From: Candidatus Yanofskybacteria bacterium RIFCSPHIGHO2_01_FULL_44_24 | GTDB taxonomy: Bacteria > Patescibacteriota > Minisyncoccia > 2-02-FULL-40-12 > GWA2-44-9 | Direction of reading: 5' to 3' | Assembly (NCBI GenBank): GCA_001794215.1 | Contig: MGJK01000018.1 | Span: 1 to 59,152 of the forward strand | Length of the DNA stretch: 59,152 nucleotides | Shown here: positions 1 through 59,152 of the stretch, in pieces | How the letters are laid out: every line of letters starts with the position of its first letter | How positions within the stretch are numbered: the stretch's first letter is position 1 | Program-made: the position numbers and the translations under genes | Notes under the pieces: model-generated | What the model was told of the DNA's origin: nothing | Databases searched by the model: none | What the model saw: only the letters and a program-made list of their open reading frames with translations

Positions 1-1326
1 ATTGGGGAGAGTCTGTGTCGCACCAAAAGGTTGATTGGAAGGATTGAAGCTCGTCGGTTCGTAGTATTCGGGGGGGAATAATTGGGAACCCGAATATTGA
101 TTCGTTACAATGGCACCATCATAACCACCAGAAACCGCAAATAACGAAAGCCACTTTCCACTTATATTATCGGAGGCAATTGCCGGGTCGTATCTTTTAA
201 GAACTCCGTCCCAAACCGATAAAAGAACAGCGCCACCTGTATTTATGGGCATACCGTCATCACCTAACTCCACCGCATAAAGATCCGCAGGAGACCATTT
301 GGTCACCAAAAGGGTGGTAGAGGTTGCAGAATTATATTTTATTCTGTTATCGCCGGCATCGGGTCCAAAGGCCTTAATAATCGGACCGAGGGTGCCGTCT
401 ACATCGACTAATCTGGTATAAATGTCTCCGTAATTTTGCCAAGCAACTAAAAATTTACCCGTTGAAGGATTAAAAACTACTCCTTGATCTTGCCCCTGAC
501 CAGGTCCGGTATTGTCGTCTAAATAAAATAATGAACCGATAGGTAAAAGTGATCGGGAATCAAATAGCCGACCATAGCCGCCTGAGTGGTAATTGTAAGG
601 TTCTCCGGAGGCAAAACCAACGGCTAAACAAACTCCGGAAGGAGAACAATCTAATGCAGGAGAGCCCTCGAAATCAAGTCCGTCTCCAATGATTACCCCA
701 CCTGAAACATTTCCGGCCATATCAAAATGATTTAGCTGGGGTTGAGCCCAAGTTGCTCCAGAAGTTAAAACTCGCGTACCAACAATAAACCCCTGTCCAT
801 CCCAGACTGATTGAGCTTTTTCTGAAGCATACCACTCGCTGAATATATCGGTTACCTTGCTTCGCGGCCCGATCGATACGGAAGAATTGGCCCCGTACCT
901 GACCAGACGGCCATATTTAGTATTCGCCACTTGATCTCCAACGACATAAGTAACGAGAAAAACTGGATCATTGAGCGGCCCGCCGAAAGTTACATCCGAC
1001 CATGCAATAAACGGGCTTGTAAGGTTCGGGCTTTCTTGAGCAATAATAAAACTGCCTCCCAGCTGAGCTCCGTTTTCATCTAAAAACCACCCCATACCTC
1101 CCGATATAACCAGATAAACCCTGTTTACACTGTCATAAGCTGCCTTCATCAGGGCCCCTCCGGAAAAAGAAGAGGGGAGGCTGGTCGCCGTCAAAGAACT
1201 CGCTATTTGCGCCTCTCCGTAGTTTATTTTACCTAAGTAAGTACCCGCTGCCGAGATAAAAAGAACTAAGACAACGATCAAAAAAAGTCTGATCAGTAAT
1301 TTGTTGAGGTAAGGAGCCGTGCTCAT
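1..1326 (-). CDS. hypothetical membrane-anchored/secreted protein, 3' end cut by window edge (442 codons visible)
   Basis: ATG at 1326. I read every triplet from 1 to 1326 in this frame and found no minus-strand stop. N-terminal hydrophobic helix LLIRLFLIVVLVLFISAAG. It starts 18 nt after the stop of the upstream same-strand gene. It is absent from the ORF track because it runs off the edge. Confidence 0.6.
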   Translation of the reverse strand, partial: MSTAPYLNKLLIRLFLIVVLVLFISAAGTYLGKINYGEAQIASSLTATSLPSSFSGGALMKAAYDSVNRVYLVISGGMGWFLDENGAQLGGSFIIAQESPNLTSPFIAWSDVTFGGPLNDPVFLVTYVVGDQVANTKYGRLVRYGANSSVSIGPRSKVTDIFSEWYASEKAQSVWDGQGFIVGTRVLTSGATWAQPQLNHFDMAGNVSGGVIIGDGLDFEGSPALDCSPSGVCLAVGFASGEPYNYHSGGYGRLFDSRSLLPIGSLFYLDDNTGPGQGQDQGVVFNPSTGKFLVAWQNYGDIYTRLVDVDGTLGPIIKAFGPDAGDNRIKYNSATSTTLLVTKWSPADLYAVELGDDGMPINTGGAVLLSVWDGVLKRYDPAIASDNISGKWLSLFAVSGGYDGAIVTNQYSGSQLFPPEYYEPTSFNPSNQPFGATQTLPN

Positions 1327-1344
1327 TTGAGAAGAATCGAATGA

Positions 1345-3369
1345 TTAATTTTCAATATGGAGATGGTCGCCCGTTTGGAACGGGGTTGATTTAGGAAGCG
1401 GACAATTCTGCCAATTGTAAGGGAGGCCGTTGAGGGAAGAATACTCATTAACTATTGTGCTAAAACCGGCTTGCCTCACTGCCGCGCATAAAAGATCTAC
1501 CTCCTGAGCCAGTTGAGTGCGGACTGAGGGCGGAGATGTTAATCTTATATCTACGCAGGTGCCGTTACCATGGCACGCGTCGGCATGATTGACTGTCGGT
1601 GGGAAACCTTCAGACATAACCCAATTTGTAGTCGCTTGTCTTAGCGCAAGGAGCTGGGGTCCTATTGATAATTCTACAAATGGACATGTTCGTGAAGGAT
1701 CGTTCAGGGGAATAGGAGAACTGAAATTCCTGACATTAATGTAATTGCCGACACATTGTACCGGTTGGCCTCCGGCTAATATATTTCCGGGATAAGCCGA
1801 ACACTGATTACAGGCATTGATCTGGGTGGGCGGTCCAGTATAAATAGACGGGACAGGGGTATTTGCCGGAAGATTGAATACTCCTTTGGTCAGGGCCGGA
1901 TTGATCGTATTTAAAATCGTATATCCGGAGATCAAGATCACGGCGCCGATAATCGCATTGAATATTTTGTGCTTAGCATCGCTGATTTTGCCGGAATTTC
2001 CTGCGGCTGTCATCCAGATTACTCCAGCCCACATAATCATGACGAAAACCGCCAAACCGAGCATATAAATACCATACTTGAATATGTCCTCGATAAGACC
2101 GCCGAAACTACTGCTTGTAGTGCCAAAATTACTGCCTGTGCCGGTTGCGCCGACTTGACCGCCGGAAGAAATAATCGGGGCAGCGCTATTGATAATTGTC
2201 AGAACATTAGCTCCACTCGAAGGTCCGCCCGGACCAAACAAAGTAACGGTATAAAGTCCGGGCTGGAGACTGAGAGGGACTGCGACCGTGGTTTGAATTT
2301 TTTCAAGATCAACCGAACCAAGCGCCGCTGTTTGAACTCCGGCTGAAGAAGTGAAAAGCACGTTAGGAGTGAGATCGTAACCGTAAATATCGATAAGCTG
2401 GCCGGGGTAAGCGGTTGTCGGATCAATGGCAACTACAAAAGGAGAGGCACCAACCCAATAGTTAAAAGCGGCCACGCGAACCGTCGGATTCCATGTAGCG
2501 ACAACATAGTTCCCTAATCCGTCATGAAACGCATGCGGAGTATGAGCCGTTTGATTGGGCCACAAGTTAAATTCTGTTGCCGGATCATCGTTAAACCTGC
2601 CGACAACCCCGTTATCGTCGTAAGGAGTTACATCGGAAGCCACAATAAGAGGATCTGCAGACCAAGCCTGTACGCCCCAGGGTACGGCTGTTAAATCCGT
2701 ATCCATGAGCACCACGATTCCGCCGGGAAGGACTCTGGAAATACCCGTAGGCGCGCCTATACCGCCCAAGTCAAATACCGGCCCGCCTGTAACGTCGCGC
2801 ATAAATACATTGATAACTCCCGCCCTCACCTGATTTTGCCAAACAACAAGACCGCCGCCTGCGGCAACCGGGTGATTTCCGCTATTCGTTACCTGGCCTA
2901 AATTTTCGATTGCTCCGGTATCGCTTCTCCAAAGGTTTATGTGTTCAGGAATACAGGTTGACGGACTGCTGACACAGGCTGAATTTTCTCCGTCCCTAAA
3001 AACCATCCAGAGGATATTGCTATACACCGCAAGTCTCTGAAAAGCCCGGCCAACTCCGGAAAAAGGAATTGATATTATTTTCTGATCCGTTAAGTCGGGA
3101 GCAAAATTATAGAGATTCAACTGGCCATAGTCTCCCGGTGGACCCTGCTGGACGGCGACCCAGATTCTTCCGTTATAAAATACCGGGTCAGGAAATGTTC
3201 CGACGCCCAAATCTATGGTATTTATGGCAGTTGGACCAGCCGCTTCGGCTTTGTGGTTTGCTCCTTGCAAGACAAAAGAGATTGCAAGCAAAGCAATAAT
3301 CGGAAACAGCATCCGCTTAGCGTAGTAACGAGGAATATTGTGCCGGCCACTAATTAGTTTGTTGGGCAT
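1345..3369 (-). CDS. large surface protein: signal anchor, extracellular beta-rich region with IPT/TIG-like segment, TrbC/VirB2-type pilin-like two-helix module, C-terminal Cys-rich LAS/M15-like Zn-peptidase motif
   Basis: 674-aa ORF. N-terminal anchor MLFPIIALLAISFVLQG. IPT/TIG-like segment LYTVTLFGPGGPSSGANVLTI. Two hydrophobic helices flank AAGNSGKISDAKHKIFNAIIGAVI. The C-terminus has HGNGTCVD (H-x6-D) and HLH (H-x-H). Confidence 0.75.
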   Translation of the reverse strand: MPNKLISGRHNIPRYYAKRMLFPIIALLAISFVLQGANHKAEAAGPTAINTIDLGVGTFPDPVFYNGRIWVAVQQGPPGDYGQLNLYNFAPDLTDQKIISIPFSGVGRAFQRLAVYSNILWMVFRDGENSACVSSPSTCIPEHINLWRSDTGAIENLGQVTNSGNHPVAAGGGLVVWQNQVRAGVINVFMRDVTGGPVFDLGGIGAPTGISRVLPGGIVVLMDTDLTAVPWGVQAWSADPLIVASDVTPYDDNGVVGRFNDDPATEFNLWPNQTAHTPHAFHDGLGNYVVATWNPTVRVAAFNYWVGASPFVVAIDPTTAYPGQLIDIYGYDLTPNVLFTSSAGVQTAALGSVDLEKIQTTVAVPLSLQPGLYTVTLFGPGGPSSGANVLTIINSAAPIISSGGQVGATGTGSNFGTTSSSFGGLIEDIFKYGIYMLGLAVFVMIMWAGVIWMTAAGNSGKISDAKHKIFNAIIGAVILISGYTILNTINPALTKGVFNLPANTPVPSIYTGPPTQINACNQCSAYPGNILAGGQPVQCVGNYINVRNFSSPIPLNDPSRTCPFVELSIGPQLLALRQATTNWVMSEGFPPTVNHADACHGNGTCVDIRLTSPPSVRTQLAQEVDLLCAAVRQAGFSTIVNEYSSLNGLPYNWQNCPLPKSTPFQTGDHLHIEN

Positions 3370-3510
3370 GAAGGTGACAGATAGCCGATGCGACGATAGG
3401 GGCGAATAATTGAAAGAAAAGATACGAAGCCTCGTCTTTAATTGTAAGGTATACGAGAGCGAATGTCATTAGATAACTATCAACATTTTTGATATGATAT
3501 AGAAGAAGAT

Positions 3511-4830
3511 TTGACCGCGCTTAAGCACAAAAAAACGGCCCCATTCATCGCCGCCATAGTCTTATGGGTATTTTTCGTTTTTTTCTGTACGGCATCCGCG
3601 GCTACGTCCACCCAAGAGGAGATCGCCGAAAAGCAAAGACAAATAGAGGAAATACAGAAACAAATAGAGGCCTACCAGCTTCAGGTAGATACTACCCGCT
3701 CGAAATCAAGGACATTAGAAAATGAGATCGGCGGTTTGAACGCCAAAATAAGCCAGCTGACCCTTGAGATAAGGGGCCTTGAGCTTTCCATCAACAAAAC
3801 CAGTCTCGAGATCAACGATACCGAAGCAAAGATAGGGGATGCCTCCACTAAAATCGGAAAACACAAAAACGCCCTCGCCCAATTTATTAAGATCCTTCAC
3901 GAAGCCGATCAGAAAACTCTTACCGAAGTATTGCTGAACAATCCGACGCTGTCTAATTTTTTCAATAATTTAAACAGCATTCAGGTTACTCAAAATAATT
4001 TAGGAAATACGATTCAGAACATAAAAACGCTTAAAATTAGCTTGGAAGAGTACCAAGCCGACCTGGAAGATAAGAAATCGGATCTTGAAAGATTAAAAAG
4101 GGTCGAGGACATAGAAAAAAGCAACCTCAACAAAAATAAATCCGACAAAAATAAACTTCTTAAAGACACCAAAGGCCAAGAGTCCAAATTCCAAGAGTTA
4201 ATCAAGAAATCGCAAAAAGACATAGAGGCTATCCGAAGCCAGGTTACGTATCTTCAACAATACGGAGTCACGGCCGAAGATGCAGTTAAATACGGCCAAT
4301 TGGCGGCGATAGCCACGAGCATAAGGCCCGCTTTCCTGATCGCTATTTTGGAAATAGAGTCCGGATTAGGAAGAAATGTCGGCACGGGTAACTGGTTAAA
4401 TGACATGTATGAATGCTACCGAAGACTTGGTAAATTATCGCGAGCCGAAGCTGAGAAGAAGGCATTCTTTCAGATAGTAGAACAGCTTGGCCTTGATCCT
4501 AATTCGGTCAAAGTTTCAAGAGAGCCCAACTACGGCTGTGGAGGCGCCTTGGGTCCGGCCCAATTTCTTCCTTCTACCTGGCTCGGATATGCAGAAAGAG
4601 TAGCTCGTCTAACCGGCAATAACCCTCCGAATCCTTGGAATATTGAAGACGCTTTCATGGCGGCGGCAATTAAATTAGCCGACGGAGGAGCTACATCAAA
4701 AGATAAAACCGGCGAGACCCGGGCTGCCAAGGCATATATCAGCGGCCGGCCCACCTGTACTTCAAGCATCTGCAACTATTACTCAAACGCCGTTCTCCGC
4801 AAGGCATCGGAGATAGAAAAGAATCTATAA
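3511..4830 (+). CDS. secreted coiled-coil protein with C-terminal MltB/SLT_2-like lytic transglycosylase domain
   Basis: TTG start and a signal-like N-terminus. About 230 aa of heptad-rich coiled coil. C-terminal motifs LEIESGLGRN and GPAQFLPSTW are typical of MltB-type lytic transglycosylases. Confidence 0.8.
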   Translation: MTALKHKKTAPFIAAIVLWVFFVFFCTASAATSTQEEIAEKQRQIEEIQKQIEAYQLQVDTTRSKSRTLENEIGGLNAKISQLTLEIRGLELSINKTSLEINDTEAKIGDASTKIGKHKNALAQFIKILHEADQKTLTEVLLNNPTLSNFFNNLNSIQVTQNNLGNTIQNIKTLKISLEEYQADLEDKKSDLERLKRVEDIEKSNLNKNKSDKNKLLKDTKGQESKFQELIKKSQKDIEAIRSQVTYLQQYGVTAEDAVKYGQLAAIATSIRPAFLIAILEIESGLGRNVGTGNWLNDMYECYRRLGKLSRAEAEKKAFFQIVEQLGLDPNSVKVSREPNYGCGGALGPAQFLPSTWLGYAERVARLTGNNPPNPWNIEDAFMAAAIKLADGGATSKDKTGETRAAKAYISGRPTCTSSICNYYSNAVLRKASEIEKNL

Positions 4831-4917
4831 TAAAACCTGATTGATATTCGGTCTATAAGAGACCCACGCCAACTCTTGCGTAGCTTGCACCTATCCAGAA
4901 GTAATTTCTCGAAATCT

Positions 4918-4955
4918 ACCCCTACCCTTTATGATATATCATAAAGGGTAGGGGT
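4918..4955. repeat. PAL24 palindrome copy 1 (core CCCTTTATGATATATCATAAAGGG at 4925-4948, extended to 38 bp by ACCCCTA/TAGGGGT arms)
   Basis: Perfect inverted repeat read directly from the sequence. Intergenic, downstream of the 3511-4830 gene. Confidence 0.9.
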
Positions 4956-5144
4956 TAGGGATCAACAACGGAATGCAACTGATACCGGACATGAGGCGCA
5001 TGTATAGCGAACTTGGCTTAGTTTAGACGCTTCGAAGCATTGCGAGGTATTTGTCATTCAGTCACGTTTAAATTGAAACTTGTCATGTATTATGCTAAGT
5101 TTTTTATATTGTTTTTTGAAAATTTATAGTAAGATGGGGGAATA

Positions 5145-6407
5145 ATGAAGAGCAGGTTGAAATTATTTTTCGGAACTCTGTTCATGGTCTCGCTGATAGC
5201 CGTTTTTACGGTTGGACTTCGCGGACAAGGATCTCTTCCGACCCGCAACATAGAAGCTGAGGGGGCTGTCATAGCTCTGGAAGTTCTGCGTCCCGCATGT
5301 GATTTGGCCGGCCAAATCGAAGAGGCTAAGTTGCTTCTCAAAAACTCCGCTCCTCTCAAAATCTCGGAAACACCGAAAAGAGCCATTCTAAGAAAAGAAA
5401 TCTCTTTGGTTATCTTGGATACCCAGACATGCAGTATTACCGAATCAAGGTACTTGCTCGATGAGGCGGACGTTAAAAAAGCCAACGCCCTGAGAAGAGC
5501 CTACCAGGACAACCCCGGTAATTTGCCCAAATTCATGCCCGTAGATCCGAAAAATGAGTTCTCGGTCACAGTAAACTGGTGGAACAACCACAACTCCGAT
5601 CTGAGCATCGTTAAAGACGGTTCCGTGGAAGAAGATCGCTACATAGTAATCGCCAATAAATTCGCGATATCCAACGACAGCCTGGCCTATAACGAGGACA
5701 AGACCGGTCCCCGCTACTCGGACATTATCTATGTTCCTTATTCGAGCGGGATCCACGCCGATGCCTTAATAGAACTCGGAAAAAAATTTCTTAATGAAAA
5801 GGTGGATTCGGCTTTTGACGAACTGGCCCGGCAATCGGTTCAATCCGCGGCTTACCCGTCGAAATTGGTAACCGACGTCATCAGGAAAGAATTTCCGAAA
5901 AATCTTTTCATAACCGAACAGACAGACCCGGCTCTCATATTCGCCTCAAGCGACAACGGAAAAAGACTGGCTGAACGAGTTTTTATACGACTTGGAGCTA
6001 ACGGAGATAAGACTTTCCGTTATACATATTCCAAGACCGGAGCTTTAGGCCTTGGGCAGATTATGCCCGGCACTTACGGATCAATAGTTAAACGCTATCC
6101 GGCCGCAAAACTTCTCAGGGATATAGACATCGGCCGAGTTGATGTGGAAAATGGAATTAAAGCCACGATCTTGGTATTAGATGACCACTTCGCAACAGTA
6201 GTCAAAAACGCTAACGGTTCTTCAAAAGGCCGGACAATATTGGCCGGCAAGACCCATTCGGAAATTGAAGAAATTATGGCTGCCGCCTATAACGGCGGTC
6301 CAGGCAAATACAAGCCCCTGACCGGCACAATAAGTTTAGCCGTCAGAGAAACGGTAGACTTCGTAAGAAAATTCAAAATGATAAGAGACCTCAAGTTATT
6401 CGATTAA
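5145..6407 (+). CDS. secreted SLT-like (lytic transglycosylase/goose-lysozyme-type) domain protein
   Basis: GGGGG-type RBS 5 nt upstream and an N-terminal signal anchor. GALGLGQIMPGTY and AAYNGGPG resemble SLT domain motifs. The catalytic Glu is not confidently placed. Confidence 0.65.
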   Translation: MKSRLKLFFGTLFMVSLIAVFTVGLRGQGSLPTRNIEAEGAVIALEVLRPACDLAGQIEEAKLLLKNSAPLKISETPKRAILRKEISLVILDTQTCSITESRYLLDEADVKKANALRRAYQDNPGNLPKFMPVDPKNEFSVTVNWWNNHNSDLSIVKDGSVEEDRYIVIANKFAISNDSLAYNEDKTGPRYSDIIYVPYSSGIHADALIELGKKFLNEKVDSAFDELARQSVQSAAYPSKLVTDVIRKEFPKNLFITEQTDPALIFASSDNGKRLAERVFIRLGANGDKTFRYTYSKTGALGLGQIMPGTYGSIVKRYPAAKLLRDIDIGRVDVENGIKATILVLDDHFATVVKNANGSSKGRTILAGKTHSEIEEIMAAAYNGGPGKYKPLTGTISLAVRETVDFVRKFKMIRDLKLFD

Positions 6408-6433
6408 TCCCTTCATTAAGAAGGGATTTTTGT
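6406..6433 (+). terminator. rho-independent terminator
   Basis: AATCCCTTC-loop-GAAGGGATT hairpin followed by TTTTTG, starting at the stop codon. Confidence 0.7.
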
Positions 6434-6505
6434 TGTTTTAGGGACTGTTACAAAAACGAAGGCCGCATTGCTGCGGCCTGCCGACGGGTGTCGGACTTGG
6501 TGATA

Positions 6506-7075
6506 TTACCGGCGGGAAGGTCGTGGAGCTGACGGTCCTCGGCGAGGACGATCAGCCTTGGGAGGATCGGGGACGACGACGGGTGGTGCGGGGGTCACGT
6601 GCCGGCGGACGGCTTCGGTCTTTCGAAGCTCTTTCTGCTCTTTTGCGCGACGAGCTTCCTCTAGCGCTTGGTCTTGTCGCAGAACCTCCTGGTACTCCGA
6701 GTCGGCTTTCCTGAAACTCGATGCCGATATCCAGAAGACGACTCCAGTTGGGCAATCAAGTCTGGTTTTCTCCTTTTCCGAATTGGAATACCGGACGAGA
6801 ACCTCTTCATCGACCTGCTCAAGCGCGATCATCTTGGCGCCCGTAACACGAAAACATACGCCGAGCGCCTTCACGACGGACTCGGCCTGAATCTCATGCA
6901 AGTTCATTGGCAGAATCTCTGAGGTCCGCCAACTGTCCGCCCCCGGATCCGTCACGGTCGTACCGGGCGTAATCGGAGCCTCACCACGAGCACCGATGAT
7001 GTCTGGTACGATGGTGACCATCGGACCACAGACACAAATTAGCAACGCCAGTAGAAAATAGACTTTTTTCGACAT
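6506..7075 (-). CDS. hypothetical secreted/anchored protein with Pro/Arg-rich C-terminus; compositionally GC-rich gene
   Basis: Start moved to ATG 7075 (MSKKVYFLLALLICVCG) because AAAGGAGG lies 5 nt upstream. The gene is far more GC-rich than its neighbours: my hand count gives about 40/60 G+C at its 3' end versus about 25/60 at the start of the neighbouring gene. Confidence 0.6.
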   Translation of the reverse strand: MSKKVYFLLALLICVCGPMVTIVPDIIGARGEAPITPGTTVTDPGADSWRTSEILPMNLHEIQAESVVKALGVCFRVTGAKMIALEQVDEEVLVRYSNSEKEKTRLDCPTGVVFWISASSFRKADSEYQEVLRQDQALEEARRAKEQKELRKTEAVRRHVTPAPPVVVPDPPKADRPRRGPSAPRPSRR

Positions 7076-7193
7076 TCCTGCCTCCTTTGGCCTCTCCGCC
7101 GTTGTAGGTAGAACTTGACTTGTATATTGTACCATGTTTCTAAGAATAAATCAATACCCTGAAATTTAGCCTAAAATGGCCTAAAAACACACA

Positions 7194-7216
7194 AAAACCA
7201 CCTTTGGGTGGTTTTT
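7194..7216. terminator. bidirectional hairpin terminator
   Basis: AAAAACCACC-TTTG-GGTGGTTTTT, 23 nt downstream of the minus-strand 7239-7424 ORF. Confidence 0.7.
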
Positions 7217-7238
7217 GATTTTGAAATCGATACTACTT

Positions 7239-7424
7239 CTACTTGTCTTCTTGCGGAGGACAGATGCAATTTTCTTCGGCATCTTCACAGCCGGAACATT
7301 TTGGCATGCAACGGTCACCGCCGCACTCGTGCTCCGGATCGTGCTTCTCCGAAACAGAGTCGCAATCAGGGCATTTATAGCCCTTCCCCGGCCTCCCGCA
7401 ACTTTTACATTTTGTATCTTCCAT
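7239..7424 (-). CDS. small cysteine-rich putative metal-binding protein (10 Cys in 61 aa)
   Basis: Cys pairs C-x2-C, C-x2-C, C-x4-C, C-x2-C and C-x-C, plus His and acidic residues. It has its own terminator and a promoter-like sequence. Confidence 0.6.
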   Translation of the reverse strand: MEDTKCKSCGRPGKGYKCPDCDSVSEKHDPEHECGGDRCMPKCSGCEDAEENCICPPQEDK

Positions 7425-7430
7425 ATATTA

Positions 7431-7458
7431 ATTATAATACGAGGTAATTATTAGGCAA
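7431..7458 (-). promoter_or_regulatory. sigma70-like promoter, possibly giving a leaderless mRNA
   Basis: Minus strand reads TTGCCT, 16 nt, TATAAT, then 6 nt (TAATAT) before the ATG at 7424. No SD is present. Confidence 0.35.
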
Positions 7459-7471
7459 ATTGGAGATAAAC

Positions 7472-7494
7472 AAAAGACCGCCTATTGGCGGTCA
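7472..7494 (-). terminator. rho-independent terminator
   Basis: GACCGCC-AATA-GGCGGTC followed by TTTTG on the minus strand. It overlaps the stop of the 7492-8055 ORF. Confidence 0.65.
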
Positions 7495-8055
7495 GTACAA
7501 GAAATGACTCAATCTAACCATCAAGGAAACGGCTAAGTACCATAAGCCCAAGACCATGATCAGGTCGCCTATTGAAAAAGCTGCAACCCGAGAAATAGGG
7601 AAAATATCGGTCAAGATCTTGAGTTTAGTTTTCTCGTCCGCAAAACAATGTTGGGCAGGATCTAAAAGTATTGAATCCGAGAAATCTTTTCTGACGGGCA
7701 TAAGGCCTCCGTTAGGGGACACCGCCACCAAATTCAGAAAACAGCCAAGTCCCGATAAGACGAAATATAAATCATGAGATATCCAGTAGCCCCCAAAGGA
7801 ACCAATCAGTATGGCTACCTTCGAAACCCCTCTCGCATTAAAAGTAAATACGGAAAGTTTTAACTTCTTGCCATTCCTTACCCTTGACCCCAAGAATAGG
7901 TCTATAACTATAGTGATACAGGCCATCAAAACGAAACCGCAAACGAGAGTAAGATCTTTGCTCAAAAATGCGACCGCAGGCACCAAGATGGCAATCAGTA
8001 CTCCGCAAACCGTCGTAGCACGGTTAATCAACGCGAAAAGCAATAAGGCAACCAT
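7492..8055 (-). CDS. polytopic integral membrane protein, function unknown
   Basis: 187 aa with about 5-6 hydrophobic helices. GGAG lies upstream of the ATG, and a terminator sits at the 3' end. Confidence 0.7.
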   Translation of the reverse strand: MVALLLFALINRATTVCGVLIAILVPAVAFLSKDLTLVCGFVLMACITIVIDLFLGSRVRNGKKLKLSVFTFNARGVSKVAILIGSFGGYWISHDLYFVLSGLGCFLNLVAVSPNGGLMPVRKDFSDSILLDPAQHCFADEKTKLKILTDIFPISRVAAFSIGDLIMVLGLWYLAVSLMVRLSHFLY

Positions 8056-8097
8056 CCACCGGCTCCGATTTGTAAAAAATCTTTATAAGATTATACT

Positions 8098-9252
8098 GTG
8101 AACAAGGTGAAAAGTCAATCAAAAACAATATATGTCGCCATGTCTGGCGGAGTGGATTCGAGCGTTGCGGCGGCATTACTCAAAAAACAAGGCTATAACG
8201 TAGTCGGGGTTTTTATGAAGCCGTGGCAGCCTTCGGCTTCAAATTCTAAATCCCAAATCCGAAATTCTAAACAAATTCTAAATCCCAAATCCGAAATTCT
8301 AAACGGGGAACTCTGTCTATGGAAGCAGGACAGAGAGGATGCCATGCGGGCGGCGGCGGTATTGGATATACCGCTTTTGACTTGGGATTTTTCAAAAGAA
8401 TACAAAAAAGAAGTGGGAGATTATATGATCCGGGAATATAGAGCCGGCCGGACGCCGAATCCGGATGTAATGTGCAATAAGGAAATCAAATTTGGCCTGT
8501 TTCTGAAGAGGGCTTTAAGGGAGGGAGCGGACTTTATTGCTACGGGACACTACGTGCGGCTAAAGCCGCAATTTCCAATTTCCAATTTTCAATTTTCAAG
8601 GAAACCACAGACTGGATTCAGACTTCTGCAAGCGATAGACAAGAATAAAGATCAGTCGTATTTCCTATGGACCTTGACCCAGGCGCAACTGAAGCATTGT
8701 TTGTTTCCGATAGGGGATTATGTGAAGCCGGAAGTAAGGAAAATGGCCAAGAAATTCGGACTGCCTAACCATGCTAAAAAAGACAGCCAGGGAGTATGCT
8801 TTATCGGGCCGTTAGATATGAAAGAATTTCTCAAAAAATATATTAGACCCAAGAAGGGCCAAATAATAGACAAGGAAGGTACCGTCATCGGGGAACATGA
8901 TGGAGCCTTTTATTATACCATCGGCCAAAGACACGGACTGGATATAAAAAACGGCCAAGGACCATACTATGTAATCGCAAAGAATTTAAAGAAAAACATT
9001 ATCTATGTCGGTAAAGACAAAGATTTAACAACGAAGAAGGCCCATGTCTCAGGCATAAATTGGACCAACTCTCGTATTAAATTACCGACTAAGATAGACG
9101 TGAAGGTAAGATACAGAGCCAAATCAGAAACGGCTAACTTATCTAAAAGAGGGGATTTGGAATTCAGAAAACCAATTCGAGCCATTACTCCCGGCCAATC
9201 AGCCGTTTTCTATAAAGGCGAGGAACTTGTCGGAGGGGGGATTATCGACTAA
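8098..9252 (+). CDS. mnmA: tRNA-specific 2-thiouridylase MnmA carrying two repeat-derived insertions
   Basis: PP-loop SGGVDSS. Also GHYVR, KDQSYFLW and GVCFIGP (second catalytic Cys region). GTG start. Confidence 0.9.
   Translation: MNKVKSQSKTIYVAMSGGVDSSVAAALLKKQGYNVVGVFMKPWQPSASNSKSQIRNSKQILNPKSEILNGELCLWKQDREDAMRAAAVLDIPLLTWDFSKEYKKEVGDYMIREYRAGRTPNPDVMCNKEIKFGLFLKRALREGADFIATGHYVRLKPQFPISNFQFSRKPQTGFRLLQAIDKNKDQSYFLWTLTQAQLKHCLFPIGDYVKPEVRKMAKKFGLPNHAKKDSQGVCFIGPLDMKEFLKKYIRPKKGQIIDKEGTVIGEHDGAFYYTIGQRHGLDIKNGQGPYYVIAKNLKKNIIYVGKDKDLTTKKAHVSGINWTNSRIKLPTKIDVKVRYRAKSETANLSKRGDLEFRKPIRAITPGQSAVFYKGEELVGGGIID
8241..8304 (+). repeat. perfect 2 x 32-bp tandem repeat (AAATTCTAAATCCCAAATCCGAAATTCTAAAC) inside mnmA
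   Basis: 8241-8272 is identical to 8273-8304. The two copies are translated in different frames as NSKSQIRNSKQ and ILNPKSEILN. Confidence 0.95.
8569..8600 (+). repeat. AT-rich oligomer array (CAATTTC/CAATTTT units) inside mnmA
   Basis: CAATTTCCAATTTCCAATTTTCAATTTTCAAG encodes QFPISNFQFS. It is the reverse-orientation relative of the AAATTC/GAAAATTG family. Confidence 0.85.
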
Positions 9253-9262
9253 TATATTAATT

Positions 9263-9496
9263 ATGACGGAAAATATAAAACCCAAGAGGGAAGCGGTGAT
9301 AGAGAATGACATCGAAGATGCTGTTTTTCAGGCCAAAATGGAAGCCAAGAGAGATAAGATAGACATGGAGGGGGCGAGCAGGGTTATCACGAAACTCATC
9401 AAAGAAGGAGAGATAACCCCATCGTCAACTGTTTCGGAATTAATGTGGTCTATAAATCGCGAGCTCGAAGATCTGAAAGATATAAAAGATCTTTAG
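9263..9496 (+). CDS. small acidic hypothetical protein
   Basis: ATG at 9263 is preferred over the track start at 9227, which overlaps mnmA. 77 aa, no recognisable motif. Confidence 0.45.
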   Translation: MTENIKPKREAVIENDIEDAVFQAKMEAKRDKIDMEGASRVITKLIKEGEITPSSTVSELMWSINRELEDLKDIKDL

Positions 9497-9500
9497 TTGC

Positions 9501-10889
9501 TCAAGATAGAATTCTGACCAACCTCGACCACTTCTCAATCGGCTCTTGGACAAGGAGTCGTATTGTCTTTAGCCTGCCCTCTTCATCAGATCCGCACATC
9601 TCCAGCAATCGACCCGCTGCTTTTAGGGCTAAACCGAGGCTATTTTTGTATGTTTTATCCCAATCCTCCTTTACAATTCCCGAAAATTTCTCAGCGAGCT
9701 CCTCCTCGGAAATCTTTTCTCCGCCAACCGTCAGGTTGATGGAAAGACTCTTTATTTCCCGAATAATATACTCTGGGAATACCCGGTCGACATTATAATC
9801 TCTATAAAAATTATAAATACCGTCTTCTTCTTCAAGCAACGCCCTTACATCGTCGACGGAACGGCCTTCTCTAATATAGGCAAGGATTTCTGTTTTTGCG
9901 CTACCGAGCAGTTGCATTATTACTCCTTTTGAATATCGTTTTACCCATTTTAAAAAATCTTGAAGATCAACCGACTGGTCCATAAACTGATATATTTCCA
10001 AATCTATGCCATTCAGTTTCAAACTGGTATCAAAAAGTCTATCCGAATACAGCCCGGTATGAATAGCATGTTCTTCTTCGTGGGTCTTCGTTTTATCTAA
10101 ATCCGCCTCTAAATATCCCGCGGCGGAAGCATTCTCAATTATCACCTTAGATGAGAGCTCCGGAACTGCCTCAAAGCTATGTCGGATAAAAGACCCTCCG
10201 GTCGTGCTAAGATTCAAAACTTCTCTTTTATTTTCGGCCTCGCGGCCCAAATAAGCCCTAACGTAATCGCTCAAATCATAAATATGAAAATAAACACTAT
10301 TCGGAGCCTGCTCAATCTGTAAACCGCCTGCCGGATATCTTCCAAATAAATCTTTAAATAGTTCATCTTCCCAATTTCTTCTCTCAGAATCCTCTTCGGA
10401 AGCCTGCTTATAGCGATTAATAACCGACTTAATATCCCTCCTGCCCTCCAAATATCGAGCCATCCCTTGCCTAAAACCTTCGCCCAAAGATACGTGGTTT
10501 TGAACCAATACCTCCTGAACCGCGTCTTCAACCTGTTCCCACGGCAAATCCGGGTCTTTCCGCAGCAACTGCTCAATCTGAATCTGGGCATCCATCATAT
10601 TTTCTCTCATTGCGGCTAATTTCTTTTTAAAATCGCGCATCAAGATTCTCCTCTGGTCCGATTGGACTTCGGCCGGCATGCTTGAGACAAGTTTTCTTAT
10701 CTCTCTCAACTCCCACCCCGGATCAAATTCGGTTATATCAAGATGCTCTCTTTTGAACTTCAAAGTCTCCGGAAGAAGTATCTCCGGTTTTCTTTCTCCT
10801 GTTTCAATCCTTTTCTCTTCGGATTTTTCACCGCTATGAGTTTCTTTCGGTTCCCACTCCTTTGTGATTTTGATCTTTATCCTTTCCAT
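9501..10889 (-). CDS. hypothetical cytoplasmic protein with an HEEEH (HExxH-like) motif
   Basis: 462-aa ORF, charged N-terminus, THEEEHAIHTG motif. No family recognised. Confidence 0.7.
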   Translation of the reverse strand: MERIKIKITKEWEPKETHSGEKSEEKRIETGERKPEILLPETLKFKREHLDITEFDPGWELREIRKLVSSMPAEVQSDQRRILMRDFKKKLAAMRENMMDAQIQIEQLLRKDPDLPWEQVEDAVQEVLVQNHVSLGEGFRQGMARYLEGRRDIKSVINRYKQASEEDSERRNWEDELFKDLFGRYPAGGLQIEQAPNSVYFHIYDLSDYVRAYLGREAENKREVLNLSTTGGSFIRHSFEAVPELSSKVIIENASAAGYLEADLDKTKTHEEEHAIHTGLYSDRLFDTSLKLNGIDLEIYQFMDQSVDLQDFLKWVKRYSKGVIMQLLGSAKTEILAYIREGRSVDDVRALLEEEDGIYNFYRDYNVDRVFPEYIIREIKSLSINLTVGGEKISEEELAEKFSGIVKEDWDKTYKNSLGLALKAAGRLLEMCGSDEEGRLKTIRLLVQEPIEKWSRLVRILS

Positions 10890-10899
10890 AATAAACAGG

Positions 10900-12447
10900 T
10901 TATGAAAGGTTTCTAATCAAGCTTTCGCCCGTCATTTCAGCAGGCTTTTCAATGCCCATTATTTCAAGGATGGTCGGAGCCACATCGGCCAAGACTCCTT
11001 TAACGTCAGAGAACGACTGAGCGATCTCTCCGTCCGAGCGCAATCTTTGATATTCCCCGACTATGAGATGAAAGGGGACGGGATTGGGATCGTGCTTTGT
11101 TTCTTCTGAGCCAGAACCGTGATAAACGACCGATTCAGCATTCCCGTGATCAGCGGTAATCACTAAAATACCGTTTTTGGCCAACACTGCATCCTTAAGG
11201 GCCCCGATGGCCTTATCGATGGCCTCGACCCCCATCACCACTTTATCGAAATTGCCCTGATGAGCCAAGATATCTGCATTAGCAAAGTTAATAACCATAA
11301 ATTCATAGAAATCTTTATTCAACTCTTCAACCGCCCGAGCCAAGATTTCCTGCGCCTTCATTTCGGGCTGATTACCCGGGTTTTTAACCGACTCAATCAG
11401 CAAATCGACTTCCCCCGGAAACTTGCGGTCTTGCAAGCAGTTAAAAAAGTAGGTAACGTGAGCATACTTTTCCGTCTCGGCAATATGAAGCTGGTTGATA
11501 CCGGCCTTGCTCAATGCCTCCGTCAGTCCGTTTTCAATCGTAGGCATAGGGAACATAACTTTGAGGCTCGGATGTTCGAAATACTGAGTCATGCCCGCTA
11601 CAAAAAGATTACTCACCTTCGATCTCGGAAAAGCGTTGAAGTCGTCCTCGACGAACGATCTTGCTATCTGGCGCATACTGTCTTCTCGGAAGTTAAAGAA
11701 TATCAAAGCATCTCCGGAGCCTATAAGGCCGCTGCGATCGGCTACCAACGGAGGAATCTTGCCGTCGGTAATTCCCTCCGCGTAACAGCGTTCTATCCTG
11801 GCAGAAACATCGCTTACGTCCTCGCCGACACCTTGCGTCAAAAGATCATAAGTTTGAGCCGTAAGGTCCCAATTTTTATTCCTATCCATGGCATAGTCCC
11901 TGCCGATAACCGTCGCAATCTGGCCGGTACCATTTTCACTTTTCATGTATTCAACCGCCTTCTTCAACGTGCTGGTCGCCTCCTTTAATCCGGAATCCTT
12001 GCCGTCGGTAAAAAGATGGATTTTAAGATCTATATTATTTTTTTTAGCAAAATTCATCAGGCCCGAAATATGCCCGAGATAAGCATGAACCGAACCGGAA
12101 GTCAAAAGTCCGGCTATGTGAAGCTTGGAATTATTCTTCTTGATATGCTCAAGGGCCTCCAGAAGCACCGGGTTCTCAAAAAAAGCTCCGGATTCAATGG
12201 CCTTGTTAATACGACTCATGTATTGAAAGATAATTCTTCCGGCCCCGATCGTGAGGTGGCCGACCTCGCTGTTTCCCGGCTCTCCCCAAGTCATACCGAC
12301 GGCTTTTCCGGAAGCCTGAAGAAGAAGAGACGGATAATTCTGGCCGATATAGTTTATATTCGGAGTTTGAGCCTTTAAAATTGCATTGCCGATCTTCTGC
12401 TTCGAGTAACCCCAGCCGTCTAAAATTGCAAGGACAATTGGTCGCAT
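10900..12447 (-). CDS. gpmI: 2,3-bisphosphoglycerate-independent phosphoglycerate mutase
   Basis: MRPIVLAILDGWG, NSEVGHLTIGAGR and TADHGNAE. Start set at the internal ATG 12447, matching the family N-terminus. Confidence 0.9.
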   Translation of the reverse strand: MRPIVLAILDGWGYSKQKIGNAILKAQTPNINYIGQNYPSLLLQASGKAVGMTWGEPGNSEVGHLTIGAGRIIFQYMSRINKAIESGAFFENPVLLEALEHIKKNNSKLHIAGLLTSGSVHAYLGHISGLMNFAKKNNIDLKIHLFTDGKDSGLKEATSTLKKAVEYMKSENGTGQIATVIGRDYAMDRNKNWDLTAQTYDLLTQGVGEDVSDVSARIERCYAEGITDGKIPPLVADRSGLIGSGDALIFFNFREDSMRQIARSFVEDDFNAFPRSKVSNLFVAGMTQYFEHPSLKVMFPMPTIENGLTEALSKAGINQLHIAETEKYAHVTYFFNCLQDRKFPGEVDLLIESVKNPGNQPEMKAQEILARAVEELNKDFYEFMVINFANADILAHQGNFDKVVMGVEAIDKAIGALKDAVLAKNGILVITADHGNAESVVYHGSGSEETKHDPNPVPFHLIVGEYQRLRSDGEIAQSFSDVKGVLADVAPTILEIMGIEKPAEMTGESLIRNLS

Positions 12448-12612
12448 ACCAGGTAGTGAAAGTTCCGATTGCCTCAAGGCTTCTCGAAAAAACTTTCAAT
12501 TTAGCCAAGCCCTACTTTACCAAAAATACCAGGATAGTACTTATCTTTGGCAATGAAGCCATTCGGAACCTCTACTACCTGGCATATCCATAAAGTATAC
12601 AACACTTTATGG

Positions 12613-12652
12613 AAATTCTAAATTCTAATATCCAAACTCTAAACAACTCTAA
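12613..12652. repeat. AT-rich oligomer array (AAATTCTAAA type), intergenic
   Basis: GAAATTCTAAATTCTAATATCCAAACTCTAAACAACTCTAA. Confidence 0.8.
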
Positions 12653-12659
12653 GGCAAAC

Positions 12660-12686
12660 AAAAGCCGCCTTTTGGACGGCGGCTCA
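12660..12686 (-). terminator. rho-independent terminator
   Basis: Minus strand reads GCCGCC-GTCCAAAA-GGCGGC followed by TTTTGTTTG. Confidence 0.65.
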
Positions 12687-12690
12687 AATA

Positions 12691-12834
12691 TTACGACAGA
12701 TCCCTGAGCAGAAACATCAACCAGACAATAGCAAGACAGATATTGAAATAACACCACCCGAATCTTTTTTCCAGATAACGTTTTCTCGCAAGATAAACGC
12801 TGACTCCTAAAAAGACAAGATTTAAAAGAACCAT
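12691..12834 (-). CDS. 47-aa two-helix membrane micro-protein (not in ORF track)
   Basis: MVLLNLVFLGVSVYLARKRYLEKRFGWCYFNICLAIVWLMFLLRDLS, followed directly by a terminator. The overlapping 88-aa track ORF reads through that terminator. Confidence 0.4.
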   Translation of the reverse strand: MVLLNLVFLGVSVYLARKRYLEKRFGWCYFNICLAIVWLMFLLRDLS

Positions 12835-12933
12835 CGCGCACGCCCCTTCGTCAATCTGAATGTCTGAAGCGGATGAAACTTATCATAGCCGAACAGGACA
12901 GTCAATGAACCCATGTCTGATTCCAAATTAAGC

Positions 12934-12962
12934 TTGCATAAAAAACAGCTTCCTGATATACT
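12934..12962 (+). promoter_or_regulatory. candidate sigma70-like promoter upstream of rny
   Basis: TTGCAT, 17 nt, TATACT. It lies about 150 nt upstream of the rny start. Confidence 0.3.
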
Positions 12963-13114
12963 ACTTTAGTAAGTCAATTTAATCATTAGTTTAGTAATCC
13001 CCAACGCAAATTATGTTCGGTCAATTATCGTCTACACTTTCGTCGTTGCCTCAAGCAAGCCTATAATACCGGGCTGATGTTGCGTTAGCTCGATGTACTT
13101 AACTTTTCAAGAAT

Positions 13115-14647
13115 ATGTTTTCAAGTTTGAATCCGCTGATAGCGGCAGTTTCGGCTTTGCTTCCAGGCTTGATAATCGGTTACCTCGTCAGACAGCTGAT
13201 AGTAAGCAGGCGAATCAGCGCCGCCGAATCTCGGGCTGAGTCTCTTCTCAATGAAGCAAAATCAAAGTCTCAGGACATTCTCCTTGAATCTAAAAACAAG
13301 GCTTTTAAGGTACTCGAAGATGCCAAGAAAGAGGAAAAAGAAAGGCATTCCCAATTAGCCAGGATAGAAAACCTGCTCACTAAAAAAGAAGATGAGCTCG
13401 AAGCCAAGCACCGGGAGGTTTCGAGTGAGAAAAACACCCTGAAAACCAAAATGGAGGAAGTGGATGCCCTGCGTGTTACCCTCCAGAATGAGAAAGCAAG
13501 GCACGTCAGCGAATTAGAAAGGGTAGCCGGACTCAGCAAAGACAAAGCTAAAGCCGAACTCGTTTCCGCCTTAGAAGACGAATACAAAGACGATCTTTAT
13601 CAAAGAATAAAGAAGCTGGAACAGGGCAATAGAGATGAACTTGATAAAAAGGCTCGTGAAATTTTAACCTTGGCTATCCAGAGATTTGCCTCATCCCACA
13701 TCGCCGATGCCACCACCACCGTAGTCAACCTGCCCTCAGATGAAGTAAAGGGTAAGATCATCGGAAAAGAGGGAAGAAATATTAAAACTATCGAACGCTT
13801 AACCGGCGTAGACGTAATCATAGACGATACCCCCGAAGCATTGGTGGTATCCGGATTCGACCCGGTCAGAAGACAGATAGCAAAGTTAGCCATCGAAAAA
13901 TTGATAGCCGACGGACGTATTCACCCGGCAAAGATAGAAGAATTGGTTGAAAAGGCTAAAAATGAAATAAATGAAAAAATGAAAGAAGCAGGGGAGGCTG
14001 CACTTTTTGAAACGGGCATCGGACCGGTAGACCAGCGCCTTGTCTATCTTTTGGGCCGCTTAGCTTTCAGGACAAGCTTCGGACAGAATGTCCTTCTTCA
14101 TTCGATCGAAATGGCCCATGTCGCCGGAATGCTTGCGGCGGAACTTGGAGCTGACGTTGGCGTAGCCAAAAAAGGCGCCTTGTTCCATGACATTGGAAAA
14201 GCAGTGGATCACGAAGTGCAAGGCACGCATGTAGAGATAGGCAGAAAAATCCTCCAGAAATTCGGTATGGATGACAAGGTCATAAAGGCCATGGAAGCCC
14301 ATCACGAAGAATACCCGTATGTGACCCTGGAATCCCGCATAGTCCAGACAGCCGATGCCATATCGGGCGGAAGGCCGGGTGCCAGAAAAGATACGGTTGA
14401 AATATACTTAAAGAGGCTCGAAGACCTCGAAAGAATCGCCGGGTCATTCGGTGGCGTTGAGAAATCTTATGCAATTCAGGCCGGCAGAGAAATGAGAATA
14501 TTCGTTACTCCTACTCAAATTGACGATTTGCAGGCTATCAAATTGGCAAAGGATATAGCCAAGAAGATAGAAGAGGAAATGAAGTACCCCGGAGAAATCA
14601 AGGTAAATGTCATCAGAGAAACTCGAGCCATAGAGTACGCCAGGTAG
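13115..14647 (+). CDS. rny: ribonuclease Y
   Basis: N-terminal TM helix, coiled coil, KH motif GKIIGKEGRNIKTIE and HD domain LFHDIGKA. Confidence 0.92.
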   Translation: MFSSLNPLIAAVSALLPGLIIGYLVRQLIVSRRISAAESRAESLLNEAKSKSQDILLESKNKAFKVLEDAKKEEKERHSQLARIENLLTKKEDELEAKHREVSSEKNTLKTKMEEVDALRVTLQNEKARHVSELERVAGLSKDKAKAELVSALEDEYKDDLYQRIKKLEQGNRDELDKKAREILTLAIQRFASSHIADATTTVVNLPSDEVKGKIIGKEGRNIKTIERLTGVDVIIDDTPEALVVSGFDPVRRQIAKLAIEKLIADGRIHPAKIEELVEKAKNEINEKMKEAGEAALFETGIGPVDQRLVYLLGRLAFRTSFGQNVLLHSIEMAHVAGMLAAELGADVGVAKKGALFHDIGKAVDHEVQGTHVEIGRKILQKFGMDDKVIKAMEAHHEEYPYVTLESRIVQTADAISGGRPGARKDTVEIYLKRLEDLERIAGSFGGVEKSYAIQAGREMRIFVTPTQIDDLQAIKLAKDIAKKIEEEMKYPGEIKVNVIRETRAIEYAR

Positions 14648-14649
14648 CC

Positions 14650-14965
14650 TCTCGACCCCGATTCTCTCGAGGCACCGCATAGATACACTCAGCCTTGACT
14701 TATTCGAGGCACGCCATAAAGACGCTCCACTTTAACCCATGCAAGGCACGGCGTAAATTTCTCACTGAAATTTCGCCTTTTACCTGCCTGCCGGCAGGCA
14801 GGCTCGGCCCAGTCGGCCTCCGTAAATCCTTTCATGGTCTAAAGCTTCGCTTGGTGTTTGAACAAAAAGCCTGCGGGAATACTCTCATGAACAAAGAGCG
14901 GGGTCTCAAATGCTTCAGAATGACAAGGGGCTTCGCCTTAGTTTCCCTTAGTCGGATTAAGGCTC
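14650..14965 (-). repeat. R1 intergenic repeat, copy A (reverse orientation), interrupted by PAL20
   Basis: The reverse complement of 14803-14880 matches GGATTTACGGAGGCCGACTGGGCCGAG and upstream units of copies B and C. It contains a covarying hairpin at 14750-14777. Confidence 0.8.
14783..14802. repeat. PAL20 perfect palindrome CCTGCCTGCCGGCAGGCAGG inserted in R1 copy A
   Basis: Copies B and C read CCGAG-TAAAAGG without interruption. Copy A has the palindrome (plus one G) at exactly this junction. Confidence 0.9.
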
Positions 14966-15181
14966 TGCTAAAATTTTTCCTATCAGGCCGTTAGCCGTCC
15001 GTCTGATAATATCAACAGTAGGGTTGATATAGCGAGGAAAATAGCGGAAAATAGAAGCAGCACTTGATTAATTGTCCGGTCGATACAATTAAGACCAACG
15101 GGTAATCCGATGCGTCTTAGACCGAGTTAAGCCTAACAAGCTTGAGGCTTTTCCGGTTGAAACGCAAAAATTTAATCGAAA

Positions 15182-15460
15182 ATGCCAATTAAAAAGAACC
15201 AGTTAGTTCAAATCTTGGCTGAGAGAATGCAAGCCTCGAAAAAGCAGTCTTTGGAATGGCTTGATGCCTTTACGGATGAAATCACCAAGGCCTTAAGAAA
15301 GGGGGAGAAGATCAACATCACCGGATTCGGTATTTTTAAAGTTTCCGACAGAAAAGCCCGGGAGGGCGTTAATCCTCGAACAGGAGAAAAAATCCAGATC
15401 AAGGCTTCCAAGAAACCCAAATTCACTGCCGGTAAATTGCTCAAAGAAGCAGTGAAGTAA
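15182..15460 (+). CDS. hup: HU-family DNA-binding protein
   Basis: 92 aa. GFGIFKVSDRKAREGVNPRTGEKIQIKASKKPKF is the HU/IHF arm signature. Confidence 0.9.
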   Translation: MPIKKNQLVQILAERMQASKKQSLEWLDAFTDEITKALRKGEKINITGFGIFKVSDRKAREGVNPRTGEKIQIKASKKPKFTAGKLLKEAVK

Positions 15461-15496
15461 ATCATAATATTTCGGATCCGGAATAGTATGAAATTC

Positions 15497-15529
15497 AAAA
15501 CCCGCCCGCCAGTTAGCGGACGGGTTTTG
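15497..15529 (+). terminator. rho-independent terminator
   Basis: AAAACCCGCCCGC-loop-GCGGACGGGTTTT. Confidence 0.7.
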
Positions 15530-15608
15530 AATAGGCGACGGGACTTTGACCTAAATTTATATAAGGTGTATATAGGAACTATTAGCTGCTCCTTGACAAG
15601 GGTAACCG

Positions 15609-16871
15609 ATGAAAGAGAACGAATGGGCCATCTGCCTGCCCGGTACTTTTGCAAGGTTGGCTCCGCATACCGGCGCTCTCCATGAACTGTTGCAGGCATA
15701 TAATGACGGCCGGCTGCTAAAAGAACCGTCGTATATTTGCACTTCTTCCGTTGCCGCCATTCCGGCAACAATTGCCGCCCATCGTTCAGAAGAAAAGTTT
15801 CAAGAGATCGAGAAAATGCTTCTCACCCTCAAAAAGCGGCATTTCGCCGGAATTCATCCCCAATTAAAAAACCGGGCCAGCATTGATTTCGCGGCCATTG
15901 TAGGATTCATATTTGCTACCCACCAAATTGGCAGGATAGATAATCCCTGGATAAGAAATCTGCTGCTCCTAAGCCTCATTTATCCGGCCTATCAGATTAC
16001 CAAGAAAACCATCAAAGATATTTTTACGGTAGAGGCGTTTTTAACTTACGAAAACCTTGAAAAACTTCTGATGAAGGTGCTGGATTTTGAAGCAATATTC
16101 AGTTCCCCGATGAAGATAGAAATTCCGGCCGTGAACATCAATAAAGCCGGATGGCTTTTGAGCGAAGTCCTTTCCGACCCGCCGGTTTATCTCCATGGCT
16201 GGAAAAATAAAGGCTGGGTGAGCGTGACCAACTTCAAGCCTGAAGATGTGGATATGGACAGAGAGACCCGAAATAAAAAGTATGTGGCTAAACTGATCAA
16301 CGGCCTTCGTGTTTACGGACATTTCCCTCCGGGAAGACATGAGAATGATGACGCTATTGTTGATACCGCCGCACTGAGCAATTTGCCGATACATTTTGCC
16401 CTGAACCAAGGATACAATAATATCGTGGTTTTCTATTATGATTCGGCTTCTGAAGGGCCGGTCAGTACTCATTTCAAAAGCTGGCCCAGTTCATTGAACC
16501 GGGACTTCGACGTCACAATATCCGAAGCCACCCGCAAGACTCTGCTTGGCTATCTGCGAGTCAACAACGATCTTGAACAGCTTCGCAGAACTCGAGAAAC
16601 CCTGAAAGAGATGGCTGATATTGCCGACGGACCCCATATGGATGCGACCGCCCGAAAATCTATTCGGACTAATATCGACGTCATTGAGGAATCGATGAAA
16701 AATTTGTCCTACGCGCATAAGCAAAGAATAAACTTTATCTTTGTCGGTTCAGATCCTTTGCCAGCTATCCATTTCGGAAACTTCCGCAACGAAGATCTGG
16801 CTGCCGGCATAGAAAGAGGCCGAAAAGCCGCCCAAGACGTTATTCCGGCAATTAATAAAATGATCTCATAA
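15609..16871 (+). CDS. divergent patatin-like phospholipase domain protein
   Basis: Three blocks align by eye to patatin: LPGTFARLAPHTGAL (versus GGGxRG), CTSSVAA (versus GxSxG) and IVDTAALSNLP (versus DGGxxxNxP). Ser and Asp are kept but the signature glycines are replaced. Confidence 0.65.
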   Translation: MKENEWAICLPGTFARLAPHTGALHELLQAYNDGRLLKEPSYICTSSVAAIPATIAAHRSEEKFQEIEKMLLTLKKRHFAGIHPQLKNRASIDFAAIVGFIFATHQIGRIDNPWIRNLLLLSLIYPAYQITKKTIKDIFTVEAFLTYENLEKLLMKVLDFEAIFSSPMKIEIPAVNINKAGWLLSEVLSDPPVYLHGWKNKGWVSVTNFKPEDVDMDRETRNKKYVAKLINGLRVYGHFPPGRHENDDAIVDTAALSNLPIHFALNQGYNNIVVFYYDSASEGPVSTHFKSWPSSLNRDFDVTISEATRKTLLGYLRVNNDLEQLRRTRETLKEMADIADGPHMDATARKSIRTNIDVIEESMKNLSYAHKQRINFIFVGSDPLPAIHFGNFRNEDLAAGIERGRKAAQDVIPAINKMIS

Positions 16872-16897
16872 AGCTCCTATGCAAGGAGCTTTTTGTT
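16872..16897 (+). terminator. rho-independent terminator
   Basis: AGCTCCT-ATGCA-AGGAGCT followed by TTTTTG. Confidence 0.7.
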
Positions 16898-16953
16898 TTA
16901 AACAAATAATGCTTTAATATGACCATCGTTGTTTAAAAAGAGGGTATTGCACC

Positions 16954-18246
16954 GTGTCGGAAACGATAGATACTGATCTGGTGGTAATCGGAGGGGGATT
17001 CATGGGCTTAGCTATAGCCTATCAAGCCTCCCTTTTAGGATTCCGCTCGGTCGTACTTGAAAGGAACAGGATCCGGGGACCGCACTACATGACCGGGCTC
17101 TTGTCGCCCCGGGCCGATTATATGCCGTTCGACCTTGAGTCGGCAGAGATTACCGCCCAAGAATGCGCCGAGTGGGAAAAGATGTTTCCGGATATTATAA
17201 CTCCGAAGAGGTTTCTTATTCCTATAAACGACCGGACGCCTTACGGCTCCTTGTGTTTCAGGGCTCTCATGGATATGTACAACGCTAAAACCGTCCAGAG
17301 ACTCGGAAAGCCATTCAAGCCGGAATCCTATAGAGTCAGCAGGCAAACTCTGGAACAGATGGAGCCTAACCTCAAGAAAGGATCTTTCCGTGAGGCGATA
17401 GCCTTTCATGAGCTTGTGGTGAATCCGGACCTGCTCCTTCAAAGGATGAGAAAGCATCTAAATTCCCACCCGACACTATCCAGAATAATTTCAATCCGGG
17501 ACATTGCTGATTATATAACTGACGGAAAGTACATTCGCGAAGTATCAATTACCACTGGCGAAGGAGATCAAGTAAATTTATCGAGCCGCAAGAAAGCTCT
17601 GATTGTCATAAACGCAGCCGGACCGTGGTTAGCAGAGGAAGCGAAAAATTCAGACATTGATCTGCCAGTTGAATTCAGTCTGGGCATCCAATTGAACCTG
17701 CCCGAAAGAGGATTTTTCAATTCCGGAATCATCACTTTTTCTGAAGATAAAAAATACGTCATCTGCCTTCCAAGCAACGGGCATTTGCAAATCGGTCCAA
17801 CTAACACGCCCTTTACCGGCGATCCGAATAATTTATCGCCGAACCAAAAAGACAAGGAAGCCCTGATAAGCGCGTTCAATGAAATAGTTCAGAGGTCTGT
17901 CAATCCGAGCCGATTCGAACTAAAATCAGCCGGGTTAAGAGTAAAGCTCAGCTTGTCCCGTTGCCCGGATACAAATAGACCCTTCTTCTTTCGAAAAGGC
18001 TATGAAAATTATTTCATCATCTACCCGGGCAAGACCGCCTTGGCGATGTTGGCCGCCCGGGAACTGCTGTCCGTCGCATACGGCGCCCGTTCCGCTAAGC
18101 TCCACTCTATAGACGGCGGAGCTGAGTTGAAGCTCAACAGACACAAAATATGGTCGGCTCGGCTAAAATCGATGGCAATTACCGGCATCTGCTTTGGCAG
18201 GTATTTTGTGAGATTCTTGTTCCATAAACAAACCCCTCTTGAATGA
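16954..18246 (+). CDS. FAD-dependent oxidoreductase, glycerol-3-phosphate dehydrogenase (GlpD/GlpA)-like
   Basis: GTG start. DLVVIGGGFMGLAIAY Rossmann motif, overall DAO-family layout and a hydrophobic C-terminal segment. Confidence 0.7.
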   Translation: MSETIDTDLVVIGGGFMGLAIAYQASLLGFRSVVLERNRIRGPHYMTGLLSPRADYMPFDLESAEITAQECAEWEKMFPDIITPKRFLIPINDRTPYGSLCFRALMDMYNAKTVQRLGKPFKPESYRVSRQTLEQMEPNLKKGSFREAIAFHELVVNPDLLLQRMRKHLNSHPTLSRIISIRDIADYITDGKYIREVSITTGEGDQVNLSSRKKALIVINAAGPWLAEEAKNSDIDLPVEFSLGIQLNLPERGFFNSGIITFSEDKKYVICLPSNGHLQIGPTNTPFTGDPNNLSPNQKDKEALISAFNEIVQRSVNPSRFELKSAGLRVKLSLSRCPDTNRPFFFRKGYENYFIIYPGKTALAMLAARELLSVAYGARSAKLHSIDGGAELKLNRHKIWSARLKSMAITGICFGRYFVRFLFHKQTPLE

Positions 18247-18256
18247 GGGGTTTTGA

Positions 18257-19192
18257 TCACTTATCCCAGCCTTTGGTTTTTATCAACTCCAAAAACTTAT
18301 TTAGATCTTTAGACGACACGATGTAGGTGAAGTTGTACAGGCCTTCGGATACCATGCCGATAACCCGGCCTGCAGAATCAAAGACCGGTCCCCCTGAAAA
18401 TCCATGCTCCGATCCCATTCTCGACCTGTAGACAGCAATTAACCCCATTTTATTTGCCGGCATACTTCTAATATCGGCTGATATGGTTCCGCGAAACGTA
18501 TAGTCAAGGAGATCACCCAACACGACATCGTCAAACCCGCCGGCGGTTGGAAAAAACGATTGCCTTGGAACAAAACCGCTGGCATAATAGTATACCTGCT
18601 TATCGGGGTCCCTCTTGGATTCTTCGGACTCTACGACAACCGCTTCTTCCATCGGTAGGATCGCTAATGGAATATCCTCAGCTACCTTCAGGGCCATAAA
18701 ATCTTGAGGAGTACCCATGGGACCGATGGCCATCAGTTTCAGCGGAAGAGCCTGCGGACCGCCGGGTGTTTGTACTACGCAGTAAATTCTATATTTGTAC
18801 CCGATGCCTTCCGGCAGTCCATTAGGATCATATATTATCGGCAACCCCAGCCTTGCAAGTCTCGTCATTGGCATCAGTAAAACATGGCGGGCGGTTAGAA
18901 TAATATTTTTAGAGACCCGGAATCCGGTTCCGAAGCTTATTTGAAAAAATTCCTTCAGATCATTTGAGCGATAAAATTCGATTAGTATCATCGTTTTATT
19001 CTTTTGGGCATTGCTGACCTCGGACGGCAGAGGATAATCGGATATGCTCGCTCCGGAAGGCGGACTGATTATATATGATCTGCCCATAGGCGCGCTTCTT
19101 TGATTGTCCGCGGTATCTTGGTCTTTAAAATTACAGCCCCCGATGAGAAAAATTAAAAATACAAGCGGAGCGATCCTGAGACCTATATTCAC
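18257..19192 (-). CDS. trypsin-like serine protease, lipoprotein
   Basis: Lipobox LIGGC. TARHVLL (His) and GFSGGPVFD (Ser) motifs. Confidence 0.8.
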   Translation of the reverse strand: MNIGLRIAPLVFLIFLIGGCNFKDQDTADNQRSAPMGRSYIISPPSGASISDYPLPSEVSNAQKNKTMILIEFYRSNDLKEFFQISFGTGFRVSKNIILTARHVLLMPMTRLARLGLPIIYDPNGLPEGIGYKYRIYCVVQTPGGPQALPLKLMAIGPMGTPQDFMALKVAEDIPLAILPMEEAVVVESEESKRDPDKQVYYYASGFVPRQSFFPTAGGFDDVVLGDLLDYTFRGTISADIRSMPANKMGLIAVYRSRMGSEHGFSGGPVFDSAGRVIGMVSEGLYNFTYIVSSKDLNKFLELIKTKGWDK

Positions 19193-19357
19193 CTTCAGAT
19201 CCTTTCAAGGAACTTATTGGAACCAAGATAACCTTATTAAGAATATAAATCAACCAAGACCCCCTATGGAAAAGGTCGTAAATTCTGGTACAATAAGAAC
19301 GAGATAAAAAGTCTTCCTTTCGTATGTCTCCTAAACATCAGCCACTACAAATGAAAT

Positions 19358-21388
19358 ATGGGAATATTTGAGAAGATAATACCCCGCAATAAACCCAAGG
19401 AGTTTCCGATAGGGCTTCGCGACTTTACCAAGAAGGAATCAGCAAAGGCTATTCATGAGTCCCTCCCGAAGAAACCGGTCAAATCAGAAAAACCGCCTCA
19501 AGAACCTCATCAGAGGATCCCGATTGCGTTGGAAAAATTAAAAGCACAGATAGAATCTACAAAAAACCTTGAGCTAAGGCCTCGCGTTGGAATCTTAGCT
19601 GATGGTGACAAAATAGAGAACCAGCAGATTGATGTAATTGACGCAGACGACGAGGACCTTTGGAAGGTCTGTTTTAAATTAACTGAAGCCCATTACAAAC
19701 AAATACTGGGGAAAACTCGATCTGAGCCGGGCTGGTCAGAAGGACTGATATTAGTTAAACCTCGAACTGCTAATAAAAAAAAGGGGGGACCGGAAGATTC
19801 AGAAGACCATGGAATCAGGCCCTTCTTACTGAGCTCGGCTCGTTGTTATCTTATGGATGAGGGCGTGGTCGTTAAAGTCGCAACCGCCGAAACCAGAACC
19901 GGCTTCTCCAATGAGCCCATGAGAACTGCGATCGGCTTGGTGCAGGTAGAAATACCTAAAGGCGTACCCGACCAAGATAGTTTAGGGGAAAGTGTGGACG
20001 TTATTTTAAAAAAGGTATTTGAAGTTAGTGACGGACTTTCTATTCCAACAAAAGAAGCTGAGCGTCAATATAAAAAGGCCCGTTATATGTGGCACCACAA
20101 AGTAGAGAAAGATCGAGTCCCGTTTGACCTTGATTCAAGGCTCACAAGAGAAGAAGTTATGCCGGGATATTTCACCTTCGTCGAAAAGGGTAAATACCAA
20201 GAGTACCGACAAAAAACTCCTTTTGTTCTTACCCACGCACTTCACAACGTAGAGAGCCTGCCCCAAATAATTACTGCGGGAGGAATCTTGTCAACTCACG
20301 AAAGATACCGCCGAGGGCTTATTCAATCCGGTATGTCTTCAGAAAGGGATCTTGAAGTAGGCGGGGGAGACAGTGTTTTTATCAGAACTTCAACCGAAGG
20401 AAACTTTCTGACAATCCTCGGCCCCCAACTCACTATGGTTTTTGAACCTCGTATTCTGGATCGAACTGATTGGTATGCCTATATGAACGACCAGTATGGT
20501 AGCACCGATCCGGAATATTTTAGCGAAAGACTACCGCCTGCTGAACTATTTGATCTGAACAGCACCAACTCTGGCAACGAGCAAATGTTCAGAACGGGAA
20601 TAGCTTTAGCGGATATTAAAGCCCTGGTTAGTTCAGACTCCCGGAGCTTAATGAGAGCTTACGCTGTTTTAAGAAATGCCGGCATCGAAACAATAAACGG
20701 GGAACCCATGGAAGATTTTCTGGTATTGACGCCTACCGTAAGAGACGCGGCTGGACTTTCGGAAACCTTAGCTAAGCCGGATGAGGGATCTAAGGACAGT
20801 TGGCAAGATCCGGAATTCAAAACCCTTTCGAAGATTATCAAAGAAGATCCCGATAGTCTGGAGAGATACTTATACGGCGGGGCATACTATTTCATAGAAG
20901 AACTGAAAAAATATTCGAAAACTTTCGGCACGTTAAAAGATTTAGATTTTGCCAATACGTTCAATGACTGGACACGCAATAACGGTGCTTATCAGCTCGA
21001 CGCCTACCTGGGCGGCAGGGCGCTCGATGATATACGTATGCTGCTTGATCTTAAGCATGAATCAGCTACTACCCCCAAAATAGTAGAGGGGGTCTTGAGA
21101 AATTTTGAAATCAGGATTATACCATCCAGAATGAAACCTGAAGTTAAAAATAATATTTTAGCAGCCCTAAATAACCTTCACGCCTCCGTTGAAGAGGTCG
21201 TAGTTGCTGTAAGGACAGCGAAAGAAAAGTTTCAGAACCAAGGTTTTGAGACGGGATCTTCAAAAGAAGATACCCAAGATTTCATTTTGTTAGCTCAGAT
21301 AGAGGCTCGAATAACTCGGATTATAAAGATCTCCGACGGCATCGAAGGCTGGAGAAAAATATTAGCCCAGAATGAAAATACTAACTAA
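19358..21388 (+). CDS. 676-aa hypothetical protein with a central DarT/ADP-ribosyltransferase-like motif (weak)
   Basis: Long ORF. The central segment has LTHALHNVESLPQIITAGGILS, then GGGDSVFIRTS, then NEQMFRTGIALADIKALV. Its 3' end overlaps the next ORF by 17 nt. Confidence 0.75.
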   Translation: MGIFEKIIPRNKPKEFPIGLRDFTKKESAKAIHESLPKKPVKSEKPPQEPHQRIPIALEKLKAQIESTKNLELRPRVGILADGDKIENQQIDVIDADDEDLWKVCFKLTEAHYKQILGKTRSEPGWSEGLILVKPRTANKKKGGPEDSEDHGIRPFLLSSARCYLMDEGVVVKVATAETRTGFSNEPMRTAIGLVQVEIPKGVPDQDSLGESVDVILKKVFEVSDGLSIPTKEAERQYKKARYMWHHKVEKDRVPFDLDSRLTREEVMPGYFTFVEKGKYQEYRQKTPFVLTHALHNVESLPQIITAGGILSTHERYRRGLIQSGMSSERDLEVGGGDSVFIRTSTEGNFLTILGPQLTMVFEPRILDRTDWYAYMNDQYGSTDPEYFSERLPPAELFDLNSTNSGNEQMFRTGIALADIKALVSSDSRSLMRAYAVLRNAGIETINGEPMEDFLVLTPTVRDAAGLSETLAKPDEGSKDSWQDPEFKTLSKIIKEDPDSLERYLYGGAYYFIEELKKYSKTFGTLKDLDFANTFNDWTRNNGAYQLDAYLGGRALDDIRMLLDLKHESATTPKIVEGVLRNFEIRIIPSRMKPEVKNNILAALNNLHASVEEVVVAVRTAKEKFQNQGFETGSSKEDTQDFILLAQIEARITRIIKISDGIEGWRKILAQNENTN

Positions 21389-21713
21389 TAAAAAAGTTTA
21401 TTATGTTTTCTGCCCGGATGATCCGACGGTTTTGGTTGCTATGGATATTAAACTGACCGACTCGAACACAATAACCTGGCTTGATACCGTCAAGGAAAGG
21501 TCAATGACCATAGAAAGGGTCGCGGAAAACGTCGAAGATCGGTTCGTATTCGACAGAAGCCAAAAAGAGGGCGGGGGCACCTACACATTTGTTCCAATGA
21601 CACTCGCTATATATAATGACGGGGTGAAAAGTCACCTTCTTTCTCCCGGAGACTTTGAATCCGAAGAGAAAATGATCGAAGCTTTTGAAAAGACCAGGTC
21701 TAACATTTGGTAA
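21372..21713 (+). CDS. 113-aa hypothetical protein, translationally coupled
   Basis: Its ATG lies inside the last codons of the upstream gene. No motif recognised. Confidence 0.6.
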   Translation: MKILTNKKVYYVFCPDDPTVLVAMDIKLTDSNTITWLDTVKERSMTIERVAENVEDRFVFDRSQKEGGGTYTFVPMTLAIYNDGVKSHLLSPGDFESEEKMIEAFEKTRSNIW

Positions 21714-21715
21714 AC

Positions 21716-22762
21716 ATGATTAAGGAATTACTCTATCCAAAAAAAGATGCTCCTGCCGCTAAAATCGAGAAGGTTTCAGAGTACGACGTTGTGCTGAATA
21801 ATCCCGAAATTGTTTCCCATACGGCTTTAGACTTTAAACTTCCTGAATACGAGGGCAGAGAGTTAAGGCCCGGTCATAAAATAATCTTTAAAGTGCCCGA
21901 TGACTTTAAGGACAGAGTAATTAGAGATGTGATCTTGCGCCATCGGAAAGGAAATACATACAGAGTCGATATAGGTCCGGACGGCCATGATCCTTACGGC
22001 GCATATAGTCGAGTAGAATTGAGGGACTCAAAATCAGGACAATGGCGCGAGTGGAGGGATCCCGCCGGATATAATCCGGTTAAATTTGCCGAACCAAGAT
22101 CTGCCGGAGATCCCGAGAATGAGGTTCTGCATGATTGGGTAGCTATGGTTGGAATTATAACACCTGACGCCGCGAGAGTGACCAATGAGGGCAAAGACGA
22201 TAGATATAGCGTTTCTCAAATTCACGGTCTTGAGATGGTCTTTTTTCCAGAGCAAGAGGGCTTAACTTATAATCAAAATATCTATACCCAAGGAACGTCT
22301 TTTATTGACTTTGCAAGTAAAAACCTCCTCCCTCAATACGGCGGAGGCGAGCATACGGCCGGTGTTTATAAAGATGCTGTTGTTCTGGGCAGTTATCACT
22401 CCAAAGACCAAGAAATACATGGAGAATCTTCATTGAACACAAGAGTAGAGGGTTCTCGGTTAATTATTAAACCTACGCCCGGGAAAAAGATAGTGCAGAT
22501 AGAGGTTGCCATCGGCGATACCGAGCACAGGCCGGATGGGAATAATCGCTTAGGTTGGGCCAAGCTATGGGTAGGAATCAGAAGAAGTTCCAGTCGAAAT
22601 ATAGACTGGTTTATAAAAAACGCTAACGTACCGCCCCAGGGCGTAATAGCTGGCGGACCGCACATAGATCAAGGCCTAATAAATCCTGATGATGAAATTA
22701 TAATAGAATCAAGAAATGACACCTCTTATATAATGGGCTGGCGTTTAGCCTCTAAAGATTAA
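21716..22762 (+). CDS. hypothetical beta-rich protein (about 349 aa)
   Basis: ATG at 21716, 3 nt after the upstream stop; the track's TTG at 21707 is an alternative. A strong terminator follows. Confidence 0.7.
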   Translation: MIKELLYPKKDAPAAKIEKVSEYDVVLNNPEIVSHTALDFKLPEYEGRELRPGHKIIFKVPDDFKDRVIRDVILRHRKGNTYRVDIGPDGHDPYGAYSRVELRDSKSGQWREWRDPAGYNPVKFAEPRSAGDPENEVLHDWVAMVGIITPDAARVTNEGKDDRYSVSQIHGLEMVFFPEQEGLTYNQNIYTQGTSFIDFASKNLLPQYGGGEHTAGVYKDAVVLGSYHSKDQEIHGESSLNTRVEGSRLIIKPTPGKKIVQIEVAIGDTEHRPDGNNRLGWAKLWVGIRRSSSRNIDWFIKNANVPPQGVIAGGPHIDQGLINPDDEIIIESRNDTSYIMGWRLASKD

Positions 22763-22780
22763 AGCCATAGATAGTTCTTT

Positions 22781-22818
22781 CCAAAACAAAAACCAGCTGT
22801 TGCTGGTTTTTGTTTTGG
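22781..22818 (+). terminator. strong rho-independent terminator (17-bp stem)
   Basis: CCAAAACAAAAACCAGC-TGTT-GCTGGTTTTTGTTTTGG. Confidence 0.8.
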
Positions 22819-22916
22819 AAATTGAAATTAGGTTGCCTTTTAGCCCTCCTCATATTATCATAAAGACAAGTTTTAGCAGTGTTAAATAAAATCGCGGGTA
22901 TCGTATAATGGTAGTA

Positions 22917-22936
22917 CCTGCCTGCCGGCAGGCAGG
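22917..22936. repeat. PAL20 perfect palindrome CCTGCCTGCCGGCAGGCAGG at the anticodon-arm position of the outer tRNA
   Basis: Identical 20-mer to 14783-14802, with the same TA...C flanks. Confidence 0.9.
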
Positions 22937-22966
22937 CGGCAACAATTTATAATATGGATTGAGTGA

Positions 22967-23037
22967 GCGGGATTCGTATATCGGTAATACATGAGTTTTC
23001 CAAACTCAAGAGACGGGTTCGACTCCCGTATCCCGCT
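22967..23037 (+). tRNA. tRNA-Gly (anticodon UCC)
   Basis: Hand-folded cloverleaf. Acceptor GCGGGAT/ATCCCGC, D stem GTAT/ATAC, anticodon stem TGAGT/ACTCA with loop TTTCCAA, T arm ACGGG-TTCGACT-CCCGT, discriminator T. No encoded CCA. Confidence 0.9.
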
Positions 23038-23097
23038 CAGTCAATCTATGTTCAGTTAGACTGTCGGCCGGGGTTCGATTCCCCGTACCCGCTCTAT

Positions 23098-23139
23098 ATC
23101 AAATCAGAGACACCCACTGCTGGGTGTTTTTGATTTGAT
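23098..23139 (+). terminator. terminator hairpin after the tRNA locus
   Basis: ATCAAATCA...ACACCCA-CTGC-TGGGTGT-TTT-TGATTTGAT, a nested inverted repeat with a T-run. Confidence 0.65.
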
Positions 23140-23315
23140 ACGCGAAGGTAGGGGGATCGAAGTGCCGGAGCGTTGTAATCACCAGCAGGTGACTACCGCG
23201 AGGAGGGGTCGCGACTTTTGTGAGGCGGCGGCCGAACAAAAAGTTGTGACCGATTCCCCATACCTTCAATTTTGTCCAAGCAATGGCAAAGACAAAACTT
23301 GTAGCCGATCCCCAA

Positions 23316-23343
23316 TTGACACATTTTTAAATACCTATATACT
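23316..23343 (+). promoter_or_regulatory. candidate sigma70-like promoter
   Basis: TTGACA, 16 nt, TATACT, about 28 nt upstream of the ATG at 23372, which is preceded by GGAGG. Confidence 0.4.
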
Positions 23344-23371
23344 TCTGGCAGAACATTGAATTGGAGGACAT

Positions 23372-23596
23372 ATGGCAAAATCTATCGGCCTTTTGGCAAT
23401 TTTTGGATATATTCTGTTTCTTGCCGGCTGGGTATTGGGCGGAATAAACTACTTTGACGGAATGACTCCACTGGTCCCCAAGGATAGCATTGAAGCAAAA
23501 ATGATGATGTTCGGGATGTGCATGCTCGTTATTTCTGTAACCAGTTTGTCCTATTCTGTCTTCTTCAAGAAGAACAGAAAGGACTTAGCGGCTTAA
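23372..23596 (+). CDS. 74-aa two-helix membrane protein
   Basis: GGAGGA RBS, two hydrophobic helices, and a terminator hairpin (23587-23609) overlapping the stop. Confidence 0.6.
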   Translation: MAKSIGLLAIFGYILFLAGWVLGGINYFDGMTPLVPKDSIEAKMMMFGMCMLVISVTSLSYSVFFKKNRKDLAA

Positions 23597-23685
23597 TAGC
23601 CGCTTTTTTAATTGCTTTTAGCCCTTTCTGCTGATAAGCTATGTATATAAAATAGGCCAACCGATGGCTGTCAAAAGATTTTTAT

Positions 23686-24060
23686 ATGGATATCAAAGAA
23701 ACTATATTTGAGTTAGAAAATAAACTTCAGCAACCCGATGTTAGAAAGTCAGTGGAGCAACTTAACGACCTAATCTCGGATGATTTAATAGAATTCGGGA
23801 GTTCCGGTCTCGTATACACCAAGCAAGATGTTTTGGGTAATCTTCCCGCCTCTTCTGAAATTAAATTTGTCATGACTGATTTTAAAATAAACATACTGTC
23901 TGCCGACATTGTTCAATCTACATTCAAAACAGAGAAAACGGATATCGAGACGGGTAAAATCAGCCGATCTTTGAGAAGTTCATTATGGAGAAATGCAAAT
24001 GGTAAATGGAGAATGATATTTCACCAAGGGACTCCATTTGGTGTAAAAAGTAATCTTTGA
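23686..24060 (+). CDS. NTF2/SnoaL-like (DUF4440-like) small protein
   Basis: 124 aa. The length and the pattern LEFGSSG...W..NANGKWRMIFHQGT resemble DUF4440 proteins (from memory). Confidence 0.6.
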   Translation: MDIKETIFELENKLQQPDVRKSVEQLNDLISDDLIEFGSSGLVYTKQDVLGNLPASSEIKFVMTDFKINILSADIVQSTFKTEKTDIETGKISRSLRSSLWRNANGKWRMIFHQGTPFGVKSNL

Positions 24061-24446
24061 TGACTTCTCAAAAGATTCCCGCCCCCATAGGTCAAGGCTC
24101 GCCGAAACCGTCTAACCTCCTCAAGCAACACACTCCGAATATGAAAGGAATACTCTCAAAAATATTTTTTCTTTTATTCTTGATTACCGCAGTAACGTCG
24201 GTCTTTTTTACTGTATTTCCCCTGGAAAATGGCGGACCTTGTTCTTGCCTGGGAATCAGTTACGGAATCGGATCTGTTATTAAAACGGCTGTCGAACTTC
24301 AGGCGTTAAAATCGACCACTTGCCCGCCCCTTGCAGGATGCGGACCTTCCGTCTATGTAATTCCGCTTGATTTGTATCTTATTACCGCTATTTTTATAGT
24401 CCTGTGGTCAATATGGAGAAAGAGGGATCGTTTCCATTCCCAATAA
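24060..24446 (+). CDS. membrane protein, function unknown
   Basis: The ATG overlaps the upstream TGA (TGATG). Hydrophobic helices at the N- and C-terminus. The internal ATG at 24141 is an alternative start. Confidence 0.5.
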   Translation: MTSQKIPAPIGQGSPKPSNLLKQHTPNMKGILSKIFFLLFLITAVTSVFFTVFPLENGGPCSCLGISYGIGSVIKTAVELQALKSTTCPPLAGCGPSVYVIPLDLYLITAIFIVLWSIWRKRDRFHSQ

Positions 24447-24562
24447 GTTCTATCCTCGTCGCCTCAAATACATGCCTCTTTTGTCAATATTCCACCCACT
24501 CTTGACAGATAGCTACAGAATGCTAACATACCTATAGTTCCGTAGACGCATCGGGGGTTACG

Positions 24563-24733
24563 ATGAGTCGCTATCTCTTTGCCATAGTTACTACTTTTGT
24601 GGGAATGCTCCTTCTATATAGCGGGGGATACGGGGGTTGGAATAATCAGATCTCCCGAATTCTTATCGGCACAAGCGGATTCTTATTTATTCTTATGGCT
24701 TTCGTAGTGGCTTTCTATGGCAAGCGCACCTGA
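24563..24733 (+). CDS. 56-aa two-helix membrane micro-protein (not in ORF track)
   Basis: GGGGG RBS 5 nt upstream, and TTGACA-16/17 nt-TAACAT further upstream. Sequence MSRYLFAIVTTFVGMLLLYSGG...LFILMAFVVAFYGKRT. Confidence 0.4.
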   Translation: MSRYLFAIVTTFVGMLLLYSGGYGGWNNQISRILIGTSGFLFILMAFVVAFYGKRT

Positions 24734-24790
24734 TGGGCGCTTCTTTATTTGACTAAAACGATACAAATATACTCCAAATAAAAACGTCCA

Positions 24791-24961
24791 TCAGGGACGT
24801 CTACGAAATTTCTTTTCTAATTGAGCGCCCTTCTGGGGGTCGGCTACGGCTTCTGCCCCTAAGGCTTCGGCCACTTCCTTGGGACTGACCCTGCGATAAG
24901 TTCTGCCGGTAACTTTTATCTTTTCGTAGGTTTTACTCCCGGTCTTTTGTTTCTTTGCCAT
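24791..24961 (-). CDS. 56-aa basic hypothetical protein
   Basis: Start moved to ATG 24961 (GGAGG 6 nt upstream). The stop lies in the loop of an ACGTCC/GGACGT terminator hairpin followed by a T-run. Confidence 0.5.
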   Translation of the reverse strand: MAKKQKTGSKTYEKIKVTGRTYRRVSPKEVAEALGAEAVADPQKGAQLEKKFRRRP

Positions 24962-25091
24962 AACATGCCTCCGATGAAGAACTTGATCTATCATGCCATA
25001 AATCTCGCACCATGAAAAGAAGTCTCCGGATTGACTATAGAGAAATTTAATATGCCATTAAGGCCGAATAGCACACGAACAAGAGGCTTCC

Positions 25092-25307
25092 TTGGAATTA
25101 ACGTTCCGGTTAGTTAAAGCCATTTATTTTCCCATGCCATGGCGTACATTGTCAGTTCTTGTAATCGTTGGTTTAGGAGTCGCTCTATATACCCATGAAT
25201 TAGACTTCCTTATATCAGCCATTCTGCTTGCATTCCCTATTAATCTGATCGTAGTCGTAGCCCACATCCTAATATCTAACGGAGCCTGGCAAGCTCTTGG
25301 GACCTGA
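25092..25307 (+). CDS. small two-helix membrane protein
   Basis: TTG start (alternative ATG at 25134). Hydrophobic. Weak support. Confidence 0.35.
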   Translation: MELTFRLVKAIYFPMPWRTLSVLVIVGLGVALYTHELDFLISAILLAFPINLIVVVAHILISNGAWQALGT

Positions 25308-25407
25308 GATGCAAGTCCTTTTTAATTGATTTCAGCCGACCCCGCTGATAAAATAAGAATAGAAAATAACCTAACAAACACTCGAGTCTTGAATCTGTTT
25401 TAATATA

Positions 25408-26157
25408 ATGCCTACGCCACTCTCTATTCTGAACCTTAACTGCTGGTTATTCCCACCGCCGCTGTCTTCAGATTGTGAAGCCCGCCTTACTAATATTATA
25501 AAGATTATAAACGAGCACGGTCCCGATATTATTACCCTGCAAGAAATATGGTCGAATAAACATCTAAGATATTTAAAAGATGAGCTTTCCGATTATACTG
25601 CGCTTTCTTCCGGATCTATGATTTATAATCGAAGCGGTTTAGTAACTTTTACAAAACCGCGGCCTGCGTCATCAAAAATAGGCTTTTTCAAGCTCTCCAT
25701 AAAACATAATCCGACCGAGTGGTTTTTGCATAGAGGGTATATCAAGGTAGATCTAAAATTAAATAACCACGATTTCAGCATTATAAATACCCACCTATAC
25801 GCGCCTTTTTCTACGAGAGCGAAAGCAATTACGGAACATCAATTTGAGGAATTAATAAAAAACATCCCCTCCTCAGGTAGTGTCCTCATCTCAGGGGACT
25901 TGAATATCGACGAACAAAAGTTCGCCAAAATGAATCAGGATAAATTCTTGAGACTATGCGATTCCCAGCCGACTTCCGATGCGAAAAACCCTTATAGCTA
26001 CGGGAGGTTCAACAGACTGATGTCGCACGAGAATAAGAAAATTGATTATATGCTTTTCAGAGGGAAGATCCTCCCGAAATCTGAGTATCAGTTAATTCAA
26101 GCCCCCTTCGTTTCCGACCATTATCCCATGTTCTGCCGTCTTAATTTCGAATTTTAA
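25408..26157 (+). CDS. endonuclease/exonuclease/phosphatase (EEP) family protein, sphingomyelinase-like
   Basis: LNLNCW...DIITLQEIW, NTHL, GDLN and the C-terminal SDHYP motif. Confidence 0.8.
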   Translation: MPTPLSILNLNCWLFPPPLSSDCEARLTNIIKIINEHGPDIITLQEIWSNKHLRYLKDELSDYTALSSGSMIYNRSGLVTFTKPRPASSKIGFFKLSIKHNPTEWFLHRGYIKVDLKLNNHDFSIINTHLYAPFSTRAKAITEHQFEELIKNIPSSGSVLISGDLNIDEQKFAKMNQDKFLRLCDSQPTSDAKNPYSYGRFNRLMSHENKKIDYMLFRGKILPKSEYQLIQAPFVSDHYPMFCRLNFEF

Positions 26158-26165
26158 ACGCCACT

Positions 26166-26711
26166 ATGAAAAAGTACTTAGGACTTTCGAAATACCATAT
26201 GGGCGTTGTAGCCATCTACGCCCTGTTGACTCCTCTCCTGTTTATTCTTTTATCGGGCGAGTTGAATTACGGCTTTACTCGGGGTTATTTCGGAGTAGTA
26301 ATAACAATCGTCGCCTGCACAGTTTTTGGTTTTTTCTATTTTCTACGGTCCGATTGGGCCAGAAGACCCCATCTAAAGCTATACCGGGTCTTCTTGGCAA
26401 CCCTATATGGAGTTACCTTTGCGTTCCCAGAAGAAATAATTTTTCGCGGAATAATTCAAAAGTTCATTCAAGTATACCATGCCGATGTGATCGCTGCGAT
26501 TTTCTTTTCTGCGCTGATATTCGGAATGGCGCATTTGTTTAATGGCGCAAGTAATTTTCACCCGCTAAATTGGAATTGGAAATTTGCCGGACTAACGTTT
26601 TTAACCGGATTGATCCTGGGTTCAATCTTCGCCCTGACGAATAGTTTACTGATAACCACCTTGCTTCATGCTTTATTTGTCACCTACCTCAGGTTAATTA
26701 ACAGGGGATAA
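26166..26711 (+). CDS. CPBP (CAAX/Abi) family intramembrane metalloprotease
   Basis: EEIIFRG, FGMAHL and LLHALF motifs in a polytopic protein. Confidence 0.8.
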   Translation: MKKYLGLSKYHMGVVAIYALLTPLLFILLSGELNYGFTRGYFGVVITIVACTVFGFFYFLRSDWARRPHLKLYRVFLATLYGVTFAFPEEIIFRGIIQKFIQVYHADVIAAIFFSALIFGMAHLFNGASNFHPLNWNWKFAGLTFLTGLILGSIFALTNSLLITTLLHALFVTYLRLINRG

Positions 26712-26779
26712 GAGGCTCCCTTGATTCTCGTCTTTAAAAGCGTTAGTTTGGTGACAGTTCGTTTTCAACCGGAAGGCCC

Positions 26780-27118
26780 ATGAACGACAAAAAAGACTTC
26801 GGTCTTGTTTTCTGGATTCATTTAGCCATTATCCTGCTCTTTTATTCTTCACCGTTCCTTTTCTCCTGGAAAGTCATAACCGGCACTATCTTTCTTTATT
26901 ATTTGCAGTTGTTAGTTTTTAAAGGTTGCGTACTGACAAAGGTAGAGTTGGAATCAAGAGGGGAGAGACGATCTTTTAATTACTACTACTTGGCTAAGCT
27001 CGGCCTGAAAATGGATGAGAAAAAGTTTATCTTTATCCTCGATTTCATCGTTCCCTGGGCAGTCGTCGCCCTTGCCTTCCTATGGCAAGCAGCCCTTGGT
27101 CATTCCACAGTATTTTAA
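26780..27118 (+). CDS. membrane protein, function unknown
   Basis: 112 aa with 3-4 hydrophobic helices. A bidirectional terminator follows. Confidence 0.55.
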   Translation: MNDKKDFGLVFWIHLAIILLFYSSPFLFSWKVITGTIFLYYLQLLVFKGCVLTKVELESRGERRSFNYYYLAKLGLKMDEKKFIFILDFIVPWAVVALAFLWQAALGHSTVF

Positions 27119-27141
27119 ATCCCGCGATAGCGGGATTTTTA
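27117..27141. terminator. bidirectional terminator between convergent genes
   Basis: AAATCCCGC-GATA-GCGGGATTTTT. Confidence 0.7.
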
Positions 27142-27145
27142 GTAA

Positions 27146-28174
27146 TCAGGACTGAACCTTGCGGATGATCTCGTCAGTCATCTCAGTAGTACTGGCCGGT
27201 TTGCCGACACGATGTAAAAGATGGGCGTCTCCGGTGACAACACGGCCCTCGAAAACAACCTGGTAAACCGATTCTCTAATTTTCTTAGCTGCTTCGCTCT
27301 CTCCGATATGCTCGAGCATCATTACCGCGGAAAGAATCAGAGCCGATGGATTTGCTTTATTCTGGCCTGCGATATCCGGCGCCGTACCATGAACCGCCTC
27401 AAATAATGCTACGCCTTCTCCGATATTCGCTCCGGGCGTAAAGCCCAAACCCCCTACTAAACCGGCGCATTCATCAGAAAGGATATCCCCGAACATATTC
27501 GTTAAAACAATAACATCGTATTCGGAAGGATACATAACAAGTTCTTTGGCCATATTATCGACGATCCTGTCCTGGAAGACAATATCGGGATAGCGGGCCG
27601 AGATGCTTCTTCCGGCATTCAGAAAAAGTCCCTGGGTGAGTTTAAGAATATTGGCCTTATGAGCGCAGGTCACCTTCTTTCTGCCGTGCTTCGTTGCATA
27701 CTCAAAAGCGTGCCGGAAAATACGCTCTGATTCAAATTTGCTTATTCGGCTTACGGCCTCGGCTATAGTATGCGCATCATCTACCCACCGCTCCTCACCG
27801 ATATAAATATCCTCGGTCCCTTGCCTGAAAACAACGATATCAACGTCCTTAAATGGAGTGATCTGACCGGGAATAATCTTCACCGGCCGGATGTTAGCGT
27901 AAAGATCGAGCTTCATGCGAAGCTCGACATTAGCACTACGGTGGCCTTCGCCTAACGGAGTATCAGTTGGGCCTTTCAAGCCCAACTTATTCCGTATTAG
28001 GGAATCAAGGGTCTCCTTCGGCAGAGCGTTACCGGTTTCTTTTAGAACCCCCAGCCCGGCACGTGCAACTTCCCAGTCTATTTTCACACCGGCAGCCTCA
28101 ATCACCCGTTGAGTTGCGGCAGTGACTTCCGGTCCGATTCCATCTCCAAGAATAAGCGTAGCTCTATAGGCCAT
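27146..28174 (-). CDS. isocitrate/isopropylmalate dehydrogenase family enzyme (NAD-IDH/homoisocitrate-DH-like)
   Basis: LILGDGIGPEV, RSANVELRMKLDLYANIRP and NMFGDILSDE. Confidence 0.85.
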   Translation of the reverse strand: MAYRATLILGDGIGPEVTAATQRVIEAAGVKIDWEVARAGLGVLKETGNALPKETLDSLIRNKLGLKGPTDTPLGEGHRSANVELRMKLDLYANIRPVKIIPGQITPFKDVDIVVFRQGTEDIYIGEERWVDDAHTIAEAVSRISKFESERIFRHAFEYATKHGRKKVTCAHKANILKLTQGLFLNAGRSISARYPDIVFQDRIVDNMAKELVMYPSEYDVIVLTNMFGDILSDECAGLVGGLGFTPGANIGEGVALFEAVHGTAPDIAGQNKANPSALILSAVMMLEHIGESEAAKKIRESVYQVVFEGRVVTGDAHLLHRVGKPASTTEMTDEIIRKVQS

Positions 28175-28283
28175 TTGTTCCTTTGTTTTAAAAGATATAC
28201 GTATAAATAATATGATGCATTAATTTTTAAGTTTGGTCAACCTTCCCTCAAATCCCTCAAAAATTTTGCCGAAAGATCTATTT

Positions 28284-28327
28284 TAAACCGCCGCCCTTTA
28301 TGATATATCATAAAGGGCGGCGGTTTA
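28284..28327. repeat. PAL24 palindrome copy 2 (44-bp perfect palindrome; core 28294-28317)
   Basis: TAAACCGCCG-CCCTTTATGATATATCATAAAGGG-CGGCGGTTTA. Intergenic, downstream of the PBP1A gene. Confidence 0.9.
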
Positions 28328-28435
28328 TCTTTTCGTTTACGCCAGATTCCATTTGGATACGACAAGAATTAAAACCTCGACGACATTCCTGTCCGGGATT
28401 TTCTGTATTGAAATAAAAATCCCCCGAACAGGGGA

Positions 28436-30664
28436 TTACTTTTTACCGAGGTATATATCAATGCTCTTTTCGATCTCTTCAGGGAAAGCCGGCGCAGGAC
28501 CGACTAACTTTCGGTCGTAAATCTTTTTAACTATTTCTCGAAAGACAGGCAGGGCCGCTCGTCCGCCGGCTTCTTTATTTCCAAGACCGCGGGCCGGACC
28601 AGTTCCAAAATTACCGCTTTCATCATAACCAAGAGACGGCTCATCGAATCCGATTTTAACTCCGACGGTTATTCCTTCGGATCCATAAGTGGCGCCGATG
28701 AACCAAGCATCCTTGAAGTCATTAGTGGTGCCTGTCTTTCCCATCACCGCAACTCCAAAATCTTTGTTATCGAGAGAATGGGCGGTTCCATCGGGAAGAC
28801 GAACTACGCCTCTAAGCCCTTCCTGAATCAGCTGAAGAACTCCTTCTTTTACAGGAACGGGCACCGGCTCTTTGCGTTTATTAGAAAAGATAAGCCTGCC
28901 GGTCCGATCGGTAATTCTCTCAATCATATACGGTTCAGCTAAAGATCCTGAGGCAATCGACCTATAGACATTGGCAAGCTCGAGGAGATTAACTTCCGAG
29001 GCGCCAAGAGCGGTAGTGATATAAGGCTGCAGTTCGGTTTTGATACCCAAAGATTTAGCAACATCGATAACCTGGTCAATCCCGCCATTAGCCCTAACAA
29101 GCCAAACAGTTGCCGCGTTTCTTGATTCGGCAAGAGCAACCCTCAAAGGAATCGCACCCTTATACTTACCGTCATAATTGCTGATGGTCTTGGCGGGACG
29201 GTTGTTACCCATCGCCACATGAACCGGAATATCCATAACCGGCTGATCAAGAGTCCAGCCGTTTTCAAAAGCGGTAATATAGTCAAGAGGTTTGAAAGAT
29301 GAACCCGGTTGACGAATTGAGTAGGTAACCCTGTTAAGGTCGCTGTATTTATAGGGATGGCCCTTAAAATACTGACGACCGCCGGATTGGGCAAGAATAG
29401 CGCCGTCACTATTTCTCAAAACAATTACGCATCCCTGGATAAGCCCCTTGGCTTCCGGGTGGCGATCTTCATAGGCTTTTAAGCCGCTCTCCAGGGCGTG
29501 ATTAACAATGTCCTGAATTTTAAGATTGGCCGTCGAATAAATCTGAATTTTTCCGTTAAACAGATCGTCCGAGTTCTGGCTATGCCGCCTGAGTTCTTTG
29601 AAAATATCGCCCACAACCGAAGGAGCAATGGTCTTGGTCCGCCCCGGAATCACGATCGGAAGATCGCGCTGCTTGAAATTGTTGACGTCTTGCTTGAGTA
29701 TATATCCGTTCTCGACCATAAGGTCTAAAACGGCATTCCGCCTGTTAACCTGCCTTTGAAGCTCGAGTTTCGACGGTTTCACCGAAGGACCGTAAGCGGT
29801 CGGATTTTTAATCGTGCCGGCTAAGAGAGCGGCTTTATCGGCGTCGTCCGGACCGAAATCCCCGATTTTCTTGTCGAAATAAAACTCTGACGCCGCTTCT
29901 ACGCCGTAACGGCCGTACTTAAGATAAGCATAGCTTGCATACCGAGCCAAGATTTCTTCTTTGGCGGTTTGCTTTGAACCAAAATACTCCGGCTTAGCTA
30001 ACTCTTTTTCCAGCCAAATCGCTATCCGCGCCTCTTCAAGCTTTCTGAATAATCGGTTGGTGCGCGAAGGACCCAATACTTTACTTAGCGCTTTCGACAA
30101 AAAACTATCCGAGATCAGAACGTCTTTTCTTTCGTTGGCCATCGTATCGGATAAAAAGTACAGCCGGACAATCTGCTGAGTAATCGTTGAAGCGCCCTGC
30201 TCGAATGCAATATTCGGACGGCCTTTGCGTACCGTTGATTTAATCGAATGAAACGTATCAACATAAAAAGCTCTGCCGATAGCCCATTTATCAATGCCGT
30301 TGTGGCTATAGAAGGCCCCGTCTTCGGCTGAAATAATAGCCTGCTTTACGATCGGAGGAATTTCATCCGGCCTTACTATGCGCCGGTATTCATTGGCAAG
30401 CTCGATAACAACCCGTCCGTCTTTGTCGTATATCACCCCTATCGTCGGAGCCTCAAAGTTGATAAAAGATTTCACATCGGGCAAATCGCTTCTGTAGAGA
30501 TAGATATAGATCAGAACCGGGGCTGCCAAGGTAAGGAAGCACAGGAAAAGCGCACCCACAGCCTTCCAAAAGATGGAATAAGCCCGCCAACTGCCTCTTA
30601 CGAATAACCAGCAGCCCTTGAGGAAGTTGTAGGTTTTAGAGCCGACCTTCAGGATTCGTTTCAA
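28436..30664 (-). CDS. bifunctional penicillin-binding protein 1A (glycosyltransferase GT51 + transpeptidase)
   Basis: AEDGAFYSHNGID, GASTITQQ, SSFKP (SxxK), SRN and KTGTT. N-terminal TM anchor. Confidence 0.9.
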   Translation of the reverse strand: MKRILKVGSKTYNFLKGCWLFVRGSWRAYSIFWKAVGALFLCFLTLAAPVLIYIYLYRSDLPDVKSFINFEAPTIGVIYDKDGRVVIELANEYRRIVRPDEIPPIVKQAIISAEDGAFYSHNGIDKWAIGRAFYVDTFHSIKSTVRKGRPNIAFEQGASTITQQIVRLYFLSDTMANERKDVLISDSFLSKALSKVLGPSRTNRLFRKLEEARIAIWLEKELAKPEYFGSKQTAKEEILARYASYAYLKYGRYGVEAASEFYFDKKIGDFGPDDADKAALLAGTIKNPTAYGPSVKPSKLELQRQVNRRNAVLDLMVENGYILKQDVNNFKQRDLPIVIPGRTKTIAPSVVGDIFKELRRHSQNSDDLFNGKIQIYSTANLKIQDIVNHALESGLKAYEDRHPEAKGLIQGCVIVLRNSDGAILAQSGGRQYFKGHPYKYSDLNRVTYSIRQPGSSFKPLDYITAFENGWTLDQPVMDIPVHVAMGNNRPAKTISNYDGKYKGAIPLRVALAESRNAATVWLVRANGGIDQVIDVAKSLGIKTELQPYITTALGASEVNLLELANVYRSIASGSLAEPYMIERITDRTGRLIFSNKRKEPVPVPVKEGVLQLIQEGLRGVVRLPDGTAHSLDNKDFGVAVMGKTGTTNDFKDAWFIGATYGSEGITVGVKIGFDEPSLGYDESGNFGTGPARGLGNKEAGGRAALPVFREIVKKIYDRKLVGPAPAFPEEIEKSIDIYLGKK

Positions 30665-30775
30665 GAAAAACCTCCTTTTTATTCAGTTTTTAAGGGCCTC
30701 TCCGATGCCCATGTATTACCATATTTTTGAGGCAATGTAAAATCCCCGATATGGGGATTCGAGTTCGGCCTTCTC

Positions 30776-31159
30776 TTAAGTGACAGAGGAATTACCGAGC
30801 GCGCTTCTAAGACAATGGATGAAGCCGGTCAAAAGCCTGTCCCGGTGAGCCTGAACGTATCTTTGAGAAGTTTTTACGTAGTCTTCCTCGGTGTCGTAAA
30901 GAGAATAATCTCCGACGGTAGAACGGAAATCGGGATCCATCAATCTGGCATACTTCTCAAGAAGGTAATCGAGCGACGGATCAACTACTTCGTAACTGCG
31001 ATGAGGCGATGAAAGCAACCATTTATTATCGCCGCAAAAAATGAAGCTGGCCTGAAAACTAAGATTCCGGAATACAGTCGTAAAGGGCAGATTTTTCGAT
31101 CGATGAACCCGATCGAGAGCCAGAATCAAACGCCAAGCCCTTGCTTCTTTTTCAGTCAT
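30776..31159 (-). CDS. hypothetical protein
   Basis: 127-aa ORF with a downstream hairpin AATCCCC-GATAT-GGGGATT (30741-30759). No motif recognised. Confidence 0.55.
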   Translation of the reverse strand: MTEKEARAWRLILALDRVHRSKNLPFTTVFRNLSFQASFIFCGDNKWLLSSPHRSYEVVDPSLDYLLEKYARLMDPDFRSTVGDYSLYDTEEDYVKTSQRYVQAHRDRLLTGFIHCLRSALGNSSVT

Positions 31160-31198
31160 TCCCGACCTCCTTAAGCTGAACGAACTGACGACTAATTA

Positions 31199-33115
31199 TC
31201 ATACAACCTGCCGAGGGTCAAGATCGACAGACCAATAGGGCGGCACGAATTTCAATATCTCTTCCGGCCTCATCTTAACGGGAATCTTCAGCACTAAATT
31301 ATATATATAGAAGCCTTTTTCCCGACCCACTAAAGCCGGATACGGACCGGCAATTTTTACTAAATCCTGAAATTGCATTTTTATAATGGCCATCTTTAAT
31401 TTTTCAGAAAGAACCCGGGCGGCATAAGAAGCCTTTTCTTCATCCTTATGTTTGAAGGTTAGCTTGGCAATTCTTGAAAACGGGGGATAATAAAAAAGTT
31501 CGCGGGCGGCTAAATCATTCTCGAAAAAAGGCTTCCGGTCTCCGGAAACGGCAGACATGAGGGCCGTATTATCGGTATTATAAGACTGGATAATAACCTC
31601 TTCGGGATCAAAATCCAGTAATTTTTCAAAATGGTATAGAAACTTTTCGTCGGATTGAAAGTCCGGCCAATTCAACATTGAATCTGCATTAAGTAGCGCA
31701 ACCATATCGAATTTCTGAGAATACCTTAAGGGCAGGATTTTATGGGTAGCTACGATAACGGCGAACTCAGATTGATTTATCTGATCGATAACTTCTTTCT
31801 CCTGATTTTCGGTCTCAACAAAATCGTTATCCACGAGAATAACGGGAGCGGCGTATTTTTTACTTTCGAGATATCTTTCTACCTCTTCCTTAATTTTCTG
31901 AGTCCCGGCCGTACCAACCGGCTTTAGTTTTGAGCTGTGACAATTGGGGCAGGCATTAATAACCTTGTCGGATTTAAGGCACCGATGGCAGGTCATGATA
32001 GGCTCCGGGACTTTATGAAGTCTCAGGGCGACGGAACAATCTCGGCATTTCGGGAAAAATCCGCAATTTTCACAGATCAAGATTCCGGAATATCCCTTCC
32101 GGGGAGAGAATATCAGTACTTTTTTTCGGTTAATCGCGGCTGATTCAATGGCTTTTTGAAGATCGCGGCTGAATTGTGAAAAATTACCGCTCCTTATTTC
32201 TTTGACCATATCCACCGATACCACGGACGGTCTCTTCTGATTGCTTGCATCGAAAAACTCTAAATTCTTGTTTTTAATGCCCCAATAGTCGGCAACCAAA
32301 GGCAGGGAAGAAAGATAGACTATCTTGCAGTTATTTATCCGGGAAATCTTGCGGGACAAGTCAACGGCATTGTACTTTGGAGTCATATCTGACTTGTAGG
32401 CGTCGTTCGAGGGATCGTCTACGACAATCAGGCCGAGCTTATGAAACGGAATAAAAAGAGCCTGTCGAGTCCCAATAATGATGTCGGTTTCACCGGAAAC
32501 GATCCTGCCCCATTTTTCGGATAAGACTTTCTGAGCCATACCGCTATGAATCGATGCGGCCTCATAATGCTTTGCCAATTCTTCGTAATAAAAACCGATG
32601 ATGCTCGTTTCCGGAACTAAAATTAAGACCTGATTTTTTTCTTTAAGAGTCTGCCTTATCAAGTTTTTAATATTTTCGATTGAACTCTTTGCTTTCGTTG
32701 CCACGAATAGGGGAGCAGGAAGAGTTTGACCTGCTTTGATATCAAAATCGGCATTTGCGGAAATCGGATAGCTTTTTTTCAGTAAGAACTGGGGTAAAAC
32801 GGTTTTTAAACAATAGCCTAAAGGAGCCTGATAGTACTGGGCGATCCAGTTCGCTATTTTAAACTGAACATCGGAAACTAAACGCCTTTCATCCACCACT
32901 TTATTAATCTTCTTGAGCTCAAACCCGTAATTTTTCAACATAATTTTCTGCTGCTCAAGAGGAGTGACGGAAACAACGGCCGCATTGACCTTTCGGCTTC
33001 CTATTGAAATCTCTACTACGGAACCTTTCTCGAGTTTTTGATCAAAATAGTAAGTCAGCAGCTGAGAAATGCTGCTCGGTAAGATGGTCAGGGGTATAAC
33101 TTCGATGATATACAT
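31199..33115 (-). CDS. priA: primosomal protein N' (PriA) homolog with degenerate helicase motifs
   Basis: Start set at MYIIEVIPL. The PriA layout and Cys-rich Zn region are present (CENCGFFPKCRDCS...CHRC...CPNC). Walker A, DEEH and QxxGRxGR positions are not conserved. Confidence 0.75.
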   Translation of the reverse strand: MYIIEVIPLTILPSSISQLLTYYFDQKLEKGSVVEISIGSRKVNAAVVSVTPLEQQKIMLKNYGFELKKINKVVDERRLVSDVQFKIANWIAQYYQAPLGYCLKTVLPQFLLKKSYPISANADFDIKAGQTLPAPLFVATKAKSSIENIKNLIRQTLKEKNQVLILVPETSIIGFYYEELAKHYEAASIHSGMAQKVLSEKWGRIVSGETDIIIGTRQALFIPFHKLGLIVVDDPSNDAYKSDMTPKYNAVDLSRKISRINNCKIVYLSSLPLVADYWGIKNKNLEFFDASNQKRPSVVSVDMVKEIRSGNFSQFSRDLQKAIESAAINRKKVLIFSPRKGYSGILICENCGFFPKCRDCSVALRLHKVPEPIMTCHRCLKSDKVINACPNCHSSKLKPVGTAGTQKIKEEVERYLESKKYAAPVILVDNDFVETENQEKEVIDQINQSEFAVIVATHKILPLRYSQKFDMVALLNADSMLNWPDFQSDEKFLYHFEKLLDFDPEEVIIQSYNTDNTALMSAVSGDRKPFFENDLAARELFYYPPFSRIAKLTFKHKDEEKASYAARVLSEKLKMAIIKMQFQDLVKIAGPYPALVGREKGFYIYNLVLKIPVKMRPEEILKFVPPYWSVDLDPRQVV

Positions 33116-33208
33116 GAAACAAGGTAAATTAATTATCAATCTATCCCGATTTAGGATATTTATCAAATGACGTTTGTCGGGATGATTTTTTCAAGATATA
33201 CTTTCACT

Positions 33209-34615
33209 ATGAGCAAGGTAAGAGTCCGTATGGCGCCGAGCCCGACAGGATATCTTCATATCGGTACTGCCCGCACCGCTCTTTTCAATTGGCTTTTTGC
33301 CAAGAAAAACAAGGGAGAATTCATACTCAGGATAGAAGATACCGATCTAGAAAGGTCCGATAAGATATACGAACAAGATATAGTGGAGGGATTTAAGTGG
33401 TTGGGCCTTGATTGGAAGGGTGAAATTTTTTATCAATCAAAGCGTCTTGATATATACGAGGAATACATCGAAAAGCTGCTTAAATCGGGTAGGGCGTTTA
33501 GGTGCTATCATAGCCAGGAAGAGCTGGAAAAAGAGAGGGGCCAGCAGATGGTCGACAAAGAGGCCCCGCGCCACATTTGCAAACACAAGCTTTCGGTTTC
33601 AGCCTCCGAACAGAACGGTAGAGCCGGGATCATCAGATTGGCGGTGGACGAAAATTCCGAACGATTACTGACATTTGACGATCAGATAAGGGGCCGGATC
33701 GACTGGGAAGAAAAATTATTAGGCGATTTCAGCATTGCGAAAGATCCGAGAACGCCCCTATACAATCTGGCTGTGGTTGTAGACGATATCGATATGCAAA
33801 TATCCCATGTAATTCGGGGGGAGGATCATATATCAAACACGCCGAAACAAATATTAATTTATGAGGCCATCGCTCAGGCCGGAAAGACGCCGTTAAAGAT
33901 TCCCAAATTCGCCCATCTTCCGCTTATTCTCGGATCAGATAAATCCAAACTCTCAAAGCGCAACGGCACAACCTCGGTCAGCGAGTATAAAAAGGATTAT
34001 CTCCCCGGGGCTCTGATAAATTTTATGGGATTTCTCGGATATACATACAGCAAAGAAATTTTGTCTAAAGAAGAAATGGCTGACGAATTTGAGTTAGAGA
34101 AAATTCATAAATCCGGAGCTATCTTCGATATTAAAAAGCTGAATTGGATTAACTCCCAATATATACATGCCTTAAGCACCGACAAATTCAAAAAAATGAT
34201 TGCCGCCAAAGATGTCCCGGAAAAGGCCCTTCCTATGATTACCGAGAGATTGGAGAAGTTAACCGACGTTGCCGACTTTGACTATTTCTGGAAGAGTCCC
34301 GACTATGCAAAAGAATTATTGCGATGGAAGAAATCGGACCTTGAAACATCACTAAAAACTTTAGCCGAAGTAAAAAAGATAATTCAGGATTTTGATTTTA
34401 ACAAAGACAAGAATGAATTTAGGAAAGCTTTGGACGAATTTTCAAAGAGGGTAGGGGATCCTTCGAGTCCCTCAGGACAAGATCGTGGTTTGGTCTACTG
34501 GCCTTTGCGGGCCGCCCTGACAGGAAAAGAAAAGTCACCAGATCCTGTTGATATAGTCTATGCACTGGGTAAAGAAAAAGCCTTAGAACGGGTGTCTAAG
34601 GCGATAGAAAGGTAG
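33209..34615 (+). CDS. gltX: glutamyl-tRNA synthetase
   Basis: Start at MSKVRVRMAPSPTGYLHIGT (HIGH motif). KLSKR (KMSKS). C-terminal LRAALTGK. Confidence 0.9.
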   Translation: MSKVRVRMAPSPTGYLHIGTARTALFNWLFAKKNKGEFILRIEDTDLERSDKIYEQDIVEGFKWLGLDWKGEIFYQSKRLDIYEEYIEKLLKSGRAFRCYHSQEELEKERGQQMVDKEAPRHICKHKLSVSASEQNGRAGIIRLAVDENSERLLTFDDQIRGRIDWEEKLLGDFSIAKDPRTPLYNLAVVVDDIDMQISHVIRGEDHISNTPKQILIYEAIAQAGKTPLKIPKFAHLPLILGSDKSKLSKRNGTTSVSEYKKDYLPGALINFMGFLGYTYSKEILSKEEMADEFELEKIHKSGAIFDIKKLNWINSQYIHALSTDKFKKMIAAKDVPEKALPMITERLEKLTDVADFDYFWKSPDYAKELLRWKKSDLETSLKTLAEVKKIIQDFDFNKDKNEFRKALDEFSKRVGDPSSPSGQDRGLVYWPLRAALTGKEKSPDPVDIVYALGKEKALERVSKAIER

Positions 34616-35045
34616 CGATCGTGAAGATGGTTAAATTAACGAAACTATGAGCAGAAAAGGAGCACAGCAGTCCGCCAGCCAAAAAAGCTCTTGAAAACAT
34701 GATACCGGCGAATCCTTGAATGAATATATTTTGCCAGTAACCATGCAGATATCCAAAAATAATAGAGACTGATAGTATCGTAAGCCAAAGAACTAATTTA
34801 TTCTTGGTGACGAACCGGACCAATGTTATCGGAAAAAACCTGAAAATCAGTTCTTCCATGAGAGGAGCGAATACAACCGCAATGAAAAAGAAAGCTGGAG
34901 ACAGATCCGCTTTGGTTGCCGGTCCCGGGGGAGTCAGGCCGGTAAAATCCATAACGATTGCGACAAGGAGGGCCCAAAGGAGGTAAAAAAATCCGTATTT
35001 TACTCCGATTCTGATCCTCCAAAGAACATCTTCGCTTTTGGTCAA
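34596..35045 (-). CDS. CPBP (CAAX/Abi) family intramembrane protease
   Basis: MEELIFRFF, FGYLH and SAHSFVN. Its 3' end overlaps gltX convergently by 20 nt. Confidence 0.7.
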   Translation of the reverse strand: MTKSEDVLWRIRIGVKYGFFYLLWALLVAIVMDFTGLTPPGPATKADLSPAFFFIAVVFAPLMEELIFRFFPITLVRFVTKNKLVLWLTILSVSIIFGYLHGYWQNIFIQGFAGIMFSRAFLAGGLLCSFSAHSFVNLTIFTIATFLSP

Positions 35046-35121
35046 CTACCGACCCCTTATCAAAGATCACATGAGACAGAAACATCATGACAATCTCTTT
35101 AGTAGTCATCAAGCCTTAATT

Positions 35122-36363
35122 ATGTCGGTAATTTTACTTTTAATCGGCAGTTTCCTATGCACTAATTCTATTTCGGCTCAAACCGACGACCAGCGTATTG
35201 AAGAATTAAGACAACAAATTGAGGCCCTGGAGAAGGAAGCCCAACAATACCGCTCAAATATCGCAGGCGAGCAAGCGAAAGCCAGATCACTTCAGGGCGA
35301 AATCAGCATGCTCAACAATCAAATAAAAAATATCCAAGCACAGATGAATATTACCTCTAAGAATATAAGCAAAACCGGCATCGAGATCGAGGGCATCGAA
35401 GGTAGTATTTTTGATACTCAAAAAAATATTGACTACAAAAAAGATACGGTAGGCAGACTGGTTCTTGATCTGTACAAAAAAGACAGCGAAAGTCTTCTGA
35501 CCGTTCTTCTTAAAAACCGGAGCATCTCGGATTTCTTTAATAAAATACAATACGCAGCCAACCTCAATGCGACGCTTCTAAGCCTGATTAAGGATTTGAA
35601 AAACGATAAAGATGTTCTTGAAGATCAAAAAAATAGCTTGGAAGGAAAGAAAACCGAATTAGAAATATTGAGTCAGAAGCAAAGGCAACAGAGCACCGCA
35701 TTGAGCCAGACTAAAACCGGCAAGAATCAGCTGCTTACGCAAACCAAGGGTCAGGAAGCCCAATATCAGAAAATGCTGGCGGAAGTAGAGCGAAAGAAGT
35801 CATTATTTTTTACAGAATTGAAAGAATTAGAAACTAAAATTATTCAGGGTGGACTTTATATTCTTCGTGTCCAGGCCAAAAACTTACCTCCGAAAGGAAC
35901 TAACTTGTTTACCTGGCCAGAAGACGATTATAGGCTCACACAAGGTTATGGCTGTACATCATATGCAAGATGCGGAAGATCAAGAGGACCTTACGGGGGG
36001 GCGCCCCATAACGGCATCGATCTTGCTGCCGGTTATGGCAGTCCTATTAAGACGATAGGGGACGGCGAGATAATCGCTAACGGCAAAAATGACGGCTGGG
36101 GCAATTGGGTAGCCATCAAACATGGCCCCTATGATTTGGTAAGCCTCTACAGTCACCTGAGCGCTTTCGAGTTTCTGAGAGTCGGTACTCAGATAAAAGC
36201 GGGTCAGGTCATAGGATACGAAGGTAATACCGGAAATGTTACTGGCTCGCACGTCCACCTGAGCATCTACAAAGATTTTTTTACCTATCTGAAAGAGTCC
36301 AACGGTCAGCTTTATTTCAACTATTTCGAAGGCTCAATCAACCCTCTTGACTATCTGCCCTAA
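35122..36363 (+). CDS. coiled-coil M23/LytM peptidase (EnvC/PcsB-like architecture)
   Basis: Start set at MSVILLLIGSFLCTNSISAQ (signal peptide). Long coiled coil. HNGIDLAA...SLYSHLS...GSHVHL M23 motifs. Confidence 0.85.
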   Translation: MSVILLLIGSFLCTNSISAQTDDQRIEELRQQIEALEKEAQQYRSNIAGEQAKARSLQGEISMLNNQIKNIQAQMNITSKNISKTGIEIEGIEGSIFDTQKNIDYKKDTVGRLVLDLYKKDSESLLTVLLKNRSISDFFNKIQYAANLNATLLSLIKDLKNDKDVLEDQKNSLEGKKTELEILSQKQRQQSTALSQTKTGKNQLLTQTKGQEAQYQKMLAEVERKKSLFFTELKELETKIIQGGLYILRVQAKNLPPKGTNLFTWPEDDYRLTQGYGCTSYARCGRSRGPYGGAPHNGIDLAAGYGSPIKTIGDGEIIANGKNDGWGNWVAIKHGPYDLVSLYSHLSAFEFLRVGTQIKAGQVIGYEGNTGNVTGSHVHLSIYKDFFTYLKESNGQLYFNYFEGSINPLDYLP

Positions 36364-36434
36364 GCAATTTGCTCAATCTTTGACCAAATAACCGGCACAT
36401 CCGCTGGTTCTTGTGTTTTGTGTTATAATAAATC

Positions 36435-37694
36435 ATGGTTAAAATTCTCATCTTGGGCGGTGGTTTCGGCGGCATCCGATGCGCTCTTGATCTCGAGCGA
36501 AGACTCTCCATCGGCTTAGCAAACAACGAAATAGAAATAACTCTCTTGGACAAAAACGGCCATCATTTATTTGTGCCGGCCCTTTATGAGGTCGCCTCGG
36601 CTTATAACTTAGAGAAGGATCCTTTCGCGGTAAAAATCAAAAAAACTATCTGCATTCCCTATGCCGATATTTTCGAACGCAAGAAAATAAATTATATCCA
36701 AGCCGAAATTGCCGGCGTCGATCTTGAAAATAAGAAAATTATAACCCGTGGCGGAAATGAGTTGGCTTATGATTATTTAGTTTTTGCCCTCGGAAGCCAG
36801 ACTACGAATTTTGGGATACCGGGTGTGGCGGAATATGCGTACCAATTTAAAGGCTTAGACGACGCCTTGATGATCAACGAAAAAATAAATTCACTGCTCG
36901 AAGAAATATCCAAAGGAAAAAGAACTGTTCCTGTCAGGGTATTGATAGTCGGAGCCGGACTTACCGGAATTGAATTAGGCGCAGAAATATCATGCTGCAT
37001 GAAGAATATAGCCCGCAAGTGCCGTCTGGGCCCCGGGTGTACCATGATTACCCTATTTGAAGCCGGCCCTAAGATTCTGCCTATGGCCTCGGAACAAGAG
37101 CGTAAAATAATCAAAGACCGCCTTACAAGACTCAATATAATGATCATGGAGAACTCTCAGATTGAAGAAGTTGAGCTGGATCGGGTTAAGCTTAAGGACG
37201 GCCGCACTATACATGGGGATATGATCGTCTGGACCGCCGGAATTGAGGCCAACAGAGCTTTGCGCGAAATTAAAAATTTAAAATTAGACGCGAAGGGTAA
37301 AATAGCGGTAAACGAAAATCTTACAGCCGAAGGGTACCAGAACGTGTTTGCGATAGGTGACAATGCCGGATTCATAGATACTACCGTCCATAAGCCAGTA
37401 CCAGCTATGGCTTTTGTCGCAGGAGCAGAAGGAAAAATCGCCGCCCAAAATATTTCCAATATGATAAAAAATAAACCGTTCAAACCTTACCGACCGTTTT
37501 ACGATCTTTGGGTAGCGCCTGTCGGAGGAAAATTTTCTCTCGCCCATCTTTGGTGGGGGATCAGCATAAAGGGTTTCTGGGGCTGGATAGTGAGAGAACT
37601 CGTAGACCTAAAGTACCTTCTTTCAATTCTGCCTATTAAAAAGGCTATCAGAATCTTCTGGGAAGAGACGACTGTTTTTACCAAAAACGACTGA
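36435..37694 (+). CDS. type II NADH dehydrogenase-like FAD-dependent pyridine nucleotide-disulfide oxidoreductase
   Basis: ILILGGGFGGIRCA and LIVGAGLTGIELGAE dinucleotide folds, plus GDNA. Amphipathic/hydrophobic C-terminus. Confidence 0.8.
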   Translation: MVKILILGGGFGGIRCALDLERRLSIGLANNEIEITLLDKNGHHLFVPALYEVASAYNLEKDPFAVKIKKTICIPYADIFERKKINYIQAEIAGVDLENKKIITRGGNELAYDYLVFALGSQTTNFGIPGVAEYAYQFKGLDDALMINEKINSLLEEISKGKRTVPVRVLIVGAGLTGIELGAEISCCMKNIARKCRLGPGCTMITLFEAGPKILPMASEQERKIIKDRLTRLNIMIMENSQIEEVELDRVKLKDGRTIHGDMIVWTAGIEANRALREIKNLKLDAKGKIAVNENLTAEGYQNVFAIGDNAGFIDTTVHKPVPAMAFVAGAEGKIAAQNISNMIKNKPFKPYRPFYDLWVAPVGGKFSLAHLWWGISIKGFWGWIVRELVDLKYLLSILPIKKAIRIFWEETTVFTKND

Positions 37695-37857
37695 AAATAC
37701 GGCCTATTTTGATATATCTGTCAAATATATCCACATCATCTCCACAAAATAACAACTTGTCAGCTTGTTTAAAAATGGTGTAGTATAAAAATAGCAGGGG
37801 ATACAGAGGTTTTGAAACCAAGAGGCCGTCCTAAAACTCTTTAATCGGAATTTTGGG

Positions 37858-38355
37858 ATGGTCTCCAGGTTTACCACATTTTCATTAATGATCCTCATAT
37901 CAGGAATCGCAATGCCGATCCCGAAGGTTATTTTTGCGGATTCAAGCGATATTCCTACGCCGACTCCTTTCCAATCTTATTATCAAAAGAAGCAAGCCCT
38001 CTTTAATCAAGCAAACCAACAGCCGAGCCTTTCGGATACATCGGCCTCTCTTAATCAAAGCCTCAGCGAAGCTTTATCGCCGGCCAATACGTTGCTCAAC
38101 GGTCTACTAGGATCTTTGAAGTCTCTCAAGGGGCTGAATTTGGACTATTCGAGCTTTAACCTTCCGAAACTTCCCGAATCAACCGATACGGGACAAAACG
38201 ATGTATTGAACGGAATTAGGAATAATATATCGAGCCAGGAAGCCCTTTCAGTGATATCTTTCATAAAAGATGGGTTTGTTTTGATCCTAAAGATATTCTT
38301 AGCCACATTAAATGTGGTAACTCAGATAATAAGGGGTATCTTAAGCTTTGTTTAA
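37858..38355 (+). CDS. secreted hypothetical protein
   Basis: Signal-like N-terminus, Ser/Asn/Leu-rich, hydrophobic C-terminus. Confidence 0.5.
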   Translation: MVSRFTTFSLMILISGIAMPIPKVIFADSSDIPTPTPFQSYYQKKQALFNQANQQPSLSDTSASLNQSLSEALSPANTLLNGLLGSLKSLKGLNLDYSSFNLPKLPESTDTGQNDVLNGIRNNISSQEALSVISFIKDGFVLILKIFLATLNVVTQIIRGILSFV

Positions 38356-38570
38356 AAAAAGGGGGAAGAAGGGCCTTCCTTGCATAGCTTACTTACTACG
38401 ACACACATACGTGCTACTGCGCTCAATGCTACTTCTTCACTCTACATTCAGTCGCATAACCTACATTGTGCGACGTTTTGTATAAGTTAAAACCCCTCCT
38501 CCCCCATAGACACCGGACCCCGATATCCGCGTCTTTTAATTTCAAAAGAAAACCATTATACTCCTTCTAT

Positions 38571-39266
38571 ATGACCCGACTCATATTCGACATCGAAACA
38601 ATTGGAAATAATTTTGACTCGCTGGATGAAAAGGCCAAAGAATTTGTTACTAAGTTCGCTCAAACACCCGAAGAAGAACAAGAAGCCAAGGACGGCCTCT
38701 CATTCTCCCCTCTTACCGGGGAGGTGGTGGCAATCGGCATTTTGAATCCGGACACAGATAAAGGCGCAGTATATTTTCATGATCCGTCAGGAAAATTAGA
38801 GAAAGAATCGAAAAATAATATCCAATACAGCCCGCTAAGCTCGGAAAAGGAAGTTTTGAAAGAATTCTGGGAAACCGCTCAGCTTTACGACCAATTCATC
38901 ACTTTTAACGGCCGGGGCTTTGATTGCCCGTTTTTGATAGTCCGCTCCGCTATTCATAAAATAAGGCCGACGAAGAACTTGATGCCCAATAGATACGAAT
39001 CCGGAGATTACGGTAAAATAATAACTCACGTTGATCTCCTCGACCGCCTTACATTTTTCGGATCTGTCCGCCGTAAAGGCAATCTCCATATGTGGTGCCG
39101 GGCATTCGGAATTAAAAGCCCTAAAGCTCAGGGAATCACCGGTGATGACGTCGGAGAATTATTTAAAGATAAAAAATACATGGATATCGCCCAATACTGC
39201 GCCGGAGATTTATGGGCGACAAAAGAATTGTTCGACTATTGGGGAAAATATATTAATACAAAATAA
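38571..39266 (+). CDS. RNase H-fold 3'-5' exonuclease (PolB-exonuclease-like)
   Basis: Start at MTRLIFDIETIG (Exo I D-x-E). FNGRGFDCPFL (Exo II). YCAGDLWAT (Exo III Y-x3-D). Confidence 0.7.
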   Translation: MTRLIFDIETIGNNFDSLDEKAKEFVTKFAQTPEEEQEAKDGLSFSPLTGEVVAIGILNPDTDKGAVYFHDPSGKLEKESKNNIQYSPLSSEKEVLKEFWETAQLYDQFITFNGRGFDCPFLIVRSAIHKIRPTKNLMPNRYESGDYGKIITHVDLLDRLTFFGSVRRKGNLHMWCRAFGIKSPKAQGITGDDVGELFKDKKYMDIAQYCAGDLWATKELFDYWGKYINTK

Positions 39267-39316
39267 AAAAATCCGCTCCCCTGTCAGAAGAAGCGGATAA
39301 CGAGTAAATATACGAT

Positions 39317-39463
39317 CTACATACCGGACACCAAATGCCAGATGACAAAACCTGCAATAATTAAGCACAGACCCACATAGAAACCGCTCACGACGATGAT
39401 TCCAAAACGTTGCAAGGAAGGTATTCTTTGCCATTCCTGCTGCAATTCATGCTTCAAGCTCAT
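39317..39463 (-). CDS. 48-aa single-helix membrane micro-protein (not in ORF track)
   Basis: GAGGGG 3 nt upstream of the ATG. Sequence MSLKHELQQEWQRIPSLQRFGIIVVSGFYVGLCLIIAGFVIWHLVSGM. Confidence 0.35.
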   Translation of the reverse strand: MSLKHELQQEWQRIPSLQRFGIIVVSGFYVGLCLIIAGFVIWHLVSGM

Positions 39464-39513
39464 GTCCCCTCATCTTTTTTAAATGTTCCCTAATAATATC
39501 ACAACTATAAAAT

Positions 39514-40260
39514 ATGTCAAATTGGTATAAAGATATTCAGAGCTTTAAAAACGCCAACGGCTATGAGATAGACGGCATTTGGTATCCGCGCGTTACTTCT
39601 ATAGTAGGGATCAAGGCCAAGCCGGCTCTTTACATGTTTTACGCCGGACTGCCCGACTATAAGACAGGCGAGGCGATAAAAGCCAAATCAGCCGAAGAAG
39701 GGACTCTTATCCATGAAACAATTGAAGCAATACTAAGGAAAGACCCGGTCGTAATTCCCGAATCAATCAAACCGGCCATTTCCGCTTTCATGGATTTTTA
39801 TTCAAAAAACGAAGTCGTTGCCCACAAGATCGAAGAACGCGTTGTTTCTAAGAAGCACCACTTTGCCGGCACTATGGATGTTTTAGCCGATGTAAACGGT
39901 AAATTAGGCGTCCTGGATATAAAAACGTCCATTGCGATATACCGGGATTACTCAATGCAGACCTCAGCCTATATCGAAGCCCTACGGGAAAACCCGAACA
40001 TGCCTCCCCTAACCCGCTGGATCTTCAGAGTTGATCAATCAAGAAAATGCATTAAATGCCCTGCCACCCTGCGAGATAAAGGCGGCCGGGAAAAAATCCG
40101 GAACGAAAAAGGAAAATGCGAACACGAATGGGGTCCGATGGAGGGAGAGTATGAGATAAAAGAAATAACTACTTTCGATGAAGACATCAAGGCATTTTTG
40201 GCCTGTAAAGATCTCTGGTCTTGGGAAAATGAGTACTGGCTGAAAAAGATATATCGCTGA
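39514..40260 (+). CDS. PD-(D/E)xK RecB/Cas4-family nuclease
   Basis: GTMDVLAD...LDIKTS (D...D-x-K) and QTSAY (QxxxY), plus CxxC...C...C cysteines. Confidence 0.75.
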   Translation: MSNWYKDIQSFKNANGYEIDGIWYPRVTSIVGIKAKPALYMFYAGLPDYKTGEAIKAKSAEEGTLIHETIEAILRKDPVVIPESIKPAISAFMDFYSKNEVVAHKIEERVVSKKHHFAGTMDVLADVNGKLGVLDIKTSIAIYRDYSMQTSAYIEALRENPNMPPLTRWIFRVDQSRKCIKCPATLRDKGGREKIRNEKGKCEHEWGPMEGEYEIKEITTFDEDIKAFLACKDLWSWENEYWLKKIYR

Positions 40261-40304
40261 ATTTAAAACGGTTCGATAGGCCGTTTTAAGCAGAGCCCCT
40301 TACC

Positions 40305-40694
40305 CTATCTACTGCAATTACCAGCGAGGGTATAGCCATTGGCTTCGGCTTCTTTGTCGTAGTTAAAGAAAACTTTATTTTCTTCTTTAATCTGCTTGGC
40401 GCCAGGGCACCAGAGAAAATGGTATTTTTTAGAAGATGAGGCCCTGGAAACAACCACTCTCAGATCAAGCGGCTTGGGTGTAGCCGTTGAAAGAGTCCTC
40501 TCCCCTGTCCCCTCTTGTTTTACCGATTGAGCTCTGTAGATATTGGCTGTATTATCTTCGATCTTCATAGTTCCCTTGCCTGAGGAGCCGATCTTACCCA
40601 AATTAAAGCTTATTACCGAGATCAGGAGGATGCAGACGGCAAGGAAAATATGATGCTGATATTGTTTGACTAATAAGATGAATTTTGATAACAT
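40305..40694 (-). CDS. membrane-anchored protein with C-terminal YH-x3-C ... GY-x5-C motif
   Basis: N-terminal TM helix. The C-terminus KKYHFLWCPGAKQIKEENKVFFNYDKEAEANGYTLAGNC resembles a small metal-binding/Ada-like domain (from memory). Confidence 0.55.
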   Translation of the reverse strand: MLSKFILLVKQYQHHIFLAVCILLISVISFNLGKIGSSGKGTMKIEDNTANIYRAQSVKQEGTGERTLSTATPKPLDLRVVVSRASSSKKYHFLWCPGAKQIKEENKVFFNYDKEAEANGYTLAGNCSR

Positions 40695-40695
40695 A

Positions 40696-40795
40696 ACGTA
40701 GTTAAAGGTTCTTCAAGTTCATAATGTTCATAAAGTACGATTATATCACGACTTTACCAACTTTCAACTTTATAACTTTATAAACTTGCACGCAG
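40696..40795. repeat. R2 intergenic element (AAGTTCATAA / CTTTATAAA units), copy 1
   Basis: Shares GTTAAA(G/A)GTTC.TCAAGTTC and CAACTTT..ACTTTATAAACTTG blocks with 45797-45890. Confidence 0.7.
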
Positions 40796-40798
40796 TGC

Positions 40799-41077
40799 AT
40801 GGCACATACAAAGGCTATAGGCAGTACACAATTAGGACGCGATTCCCAGCCGAAATACTTAGGCGTTAAGTTACATGACGGCCAAGTAGCGAAGATCGGC
40901 AATATAATAATCCGCCAGAGAGGGACCAAATTTGCTCCAGGAAAAGGCGTACGTTTAGGATCTGACTACACCATATATTCAGTAGTAAACGGCAAGGTTA
41001 AATTCACAACCACCAAAAAGAAAAAATTCGATGGCTCCCGACGATTGGTCAAAGTAGTCAACGTCCTGGCAAACTAA
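40799..41077 (+). CDS. rpmA: 50S ribosomal protein L27
   Basis: MAHTKAIGSTQLGRDSQPKYLGVK...IIIRQRGTKF. Confidence 0.92.
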   Translation: MAHTKAIGSTQLGRDSQPKYLGVKLHDGQVAKIGNIIIRQRGTKFAPGKGVRLGSDYTIYSVVNGKVKFTTTKKKKFDGSRRLVKVVNVLAN

Positions 41078-41099
41078 AATTCCCCGAACGGGGAGTTTT
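41077..41099. terminator. bidirectional terminator
   Basis: AAATTCCCC-GAAC-GGGGAGTTT between convergent genes. Confidence 0.7.
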
Positions 41100-41103
41100 A
41101 GTT

Positions 41104-42756
41104 TTAGGCAGCCTCTTGAGTCTCGACTCTGGTTTCCGGTTCTGGAGGAAGGGCTTTTTCTATTTCTTCATCGGTTATTTTAATCAATCCCTTCGTTACT
41201 TCTTTAAGTATCTGCGCCTTCAAATCTCGAGACAAAAACTGTTCCGGCCCGCCGGAAGGCTTACCAGCCTCGAGCCAATGACTAAACACTTCCTTAAATT
41301 CTTTGGTTGTTATTTCTAAAACCAAAACCTCATCTACTATTTTTGCCACTCCTTTTTTATACTTTCTCAGATTTATAGATAGTCCGCTCCCCTTTTTATC
41401 CAAATGGGTTTTTAACTGTATCCCTAACTTATAAAGAGTGCCCTTAACACTCTCTCCCTCTTCTAATTTTACGCCTCTATTCCTATTCTTGGCTCTTATT
41501 TTAAAATCATACTTATAAACACCGTCCTCAAAAGAGTTTGCCCGCATAACTATAAAATCCAGATCGTTATTTAAACTTAGCCTGTTGAATAACTCTCTAA
41601 CAACCACCTCTGCCATAAGCCCCAACGTCCCTGCTTGATTTTTTTCGAATTTGGAAAGTTCTGGAAAGGCAGTACTCGCACCAGTTTCTGAAGAAGCCAG
41701 CTCTCTATCATATATCCCCTCTAAATCCCTTCTCGTCTCATTAACTAAGATCCTCTTGGCTAACTGTCTATAAGCCGGCTCTATCATCTCACCATCAGGA
41801 ACATATTTAATTCCCCAGGCATAATCAGAAACAATATCTCCTATGCCTATAGATTTCCTGCTACCGTTTTCTTCCATATAATACTCCCCCGTTTCTTCAT
41901 CAAAATATACGACCCTTCTCGACTCTTCGCCAAATTCTTTTACTATCTCGCCCTTGTCAAGGTTTTTGATAGCCTTTTTTAGTTCCGACATTCTTTCTAT
42001 TTTCTTCTCACCGTATTTTTCTTTTAGTCTTTTAATCTTTTTGTCAGATCGTTCAAGTTTTCGGTCCGCTTTTTCTTTATTCCTTTTCTCTTCTTGCTCT
42101 CTCTCTTGCTCCGGAGTAAGGTGACGATTGGAAAAGCTAACCCCGAATCTTTCTTTCCACCACTTTTCTAACGCCCGATCAAATGCGGATTGGCTTTTCG
42201 GCGGAAGCCGTTCTCCGCTCAGCTTTCGGTTGATGAGGTCTTGTATCTCTTCGGAAAACTCTAACTTGGCCTCAACCACAATATCCCACCACCCCTTTTC
42301 AGCGTCTCTCTCGGTTCTTTCAGGTTTTTGATCTTCGATAGTCTGGTCACCTTCACCTTCCCGAGCCTCAATTTCTTTTTCTTTTGCTGTGCCGGGTTTC
42401 GTTCCTCTTGTTAGTATTTCTGCCGCAACTCGTTTTCGATTATACTTCGCAAAATCTGCTCCGAACTTATCTTTAAACCACTGGGTGGCAGCAGAGTTAA
42501 ATTGAGACTGCTCCTCCGGTTCAAGAGCCTCGCCACGAGACATTTTATTGATAAGGTCGAGTAGATTCTCCGGAATCTCTTTCCGGAAAGCCATTAAAAT
42601 CTTCCTCATTAAGCGCCTCCGTCCGATATCGCCATAAATGCCCTTGCGAGTCTCCTTATTGTACTGAGTTTCTGTCTCGGAATTTTTTACTTCAAACTCC
42701 GGGATCGCAATATCCCCTTCTAAGCTTTTGCCGATTTTAGGTCCTCGTTCTCGCAT
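41104..42756 (-). CDS. Lys/Glu-rich hypothetical protein with an internal about 45-aa duplication
   Basis: 550-aa ORF. LLDLINKMSRGEALEPEEQSQFNSAATQWFKDKFGADF aligns to IQDLINRKLSGERLPPKSQSAFDRALEKWWKERFGVSF. Confidence 0.7.
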   Translation of the reverse strand: MRERGPKIGKSLEGDIAIPEFEVKNSETETQYNKETRKGIYGDIGRRRLMRKILMAFRKEIPENLLDLINKMSRGEALEPEEQSQFNSAATQWFKDKFGADFAKYNRKRVAAEILTRGTKPGTAKEKEIEAREGEGDQTIEDQKPERTERDAEKGWWDIVVEAKLEFSEEIQDLINRKLSGERLPPKSQSAFDRALEKWWKERFGVSFSNRHLTPEQEREQEEKRNKEKADRKLERSDKKIKRLKEKYGEKKIERMSELKKAIKNLDKGEIVKEFGEESRRVVYFDEETGEYYMEENGSRKSIGIGDIVSDYAWGIKYVPDGEMIEPAYRQLAKRILVNETRRDLEGIYDRELASSETGASTAFPELSKFEKNQAGTLGLMAEVVVRELFNRLSLNNDLDFIVMRANSFEDGVYKYDFKIRAKNRNRGVKLEEGESVKGTLYKLGIQLKTHLDKKGSGLSINLRKYKKGVAKIVDEVLVLEITTKEFKEVFSHWLEAGKPSGGPEQFLSRDLKAQILKEVTKGLIKITDEEIEKALPPEPETRVETQEAA

Positions 42757-42860
42757 TTAAAAACTATACCAAATTTGATAACTTTATCAAAACCGATACA
42801 TTCCCGACCCGAAATTCTTCCGCCGAATAATCAAAGCGTGGCCTTAAATAATGATCAGTG

Positions 42861-42884
42861 CCCTTTATGATATATCATAAAGGG
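42861..42884. repeat. PAL24 palindrome copy 3 (core only)
   Basis: CCCTTTATGATATATCATAAAGGG. The flanks are not complementary here. Confidence 0.9.
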
Positions 42885-42902
42885 TGACGGCTTAGGACAG
42901 AT

Positions 42903-43045
42903 CTTGGTTTATGGAAATTTTTGTTTAAACGATAAGCGAAGCCTTAACCCGATGAAGGGATTTACGGAGGCCGACTGGGCCGAGTAAAAGGCAAGATTTT
43001 AGCAAAAATCTATGCCGTGCCCTGAAATGGGTTAAGGCGAAGCAC
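42903..43045 (+). repeat. R1 intergenic repeat, copy B
   Basis: 42952-43026 is identical (75/75 by my alignment) to 58999-59073. Hairpin at 42990-43016. Confidence 0.85.
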
Positions 43046-43047
43046 CT

Positions 43048-43503
43048 TTATTCGGACTTAATAGAGACCTTGAACTCTGCTTTGATTTCCGGAGCAAGTT
43101 CAACTTCAATCATATGTTCGCCTAATTTTTTGATATGCTCGCCGTGTTCCTTAAAATCAACCGAGTCAGCTTCCACCTTGGCACCAACGGCTTTGGATAA
43201 TTCTTGGGCAACTTCTTCCTTGGTCAGAGAAGAATAGAGCTTGCCGGCTTTACTGGCCTTTTTGGTAAATTCTAAAACGAGATCCCTGACTCTTCCAACC
43301 GCCTCCAGGGCCTTCTCTTTTTCCATCTTAAGAGTCGCCTCAAGCTTTTTCTTAAGAGCGCTGACCTCGTTTAAGGCTCCATCCGTAGCTAACTTAGCCA
43401 TTTTTCTCGGCAGTAAATAGTTCTTTCCGTAGCCATCGGAAACATTCTTAACATCTCCGATCTGGCCATAACCTTTTATGTTTTGCAGTAAAATGATCTT
43501 CAT
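43048..43503 (-). CDS. rplI: 50S ribosomal protein L9
   Basis: MKIILLQNIKGYGQIGDVKNVSDGYGKNYLLPRKMA. Confidence 0.9.
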   Translation of the reverse strand: MKIILLQNIKGYGQIGDVKNVSDGYGKNYLLPRKMAKLATDGALNEVSALKKKLEATLKMEKEKALEAVGRVRDLVLEFTKKASKAGKLYSSLTKEEVAQELSKAVGAKVEADSVDFKEHGEHIKKLGEHMIEVELAPEIKAEFKVSIKSE

Positions 43504-43634
43504 AAATTCTAAGCACTAAGCACTAAATTCTAAACAAATTCAAAATCCTAAACCCAAAAGCTTTAAACTGTTTTAATATTGGAGTTTCGATCATTTGACG
43601 TTGTTTAGTATTTAGGTATTAGAATTTAGAGTTT
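43504..43634. repeat. AT-rich oligomer arrays in inverted arrangement abutting the rplI start codon
   Basis: Left arm AAATTCTAAGCACTAAGCACTAAATTCTAAACAAATTCAAAATCCTAAACCC. Right arm GTTTAGTATTTAGGTATTAGAATTTAGAGTTT. Confidence 0.8.
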
Positions 43635-43641
43635 ACTTGAT

Positions 43642-44871
43642 TTACCTTAATAAATCAAGGGCCTTATCGAGCTGGGGATCGTGTCCCGGATCTCCTATGC
43701 GGAAATCTTCCTTAGCCCTGTCTTCTTCGGTAATTTTAACCTCGATATCAGCCTCAATTCCTTTTTCTGATATTGATATCCCTGAAGGAGTCAGCCATTT
43801 AGCGATAGTCACCTTCAGTGATGACCCGTTATCAAAATTCTCTAATTCCTGAACCGAACCCTTTCCAAAGGATTTTTCTCCGACTAATTTAATACCTCGG
43901 TTATCATGCAGCGCCCCCGCTAAAATTTCCGAGGCCGAAGCCGAACCGCCGTTTATCAGTACGACGGTAGGATAAATCTTCAGGAGGCCCTTGCCGTCAG
44001 CCCGAAAATCATTTTGCGTTCCGTTCCCAAAAACTTCGCTGGTTACTATCGCGCCTTTGTCCAAAAACCAGCCGGCTAAGTTAATAGCGGCATCGAGAAG
44101 TCCGCCGGGGTTATTGCGTAAATCAACAATCAGCCGATCTGCCTTGGATTTTAATATTTCTTCAGCCGCTTCCTTAAACAATAGATCGACATTCTGGTTG
44201 AAAGAAAAAATCTGAATATAAGCAATGTGGCCGTCAATGAGCTTCCATTTGATAGTGGGTACCTTGATAGTATCCCGAGTCAGCTCATGATCCTTGGTCG
44301 TTTTATCGCCATTACTGATCACGGTAAGGACGACCTTGGTTCCTTTCCTGCCCCTGATCAAATTGACGGCCTCATCGATAGCCATGCCTTCGGTGGATTG
44401 AGAATCAATTTTTAATATCTTGTCACCCGCTTTGATTCCGGCCCGATGAGCCGGAGTATCCTCCAGCGGAGCAATTACCGTAAGAACCTCGTTTCGAATT
44501 CCTATTTCTATCCCTACCCCTCCGAACTCTCCGGAAATTTCTTCCTTAAATTTACTGCTGGTTACCGGTTCGAAAAACACGGTATAAGGATCCTTGGCAG
44601 TATTAACCATCCCCTCGATGGCTCCGTAAACCATATCTTGGGCATCTAATTTATCCTTATCTACATACTTATCGTTCAACGCCTCCCAAACTTCCCAGAA
44701 AAGACCAAAATCAACATCCTGTGGCCTGTTACGCTCTTGGTTCACTATCGTCTTCACGATAGGCAGAGAACGGAAATATTGAAATTGAAAAAGCCAAAAA
44801 CCGCCGCCGAAACCGGCGACCAGAGAAATAACGATCGAAACTATAAGCGTCTTGCGATGAGTAGCGTCCAT
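43642..44871 (-). CDS. ctp: carboxy-terminal processing protease (S41)
   Basis: N-terminal TM helix, PDZ-like GIEIG...AGIKAGDKILKID, then INGGSASASEI and GKGSVQ. Confidence 0.88.
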   Translation of the reverse strand: MDATHRKTLIVSIVISLVAGFGGGFWLFQFQYFRSLPIVKTIVNQERNRPQDVDFGLFWEVWEALNDKYVDKDKLDAQDMVYGAIEGMVNTAKDPYTVFFEPVTSSKFKEEISGEFGGVGIEIGIRNEVLTVIAPLEDTPAHRAGIKAGDKILKIDSQSTEGMAIDEAVNLIRGRKGTKVVLTVISNGDKTTKDHELTRDTIKVPTIKWKLIDGHIAYIQIFSFNQNVDLLFKEAAEEILKSKADRLIVDLRNNPGGLLDAAINLAGWFLDKGAIVTSEVFGNGTQNDFRADGKGLLKIYPTVVLINGGSASASEILAGALHDNRGIKLVGEKSFGKGSVQELENFDNGSSLKVTIAKWLTPSGISISEKGIEADIEVKITEEDRAKEDFRIGDPGHDPQLDKALDLLR

Positions 44872-44992
44872 CCCGTTAGAGATAGGATGCGATCGGATCG
44901 CAACCGTACCTAGTTAATTTTCTTGATGTCCCATCGAGATATTTCTGCCACCGATTGCCAACATTTATTATTGGACGATATCTCTAACGGGA

Positions 44993-45796
44993 CTAAACTG
45001 GCCAAGGTTTAGACCAGTACTTTTTGAAATATCCGAAAGCATCTTTCAAGTGCCAGCGCGCTTCCTTCTTAAGAAATAAATCCAGTGCCGCAAATCGTCC
45101 CTTCGATCCGCGCTGATGATAGTGGTACATCTCCGCTTCCGGATAATAAACAACCTTGTAACCATTTTCCCAGAAGCGCCTCGCCCAGTCAACTTCGCTG
45201 AAATACAAAAAAAGCTTTTCATCCATCAATCCGACCTTTTCAACCGCTTTTCGACCGGCCATCAGAGCCGAGCCCATTAACCAGTTCGCATCGGTGGCCG
45301 TTAAAAGATTGCTGTCTTTCAAAGAAAAATTCCTGAGATGTTTTCTGCCCCAGGGCAAATAACCCAAAAACGTTCTGCGGTAAAGAATGGTCCAGACGGT
45401 ATAAAACCTGAAGCAGGAATCCTGAACGGTTCCGTCAAAGTTGAGCAAGCGGGGCCCGAGTAAACCTACGTCGGGATGGGATTTCAAATATTCGACCATC
45501 TTCTCGATAGAATTTTCCAGAGGAACAATGTCGGGATTTAAAATTAAAAAGAAATCGCCGCGGGCATTCCTTATGCCCTCGTTGACCCCGAAGGTGTATC
45601 CTATATTCCCCTGATATGGCAGGAGCCTGACACCCTTAAACTCCTCGGAAACCACATTCCTGGTTTGAATGGTACTCATTGAATCAACGACAATTATCTC
45701 ATAATCCAATCGAGAACTGACCGCCCTGATCAGAGACTTGAGACACAGGCGTAGGAGAGCCGGATTCTTAAAATTTACGACAACGATTGACAGCAC
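44993..45796 (-). CDS. GT2-family glycosyltransferase
   Basis: GTG start. LSIVVVNFKN, VVDSMS and ILNPDIV. Confidence 0.8.
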   Translation of the reverse strand: MLSIVVVNFKNPALLRLCLKSLIRAVSSRLDYEIIVVDSMSTIQTRNVVSEEFKGVRLLPYQGNIGYTFGVNEGIRNARGDFFLILNPDIVPLENSIEKMVEYLKSHPDVGLLGPRLLNFDGTVQDSCFRFYTVWTILYRRTFLGYLPWGRKHLRNFSLKDSNLLTATDANWLMGSALMAGRKAVEKVGLMDEKLFLYFSEVDWARRFWENGYKVVYYPEAEMYHYHQRGSKGRFAALDLFLKKEARWHLKDAFGYFKKYWSKPWPV

Positions 45797-45890
45797 GAAG
45801 AAGTTAAAAGTTCATCAAGTTCTTAAAGTTATAAGGTTCTTATTTGATACAACTTTATAAACTTTATAAACTCGGCACTTTATAAACTTG
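45797..45890. repeat. R2 intergenic element, copy 2 (last unit overlaps the stop of the LCP gene)
   Basis: See 40696-40795. Contains CTTTATAAA three times. Confidence 0.7.
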
Positions 45891-46941
45891 GGTTTAAAAC
45901 CTCCTGAAATAATTTTTTGATTCCTTCGAAATTTTCTCCTTTAGGAAGCAAGACGTAAATGCCGTCTATATGCGTTTCATAAACTAAATTATCGGTCGAT
46001 ATTACGTAGTGCTCGGTGTTATTGTATGCCTCGTTGATTTGTTTAGCCAAAGATAGCAGCCCCGGAACATCCCAAATGTTGAAATCTGTGTCGATATTAT
46101 TCCTGAGAGTGTTTAGAACTGAAAGGGTTTTGATCGGGTCGTTCAAGAAATTGAGCTCCATCACCTTATTCTTGATGGCGGCTATTACCTGCTGCTGTCT
46201 GTTTGAGCGGTCGAAATCACTGGTGGAATACCGCGATCGTGAATAATAAAGCGCGGACTGGCCGTCGAGGTGATTTTTACCCGCCGGCAAAGAAAACTCA
46301 TAACCCCACTGCTGTTTCTCGGCAAAGGGCTTGGATAACTCAATATCTATGCCGCCGAGTTCATCAATAATTTTCTTAAATGAAGTAAAATTAATAACCA
46401 GCACATTATCTATGTATACGCCGCTTATTTTGGAAACAAGTTCTCTGACCGGTTTCGAACCTTGATCTGTCAGCAGTCCGGCCTCATAGGCGGCATTGAT
46501 TTTATCCTTTTTACCCTTTCGAATAATGACATAAAGATCCCGAGGTATGGAAATAAGTGATGCTCTTTGGGTTTTCTTATCGAAACTGAAAACCAACATG
46601 GTGTCGGTCAGCATAGATCCTGCCTGATCGCCCTCCGGATCATCTGCGCCCCGCAAGCCCAAGATAAGGATATCGAGCCTGTCTTTTTCCTCTTTGGGCA
46701 TAGTGTAATTGGCCTTATACTCTTGATCCTCCTGACTGCTTACCCGTCCAAAAGTAACTATATTGGCAACCTTATCCCATAAAGTCTGGTCTTCGTTAGT
46801 TACGTCAATATTGCGAGAAAAGAATCCCCACTTAATCATTCCGGCCAAGACCGCCACTGCCAATATTAAGACGGCAGCGCGTCGATAGCGCTTTTTTTTA
46901 TTCAGAATTGATTGTTCGTTAAAATCAGACTGAGTGTACAT
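45880..46941 (-). CDS. LytR/CpsA/Psr (LCP) family cell-wall glycopolymer transferase
   Basis: TM anchor. LILGLRGADD...TDTMLVFSFD...SIPRDLYV. Confidence 0.85.
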   Translation of the reverse strand: MYTQSDFNEQSILNKKKRYRRAAVLILAVAVLAGMIKWGFFSRNIDVTNEDQTLWDKVANIVTFGRVSSQEDQEYKANYTMPKEEKDRLDILILGLRGADDPEGDQAGSMLTDTMLVFSFDKKTQRASLISIPRDLYVIIRKGKKDKINAAYEAGLLTDQGSKPVRELVSKISGVYIDNVLVINFTSFKKIIDELGGIDIELSKPFAEKQQWGYEFSLPAGKNHLDGQSALYYSRSRYSTSDFDRSNRQQQVIAAIKNKVMELNFLNDPIKTLSVLNTLRNNIDTDFNIWDVPGLLSLAKQINEAYNNTEHYVISTDNLVYETHIDGIYVLLPKGENFEGIKKLFQEVLNPSL

Positions 46942-46946
46942 ATTTT

Positions 46947-48038
46947 CTAACTAAACCATTTACCTATCTCATTCGGGCCAACTTTGGCTCTGGACATTAT
47001 TTCTCTTCTCTTTCTCAGCATCTTAGGAAAAAATCTGAGAAAATTGGGAACCTCTGAAAGAACCCGGGGTTCAAAAATTAATATATAGCCGAACAGCATA
47101 ATCTCCCGTTTCAAGATATATGGCAAGTCTTTCAAGATGTTTATTATATAGTCATTTTTGAGAATTGTAAAACGGGTATTGCGCCAATCGAGGCCCCTTT
47201 TTCTCATCGGAACTTCCCTTCTGATTCTTATGAAGTCCATCCAGTTTTTACGCAGTGTTTTGGTGGTCTGCCGATCATGCCAAGCAATCACTGCCGGCGC
47301 AAAGATCTGTTTCCAGCCGAATAAATTCATCCGCCAGGCCAAATCAAAATCATCGCCGTACCAGAAATAATCATGGTCAAAGATTTCATTAGTGGGTAGC
47401 TGGTAGTGGGTAGTTGGTAGTGGAATCCTGCACGATTCAAGAGCGCTTTTTCTGAAAAACGGCGCCGCTCCTTCGACTCCGAATATCTCCACCGATCCGC
47501 CGGACGGCGGATCATACTGGCCGATATCTTTTTCCCCATGGCCCATATTTACCAGCCTGCGAGACTTAAAGATCTTAAATCCAAAAGTGTCGATAATTGT
47601 AGGTTGTAGGTTGTAGGTTGTAGGTTGTAGGTCAGTTAATTCATACCTGTAAATCTTTGCCTGTAAGGCGCCGATTTTTTCATCACGTTCCATGACCTCG
47701 ACGGCATTTTTAATAAAATCTTTATCGAGTATCACATCGACTGCCACTGCTAAGACGTATTTACAGCTTGAACGTTTCAATAATTCTTCCTGTCCCGGCC
47801 ACATCCCTAAATTTGATTTGGATTTCACCAAATCAAATTTAGGAAATTTAGAATTTAAAATTTTAAATTTAAAATTCTCGATAATGCCGATGGTATTATC
47901 GAGCGATCCGTTGTCGAGAATATTAAATTCTATAAGCTCGTGCGGGTAAGTCTGGGCTAAAACTGCGTCCAAAAAATGGCGGATGTATTTTTCACCGTTG
48001 AGAACAACGAGGTTAATCGTAACTTTAAGCATTGACAT
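46947..48038 (-). CDS. GT2-family glycosyltransferase with three repeat-derived insertions
   Basis: INLVVLNGEKYIRHFLDAVLAQTY and ILDNGSLDNT. The insertions encode KFKILNSKFPKFD, LQPTTYNLQPT and PTTHYQLPT. Confidence 0.8.
   Translation of the reverse strand: MSMLKVTINLVVLNGEKYIRHFLDAVLAQTYPHELIEFNILDNGSLDNTIGIIENFKFKILNSKFPKFDLVKSKSNLGMWPGQEELLKRSSCKYVLAVAVDVILDKDFIKNAVEVMERDEKIGALQAKIYRYELTDLQPTTYNLQPTIIDTFGFKIFKSRRLVNMGHGEKDIGQYDPPSGGSVEIFGVEGAAPFFRKSALESCRIPLPTTHYQLPTNEIFDHDYFWYGDDFDLAWRMNLFGWKQIFAPAVIAWHDRQTTKTLRKNWMDFIRIRREVPMRKRGLDWRNTRFTILKNDYIINILKDLPYILKREIMLFGYILIFEPRVLSEVPNFLRFFPKMLRKRREIMSRAKVGPNEIGKWFS
47392..47423. repeat. GTGGGTAG/TGGTAG oligomer array inside GT2 CDS
   Basis: GTGGGTAGCTGGTAGTGGGTAGTTGGTAGTGG. 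Confidence 0.8.
47597..47631. repeat. 5 x 7-bp perfect tandem repeat (TTGTAGG) inside GT2 CDS
   Basis: Read directly from the sequence. The unit length is not divisible by 3. Confidence 0.95.
47807..47879. repeat. AT-rich oligomer array with a 13-bp inverted repeat inside GT2 CDS
   Basis: AAATTTGATTTGG-ATTTCAC-CCAAATCAAATTT followed by AGGAAATTTAGAATTTAAAATTTTAAATTTAAAATTC. Confidence 0.8.
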
Positions 48039-48093
48039 ATAACATAAAATATATTAGCATAATATAAGTTTTTTACCAACAAAGGATTCGACG

Positions 48094-48408
48094 ATGAGCG
48101 ATACTGACAAAGTACTCCGTAGCACTCAAGACGTCATAAAATTAGTAACCCTTAAAAGCACCATCTATAACCTGCTGAGAACAAAGAGCATAGCTGCGGA
48201 TGAATTACTGTATGCGATTCTTCCTGGTCTTAGACAAAGACAGCCAACTGAAGATGACACCAGGGACATAAGCCTAATCATTATGGCACTTGACGAACTT
48301 CATGAGGAGGACCTCCTGAGCTTCGATTTCGGATATAAAGATGGCTTAAGTACGGTGCCCATGCTTACTGCGATCGCTGTTCCGGAACGAAGATCTTTGG
48401 TAGATTAG
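48094..48408 (+). CDS. hypothetical protein
   Basis: 104-aa ORF on the opposite strand to the surrounding cluster. A terminator hairpin CCCCGAT-TCAT-ATCGGGG plus T-run lies at about 48417-48440. Confidence 0.5.
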   Translation: MSDTDKVLRSTQDVIKLVTLKSTIYNLLRTKSIAADELLYAILPGLRQRQPTEDDTRDISLIIMALDELHEEDLLSFDFGYKDGLSTVPMLTAIAVPERRSLVD

Positions 48409-48501
48409 ATTAATTGCCCCGATTCATATCGGGGTTTTATTTGCCGGGAAGTGAATTTTTGAATTGTAATCTGCTTTACGCTTTTAACGCATTTCAAAAA
48501 T

Positions 48502-50037
48502 CTACTTCCTGGTTGCTAGAAGGAGAGATGCAGTCGTTACAAACAAGAGAAATGATCTTTCATCAAATAAAGCTACATCGGTAAGAGAATAGATCAAAAC
48601 CCATGGAACGAATATAATAGCCGCTCCGAAATAAGTTACGAGCAGAGGGTCTTTAGCTAAAACGTAATTATCGTAAGATTTTTTAAACACGCGCCAGAGA
48701 AACCATAGAGCAGTGAATAGAGCTAAAATCCCCATCTCAGCGGCAATATGCAGATAGATGTTATGGGCTGACGAACCGGCACGGGCCAAAAATATCCTCT
48801 GATCAAGAACTACTGGGAAATTGCCTATACCTACGCCCAATAACGGCCGCACCTTAATGGACTCAAGGCTCGCCTTCCATATCTCTATTCTCTGGCTATT
48901 AGATGTTTCTCCGAAATCTATAATCGACTTGATTCTTTCTCCAAATAAACCCCAATCCCCTTTCGATAACAAGAACTGAGGAGATACAAAAATCGGATAA
49001 GCCACGGCAAAAAGCATGAAGAATATAATCATGTATAAGGAAGCGTATTTAAAAACACTCTTATGGTAGCCGCCCGCTTTCGTCCTCCACATCCAGTAAA
49101 TAACCCCGGCAATAATAATTAATACTCCGGCACTTGCCGCCCAAATACCCCGGGTACCGCTTAATATTGCCGCCAAAAAACCTAAAGGAATCCACAAAAC
49201 AACCATCGTGGCCCTAATTTTTATCATTTCTTTCAGACTCTTTGATTTTGCAAAAATTTTATAAAACGAAAGGGCAAATATGGCGGATAGGCCGAGCAAA
49301 ACAAATTGAGGAAACGAATGGGAATCGGGGAATAAAGAGAAAACCCGCAGAGACAACTGCTCTCCGTAATAAGCAAACCAGGTGTTGCCCAAACGAACGG
49401 CGATATCCGACCAAAGAACTCCGAACTGCCTCATCTGTATCCCCTCTCCCCAGATTCTCATGAACTGATAAATATCGATGAAGTAAGTCGAAGCAACCTG
49501 AATGAAGCCGACAATCGTTACGATAATCGTCGGGACGGCAATGTTTTTAATCAATCTTTTTGTAAAATGTTCCCTGTTCATTGCTAACCAGTAAACCACA
49601 ATGCCGACCAAGCTGAAATTTACAAAAAATATTATCCTCGTTATCGCCGTGCCCTTATCGACGGCCGGAATAATAGACAGCAGAGCAAGGAACAATAGAA
49701 CGATGAGCAATTTTGAATGTTTGGCAAATGATTTTAACTGTAGGAAGTATTTGAGGCCGGTAACATGAGCCAACTTTAAAAAGAGTATTATCGCCAATAT
49801 GCGCCAAACATTAAGATTGTCGTAATTGGCCGTTATCGGGATAGCAATAAAAAACGGTATGGACCTGACAAAAAATACCGTCGCATCTTCCAACGGAGCG
49901 ACAACAAAATAAATAATCAGTCCGAGGGCAAGAAAAATCGAAGTTTCCCGCGGCAAAAGACCGGTAATAATGAGGCCGAATAAAATCAGCTGAAGAATGA
50001 ATAGGCGGTCTAAAATTTTAAGCTTAGGTATTGACAC
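48502..50037 (-). CDS. O-antigen ligase/polymerase-like (Wzy_C) polytopic membrane protein
   Basis: More than 10 hydrophobic helices. The loop SSAHNIYLHIAAEMGILAL is typical of the family. Confidence 0.75.
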   Translation of the reverse strand: MSIPKLKILDRLFILQLILFGLIITGLLPRETSIFLALGLIIYFVVAPLEDATVFFVRSIPFFIAIPITANYDNLNVWRILAIILFLKLAHVTGLKYFLQLKSFAKHSKLLIVLLFLALLSIIPAVDKGTAITRIIFFVNFSLVGIVVYWLAMNREHFTKRLIKNIAVPTIIVTIVGFIQVASTYFIDIYQFMRIWGEGIQMRQFGVLWSDIAVRLGNTWFAYYGEQLSLRVFSLFPDSHSFPQFVLLGLSAIFALSFYKIFAKSKSLKEMIKIRATMVVLWIPLGFLAAILSGTRGIWAASAGVLIIIAGVIYWMWRTKAGGYHKSVFKYASLYMIIFFMLFAVAYPIFVSPQFLLSKGDWGLFGERIKSIIDFGETSNSQRIEIWKASLESIKVRPLLGVGIGNFPVVLDQRIFLARAGSSAHNIYLHIAAEMGILALFTALWFLWRVFKKSYDNYVLAKDPLLVTYFGAAIIFVPWVLIYSLTDVALFDERSFLLFVTTASLLLATRK

Positions 50038-50110
50038 TATTGTGGTAATAATATATATTCAAACGGCACAACTATTGTGATCTGGAGAAAACGTTGTGAG
50101 AACTTTCGGA

Positions 50111-50236
50111 ATGTACCTCTTCAGCTTTGGTATCGGTGGGGCCGTATCGGCGTATTTTTTCACAAAAAGCGGAAGAGCACCAAAATGGCTACTCTTAGCC
50201 GCTATCGGATTGGTTATATATCTAATCGCCCCATAG
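50111..50236 (+). CDS. 41-aa two-helix membrane micro-protein (not in ORF track)
   Basis: MYLFSFGIGGAVSAYFFTKSGRAPKWLLLAAIGLVIYLIAP. An in-frame GTG at 50096 is an alternative start. The stop lies in the loop of a strong terminator. Confidence 0.4.
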   Translation: MYLFSFGIGGAVSAYFFTKSGRAPKWLLLAAIGLVIYLIAP

Positions 50237-50246
50237 GGCGATTTTT
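50225..50246. terminator. bidirectional terminator
   Basis: ATCGCCC-CATA-GGGCGAT followed by TTTTT. Confidence 0.7.
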
Positions 50247-51357
50247 AATTCGCCTGTTCAAAAAACCTCTCCGTGAAACCCTTCCAACTATACCTCTTAA
50301 CAAATTTTGGTCCTTCGGATTTTATTTTCTGGATTTTTTGGCCGTCGGTCAGAGCCTGCCTTACGGACCTTATAATCCCATCCGCGCCCCCGTCTTTTGA
50401 ATAAAAAGCGTAATCTCCAAAAAGTTCATGGCCTAATTCATTATCCATGATCACCGGTGAAACTCCAAACGCCAATGCCTCCATCGGAGGCAAGCCGAAT
50501 GCCTCCCTGTCCGAAACATAAACCAATGCCCTGGCTCCGGTGTATAATTTTTCGATATCTTCTCGTTTTTCCAGATAATCAAAATATATGATTCTCTCGC
50601 TCTTTAGTTTTTGATTCATAATCTCGACTAATTCGCGGATAATAGCAGGCCTATATTTATCGGTCCCAACCAGGATCAGTTTTAAATCCGGAAACTCATA
50701 AGCTATCTTCTGAAAGGCTAATATGGTTTCCCGGGCGTGACGACGCGGGAACATTTGGCCCACATACAGGATGTACGTGGAATTTTCAATTTTCAATTTA
50801 GAATTTTCAATATTTTGATCCGAGCTGATTCCAAGATGAGAAACAAAAATCCGTTTAGGATTAATCCAATATAGATTCGCCACTTCCTTCTTAGAAGTTT
50901 CAGAAATAGCAAGAATTTTTGTGGCAAACCAAGCCGCCCAGTTCGTAAATAACCGATAAGACAATCTGTATCTAAGCGGAAGATTCCCCTGCTTATACTC
51001 ATAATAAACGTCAGGTGTTAAGACCACGATGGATTTGCGAAGATAAAGCGGAGGCAACTGATAGGCCGGGAAGAACATCCAATCAATGCGGTCAATCATC
51101 GCCCGCAATGGCATCAGAAGATGGTAATAAATGTTAAACGAGGGAACTCCAGAAACCCGAATTATGAATTTTGAATTATGAATTTTGAAAAAATCGTCAT
51201 CCGGAATTCTTTTCTTAAAATACAGATATAATTTGTATTTTTTCTGCCACTCAGGATTAGCCGCATACTCTTTGAGCAAATTTAAAGTTATCTGGCCTAT
51301 CCCCCAGCGCGACTTTGAATCCTCTAAGTTTTCGCATTCGATACCGATTTTAAGCAT
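50245..51357 (-). CDS. GT4-family (GT-B) glycosyltransferase with repeat-derived insertions
   Basis: REAFGLPPMEALAFGVSPV (E-x7-E). Insertions at 50779-50816 (IENSKLKIENS) and 51160-51187 (2 x 14 bp). Confidence 0.8.
   Translation of the reverse strand: MLKIGIECENLEDSKSRWGIGQITLNLLKEYAANPEWQKKYKLYLYFKKRIPDDDFFKIHNSKFIIRVSGVPSFNIYYHLLMPLRAMIDRIDWMFFPAYQLPPLYLRKSIVVLTPDVYYEYKQGNLPLRYRLSYRLFTNWAAWFATKILAISETSKKEVANLYWINPKRIFVSHLGISSDQNIENSKLKIENSTYILYVGQMFPRRHARETILAFQKIAYEFPDLKLILVGTDKYRPAIIRELVEIMNQKLKSERIIYFDYLEKREDIEKLYTGARALVYVSDREAFGLPPMEALAFGVSPVIMDNELGHELFGDYAFYSKDGGADGIIRSVRQALTDGQKIQKIKSEGPKFVKRYSWKGFTERFFEQAN
50779..50816. repeat. AT-rich oligomer array inside GT4 CDS
   Basis: GGAATTTTCAATTTTCAATTTAGAATTTTCAATATTTT. 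Confidence 0.8.
51160..51187. repeat. 2 x 14-bp perfect tandem repeat (AATTATGAATTTTG) inside GT4 CDS
   Basis: 51160-51173 is identical to 51174-51187. Confidence 0.9.
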
Positions 51358-51472
51358 AAACTCTAAATCCTAATGTCTAAATTCTAAACAATATCCAATA
51401 TTAAAACTCTAATGTTCGAAATTTAATATCTTGAGATTTGAATTTTGTATTTGTTTAGAAATTAGGATTTCG
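51358..51472. repeat. AT-rich oligomer arrays in inverted arrangement, abutting the GT4 start codon
   Basis: Left arm AAACTCTAAATCCTAATGTCTAAATTCTAAAC. Right arm GTTTAGAAATTAGGATTTCG. Confidence 0.8.
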
Positions 51473-51475
51473 TGC

Positions 51476-52387
51476 TTAGGATTTTACTCGCCCCATTCTG
51501 TTCATATACCAATCGAAAACTCCATCTAAGATCGCCCGCGACTCCTCTTCGTTAATGTTTAATCCCATCTTCAAAAATTGTTTTAAAATTATTACCCAGC
51601 TCCATGGCCAGACCGCTACCTTGATATACCACGGACCGTTTTTCCGGTTAAAATACAGGGCATTCCGATAGTGATATCTCAATAAAAGCGGTGAGCCAAG
51701 TTTTTTGGTTGTGGCCGAAACATTATGGTGTATCATAACCTTATCTGTGATTGAGATGGGGATTTTAGCTCTTCTAGCCCTGACGCAAAAGTCGGCATCC
51801 TCAAAATACAAAAAATATTTTTCATCAAGCTCGCCGATTTTATCAAAGGCATCTTTCGATATCACCATCGCCCCGCCAACAGCATAGAATTTGGAATTCC
51901 TGCCCGTCCGGCAGGCGGGTGGAATTTGGAATTTGGAATTTTCATAATCATGTCGAAGAGTCGGTTTCAGCCACTCTATTCTACCGCAATAAGCCGTCCT
52001 GTCCTCCTCCACCAAGGGTAACCCTACTATGCCCCCTGAAGACCCTAATTTGACCCTTAAAGAGGCTATGAAGTCCTCCCCTACCCAAGTATCGTTATTC
52101 AATAAGAGCACCCAATCTGCCCTGTTTTCCAGGGCCTGACCTATACCCACATTGTTACCCCCCGAGAACCCTAAATTCTTCTTATTTCTTACTACAGATG
52201 CTACAAAGGGCATCTTTGCAAAGATGCCCTTTGTAGCTGTTTGCAAACTTATAAAATCTGCTCCATCCGAAGCGTTGTCCACAATAACTATTTCAAAATC
52301 CCGATCCGTTTGTTCATAAAGAGACCTCAAAAGCTTAGTCGTATTTTCCGAGCCGTTATAGTTGATTGTGATGATAAAAAGTTTCAA
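51476..52387 (-). CDS. GT2-family glycosyltransferase (rhamnosyltransferase-like) with a composite repeat insertion
   Basis: FIITINYNGSENT, IVDNASDG, LNNDT and YFEDADFC. Confidence 0.8.
   Translation of the reverse strand: MKLFIITINYNGSENTTKLLRSLYEQTDRDFEIVIVDNASDGADFISLQTATKGIFAKMPFVASVVRNKKNLGFSGGNNVGIGQALENRADWVLLLNNDTWVGEDFIASLRVKLGSSGGIVGLPLVEEDRTAYCGRIEWLKPTLRHDYENSKFQIPPACRTGRNSKFYAVGGAMVISKDAFDKIGELDEKYFLYFEDADFCVRARRAKIPISITDKVMIHHNVSATTKKLGSPLLLRYHYRNALYFNRKNGPWYIKVAVWPWSWVIILKQFLKMGLNINEEESRAILDGVFDWYMNRMGRVKS
51887..51943. repeat. composite insertion inside GT2 CDS: GGAATTT units flanking a PAL20-like GC hairpin
   Basis: GAATTTGGAATT-CCTGCCCGTCCGGCAGGCGGG-TGGAATTTGGAATTTGGAATTTTC. 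It encodes ENSKFQIPPACRTGRNSKF. Confidence 0.8.
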
Positions 52388-52448
52388 TAACTAATTCTAT
52401 GAAAAATTGGCTGTTTTTACAATTTAAAGGACGGGTGTTAATCCGTCC

Positions 52449-52889
52449 TTATCGCACATCGGGCAATACTCTCCGGAGTTGCCGCCGAGATTGAAGTTCT
52501 TTCACCAACTTCGCAATTTCTGAGGCCTGCCATGCGTTCCAATGATTCGCATCCTCTTTAGACTGGGCATAAACGACTACATTGGGAGTGGTGACCGAAA
52601 AAGGATCAAAATATCTATCCGGCCAAGCCGGCTTAACCGATATGGCCGTACCAGACAAAGATTCGTCAATCTCGATCTTCAAATTGACAAGACTGGTGTG
52701 CACAGATTTGAAGTAACAACTTGTTTGACCCAAAGGAAAGCACACATTTCTAAAATAAGCCGTGGGTCTTTCACCCCACAGATATGTACTTACCCCTTCA
52801 AAAGAAGCCTTTTCTGCGGGTTTCACGCCACATCCTGAACTTATTAAAAGAACGAAAGGAATCGAAGCCAAGAAAATCGATTTTCTCAC
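52449..52889 (-). CDS. hypothetical lipoprotein
   Basis: Signal peptide with lipobox LISSGC. 146 aa. Confidence 0.55.
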   Translation of the reverse strand: MRKSIFLASIPFVLLISSGCGVKPAEKASFEGVSTYLWGERPTAYFRNVCFPLGQTSCYFKSVHTSLVNLKIEIDESLSGTAISVKPAWPDRYFDPFSVTTPNVVVYAQSKEDANHWNAWQASEIAKLVKELQSRRQLRRVLPDVR

Positions 52890-52945
52890 AATCGGCCTCC
52901 TTTTTTAGACCATAACCAAATTGTGACAATATACTACCAAAGACT

Positions 52946-54109
52946 TTATACTCTGTCAATAAGTTTGAGGATTTCTTTTCTGAATCGCTCGCTCGAAAAT
53001 TTTTGGGCGTGCATCTTGATCGCTTCAGAGCTATATGAGGGGTAGTTTCCGTTTAACCTTCTCACCCCATCCGCCAAAGCTTCCGGAATTGGATCATCAA
53101 AGAATTCTCCGGTTACGCCCTCAACGACTGTTTCCGTCGCTCCACCTTTACGCAAGGCCAAGACGGGCTTGCCGAACGACATGGCTTCGATAGGCGTTAT
53201 GCCGAAGTCTTCCTCTTGTGGCATTATAAATGCCCGGCAATTTTGATAGTAGGCTCCCAGCTCTTCATCCGGTATAAATCCGAGCATTTTTATGTTTTTG
53301 AATCCTGATATCCGATTTTGGATACTTTCTTTTTCGGGGCCGGTTCCGATAATAACAAGGGGCAGCCTGAGCTTTGAAAATGCCTCCACGGCAACGTCTA
53401 TGTTTTTATGTTTATACAGCCGGCTAACAATCAGATAGTAGTTGCCTAAATTTTTAATTTTTAATTTAAAATTTTCATTGAATTCATTGATTTTATAATT
53501 TTCAGACATTGGATCATTGTAGTTTGATTGAAAATTGAAAATTGAAAATTGAAAATTACTGACCGGAGGATATATCACGACCGCCTCTTTTCTGTAATAC
53601 TTCCCTATCCTCTCGCGAACATGTTCGGATATCGCAATAAATTCATCAACTCGGTCGGCCGTCTGCCGATCCCATATCCTCAGAAAATGCTTGGCCATTC
53701 TATTAAAAAAGTTATTAGTCGTAAATTGTTGGTTGTAGGTTGAATTTAGGTCCCATATTTGCCTCATGGGGCTGTAGCAATAGCATATATGCCAGGTTTT
53801 GGGTTTTAAAACTAATCCTTTAGAAAAATTAACCGAAGAAGATATCACGAGGTCATAGTCTGAAAGATCAAATGATTCTACGGCAACGGGCATTATCAGC
53901 GCAAGATATTTATAGAACTTAGTAATGAAGGGGGGTTTATTCAAAAAACTCGGCCGGATATCGGCATCGGGTAGAAAGTGACGGATAAATTTTTTGCTGG
54001 CAAAAAGGGTATAAATCGGTGCTTCCGGAAATATTTTATGCAATTCAATAAGCACGCGCTCGGCGCCGCCAAGAGTGTTCAGCCAATCATGAACCAAAGC
54101 AATACGCAT
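52946..54109 (-). CDS. GT4-family (GT-B) glycosyltransferase with an about 40-aa repeat-derived insertion
   Basis: Start set at MRIALVHDW. EEDFGITPIEAMSFGKPVLA (E-x7-E). Confidence 0.8.
   Translation of the reverse strand: MRIALVHDWLNTLGGAERVLIELHKIFPEAPIYTLFASKKFIRHFLPDADIRPSFLNKPPFITKFYKYLALIMPVAVESFDLSDYDLVISSSVNFSKGLVLKPKTWHICYCYSPMRQIWDLNSTYNQQFTTNNFFNRMAKHFLRIWDRQTADRVDEFIAISEHVRERIGKYYRKEAVVIYPPVSNFQFSIFNFQSNYNDPMSENYKINEFNENFKLKIKNLGNYYLIVSRLYKHKNIDVAVEAFSKLRLPLVIIGTGPEKESIQNRISGFKNIKMLGFIPDEELGAYYQNCRAFIMPQEEDFGITPIEAMSFGKPVLALRKGGATETVVEGVTGEFFDDPIPEALADGVRRLNGNYPSYSSEAIKMHAQKFSSERFRKEILKLIDRV
53447..53557. repeat. AT-rich repeat block inside GT4 CDS, including 4 x 7-bp TTGAAAA (53528-53555)
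   Basis: Encodes SNFQFSIFNFQSNYNDPMSENYKINEFNENFKLKIKN. Confidence 0.9.
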
Positions 54110-54170
54110 GTATAAATTAATATCACAGATCAAGCTTGTTATAAATAGCAAAGACAAATTTAAAAGCCGA

Positions 54171-54470
54171 CTAATCGTCGGCCTTGATCCCAAGCTCTTT
54201 AAGAATCTTCTCGTCTTCGGGTGTTATCTCCCTGCTATGCATAAAGGTTACCGGATTTTGTTTGGGTTTTATTCCCTGAGGATATCCCTTGTCTAAAGTG
54301 AAGTACGCCATCAACTTAGCATGCGGAATTCTCAGTTCAATTTTGCAATATTCACAGATAACTAAAAGGCTAACATGGCCGTCCTTATCTTTCAAAACAT
54401 TCCAAGATAGATCCTGATGAACACAACCACAAATAGGCTCGGTAAGGTTGATGGAAATGTGCTTGAACAA
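54171..54470 (-). CDS. hypothetical small protein with CxC...CxxC motif
   Basis: TTG start 4 nt after GGAGGG. It has its own strong promoter. 99 aa. Confidence 0.5.
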   Translation of the reverse strand: MFKHISINLTEPICGCVHQDLSWNVLKDKDGHVSLLVICEYCKIELRIPHAKLMAYFTLDKGYPQGIKPKQNPVTFMHSREITPEDEKILKELGIKADD

Positions 54471-54505
54471 CTTACCCTCCCAAAACGTTCTTTTTCGTTG
54501 ACAGT

Positions 54506-54534
54506 ATTATAATAGATCATCGACGACGAGTCAA
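54506..54534 (-). promoter_or_regulatory. near-consensus sigma70-type promoter
   Basis: Minus strand reads TTGACT, 17 nt, TATAAT, about 35 nt upstream of the TTG start at 54470. Confidence 0.5.
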
Positions 54535-54629
54535 ATTGAAACCAAGTTCCGATACTCCTGTGGTAGCGACACCATGCTACGATCGTTTTATTGTGTCATT
54601 AACAACTTAACAACAGAGAGTAAAAACGC

Positions 54630-54649
54630 CTCGGATTTTTAAGTCCGAG
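54630..54649 (-). terminator. mreB terminator hairpin
   Basis: CTCGGA-8 nt-TCCGAG, followed on the minus strand by GCGTTTTT. Confidence 0.55.
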
Positions 54650-54727
54650 ATTAATATTTTGGAACAGGCAAGGGTTACAATTAGAATGCTAATCCGCCTT
54701 CTGAATCGAATGGCCCCGGGATAGAAA

Positions 54728-55729
54728 CTACCTTTTCGCAACCACATTGCGCTTGTAGGCGTCGAGGTTCTGGAGAACAATGCCTGTCCCCCGAGCGACA
54801 CAGAATAACGGATCATCAGCTATTGAAGCCGGAACGCCGGTAATACGATTGATGAGGACATCTATATTCTTCAAAAGTGCGCCTCCGCCTGAAATTATAA
54901 TCCCCTTGTCCATAATATCAGAACAAAGTTCCGGAGGAGTAACTTCAAGAACATTCTTCACAATCTGAACAATCTCCCGAAGCTGTTCGCTTAAAGCTTC
55001 GGTAATTTCATTGGAACCGACCTCAATCGTCCTCGGAAATCCGGTAGCCAAATCCCTTCCTTTGATATTTATTTTTTCCTCTTCCTGCTCTTTAGTGGCA
55101 CTTCCGATGCTGACTTTTATAAGCTCGGCCGTTCTTTCTCCGATGGCCAAGCCATGTTTCTTTTTGATATATTCAACAATCGCCTGATCAAGCTTGTTCC
55201 CGCCTATTCTAACGGAAGACCAAGTTACGATGCCTCCTAAGGATATAACCGCTAACTCAGTCGTTCCGCCGCCGATATTTAAAATCATATTTCCGGCCGG
55301 ACTGTTAATCGGAATTTTGGCTCCTATCGCCGCAAGCACCGGCTCCTTTACCAAATAGACCGCCTTGGCTCCGGCGTTCAATGCTGCTTCGATAACTGCT
55401 CTTTTTTCCGTCGAAGTTATACCGGCAGGTACGGAAATCAAAACCTCCGGTTTCACAAAGCTCATAAAGCCGGCTGCCTTTTTTATAAAATACCGAAGCA
55501 TCGCTCCGGTTACACGGTAATCCGCAATCGCGCCATCTACCAGCGGTTTTGATATAACGATACTATCCGGCGTTCGGCCGATCATTTCTTTGGCCGAAGC
55601 TCCAACAGAAATTATTTTGTTGTCTAAAACCGAAATCGCCACCACCGATGGCTCATTTACGACTATCCCCTTCTTGGGTATAAATACCACCGTATTGGTG
55701 GTACCGAGGTCTATACCAATCTTAGCCAA
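54728..55729 (-). CDS. mreB: rod-shape-determining actin homolog MreB
   Basis: IGIDLGTTNT, NIGGGTTE and IISGGGALL. Apparent TTG start. Confidence 0.92.
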   Translation of the reverse strand: MAKIGIDLGTTNTVVFIPKKGIVVNEPSVVAISVLDNKIISVGASAKEMIGRTPDSIVISKPLVDGAIADYRVTGAMLRYFIKKAAGFMSFVKPEVLISVPAGITSTEKRAVIEAALNAGAKAVYLVKEPVLAAIGAKIPINSPAGNMILNIGGGTTELAVISLGGIVTWSSVRIGGNKLDQAIVEYIKKKHGLAIGERTAELIKVSIGSATKEQEEEKINIKGRDLATGFPRTIEVGSNEITEALSEQLREIVQIVKNVLEVTPPELCSDIMDKGIIISGGGALLKNIDVLINRITGVPASIADDPLFCVARGTGIVLQNLDAYKRNVVAKR

Positions 55730-55867
55730 AATATTAAATCCGAAATACGAAATCCTAAATCCTAAACAAAGCCCGAAAATCTTAAATTCTAATTTCCAAA
55801 CCTTTTGAAATTTAGAAAATTTGCATTTCGATATTGTTTCGAATCTCGAATTTCGTATTTCGAATTT
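55730..55867. repeat. AT-rich oligomer arrays filling the murA-mreB intergenic region
   Basis: Left side AAATCCGAAATACGAAATCCTAAATCCTAAAC...AAATTCTAATTTCC. Right side CGAATCTCGAATTTCGTATTTCGAATTT in inverted orientation. Confidence 0.8.
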
Positions 55868-57121
55868 TTAAACTCTGCGGATGTCTGCTCCCAACTTTTT
55901 CAATCTTTCCTCGATCTTTTCATACCCGCGGTCAATTTGATAAATATTATTGATAACTGACGTGCCCTTGGCGCACAAGGCGGCAATTACATAGGCCATG
56001 CCGGCCCTCAAATCAGGACTCTCGATCTCTCTTCCGCGCAATTCGGTCGGACCCCTGATCTCAATTCTATGAGGATCGAGGTTCAGAATATTCGCCCCCA
56101 TCCTTTTCAATTCTTCCGTCCAGCTCAACCGGCCTTCGTAAATAGTTTCGTGGACAAGGGCCTGTCCTTCTGCTTGTGTTAATAACACAGACAATGGCGC
56201 TTGTAAATCAGTCGGGAACCCGGGATACTCTCTTGTTTTAACTCCGACTGCTCCTATTTTTTTACCGGCCGCCACTTCGATGCTATCGGTGCCGACCTTG
56301 ACTTTAACGCCCATTTTTTGAAACAGTCCCAATAAAGAATCGAGGTGATCGGGCCGGCAGTTTTTTACTTTTATATTACTCCCCGATGCGGCCGCCAACA
56401 TAGCAAAGCTTCCGGCCTCTATTCTGTCGGGGATGGTCCGATAGGTACCTCCACCCAAACTCTTAACGCCTGACACGATAATAGTGTGAGTCCCCGCCCC
56501 TTTAATGTCCGCTCCGCAGGAATTGAGAAATTGGGCCAAGCTTTCTATCTCCGGCTCGCAGGCACAGTTTTTTAAAGTTGTAACTCCCTCGGCCGTAACG
56601 GCGGACATCATCATTGTTTCGGTACCCGTTACACTCACATTATGAAAGACGATCTTGGCGCCTTTTAATTTCCGAGCCGTGATATTATACAATCCATTCT
56701 CCTGAGAGACGTTCGCGCCAAGCGCTTTAAATCCATCGATAAAAACATCAATCGGACGTTCCCCGATAACACATCCGCCGGGGTGAGGAAAAACAACTTT
56801 TCCGGTTCTGATCAATATCGGCGCAGTAAGCACTATGGAGGCTCGTAATTTTTTGCCGATCTCCGGTTCTATCTCGGAACTGTTCAGCTTATCGGCAGTG
56901 ACCCTGTATTCCCCGCGTCGAATATGTTCAACTTTTGGTCCAAGTGTTTTGATCAGCTCGGCCATACGACTAACATCTTCCACTTCGGGAACATTTTTTA
57001 TTAGAACAGGTTCTTTGGTCAGCAAAGCCGCGGCAAAAGCTTTAAGAGCCGCATTCTTAGCGCCGCTAACCCTTATCTCTCCTTTTAGTTTTTTACCGCC
57101 GTTGATTACGAATTGAGCCAT
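55868..57121 (-). CDS. murA: UDP-N-acetylglucosamine 1-carboxyvinyltransferase
   Basis: Start at MAQFVINGG. SGAKNAALK. HPGGCVIGERPID (active-site Cys). Confidence 0.92.
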   Translation of the reverse strand: MAQFVINGGKKLKGEIRVSGAKNAALKAFAAALLTKEPVLIKNVPEVEDVSRMAELIKTLGPKVEHIRRGEYRVTADKLNSSEIEPEIGKKLRASIVLTAPILIRTGKVVFPHPGGCVIGERPIDVFIDGFKALGANVSQENGLYNITARKLKGAKIVFHNVSVTGTETMMMSAVTAEGVTTLKNCACEPEIESLAQFLNSCGADIKGAGTHTIIVSGVKSLGGGTYRTIPDRIEAGSFAMLAAASGSNIKVKNCRPDHLDSLLGLFQKMGVKVKVGTDSIEVAAGKKIGAVGVKTREYPGFPTDLQAPLSVLLTQAEGQALVHETIYEGRLSWTEELKRMGANILNLDPHRIEIRGPTELRGREIESPDLRAGMAYVIAALCAKGTSVINNIYQIDRGYEKIEERLKKLGADIRRV

Positions 57122-57224
57122 ATCGCAGATATTATAGTACAAAATGCCCAAGAATATACCATTGACAAGTATTTAGTTAGCTGCTATAGTTATTGGCGCA
57201 TAGTCTTCGGCATAGGGAAAAATC

Positions 57225-57419
57225 ATGGATCGAAATCAGCTGGTGAAGTTAGCGACCGAATCATTAGATGACGCTAATGAAGCTTGGGAAAACTTGAGTG
57301 TGACGAAAGCTAGTGGTTCTGTTACTGCCCATATGGCCGCGGAAATCTTTAGGGTAAGGGTCCGACAAGAGGAAAGATACGAGAGGGAACGTTGGAATGG
57401 CCCAACGGGAGGAGATTAA
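57225..57419 (+). CDS. small hypothetical protein
   Basis: 64 aa, followed by an AGCGGTA(A)GGC hairpin plus T-run (57418-57452). Confidence 0.45.
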   Translation: MDRNQLVKLATESLDDANEAWENLSVTKASGSVTAHMAAEIFRVRVRQEERYERERWNGPTGGD

Positions 57420-57465
57420 GCGGTAGGCAATGGCCTTACCGCTTTTTGTTTGCTAATATAAGACC

Positions 57466-58314
57466 ATGACCGAACGGGACAAGAGGATACTCTTTTATAC
57501 TGCCGTGGCAGTCTTTTTTCTGTTGGCCTACTTCGTAGTCCTATACGCCCAAGGCTATAAATATAGCTTCTCTGATAATAGATTCGTGAGAACGGGAACA
57601 ATATCTCTCAGGGCGAACACTAACGCCAGTGTATACTTAGACGGTGAATTTAAGGGCGATACCTCATTTTTTAACAACTCTTTCGGAATCGAACGTCTTT
57701 TGCCCGGAGAATACGAAATTCGCGTTGAAAAAGAAAACTACTCAACTTGGCACAAAAAAGTTGCGGTAGAAGAAGGATTCGTCACGGATTTTTCAAAAAT
57801 ACTCATACTACCATTGAGCGGAGCAGACAGGGAGGAGATCGTACAAAGAGCAAGCAGGGCCTTCGCCCTGTCGCCCACTCCTTCGCCCCATTCGACAAGC
57901 TCAGGGCAGGCAACACTCAAGCCTAAACCAACTCCCAAACCGCTCAAGCCAAGCCCTACTCTGACGCCCGTCTATACCGAACCGTTCGTATTGATAGATA
58001 AAAAATTTTTCAAAAACAACGATCAACAATTAGAAAAATTGGGTGAGAATGTGATTGGATTTGCCTTGTCTAAATATAAAAATAAACTGCTCTGGTGGAC
58101 TCTGGCTAACGAAATATGGGTGATGTGGATCGGCGATACCAACTATCAGCCGCACCGCAAAAACAATGAAAGAGATATTGTTACAAAACTATCGGCCCCG
58201 ATTAAAAACGCGATCTGGTGGTTCGATGACGAAGATCATATTGTTATCGACGCAAACGGCTATAAGATAATCGAAATAGACACAAGAGATTTCGTAAATA
58301 TTATAGAAATATAG
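57466..58314 (+). CDS. PEGA-domain membrane-anchored protein with a Pro/Ser/Thr-rich GC-rich insertion
   Basis: TM helix. ISLRANTNASVYLDGEFKGDT and PGEYEIRVEKENYSTW resemble PEGA. The linker is encoded at about 57855-57965. Confidence 0.65.
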   Translation: MTERDKRILFYTAVAVFFLLAYFVVLYAQGYKYSFSDNRFVRTGTISLRANTNASVYLDGEFKGDTSFFNNSFGIERLLPGEYEIRVEKENYSTWHKKVAVEEGFVTDFSKILILPLSGADREEIVQRASRAFALSPTPSPHSTSSGQATLKPKPTPKPLKPSPTLTPVYTEPFVLIDKKFFKNNDQQLEKLGENVIGFALSKYKNKLLWWTLANEIWVMWIGDTNYQPHRKNNERDIVTKLSAPIKNAIWWFDDEDHIVIDANGYKIIEIDTRDFVNIIEI

Positions 58315-58339
58315 AAAACCCCCGAATGGGGGCTGAACT

Positions 58340-58687
58340 CTACAGGTTTATGCCGGCAATATTCTTCAGTCTGTCTCTCAGAAGCATTATCAAAAACGGA
58401 TCCCCTTGCCTATACCTATCCGGAATATCAAGAATATAAATATCCTTGCTGAAAACATCAAAACCAGAACGAAGCAGTGTTAGGTGAGCATCTTCATTCT
58501 CATTCATCACAATTATTCTATCGGCCCAATCAACTAACTCCTGAGTAACCAACTGGCCGGTTCCCTCGCACCACTTAAAACCCGCCGACTTAGCTTCATA
58601 AACGGAAGAGCCCAGTAAAAGGTCTTCCGCCGTCCGACTGCGGCTGATATTTGCAGTGCAAATGAATAAAACCTTGATCTTGGCCAC
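58340..58687 (-). CDS. low-molecular-weight protein tyrosine phosphatase/ArsC-fold protein
   Basis: KVLFICTANISRSRTAE contains the C-x5-R-S P-loop. Confidence 0.8.
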   Translation of the reverse strand: MAKIKVLFICTANISRSRTAEDLLLGSSVYEAKSAGFKWCEGTGQLVTQELVDWADRIIVMNENEDAHLTLLRSGFDVFSKDIYILDIPDRYRQGDPFLIMLLRDRLKNIAGINL

Positions 58688-58796
58688 CTTCCGCTCCTCG
58701 CCTAAAAGAACTCGGGGATATGATATATCAATTCTTCTTTACCGGCAAAGGACAGTAACTCGGCCTTAGCCTTGTTAAGGAATTAATGAGGAGAAC

Positions 58797-58840
58797 CAAT
58801 CCGCCACCCTTTATGATATATCATAAAGGGTGGCGGATTG
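58797..58840. repeat. PAL24 palindrome copy 4 (44-bp perfect palindrome; core 58807-58830)
   Basis: CAATCCGCCA-CCCTTTATGATATATCATAAAGGG-TGGCGGATTG. Confidence 0.9.
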
Positions 58841-59095
58841 AGACAGGCCTTGGCTTATGAGAGGATTTGCATAGGTTCCTATTTATCAAGCGTAGCCGTA
58901 ACCCATGAAAGGATTCACGAAAAGCCATAACGAAGCCTTGGCTTATTAGAGGATTTGCGCAGGCTTTTTGTTCAAACATCAAGCGCAGCCTTAACCCTAT
59001 GAAGGGATTTACGGAGGCCGACTGGGCCGAGTAAAAGGCAAGATTTTAGCAAAAATCTATGCCGTGCCCTGAACGGGTTAATTCGAAGCGTTTTT
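58841..59095 (+). repeat. R1 intergenic repeat, copy C (two tandem about 90-nt units plus hairpin tail)
   Basis: Units start with GCCTTGGCTTATGAGAGGATTTGC (58848) and GCCTTGGCTTATTAGAGGATTTGC (58937). The tail is identical to copy B. Hairpin at 59037-59063. Confidence 0.85.

Positions 59096-59152: not shown

What the first reader, a model, noticed from the sequence alone, without database searches (positions are those of the whole stretch)
22894..23093. A complete tRNA-Gly(UCC) is nested between the two halves of a second Gly-like tRNA whose anticodon arm is replaced by a 20-bp palindrome
The segments in order are:
- 22894-22917: GCGGGTA-TC-GTAT-AATGGTA-GTAC, an acceptor 5' strand plus a complete D arm.
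- 22917-22936: the PAL20 palindrome, exactly where the anticodon arm should begin. Its apex reads T-GCC-GGC-A.
- 22937-22966: a 30-nt AT-rich spacer containing TATAAT (22948-22953).
- 22967-23037: a canonical 71-nt tRNA-Gly(UCC).
- 23038-23063: a CAGTC-16 nt-GACTG hairpin.
- 23069-23093: CGGGG-TTCGATT-CCCCG-TACCCGC-T, a T arm plus an acceptor 3' strand.

The 3' acceptor strand is exactly complementary to 22894-22900. About 151 nt separate the two halves. The outer halves are not copies of the inner tRNA; their stems differ and are internally compatible. They carry Gly identity features (C2:G71, G3:C70, U73). I could not draw a canonical 5-bp/7-nt anticodon arm for the outer molecule.

I see four possibilities:
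- A tRNA-Gly(GCC)-type gene disrupted by insertion of PAL20 plus a tRNA cassette.
- A tRNA with a novel large intervening sequence that is processed out.
- A split tRNA.
- An assembly artefact.

Nested tRNA genes are, to my knowledge, very unusual in bacteria.
Basis: seen in the sequence. Interest (0 to 1): 0.8.

Follow-up and report, generated by a model that had tools for sequence, protein, structure and literature searches.

The report
Foreign tRNA-Gly nested in broken resident gene
In an uncultivated groundwater bacterium (Candidatus Yanofskybacteria), the normal glycine tRNA gene has been broken by three small lesions, one of which inserted a complete working copy of the same tRNA from a related lineage, so the "outer tRNA" is a dead shell and not a new kind of intron or split tRNA.

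Summary
It is not an artefact.

The outer halves are not a GCC-type tRNA. They are the canonical tRNA-Gly(UCC) of this clade, found intact in 20 metagenome contigs. Removing PAL20 (20 bp) and a 113-bp block rebuilds that 71-nt gene, apart from a 4-nt deletion that removes the anticodon and one A>G change.

- **PAL20:** it lies in the D-stem 3' strand and does not replace the anticodon arm.
- **Cassette:** the 111-bp cassette sits in the anticodon stem.
- **Inner tRNA:** it matches 71/71 the native tRNA-Gly(UCC) that is the positional ortholog in another Yanofskybacteria lineage (L075).

Best reading: a foreign ortholog replaced the resident gene in place. It is expressed from its own -10 box and/or the resident promoter, and uses the resident terminator. 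How it got in is only inferred. A 16-nt inverted repeat flush with the inner tRNA is unexplained.

The most novel item is PAL20. The exact 20-mer is a precise insertion without target duplication at two window sites, and occurs in 35 stretches of unrelated viral contigs, against 0 for two control palindromes.

The parts
22778..22821 (.). Perfect 20-bp-arm hairpin, likely a bidirectional terminator of the upstream 351-aa gene. It marks the upstream limit of the tRNA transcription unit.
   Evidence: I2, 100% complementary, 4-nt loop; sequence
22833..22861 (+). Promoter-like site of the resident gene (TTGCCT-17-TATCAT)
   Evidence: 9 of 12 matches. This is a consensus match only; function is inferred.
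22894..22916 (+). Resident (A-type) tRNA-Gly(UCC) pseudogene, positions 1-23: acceptor 5' strand and D arm up to A23
   Evidence: Identical to the canonical gene found intact in 20 metagenome loci
22917..22936 (.). PAL20 (CCTGCCTGCCGGCAGGCAGG), a precise 20-bp insertion between positions 23 and 24 of the resident gene (D-stem 3' strand). The position is ambiguous by 1 nt.
22937..22941 (+). Resident gene positions 24-28 (CGGCA): end of the D stem, position 26, and start of the anticodon stem
22942..22966 (+). Cassette leader, 25 nt. It contains TATAAT at 22948-22953, at the distance where relatives' tRNA-Gly genes carry their -10 box, and the left inverted-repeat arm at 22951-22966.
   Evidence: (I1)
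22967..23037 (+). Inner (B-type) tRNA-Gly(UCC), canonical and presumably the functional gene. It matches 71/71 the native gene of lineage L075/L076.
23038..23052 (+). Cassette trailer. Together with U73 it forms the right inverted-repeat arm (23037-23052), complementary to 22951-22966.
23053..23093 (+). Resident gene positions 27-71. The CA of positions 27-28 is duplicated. A 4-nt deletion (TTCC, which is U33 plus the anticodon) and one A>G change lie at 23058-23059. From 23060 onward, 34 of 34 nt match the canonical gene.
23097..23140 (+). Terminator hairpin of the resident gene. It is conserved in L025 and, in diverged form, after the B-type gene of L075. It is the only terminator available to the inner gene.
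   Evidence: (I3)
23144..23267 (+). Conserved structured element closed by a stem whose 3' strand repeats the tRNA 3' end (CGATTCCCCATACC at 23251-23264). It is an att-like direct repeat or a small RNA, and part of the locus history.
   Evidence: (D4, I4)
14783..14802 (.). Second PAL20 copy, a clean 20-bp insertion in one copy of a dispersed repeat. The empty sites are at about 43033/43032 and 59033/59032.

Best explanation
**What it is (shown).** The locus is the orthologous, normally single tRNA-Gly(UCC) gene of a Candidatus Yanofskybacteria genome. It has been inactivated in place by three lesions.

1. A precise 20-bp palindrome (PAL20) inserted in the D-stem 3' strand.
2. A 111-bp cassette inserted in the anticodon-stem 5' strand, with CA duplicated at the junctions.
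3. A 4-nt deletion that removes U33 and the anticodon, plus one substitution.

The cassette carries a complete tRNA-Gly(UCC) allele that differs from the resident one. It is identical to the native ortholog of another Yanofskybacteria lineage. The arrangement is therefore a foreign ortholog sitting inside the corpse of the gene it replaced.

**How it works now (inferred).** The inner gene is transcribed from the TATAAT it brought with it and/or from the resident promoter. Transcription reads through the dead 3' half to the resident terminator. RNase P matures the 5' end. The gene encodes no CCA, so the 3' end needs an endonucleolytic cut after U73 followed by CCA addition. The outer fragments have no decoding role.

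**How it arose (inferred, weakest step).**
- A short foreign DNA fragment spanning -25 to +15 of a B-type gene was captured at a break in the anticodon stem of the resident gene.
- The capture was probably guided by homology between the two orthologs. They share an identical 13-nt block, AGTTTTCCAAACT, exactly where the lesions lie.
- The insertion survived only because it restored the essential tRNA it had destroyed.
- Once the resident gene was redundant, the PAL20 insertion and the loop deletion were tolerated.
- The trailer is an inverted copy of the leader, flush with the acceptor stem. This suggests the fragment was extended by snap-back synthesis primed from the acceptor-stem inverted repeat.
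For: **Resident gene.**
- The canonical gene is intact and identical in 20 loci with unrelated flanks.
- Removing the two insertions reconstructs 66 of 67 aligned nt, with one 4-nt gap at the anticodon.
- The 3' 34-35 nt are 100% identical to the canonical gene although they were not part of the search pattern.

**Orthologous position.**
- Relatives have DAO, a trypsin-like protease, tRNA-Gly(UCC) and PBP1A in this order.
- L025 shares the terminator and the downstream element at 82% identity, and its gene is intact.

**Inner gene.**
- It is canonical.
- It differs from the outer gene by compensatory changes in all four stems.
- It is 71/71 identical to the L075/L076 gene. That gene is the positional ortholog there, followed by tRNA-Arg, tRNA-Pro and tRNA-His, as the A-type gene is in L084/L085.
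- ARAGORN finds only one tRNA in the 59-kb window.

**Other points.**
- Taxon: RNase Y is 78-82% identical to named Yanofskybacteria MAGs.
- Not an artefact: the locus is identical in independent assemblies.
- The outer gene is not called by ARAGORN with intron models or by Rfam.
- PAL20 is an independent insertion. The second window copy has two empty-site paralogs, and viral contigs give further filled/empty pairs.
Against: - The donor locus with the cassette's own leader and trailer was not found. L075's flanks differ and have no inverted repeat, so the mode of entry is unproven.
- Only one contig of the genome is available, so I cannot show that no other tRNA-Gly(UCC) exists.
- The outer remnants carry only one substitution in 67 nt. 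The event is therefore recent, or the shell is under some constraint.
- Identity of the B allele between lineages does not date the transfer, because the A allele is equally invariant across lineages whose RNase Y differs by about 20%.
- No expression data exist.
Confidence: 0.8

Rival explanations
1. The cassette is, or is the remnant of, a mobile element that actively targets tRNA-Gly(UCC) genes and carries its own replacement tRNA. It could be a MITE-like unit bounded by the 16-nt inverted repeat, or the stump of an integrative element whose body was later deleted.
For: - The 16-nt inverted repeat is flush with the inner tRNA, and its right end coincides exactly with the resumption of resident sequence.
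- CA is duplicated at the junctions.
- The locus is an integration hot spot. There are about 3.5 kb of extra genes upstream and about 5 kb downstream relative to relatives, and an att-like repeat of the tRNA 3' end lies at 23251-23264.
- Such 3'-end repeats mark site-specific integration at tRNA and tmRNA genes (PMC2764846).
Against: - There is a single copy. No second cassette is in the window or in any of the 85 fetched loci, and the inner 5' 24-mer is absent from viral contigs.
- The left repeat arm is 9 nt inside the left junction, so the repeats are not terminal.
- No integrase or transposase was found among the ten neighbouring ORFs scanned.
- Integrase-type insertion would give chimeric tRNAs, not a complete gene nested in another.
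Confidence: 0.12
2. The inner gene is a diverged local duplicate (paralog) of the resident gene and not a horizontally acquired ortholog.
For: Both genes share unusual features, such as U8-C9 and the GTAT D stem, and 78-79% identity.
Against: - The inner gene is 71/71 identical to the native positional ortholog of another lineage.
- The outer remnants are identical to the A allele of many lineages.
- Relatives show one tRNA-Gly(UCC) at this locus, each with one allele.
- A duplicate could not become identical to another lineage's allele through 15 changes by chance.
Confidence: 0.04
3. The architecture is functional. The outer halves form a processed or split tRNA or tRNA-like RNA after the inner tRNA and PAL20 are removed at the RNA level. 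This would be a novel intervening sequence, or a two-piece RNA held together by the 16-bp helix.
For: - The 200-nt unit folds into a nested cloverleaf-in-cloverleaf with z = -7.8.
- The outer acceptor, D and T arms are intact.
- A single promoter and terminator frame the unit.
- The outer remnants show almost no decay.
Against: - After removal of both insertions the anticodon loop is 3 nt and has no anticodon.
- There is no intron family hit, and ARAGORN intron models fail.
- Every relative has the plain uninterrupted gene.
- There is no comparative support, because only one species carries the arrangement.
- The strong fold is expected from two tRNA sequences and a perfect palindrome.
Confidence: 0.03
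4. Assembly artefact (chimeric join of two tRNA-Gly loci).
For: Two Logan contigs end inside the inner tRNA. This shows that the de Bruijn graph branches there.
Against: The same 301 nt appear in three assemblies from different samples. The record names differ in style (scaffold_ versus k141_), which suggests different assemblers; that part is my inference. The Logan contigs agree through PAL20 and into the inner gene.
Confidence: 0.01

Closest known systems
Xenologous (orthologous) gene displacement, and tRNA pseudogenes created by insertion
   Same: A foreign ortholog takes over the function while the resident copy decays. The resident promoter, terminator and genomic position are retained.
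   Different: The incoming ortholog sits physically inside the resident gene, in the anticodon stem, so that one tRNA gene is nested in the other. I found no description of this in bacteria in the searchable literature.
Site-specific integration of genomic islands and phages into tRNA/tmRNA genes, with 3'-end direct repeats (for example the ssrA islands of Dehalococcoides, PMC2764846)
   Same: The tRNA locus is an integration hot spot. A 14-nt (19-nt in L025) direct repeat of the tRNA 3' end lies downstream, and extra gene blocks sit on both sides.
   Different: Classical integration restores the tRNA by supplying only its 3' part. It leaves no complete second tRNA inside the first. No integrase was found nearby.
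Bacterial group I introns in tRNA anticodon loops; archaeal BHB introns; split and tri-split tRNAs (my own knowledge of these families)
   Same: An intervening sequence separates the 5' and 3' parts of a tRNA gene.
   Different: There is no ribozyme. The insertions are in stems, not at loop positions. The anticodon itself is deleted, so no splicing could restore a decoder. Both halves lie in one transcription unit.
REP/REPIN elements, Rickettsia palindromic elements, and mobile GC clusters or double-hairpin elements of fungal mitochondria (my own knowledge), as comparators for PAL20
   Same: These are short GC-rich palindromes that spread within genomes. They land in intergenic DNA and sometimes in RNA genes.
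   Different: PAL20 is only 20 bp and perfectly palindromic. It is inserted without target duplication. It is identical in a CPR bacterium and in viral contigs of 38-68% GC. Known families are longer, imperfect and lineage-specific.

Membership tests
Canonical bacterial tRNA-Gly (inner gene 22967-23037) | Cloverleaf scored by covariance model or ARAGORN, with anticodon UCC | tested here: met
   ARAGORN tRNA-Gly(tcc); Rfam RF00005 61.1 bits against a gathering score of 29
Canonical bacterial tRNA-Gly (inner gene 22967-23037) | Glycine identity elements G1:C72, C2:G71, G3:C70, U73, C35, C36 | tested here: met
   Read directly from the sequence. The list of identity elements is from my own knowledge.
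Functional tRNA (outer gene) | Contiguous cloverleaf with a 7-nt anticodon loop and an anticodon | tested here: not met
   Not called by ARAGORN, with or without intron models, or by Rfam. After removal of the insertions the loop is 3 nt and the anticodon is deleted.
Clade-canonical tRNA-Gly(UCC) gene (outer gene as its ortholog) | Sequence identity to the intact gene and the same genomic neighbourhood | tested here: met
   66 of 67 aligned nt identical after removal of the insertions. Protease - tRNA - PBP1A synteny and a shared terminator.
Group I intron in tRNA | Group I ribozyme core, inserted in the anticodon loop | tested here: not met
   No Intron_gpI hit at E<=10 over 22800-23200. The insert is 111-142 nt and lies in stems.
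Archaeal-type intron / split tRNA | Exons that rejoin to give a complete anticodon arm; halves transcribed separately for split tRNA | tested here: not met
   The rejoined sequence lacks the anticodon. Both halves lie between one promoter-like site and one terminator.
Integrative element at a tRNA gene | Direct repeat of the tRNA 3' end at the far boundary | tested here: met
   CGATTCCCCGTACC at 23076-23089 and CGATTCCCCATACC at 23251-23264; a 19-nt exact repeat in L025. This concerns the downstream element, not the nested cassette.
Integrative element at a tRNA gene | Integrase gene adjacent to the att site | tested here: not met
   No recombinase domain in the ten flanking ORFs scanned against Pfam
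MITE (cassette 22942-23052) | Terminal inverted repeats, target-site duplication, and multiple copies | tested here: not met
   The inverted repeat is present but the left arm is 9 nt internal. Only an ambiguous 2-bp CA duplication is seen. No other copy is in the window or in the fetched loci.
REP/REPIN-type palindromic repeat (PAL20) | Short palindrome, multi-copy, non-coding location | tested here: met
   Two copies in 59 kb, both non-coding; 35 viral stretches
REP/REPIN-type palindromic repeat (PAL20) | Lineage-specific sequence with an associated RAYT/HUH transposase | tested here: inconclusive
   The identical 20-mer occurs in unrelated contigs of 38-68% GC. No protein family is shared by all PAL20 contigs, but only fragments of those genomes were available.

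The most novel reading that the evidence does not exclude
PAL20 (CCTGCCTGCCGGCAGGCAGG) is an undescribed, ultra-small mobile palindrome. This 20-bp unit inserts precisely, without target-site duplication, into non-coding structured DNA such as tRNA D arms and variable loops, hairpin loops and dispersed repeats. It does so in genomes as different as a CPR bacterium and many unrelated phage-like contigs. That implies a trans-acting machinery that carries or recognises this exact sequence. A less likely companion reading is that the inverted-repeat-flanked tRNA cassette is a homing unit that targets its own ortholog and replaces it.
Probability: 0.45. Interest if true: 0.75.

Novelty: new variant of a known kind. 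Interest (0 to 1): 0.5.

Why it matters
- **Annotation.** The case removes an apparent exception: there is no bacterial tRNA with a giant intron and no split tRNA here. It shows that nested tRNA signals can be decoded by finding the intact ortholog.
- **Evolution.** It is a caught-in-the-act example of an essential single-copy tRNA gene being replaced in place by a foreign ortholog in a reduced CPR genome. Replacement may be possible only because the incoming DNA both destroys and restores the function. This bears on how translation-apparatus genes are exchanged among Patescibacteria, and on tRNA loci as recombination hot spots.
- **PAL20.** If confirmed as a mobile 20-bp palindrome shared by phages and CPR bacteria, it would be a new and unusually minimal kind of selfish DNA. 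It would also be a source of tRNA pseudogenes.

Tried and rejected
**Searches that found nothing useful**
- Megablast of 20000-26000 against GenBank phages gave no match.
- The genome-contig scan with the upstream 351-aa protein gave only CPR homologs at about 53% identity, without synteny.
- No closer relative exists for the 351-aa protein or for the protease, so no sister strain could be examined.
- The outer and inner 5' 24-mers are absent from viral contigs.
- BLAST of the cassette against phages gave only generic tRNA hits at 77-79%.
- Four literature searches on nested or interrupted bacterial tRNA genes, and one on the PAL20 sequence, found no precedent.

**Readings tested and dropped**
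- In-silico splicing of the outer halves at 896 junction combinations gave only tRNAs with 2- or 4-nt 'anticodons' or arbitrary anticodons created by the join.
- The idea that the CAGTC...GACTG hairpin is the outer anticodon arm with a 16-nt loop was dropped once the intact gene was known.
- The idea that CGGC (22937-40 and 23065-68) is a target duplication of a variable-loop insertion was dropped for the same reason. The left CGGC is positions 24-27; the right one is the true variable loop.
- Integron-cassette boundaries (GTTRRRY / RYYYAAC) do not fit.
- tmRNA and permuted tmRNA: only the T arm matches weakly, and ARAGORN -m finds nothing.
- The cyano-S1 leader hit (22.3 bits against a gathering score of 39.9) is caused by the palindrome.

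**PAL20 side checks**
- Technical-artefact explanations (adapters, linkers) were rejected. The insertion is at the same base in independent libraries, and the flanks are continuous.
- The search for a shared mobilising protein among PAL20 contigs found only phage structural genes shared by a subset.

Full report
**1. The observation**

- ARAGORN finds one tRNA in the whole 59-kb window, tRNA-Gly(UCC) at 22967-23038.
- Rfam scores 22967-23037 at 61.1 bits, against a gathering score of 29.
- PAL20 (CCTGCCTGCCGGCAGGCAGG) is a perfect palindrome at 22917-22936, with a second exact copy at 14783-14802. None is expected by chance.
- The outer and inner genes are 78-79% identical in both halves (D1/D2).
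- The exact 301 nt around the locus occur in three ENA assemblies from different samples. Two Logan contigs agree through PAL20 into the inner gene. An assembly artefact is therefore excluded.

**2. What the outer halves are**

I scanned metagenome contigs with the outer 5' 24-mer and got 27 loci. Twenty of them carry one and the same intact 71-nt gene, in many unrelated flanks:

GCGGGTA TC GTAT AATGGTA GTAC G GCAGT TTTCCAA ACTGT CGGC CGGGG TTCGATT CCCCG TACCCGC T

This is a tRNA-Gly(UCC), not a GCC type. The window's 3' part (23060-23093/4) is 100% identical to it, although that part was not in the search pattern.

Mapping the canonical gene onto the window gives the following, using linear numbering 1-71 (Sprinzl = linear + 1 in the middle of the gene):

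| Window coordinates | Content |
|---|---|
| 22894-22916 | Resident gene positions 1-23 |
| 22917-22936 | PAL20 |
| 22937-22941 | Positions 24-28 (CGGCA) |
| 22942-23052 | 111-nt cassette |
| 23053-23057 | Positions 27-31 (CAGTT; CA is duplicated) |
| 23058-23059 | AG |
| 23060-23093 | Positions 38-71 |

Deleting PAL20 and 113 nt rebuilds the gene except for two changes. One is a 4-nt gap (TTCC, which is U33 plus the anticodon). The other is one A>G change.

Three consequences follow.
- PAL20 is inserted in the D-stem 3' strand (GTA^CGGCA). It does not replace the anticodon arm.
- The cassette is inserted in the anticodon-stem 5' strand.

The outer gene cannot decode. ARAGORN with intron models does not call it. 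Rfam finds no intron family at E<=10.

**3. Genomic and taxonomic context**

RNase Y (13115-14647) is 78-82% identical to proteins named Candidatus Yanofskybacteria (Parcubacteria/Patescibacteria).

In relatives the neighbourhood is rny - hup - (patatin) - DAO - trypsin-like protease(-) - tRNA-Gly(UCC) - PBP1A(-) or further tRNAs.

The window keeps this order, with extra material on both sides of the tRNA.
- About 3.5 kb lies upstream (19358-22762). It holds three proteins of unknown function whose homologs, at 58% identity or less, are all in CPR genomes.
- About 5 kb lies downstream.

The outer gene is therefore the positional ortholog of the clade's tRNA-Gly(UCC), in an integration hot spot.

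Contig L025 has the intact gene followed by the same terminator and a downstream element, 82% identical over about 205 nt. The unit is framed as follows:
- the upstream gene's perfect hairpin (22778-22821);
- a promoter-like TTGCCT-17-TATCAT (22833-22861);
- a 20-bp-arm terminator hairpin (23097-23140).

**4. What the inner gene is**

The inner tRNA has all the glycine identity elements. It differs from the outer gene by paired changes in the acceptor, D, anticodon and T stems. It is a functional allele, not a decaying copy.

It is 71/71 identical to the tRNA-Gly(UCC) of contigs L075 and L076, whose RNase Y is 81% identical to the window's. In those contigs it sits after hup and is followed by tRNA-Arg(UCU), tRNA-Pro and tRNA-His. 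That is the same series that follows the A-type gene in L084/L085. It is therefore the ortholog of the A-type gene in another lineage.

Other lineages carry further alleles at the same place: L077 (A-like), L080 (B-like), and L072/L082 (a third type). Each has a single gene.

The window thus holds a foreign ortholog inside its own ortholog.

The timing is open, for two reasons. The flanks of the L075 gene differ from the cassette's leader and trailer, so L075 is not the immediate donor. These alleles are also invariant over wide divergence, so identity does not date the transfer.

**5. The cassette**

It spans 25 nt upstream and 15 nt downstream of the gene. The leader contains TATAAT (22948-22953), 14-19 nt before G1. 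Relatives' tRNA-Gly genes have their (extended) -10 boxes at this distance. It has no -35 box and no terminator of its own.

The last 16 nt of the leader pair with U73 plus the 15-nt trailer in 15 of 16 positions. This helix is continuous with the acceptor stem (I1). Only 12 of 2,000,000 random 16-mer pairs from the window reach that level. The right end of this repeat is exactly where resident sequence resumes.

The native L075 locus has no such repeat. No second copy of the cassette is in the window, in any fetched locus, or in viral contigs.

**6. Most likely explanation**

*Shown.* A resident tRNA-Gly(UCC) gene is dead through three lesions, and a complete foreign ortholog is nested in it.

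*Inferred: expression.* Transcription starts from the cassette's -10 box and/or the resident promoter and ends at the resident terminator. RNase P matures the 5' end. After U73 comes CAG, not CCA, so an endonucleolytic 3' cut plus CCA addition is needed.

*Inferred: origin.*
- A short foreign fragment was captured at a break in the anticodon stem.
- It was probably guided by the similarity of the two orthologs. The longest identical block, AGTTTTCCAAACT, lies exactly at the lesions.
- It was fixed because it restored the essential function it destroyed.
- The PAL20 insertion and the anticodon deletion were then tolerated.
- The flush inverted repeat suggests snap-back synthesis from the acceptor-stem repeat. 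This is speculation.

*Rivals.*

| Rival | Confidence |
|---|---|
| Targeting mobile cassette, or stump of an integrative element | 0.12 |
| Local paralog | 0.04 |
| Functional nested, intron or split RNA | 0.03 |
| Assembly artefact | 0.01 |

The 200-nt unit folds as a nested cloverleaf with z = -7.8. Two tRNA sequences plus a perfect palindrome would give that regardless of function.

**7. PAL20**

In the window, both copies are clean 20-bp insertions without target duplication.
- In the tRNA, compare with the canonical gene.
- At 14783 it sits in one copy of a dispersed repeat. The other copies, near 43033 and 59033, read ...gcctttta|ctcggccc... uninterrupted.

The exact 20-mer occurs in 35 stretches (about 40 sites) of IMG/VR viral contigs with GC from 0.38 to 0.68. 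Two control palindromes of the same composition give 0 and 0. An exact copy is absent from 2.3 Gb of GenBank phages and 7.3 Gb of plasmids.

Filled and empty pairs exist within viral contigs:

| Filled site | Empty counterpart |
|---|---|
| L068 515 | L068 822-855 (34 nt, 100%) |
| L040 14278 | L040 7535-7561 |
| L053 6720 | L053 6033-6076 |
| Three copies of a hairpin repeat in L057/L065 | At least five copies of the same repeat |

Three viral sites lie in tRNA genes or fragments.
- L061: the variable loop of an otherwise intact tRNA-Met.
- L038: the same site in a related phage, with the T arm partly deleted.
- L068: a D arm.

No target consensus appears. No protein is shared by all PAL20 contigs. 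No paper contains the sequence. PAL20 is thus a real, recurrent, precisely inserted unit whose mobilisation is unexplained. It is the most novel element of the finding.

**8. Comparison with known systems and verdict**

The nearest concepts are these:
- xenologous displacement of an ortholog;
- tRNA pseudogenes made by insertion;
- tRNA and tmRNA genes as integration sites with 3'-end direct repeats (PMC2764846).

A 14-nt repeat of the tRNA 3' end lies at 23251-23264, and a 19-nt one in L025.

The locus fails the defining tests of group I introns, BHB introns, split tRNAs, tmRNA and MITEs. Physical nesting of a complete ortholog inside the gene it replaces was not found in the literature I could search.

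I rate it a new variant of a known kind, of moderate interest. PAL20 is the lead most worth following.

Noticed in passing
IMG/VR loci L037-L071 (e.g. L061 2284, L038 8616, L068 515, L057 2648/9001/10422/10690, L043 2773/2806/3829): The exact PAL20 20-mer occurs in 35 stretches of unrelated viral contigs (GC 0.38-0.68), against 0 for two control palindromes. Several filled/empty site pairs show precise 20-bp insertion. Three sites are in tRNA genes or fragments.
   Followed up: partly
L068 440-980: Two copies of a tRNA 5' half (CCCCGGTAGCTCAGTTGGTAGAGCGGTTGGCT) lie about 300 nt apart, and the first is interrupted by PAL20. They flank a small ORF that reads like a GIY-YIG nuclease. After CT of the anticodon loop, the second copy continues into sequence resembling a group I intron. 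I judged this by eye only.
   Followed up: no
window 23141-23270; L025 2509-2645: A conserved structured element of about 125 nt lies just after the tRNA terminator. It is 82% identical between the two contigs, with 5 compensatory pairs. A long stem closes it, and the stem's 3' strand is a direct repeat of the tRNA 3' end (14 nt in the window, 19 nt exact in L025). It has no Rfam match. It could be a small RNA or the stump of an integrated element.
   Followed up: partly
window 14648-15110: About 430 nt of extra DNA lie between rny and hup compared with seven relatives. This DNA contains one copy of a dispersed repeat, whose other copies are at 43050-42930(-) and 59090-58960(-).
   Followed up: partly
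window 4918-4955, 28284-28327, 42861-42884, 58797-58840: A second family of perfect palindromes, 24-44 bp long, has the core CCCTTTATGATATATCATAAAGGG. Two copies lie next to the dispersed repeat, and one lies at the leuB/PBP1A boundary of the block of extra genes downstream of the tRNA. The window has 11 perfect palindromes of 16 bp or more, against 0-3 in shuffles.
   Followed up: no
window 19358-22762 and 23300-28174: Blocks of extra genes flank the tRNA locus on both sides relative to Yanofskybacteria relatives. Upstream are proteins of 676, 113 and 351 aa with no Pfam domain. The 351-aa protein has about 95 homologs at 58% identity or less, and all the named ones are from CPR bacteria.
   Followed up: partly
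L023 versus L026 (and the window): The tRNA-Gly gene has opposite orientation relative to the flanking PBP1A and protease genes in different lineages. L023 and L025 share the 60 nt upstream of the tRNA but differ immediately downstream. The tRNA gene seems to be a recombination breakpoint.
   Followed up: no
L010, L012, L013, L027, L034, L075: 20-45 nt upstream of tRNA-Gly: A conserved motif GGGC(C/T)TGCCCGCC(G/T)AAGC... precedes the tRNA-Gly gene in several lineages, both A-type and B-type. It may be the end of another RNA gene or a regulatory hairpin.
   Followed up: no
L007 and L008 (Logan contigs), 3' ends: Both contigs stop inside the inner tRNA, at positions of about 30 and 46. This suggests that other sequences sharing its k-mers, meaning B-type tRNA-Gly genes of other organisms, are present in the same samples.
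   Followed up: no

What the first reader, a model, noticed from the sequence alone, without database searches (positions are those of the whole stretch)
28284..28327. 24-bp perfect palindrome CCCTTTATGATATATCATAAAGGG present four times, three copies with different but self-complementary flanking arms
The four copies are:
- 4918-4955: arms ACCCCTA/TAGGGGT, 38 bp in total.
- 28284-28327: arms TAAACCGCCG/CGGCGGTTTA, 44 bp.
- 42861-42884: core only.
- 58797-58840: arms CAATCCGCCA/TGGCGGATTG, 44 bp.

The core is invariant. The arms differ between copies yet stay perfectly complementary within each copy. That means either selection for a long hairpin/cruciform or a mechanism that creates palindromes.

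Copies 1-3 are intergenic and lie 3' of a gene and 5' of the next co-directional gene. Copy 4 is also intergenic, but the gene 3' of which it would lie is beyond the window edge. Copies 3 and 4 immediately abut the R1 repeat, and copy 1 is followed about 60 nt later by an R1-like CTTGGCTTAG motif.

An AT-rich centre with GC clamps and stems of 12-22 bp is atypical for simple terminators. It could be a binding site for a dimeric protein, a REP/PATE-like element recognised by a Y1 (TnpA-REP-like) enzyme, or an RNA processing signal.
Basis: seen in the sequence. Interest (0 to 1): 0.7.

Follow-up and report, generated by a model that had tools for sequence, protein, structure and literature searches.

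The report
Palindromic operator of a TrpR-like regulator
The four palindromes are real and are most likely the DNA docking sites of a small TrpR-family repressor that is shared across the tiny "candidate phyla radiation" bacteria, which points to a previously undescribed gene-control circuit (many DNA-repair and nucleotide genes) in a group whose regulation is almost unknown.

Summary
The 24-mer CCCTTTATGATATATCATAAAGGG occurs four times, with 0 expected by chance. Three copies carry different but perfectly complementary arms, giving palindromes of 38, 44 and 44 bp.

The conserved unit is the 16-mer TTATGATATATCATAA. It recurs in many Patescibacteria (CPR) genomes. The window itself looks like Woesebacteria.

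- **Arms:** across 48 independent sites the flanks pair within a site far more than between sites (z = 10.4).
- **Not a mobile insertion:** the 16-mer also sits inside uvrC, ychF, nfo and tatD, always read as (F/V)MIYH(K/N). YchF and TatD show no net length change, and six uvrC orthologues share it base for base.
- **Key link:** a ~145-aa TrpR-fold gene is bracketed by the palindrome in every one of 11 distinct loci examined. The upstream copy lies 19-28 nt before the start codon in 7 of the 8 loci with the canonical or near-canonical 16-mer. Divergent family members are bracketed by different palindromes.

I conclude the palindrome is this regulator's operator. Neighbouring genes elsewhere (recA, uvrD, recG, dut, pyrG, peroxiredoxins, groEL) suggest a repair, nucleotide and stress regulon.

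The arms look like the ordinary hairpin stems of these genomes, but their role is unresolved. Binding is inferred, not shown, and the regulator gene is not in the window.

The parts
4918..4955 (.). Copy 1: a 38-bp perfect palindrome (24-mer core at 4925-4948 plus 7-bp arms). It lies between SLT-domain genes 3511-4830(+) and 5145-6407(+).
   Evidence: As single-stranded DNA the hairpin has dG -17.9 kcal/mol, z -7.6. Its centre is about 200 nt upstream of the predicted promoter at 5103-5130.
28284..28327 (.). Copy 2 (the reported locus): a 44-bp perfect palindrome (core at 28294-28317 plus 10-bp arms). It lies between the PBP1a gene's own terminator and the promoter of the isocitrate/isopropylmalate dehydrogenase gene 27146-28174(-).
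   Evidence: The hairpin has dG -24.2 kcal/mol, z -10.4. The sequence is identical in four other assemblies that span this intergenic region (L015, L016, L019, L020); two Logan contigs (L017, L018) instead begin at the core.
28418..28437 (-). An ordinary intrinsic terminator of the PBP1a gene (AATCCCCTGTTCGGGGGATT followed by a T tract). It shows that copy 2 is not needed to terminate that gene.
28212..28240 (-). Predicted sigma-70-like promoter of the dehydrogenase gene (TTGACC-17-CATCAT). The centre of copy 2 lies at about -100 from the implied start.
   Evidence: This is a consensus match only.
42861..42884 (.). Copy 3: the 24-bp core only. It lies between rplI (L9, 43048-43503, -) with the R1 repeat, and the 550-aa gene 41104-42756(-).
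   Evidence: The hairpin has dG -7.8 kcal/mol. The predicted promoter at 42763-42790(-) puts the core centre at about -116.
58797..58840 (.). Copy 4: a 44-bp perfect palindrome (core at 58807-58830 plus 10-bp arms). It lies between R1 repeats and the ORF 58340-58687(-).
   Evidence: The hairpin has dG -23.4 kcal/mol, z -12.4.
58720..58748 (-). Predicted promoter TTGCCG-17-TATCAT of ORF 58340-58687. Its -10 region, TTGATATATCATAT, repeats half of the core (58720-58731). It may be a weak second site, about 93 bp from the centre of copy 4.
   Evidence: The role as a second site is inference.
51723..51738 (-). Possible degenerate fifth site: TTATGATACACCATAA, 2 mismatches. It lies inside glycosyltransferase gene 51476-52387 and is read as VMIHHN.
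   Evidence: The identical variant lies 33 nt from a perfect site in L005. It may still be a chance match.

Best explanation
The palindrome is the operator (DNA binding site) of a dimeric TrpR-family helix-turn-helix regulator that is widespread in Patescibacteria/CPR.

**The recognised unit.** It is the 16-bp dyad TTATGAT-AT-ATCATAA. In most lineages it extends to the 20-mer CTTTATGATATATCATAAAG, and in this genome to 24 bp.

**How it probably works (inferred).**
- The regulator represses its own gene. One operator covers the spacer and -10 of its promoter, and a second operator sits just past its stop codon.
- The same protein binds copies scattered through the genome. Most are in intergenic regions and some are inside genes.
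- Elsewhere those copies lie next to or inside DNA-repair, nucleotide-pool and stress genes.
- In the window the four copies lie about 100-200 bp upstream of the predicted promoters of four unrelated genes. They would act there as distal or auxiliary operators, or as weak bidirectional promoter-operators.

**The arms.** The variable self-complementary arms are a second layer that the protein does not read. They turn the operator into the tip of a long G+C-rich hairpin of the same type as the ordinary hairpins and terminators of these genomes. They were either selected (RNA hairpin, terminator or cruciform) or produced by template-switch 'perfecting' around a protected palindrome.

**What is shown and what is inferred.**
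- Shown: motif conservation, arm covariation, the DNA-level constraint, the TrpR fold, and the bracket architecture that varies with the protein.
- Inferred: actual binding, repression, the content of the regulon, and the role of the arms.
For: **1. Link between the motif and the gene.**
- Motif-only scans returned 44 loci. Five of them carried a ~145-aa PF01371 (Trp_repressor) gene with a core on each side: L034, L036, L037, L040 and L044.
- In the reverse direction, contigs fetched through the protein (L055, L056, L057) again showed cores just upstream and just downstream of the gene.
- In 7 of 8 loci the upstream core ends 19-28 nt before ATGAAA.
- L037 and L044 show TTGAAA-17-TATCAT with the core covering the spacer and the -10.

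**2. Protein and site vary together.** More divergent family members (36-55% identity to the query protein) are bracketed by different palindromes:
- L058: CTTTGATTCTATGATTAATCAAAG, twice.
- L062/L063: a 24-mer upstream and its reverse complement downstream.
- L064: TACCTATCAT-NN-ATGATAGGTA, twice.
- L055: the variant TTATGGTTCATCATAA.

**3. The protein is a TrpR-family member.**
- Pfam scores of 48.7-50.4 bits against a cutoff of 27.
- Sequence hits to the TrpR-like structures 3g1c, 3frw and 3kor.
- All of the top 43 fold matches of the AlphaFold model are TrpR or TrpR-like, with target-normalised TM 0.69-0.79.
- TrpR-family regulators (TrpR, and HisR = YerC) bind 20-bp palindromes and are often autoregulated (PMC9413887).

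**4. The constraint is on the DNA, and the motif is not an insertion.**
- Six uvrC orthologues keep the exact 16-mer, although only 43-54% of codons at conserved residues are identical elsewhere (measured on three of them).
- YchF and TatD show no net length change against solved homologues.

**5. Site distribution.**
- Sites are strongly intergenic. 11 of 63 lie in ORFs, where 80% of the sampled DNA is ORF.
- Sites are often clustered 22-110 nt apart.

**6. Neighbouring or host genes.** recA, uvrD, recG, uvrC, nfo, tatD, dUTPase, dCMP deaminase, Ham1, pyrG, thioredoxin reductase, peroxiredoxins, groEL, htpX and Nramp.

**7. The arms.**
- Covariation within a site gives z = 10.4.
- Arms are contiguous and perfect; in 60 of the 63 non-redundant sites no mismatch interrupts the stem.
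- They have the same C-rich 5' / G-rich 3' polarity as ordinary hairpins.
- The orthologues L038 and L039 differ by a compensatory pair, G-C to A-T.
Against: - No binding experiment exists.
- The regulator gene is not in the window. I could not show that this genome, apparently a Woesebacteria, encodes it.
- The window's four sites are 100-200 bp from the predicted promoters, and their neighbour genes are not repair genes.
- A 16-24 bp motif with no degeneracy carries much more information than a transcription factor needs in a ~1 Mb genome.
- 7 of 63 sites lie between convergent genes and about 11 lie in ORFs. That is unusual for a simple repressor.
- The protein model does not explain why flanks that it does not read should be complementary.
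- The regulon theme rests on a few dozen neighbour genes and has no formal enrichment test.
Confidence: 0.68

Rival explanations
1. The palindrome is the box of a different regulator, such as LexA or an XRE/DdrO-like damage repressor. On this view the TrpR-like gene is merely its most consistently regulated target.
For: - The neighbour genes look like an SOS or damage regulon: recA, uvrD, recG, uvrC and nfo.
- The motif's ends, TTATG...CATAA, resemble Deinococcus RDRM sites such as TTTTATGTCATTGACATAAT (PMC8533742).
- A LexA regulon has been described in Patescibacteria (Sanchez-Osuna et al. 2017, cited). I could not read that paper.
Against: - No LexA-like gene turned up in about 430 kb sampled around the sites, whereas the TrpR-like gene turned up repeatedly.
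- The bracketing palindrome changes when the TrpR-like protein diverges. That is expected for a cognate operator and not for another regulator's box.
- RDRM has a 17-bp spacing and is bound by a different protein fold.
Confidence: 0.1
2. The functional unit is the hairpin itself, in RNA or single-stranded DNA. It could be a terminator, a transcript-stabilising element or an RNase III processing element with a conserved tip. The link to the TrpR-like gene would then be secondary.
For: - The arms covary.
- Stems reach 19-22 bp with dG down to -24 kcal/mol.
- The arms have the polarity and G+C content of ordinary hairpins.
- 30% of long-armed sites have a T/A tract, against 7% of short-armed sites.
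- Some sites fit tightly between co-directional genes (stop codon, 3 nt, hairpin, 6 nt, ATG in L008) or lie at convergent 3' ends.
Against: - About half of the sites have no arms, and the bare core is only -7.8 kcal/mol.
- Copy 2 lies just after a normal terminator.
- A strictly invariant 16-nt tip shared across superphylum-level divergence points to a sequence-specific reader.
- Interrupted arms and G.T pairs are almost absent (3 of 63 sites have any internal mismatch, 2 of them G.T), unlike typical selected RNA stems.
- Sites are conserved inside genes.
Confidence: 0.1
3. A mobile or selfish palindromic element: REP with a RAYT transposase, a MITE/PATE, or a Rickettsia-palindromic-element-like insertion that can land in genes.
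For: - The copies within a genome are identical.
- The motif occurs in coding regions in a single open frame, as Rickettsia palindromic elements do.
- Nfo carries 5 extra residues at the site.
- An IS3-type transposase and an integrase lie next to two sites.
Against: - YchF and TatD show no net length change.
- The uvrC site is at the same position and base-identical in six diverged orthologues, which means long-term constraint rather than decay.
- There are no target-site duplications.
- The window has no Y1 or other transposase.
- REPs are extragenic by definition.
Confidence: 0.04
4. A DNA uptake signal for natural transformation. It would be maintained by uptake bias, as with Neisseria DUS or Pasteurellaceae USS.
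For: - An invariant motif is shared by related lineages.
- It occurs in tolerant linker regions of genes without any change in length.
- It shows an apparent bias towards genome-maintenance genes.
- It occurs as extended inverted repeats at gene ends.
- A near-perfect copy lies inside a ComEC gene (L055 6307).
- The DUS properties used for comparison are from my own knowledge.
Against: - The density is about 1 per 15 kb here, and lower elsewhere (1 in 21 kb in L059). Known uptake sequences occur about once per kb.
- Uptake bias does not explain the bracket around the TrpR-like gene that varies with the protein.
- The sites are strongly intergenic.
Confidence: 0.05

Closest known systems
E. coli TrpR with its trp/aroH/trpR operators, and HisR (YerC) with its 20-bp palindromic operators (PMC9413887)
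   Same: - The protein fold and Pfam family match.
- The operator is a ~20-bp dyad.
- There is an operator in the regulator's own promoter, which implies autoregulation.
- The consensus is lineage-specific and drifts with the protein.
   Different: - The consensus differs. Here it is TTATGAT-AT-ATCATAA, against HisR cacTTTAnnnnnnTAAAgtg and TrpR TGTAcTnGTnnACnAgTACA.
- The protein has a ~45-residue C-terminal extension.
- The gene is bracketed by operators on both sides.
- There are many sites, some inside genes.
- The neighbouring genes are not amino-acid biosynthesis genes.
- The sites carry variable hairpin arms.
- The effector molecule is unknown.
Deinococcus RDRM motif with the DdrO repressor and IrrE protease
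   Same: Both are palindromes of 16-17 bp with TTATG...CATAA ends, found near recA-type repair genes and independent of a canonical SOS box.
   Different: - DdrO is an XRE-family protein that is cleaved by a protease.
- The spacing differs by 1 bp.
- No IrrE-like partner was seen here.
- The resemblance may be coincidental.
CIRCE/HrcA inverted repeat (from my own knowledge)
   Same: It is a highly conserved inverted repeat found across phyla. It is read as DNA by a repressor, and when transcribed it can also act as an RNA hairpin. Both layers seen here, the operator and the hairpin, are therefore precedented in principle.
   Different: - CIRCE has a 9-bp spacer and no variable outer arms.
- It is restricted to chaperone operons.
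- It is not found inside genes.
REP elements with RAYT transposases, and Rickettsia palindromic elements
   Same: These are also short palindromic repeats scattered through a genome. Rickettsia palindromic elements can likewise be translated in frame.
   Different: Here there is no net length change in YchF and TatD, no transposase, base-perfect conservation at orthologous positions, and a cognate helix-turn-helix gene.
Neisseria DUS and Haemophilus USS (from my own knowledge)
   Same: - Invariant motifs are imposed on coding sequence in tolerant frames.
- They are over-represented in genome-maintenance genes.
- Inverted pairs form terminators.
   Different: The density here is 10 to 100 times lower, the motif is 16-24 bp and itself palindromic, and it is tied to a regulator gene.

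Membership tests
Operator of a TrpR-family transcription factor | A dyad-symmetric site of about 20 bp | tested here: met
   The 16-mer is a perfect dyad. It extends to 20 bp in most sites and to 24 bp in all four window copies. The family norm of 20-bp palindromes is taken from PMC9413887.
Operator of a TrpR-family transcription factor | The cognate regulator has the TrpR fold and family signature | tested here: met
   PF01371 scores 48.7-50.4 bits against a cutoff of 27. PDB sequence hits are 3g1c, 3frw and 3kor. The top 43 fold matches are all TrpR or TrpR-like.
Operator of a TrpR-family transcription factor | The site lies in the regulator's own promoter (autoregulation) | tested here: met
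   The upstream core ends 19-28 nt before the start codon in 7 of 8 loci. In L037 and L044, TTGAAA-17-TATCAT overlaps the core. This is positional evidence only.
Operator of a TrpR-family transcription factor | The site sequence changes when the regulator diverges | tested here: met
   L058, L062/L063, L064 and L055 carry different bracketing palindromes.
Operator of a TrpR-family transcription factor | The regulator is encoded in the same genome as the sites | tested here: inconclusive
   This is true for MAG CAYTBY01: L057 carries the gene, and L007-L009, L011 and L014 carry sites. The gene is not in the 59-kb window, and the rest of that genome was not available.
Operator of a TrpR-family transcription factor | Direct, sequence-specific binding and an effect on transcription | not testable with these tools
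   This needs EMSA or footprinting and reporter or transcriptome assays.
REP element with a RAYT (Y1) transposase, or a PATE | An associated Y1/IS200-like transposase | tested here: not met
   Pfam scans of essentially all window ORFs of 100 aa or more found no transposase. This covers the window only.
REP element with a RAYT (Y1) transposase, or a PATE | Strictly extragenic, imperfect palindromes with conserved stems | tested here: not met
   Copies occur inside uvrC, ychF, nfo and tatD. Here the tip is conserved and the stems vary.
MITE or Rickettsia-palindromic-element-like insertion | Presence adds a unit of fixed length relative to empty sites or homologues | tested here: not met
   YchF aligns with no gap and TatD shows no net length change. 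In the uvrC linker, orthologues without the motif show no motif-sized gap. Nfo has 5 extra residues, the one ambiguous case.
Intrinsic (Rho-independent) terminator | A G+C-rich stem followed by a U tract, downstream of a gene | tested here: inconclusive
   The arms resemble ordinary terminator stems. Only 30% of long-armed sites have 5 or more T/A in the adjoining 8 nt. Copy 2 scores as terminator-like only on the strand opposite to its genes, and it follows a genuine terminator.
LexA (SOS) box | The box lies upstream of lexA itself, and a LexA gene is present | tested here: not met
   tblastn with E. coli LexA (sequence recalled from memory) found nothing better than E = 0.6 in about 430 kb around the sites. 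The published Patescibacteria LexA motif could not be consulted.
DNA uptake sequence | Very high genomic density, about one per kb | tested here: not met
   There are 4 copies in 59 kb of the window and 1 in 21 kb of L059.

The most novel reading that the evidence does not exclude
The 16-mer and its TrpR-like protein form a superphylum-wide global circuit for DNA-damage, nucleotide-pool and stress genes in Patescibacteria, independent of LexA.

Its operators would be dual-purpose. As double-stranded DNA they are read by the repressor. As extended perfect hairpins or cruciforms they act in a second way, for example as conditional terminators or roadblocks, or as structures that sense supercoiling or damage and release the repressor.

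The operators imposed on coding sequence, which appear as the FMIYHK/VMIYHN peptide in UvrC, YchF, Nfo, TatD and ComEC, would be functional parts of the circuit.
Probability: 0.22. Interest if true: 0.78.

Novelty: new member of a known kind. Interest (0 to 1): 0.55.

Why it matters
Almost nothing is known about gene regulation in Patescibacteria/CPR. These bacteria make up a large share of bacterial diversity, have tiny genomes with few regulators, and are mostly uncultivated.

The result gives three concrete things:
- A 16-bp operator conserved base for base across Microgenomates-, Parcubacteria- and Saccharibacteria-labelled genomes.
- A named candidate regulator.
- A candidate regulon that includes recA, uvrC, uvrD, recG and nucleotide-sanitising genes.

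Together these make a testable entry point. One purified 145-aa protein and one oligonucleotide are enough for the first experiment.

The result also matters for annotation. The recurrent FMIYHK/VMIYHN peptide in unrelated proteins is a DNA signal, not a protein motif. In addition, assemblies tend to break at these palindromes.

The self-complementary arms may be a case of regulatory palindromes being built into hairpins, or growing into them. That bears on how palindromes arise and persist in small genomes.

Tried and rejected
- **Rfam.** The gathering scan of the window found only tRNA-Gly. The permissive scan around copy 3 found only noise.
- **Orthologous empty sites.** I planned to anchor on the isocitrate dehydrogenase gene. 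It has no relative above 58% identity, and every contig carrying it is the same strain with the same palindrome.
- **G.T against A.C mismatch asymmetry, to separate RNA from DNA selection.** This was uninformative because the arms hold almost no internal mismatches.
- **Simple terminator reading.** T/A tracts are only weakly enriched.
- **Promoter reading for the window copies.** There is no good -35 at the right spacing; the best match is 9 of 12.
- **Literature.** Searches for the sequence itself, and for Saccharibacteria/Patescibacteria with palindromes or uptake sequences, found nothing relevant. The 2017 Patescibacteria SOS paper is not held.
- **A conserved partner gene next to the TrpR-like gene.** The 137-aa ORFs in L056 and L057 are unrelated to each other.
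- **L049.** Its 124-nt palindrome at a contig end was set aside as a probable assembly fold-back.
- **Off-lineage hits.** The hits in Gracilibacteria, a Solitalea-like symbiont and Caproiciproducens (L001, L012, L013) were not followed up and may be chance matches.
Full report
**1. The observation**

The 24-mer CCCTTTATGATATATCATAAAGGG occurs exactly four times in the window, at 4925, 28294, 42861 and 58807. There are no further copies at up to three mismatches, and 100 shuffles gave none.

As single strands they fold with -17.9, -24.2, -7.8 and -23.4 kcal/mol.

All four copies are intergenic. Copies 3 and 4 abut the R1 repeat.

**2. Where the sequence comes from**

- The same contig recurs in Rifle-aquifer and related groundwater assemblies.
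- One window protein shares a 90%-identity cluster with a protein of 'Candidatus Woesebacteria bacterium GWB1_43_5'.
- The window's genes are typical of CPR bacteria: PBP1a, MreB, MurA-like, glycosyltransferases, RNase Y, PriA and ribosomal protein L9. There is no transposase and no LexA.

**3. The motif elsewhere**

I scanned one genome per species and JGI metagenomes for the central 20-mer. This returned 44 loci, nearly all of them CPR contigs. The contig and homologue labels are Saccharibacteria for the MAGs, and Taylorbacteria and Yanofskybacteria for the protein homologues.

The invariant unit turned out to be the 16-mer TTATGATATATCATAA. The two bases on each side vary by lineage: CT/AG, AG/CT or GA/TC. 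Sites are often clustered 22-110 nt apart.

**4. The arms are real**

- I compared 48 non-redundant sites. The flanks at positions 3-12 outside the 16-mer are complementary within a site in 40-71% of cases. Left and right flanks taken from different sites pair in only 26-40%.
- In total 255 positions pair, against 148 +/- 10 in 2000 permutations (z = 10.4). The signal fades about 12-13 nt out.
- The arms are contiguous and perfect, with almost no internal mismatches or G.T pairs.
- The orthologous sites in L038 and L039 differ by a compensatory G-C to A-T pair.
- The arms are C-rich on the 5' side and G-rich on the 3' side. Ordinary G+C-rich hairpins and terminators in these genomes have the same polarity: 0.5 C against 0.26 G in the 5' arm.
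- Only 30% of long-armed sites have an adjoining T/A tract, against 7% of short-armed sites.
- Long arms occur in every context, including inside genes.

**5. It is not an inserted element**

The 16-mer also lies inside genes. It is always in the only frame without a stop codon and reads (F/V/I)MIYH(K/N). The genes are uvrC (L038, L039, L011), ychF (L014), nfo (L045, L046), tatD (L003, where it forms a 40-bp perfect palindrome) and a ComEC gene (L055, one mismatch).

Alignment to solved homologues gives these results:
- YchF shows no gap.
- TatD shows no net change in length.
- Nfo shows five extra residues.

In uvrC, 16 of the 120 closest orthologues carry xMIYHx at the same linker position. 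Others carry decayed forms (VMVYHN, VMIHHN) or unrelated sequence, with no motif-sized gap at the site.

All six uvrC orthologues whose DNA I read have the exact 16-mer. Elsewhere in the gene only 43-54% of codons at conserved residues are identical (compared among three of them).

The constraint is therefore on the DNA. It is old and specific to the site. This rules out a REP, MITE or Rickettsia-palindromic-element type of insertion.

**6. The key association**

A ~145-aa gene of the Trp_repressor family (PF01371) lies between two cores in five of the motif-derived loci: L034, L036, L037, L040 and L044.

I then fetched contigs through the protein instead of through the motif. The pattern was the same in L056 and L057, and L055 showed it with a variant core.

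The upstream core ends 19-28 nt before the start codon in 7 of 8 loci. In L037 and L044, TTGAAA-17-TATCAT places the core over the spacer and the -10. The second core follows the stop codon, sometimes between convergent genes.

More divergent family members are bracketed by different palindromes:
- L058: CTTTGATTCTATGATTAATCAAAG, twice.
- L062/L063: a 24-mer upstream and its reverse complement downstream.
- L064: TACCTATCAT-NN-ATGATAGGTA, twice.

All 11 distinct loci examined are bracketed, and the site changes when the protein diverges. That is the signature of a cognate, autoregulated operator.

The protein's closest solved relatives are TrpR-like/HisR structures. The top 43 fold matches of its AlphaFold model are all TrpR or TrpR-like. 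TrpR-family regulators bind 20-bp palindromes and are commonly autoregulated (PMC9413887).

**7. A possible regulon**

Genes that adjoin or contain sites in other genomes fall into four groups:
- Repair and recombination: recA (171 nt upstream), uvrD, recG, uvrC, nfo, tatD.
- Nucleotide pool: dUTPase, dCMP deaminase, Ham1/RdgB, pyrG.
- Redox and stress: thioredoxin reductase, two peroxiredoxin-type genes, groEL, htpX, Nramp.
- Others: ksgA, the CCA-adding enzyme, sua5, rpiB, smpB.

The theme of repair, nucleotide pool and stress is suggestive, but I did not test it formally. No LexA-like gene appeared in about 430 kb around the sites. The published Patescibacteria LexA motif could not be consulted.

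The motif's ends resemble Deinococcus RDRM sites. I treat that as a lead only.

**8. The window's own copies**

Predicted promoters of the downstream genes place the palindrome centres at about -100 (copy 2), -116 (copy 3), -105 (copy 4) and -200 (copy 1).

Copy 2 lies between a normal terminator and the next promoter. The -10 region of the gene below copy 4 repeats half of the core, and may be a weak second site about 93 bp away.

The neighbouring genes are two SLT-domain proteins, an isocitrate/isopropylmalate dehydrogenase, an unknown 550-aa protein and a small phosphatase-like ORF. None is a repair gene. The TrpR-like gene is not in the window.

**9. Mechanism and confidence**

My best reading, at about 0.68, is that the 16-24 bp dyad is the operator of this TrpR-like repressor.

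The arms are a separate layer that the protein does not read. There are two possible causes:
- **Selection.** The arms would be selected as hairpin stems, acting as terminators, as RNA elements or as cruciforms.
- **Template switching.** Template-switch correction around a palindrome that selection keeps intact would make and maintain the arms.

Their terminator-like polarity favours selection or co-option of terminators. Their perfection and the near-absence of internal mismatches and G.T pairs favour a DNA-level process. The same window also holds an unrelated 38-bp perfect palindrome inside a glycosyltransferase gene, which favours a DNA-level process as well. I could not decide between the two causes.

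**10. Rivals**

| Rival | Confidence |
|---|---|
| Another regulator's box | 0.10 |
| A hairpin element that acts without a protein reader | 0.10 |
| A DNA uptake sequence | 0.05 |
| A mobile palindrome | 0.04 |

The evidence for and against each is given in its own section.

**11. Novelty**

The held literature contains neither the sequence nor any description of such a motif in CPR bacteria.

The thing belongs to a known kind: a TrpR-family operator with autoregulation. The following features appear to be undescribed:
- the consensus sequence;
- its breadth across the superphylum;
- the bracket around the regulator gene;
- the operators imposed on coding sequence;
- the hairpin arms.

I rate the finding as moderately interesting and readily testable.

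Noticed in passing
window 42885-43047; 58841-59089; 14803-14868 (-); L009 971-1043: The R1 repeat is a structured unit of about 100-160 nt, a closing stem around three hairpins. It is present in at least three places in the window and at 80% identity in a different MAG. The RNA fold gives z = -4.06 on the + strand and -3.07 on the - strand. No Rfam family matches. In two of the four cases it directly abuts the palindrome.
   Followed up: partly
window 52200-52237: A 38-bp perfect palindrome with no spacer (GCTACAAAGGGCATCTTTGCAAAGATGCCCTTTGTAGC) lies inside glycosyltransferase gene 51476-52387(-) and is translated as ATKGIFAKMPFVA. It is unrelated to the core. It suggests that these genomes make or tolerate long perfect palindromes even in coding DNA.
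   Followed up: partly
window 51723-51738; L005 2522-2537: The same 2-mismatch variant of the core, TTATGATACACCATAA, occurs inside the window's GT2 gene (read as VMIHHN) and 33 nt from a perfect site in an unrelated contig. It may be a weak operator or a chance match.
   Followed up: partly
window 8241-8328, 43504-43559, 51358-51413, 55729-55784; also 47583-47634, 53705-53742, 53449-53557: Short tandem repeats of 7-8 nt lie in intergenic DNA. The units are AAATTCTAAATCCCAAATCCG..., GTAGGTT and AATTTTC/GAAAATT. Several abut start codons, including those of rplI, mreB and a glycosyltransferase. Their function is unknown.
   Followed up: no
L017 and L018 (position 1); the contig-length column: Logan contigs begin exactly at the 16-mer. 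Many contigs that carry the TrpR-like gene are only 0.55-1.5 kb long. Assemblers evidently break at this repeated palindrome, so it will be under-represented inside MAG contigs.
   Followed up: partly
L049 972-1095: A 124-nt perfect palindrome centred on the core lies at the end of a 1095-nt contig. It is most likely an assembly fold-back artefact and not biology.
   Followed up: no
L057 8562-9981: A 702-nt tandem duplication lies upstream of the TrpR-like gene. Each unit carries three cores and a 137-aa ORF with no known domain, which gives seven operators in 1.4 kb.
   Followed up: partly
window 27146-28174: The isocitrate/isopropylmalate dehydrogenase gene just downstream of copy 2 has no relative above 58% identity among 5.8 billion proteins. 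Its best named matches come from other phyla, so it may have been acquired laterally.
   Followed up: no
L050 34-905; L054 61-1129: An IS3-type transposase (rve domain) and a phage-integrase-like gene each end within 30-70 nt of a core. This could be coincidence, or mobile elements may target the palindrome.
   Followed up: no
L055 6307-6322: A ComEC (competence) gene carries a one-mismatch core in frame (VMVYHN). Together with uvrC, ychF, nfo and tatD, this shows that the FMIYHK/VMIYHN peptide in unrelated CPR proteins is a DNA signal and not a protein motif.
   Followed up: partly
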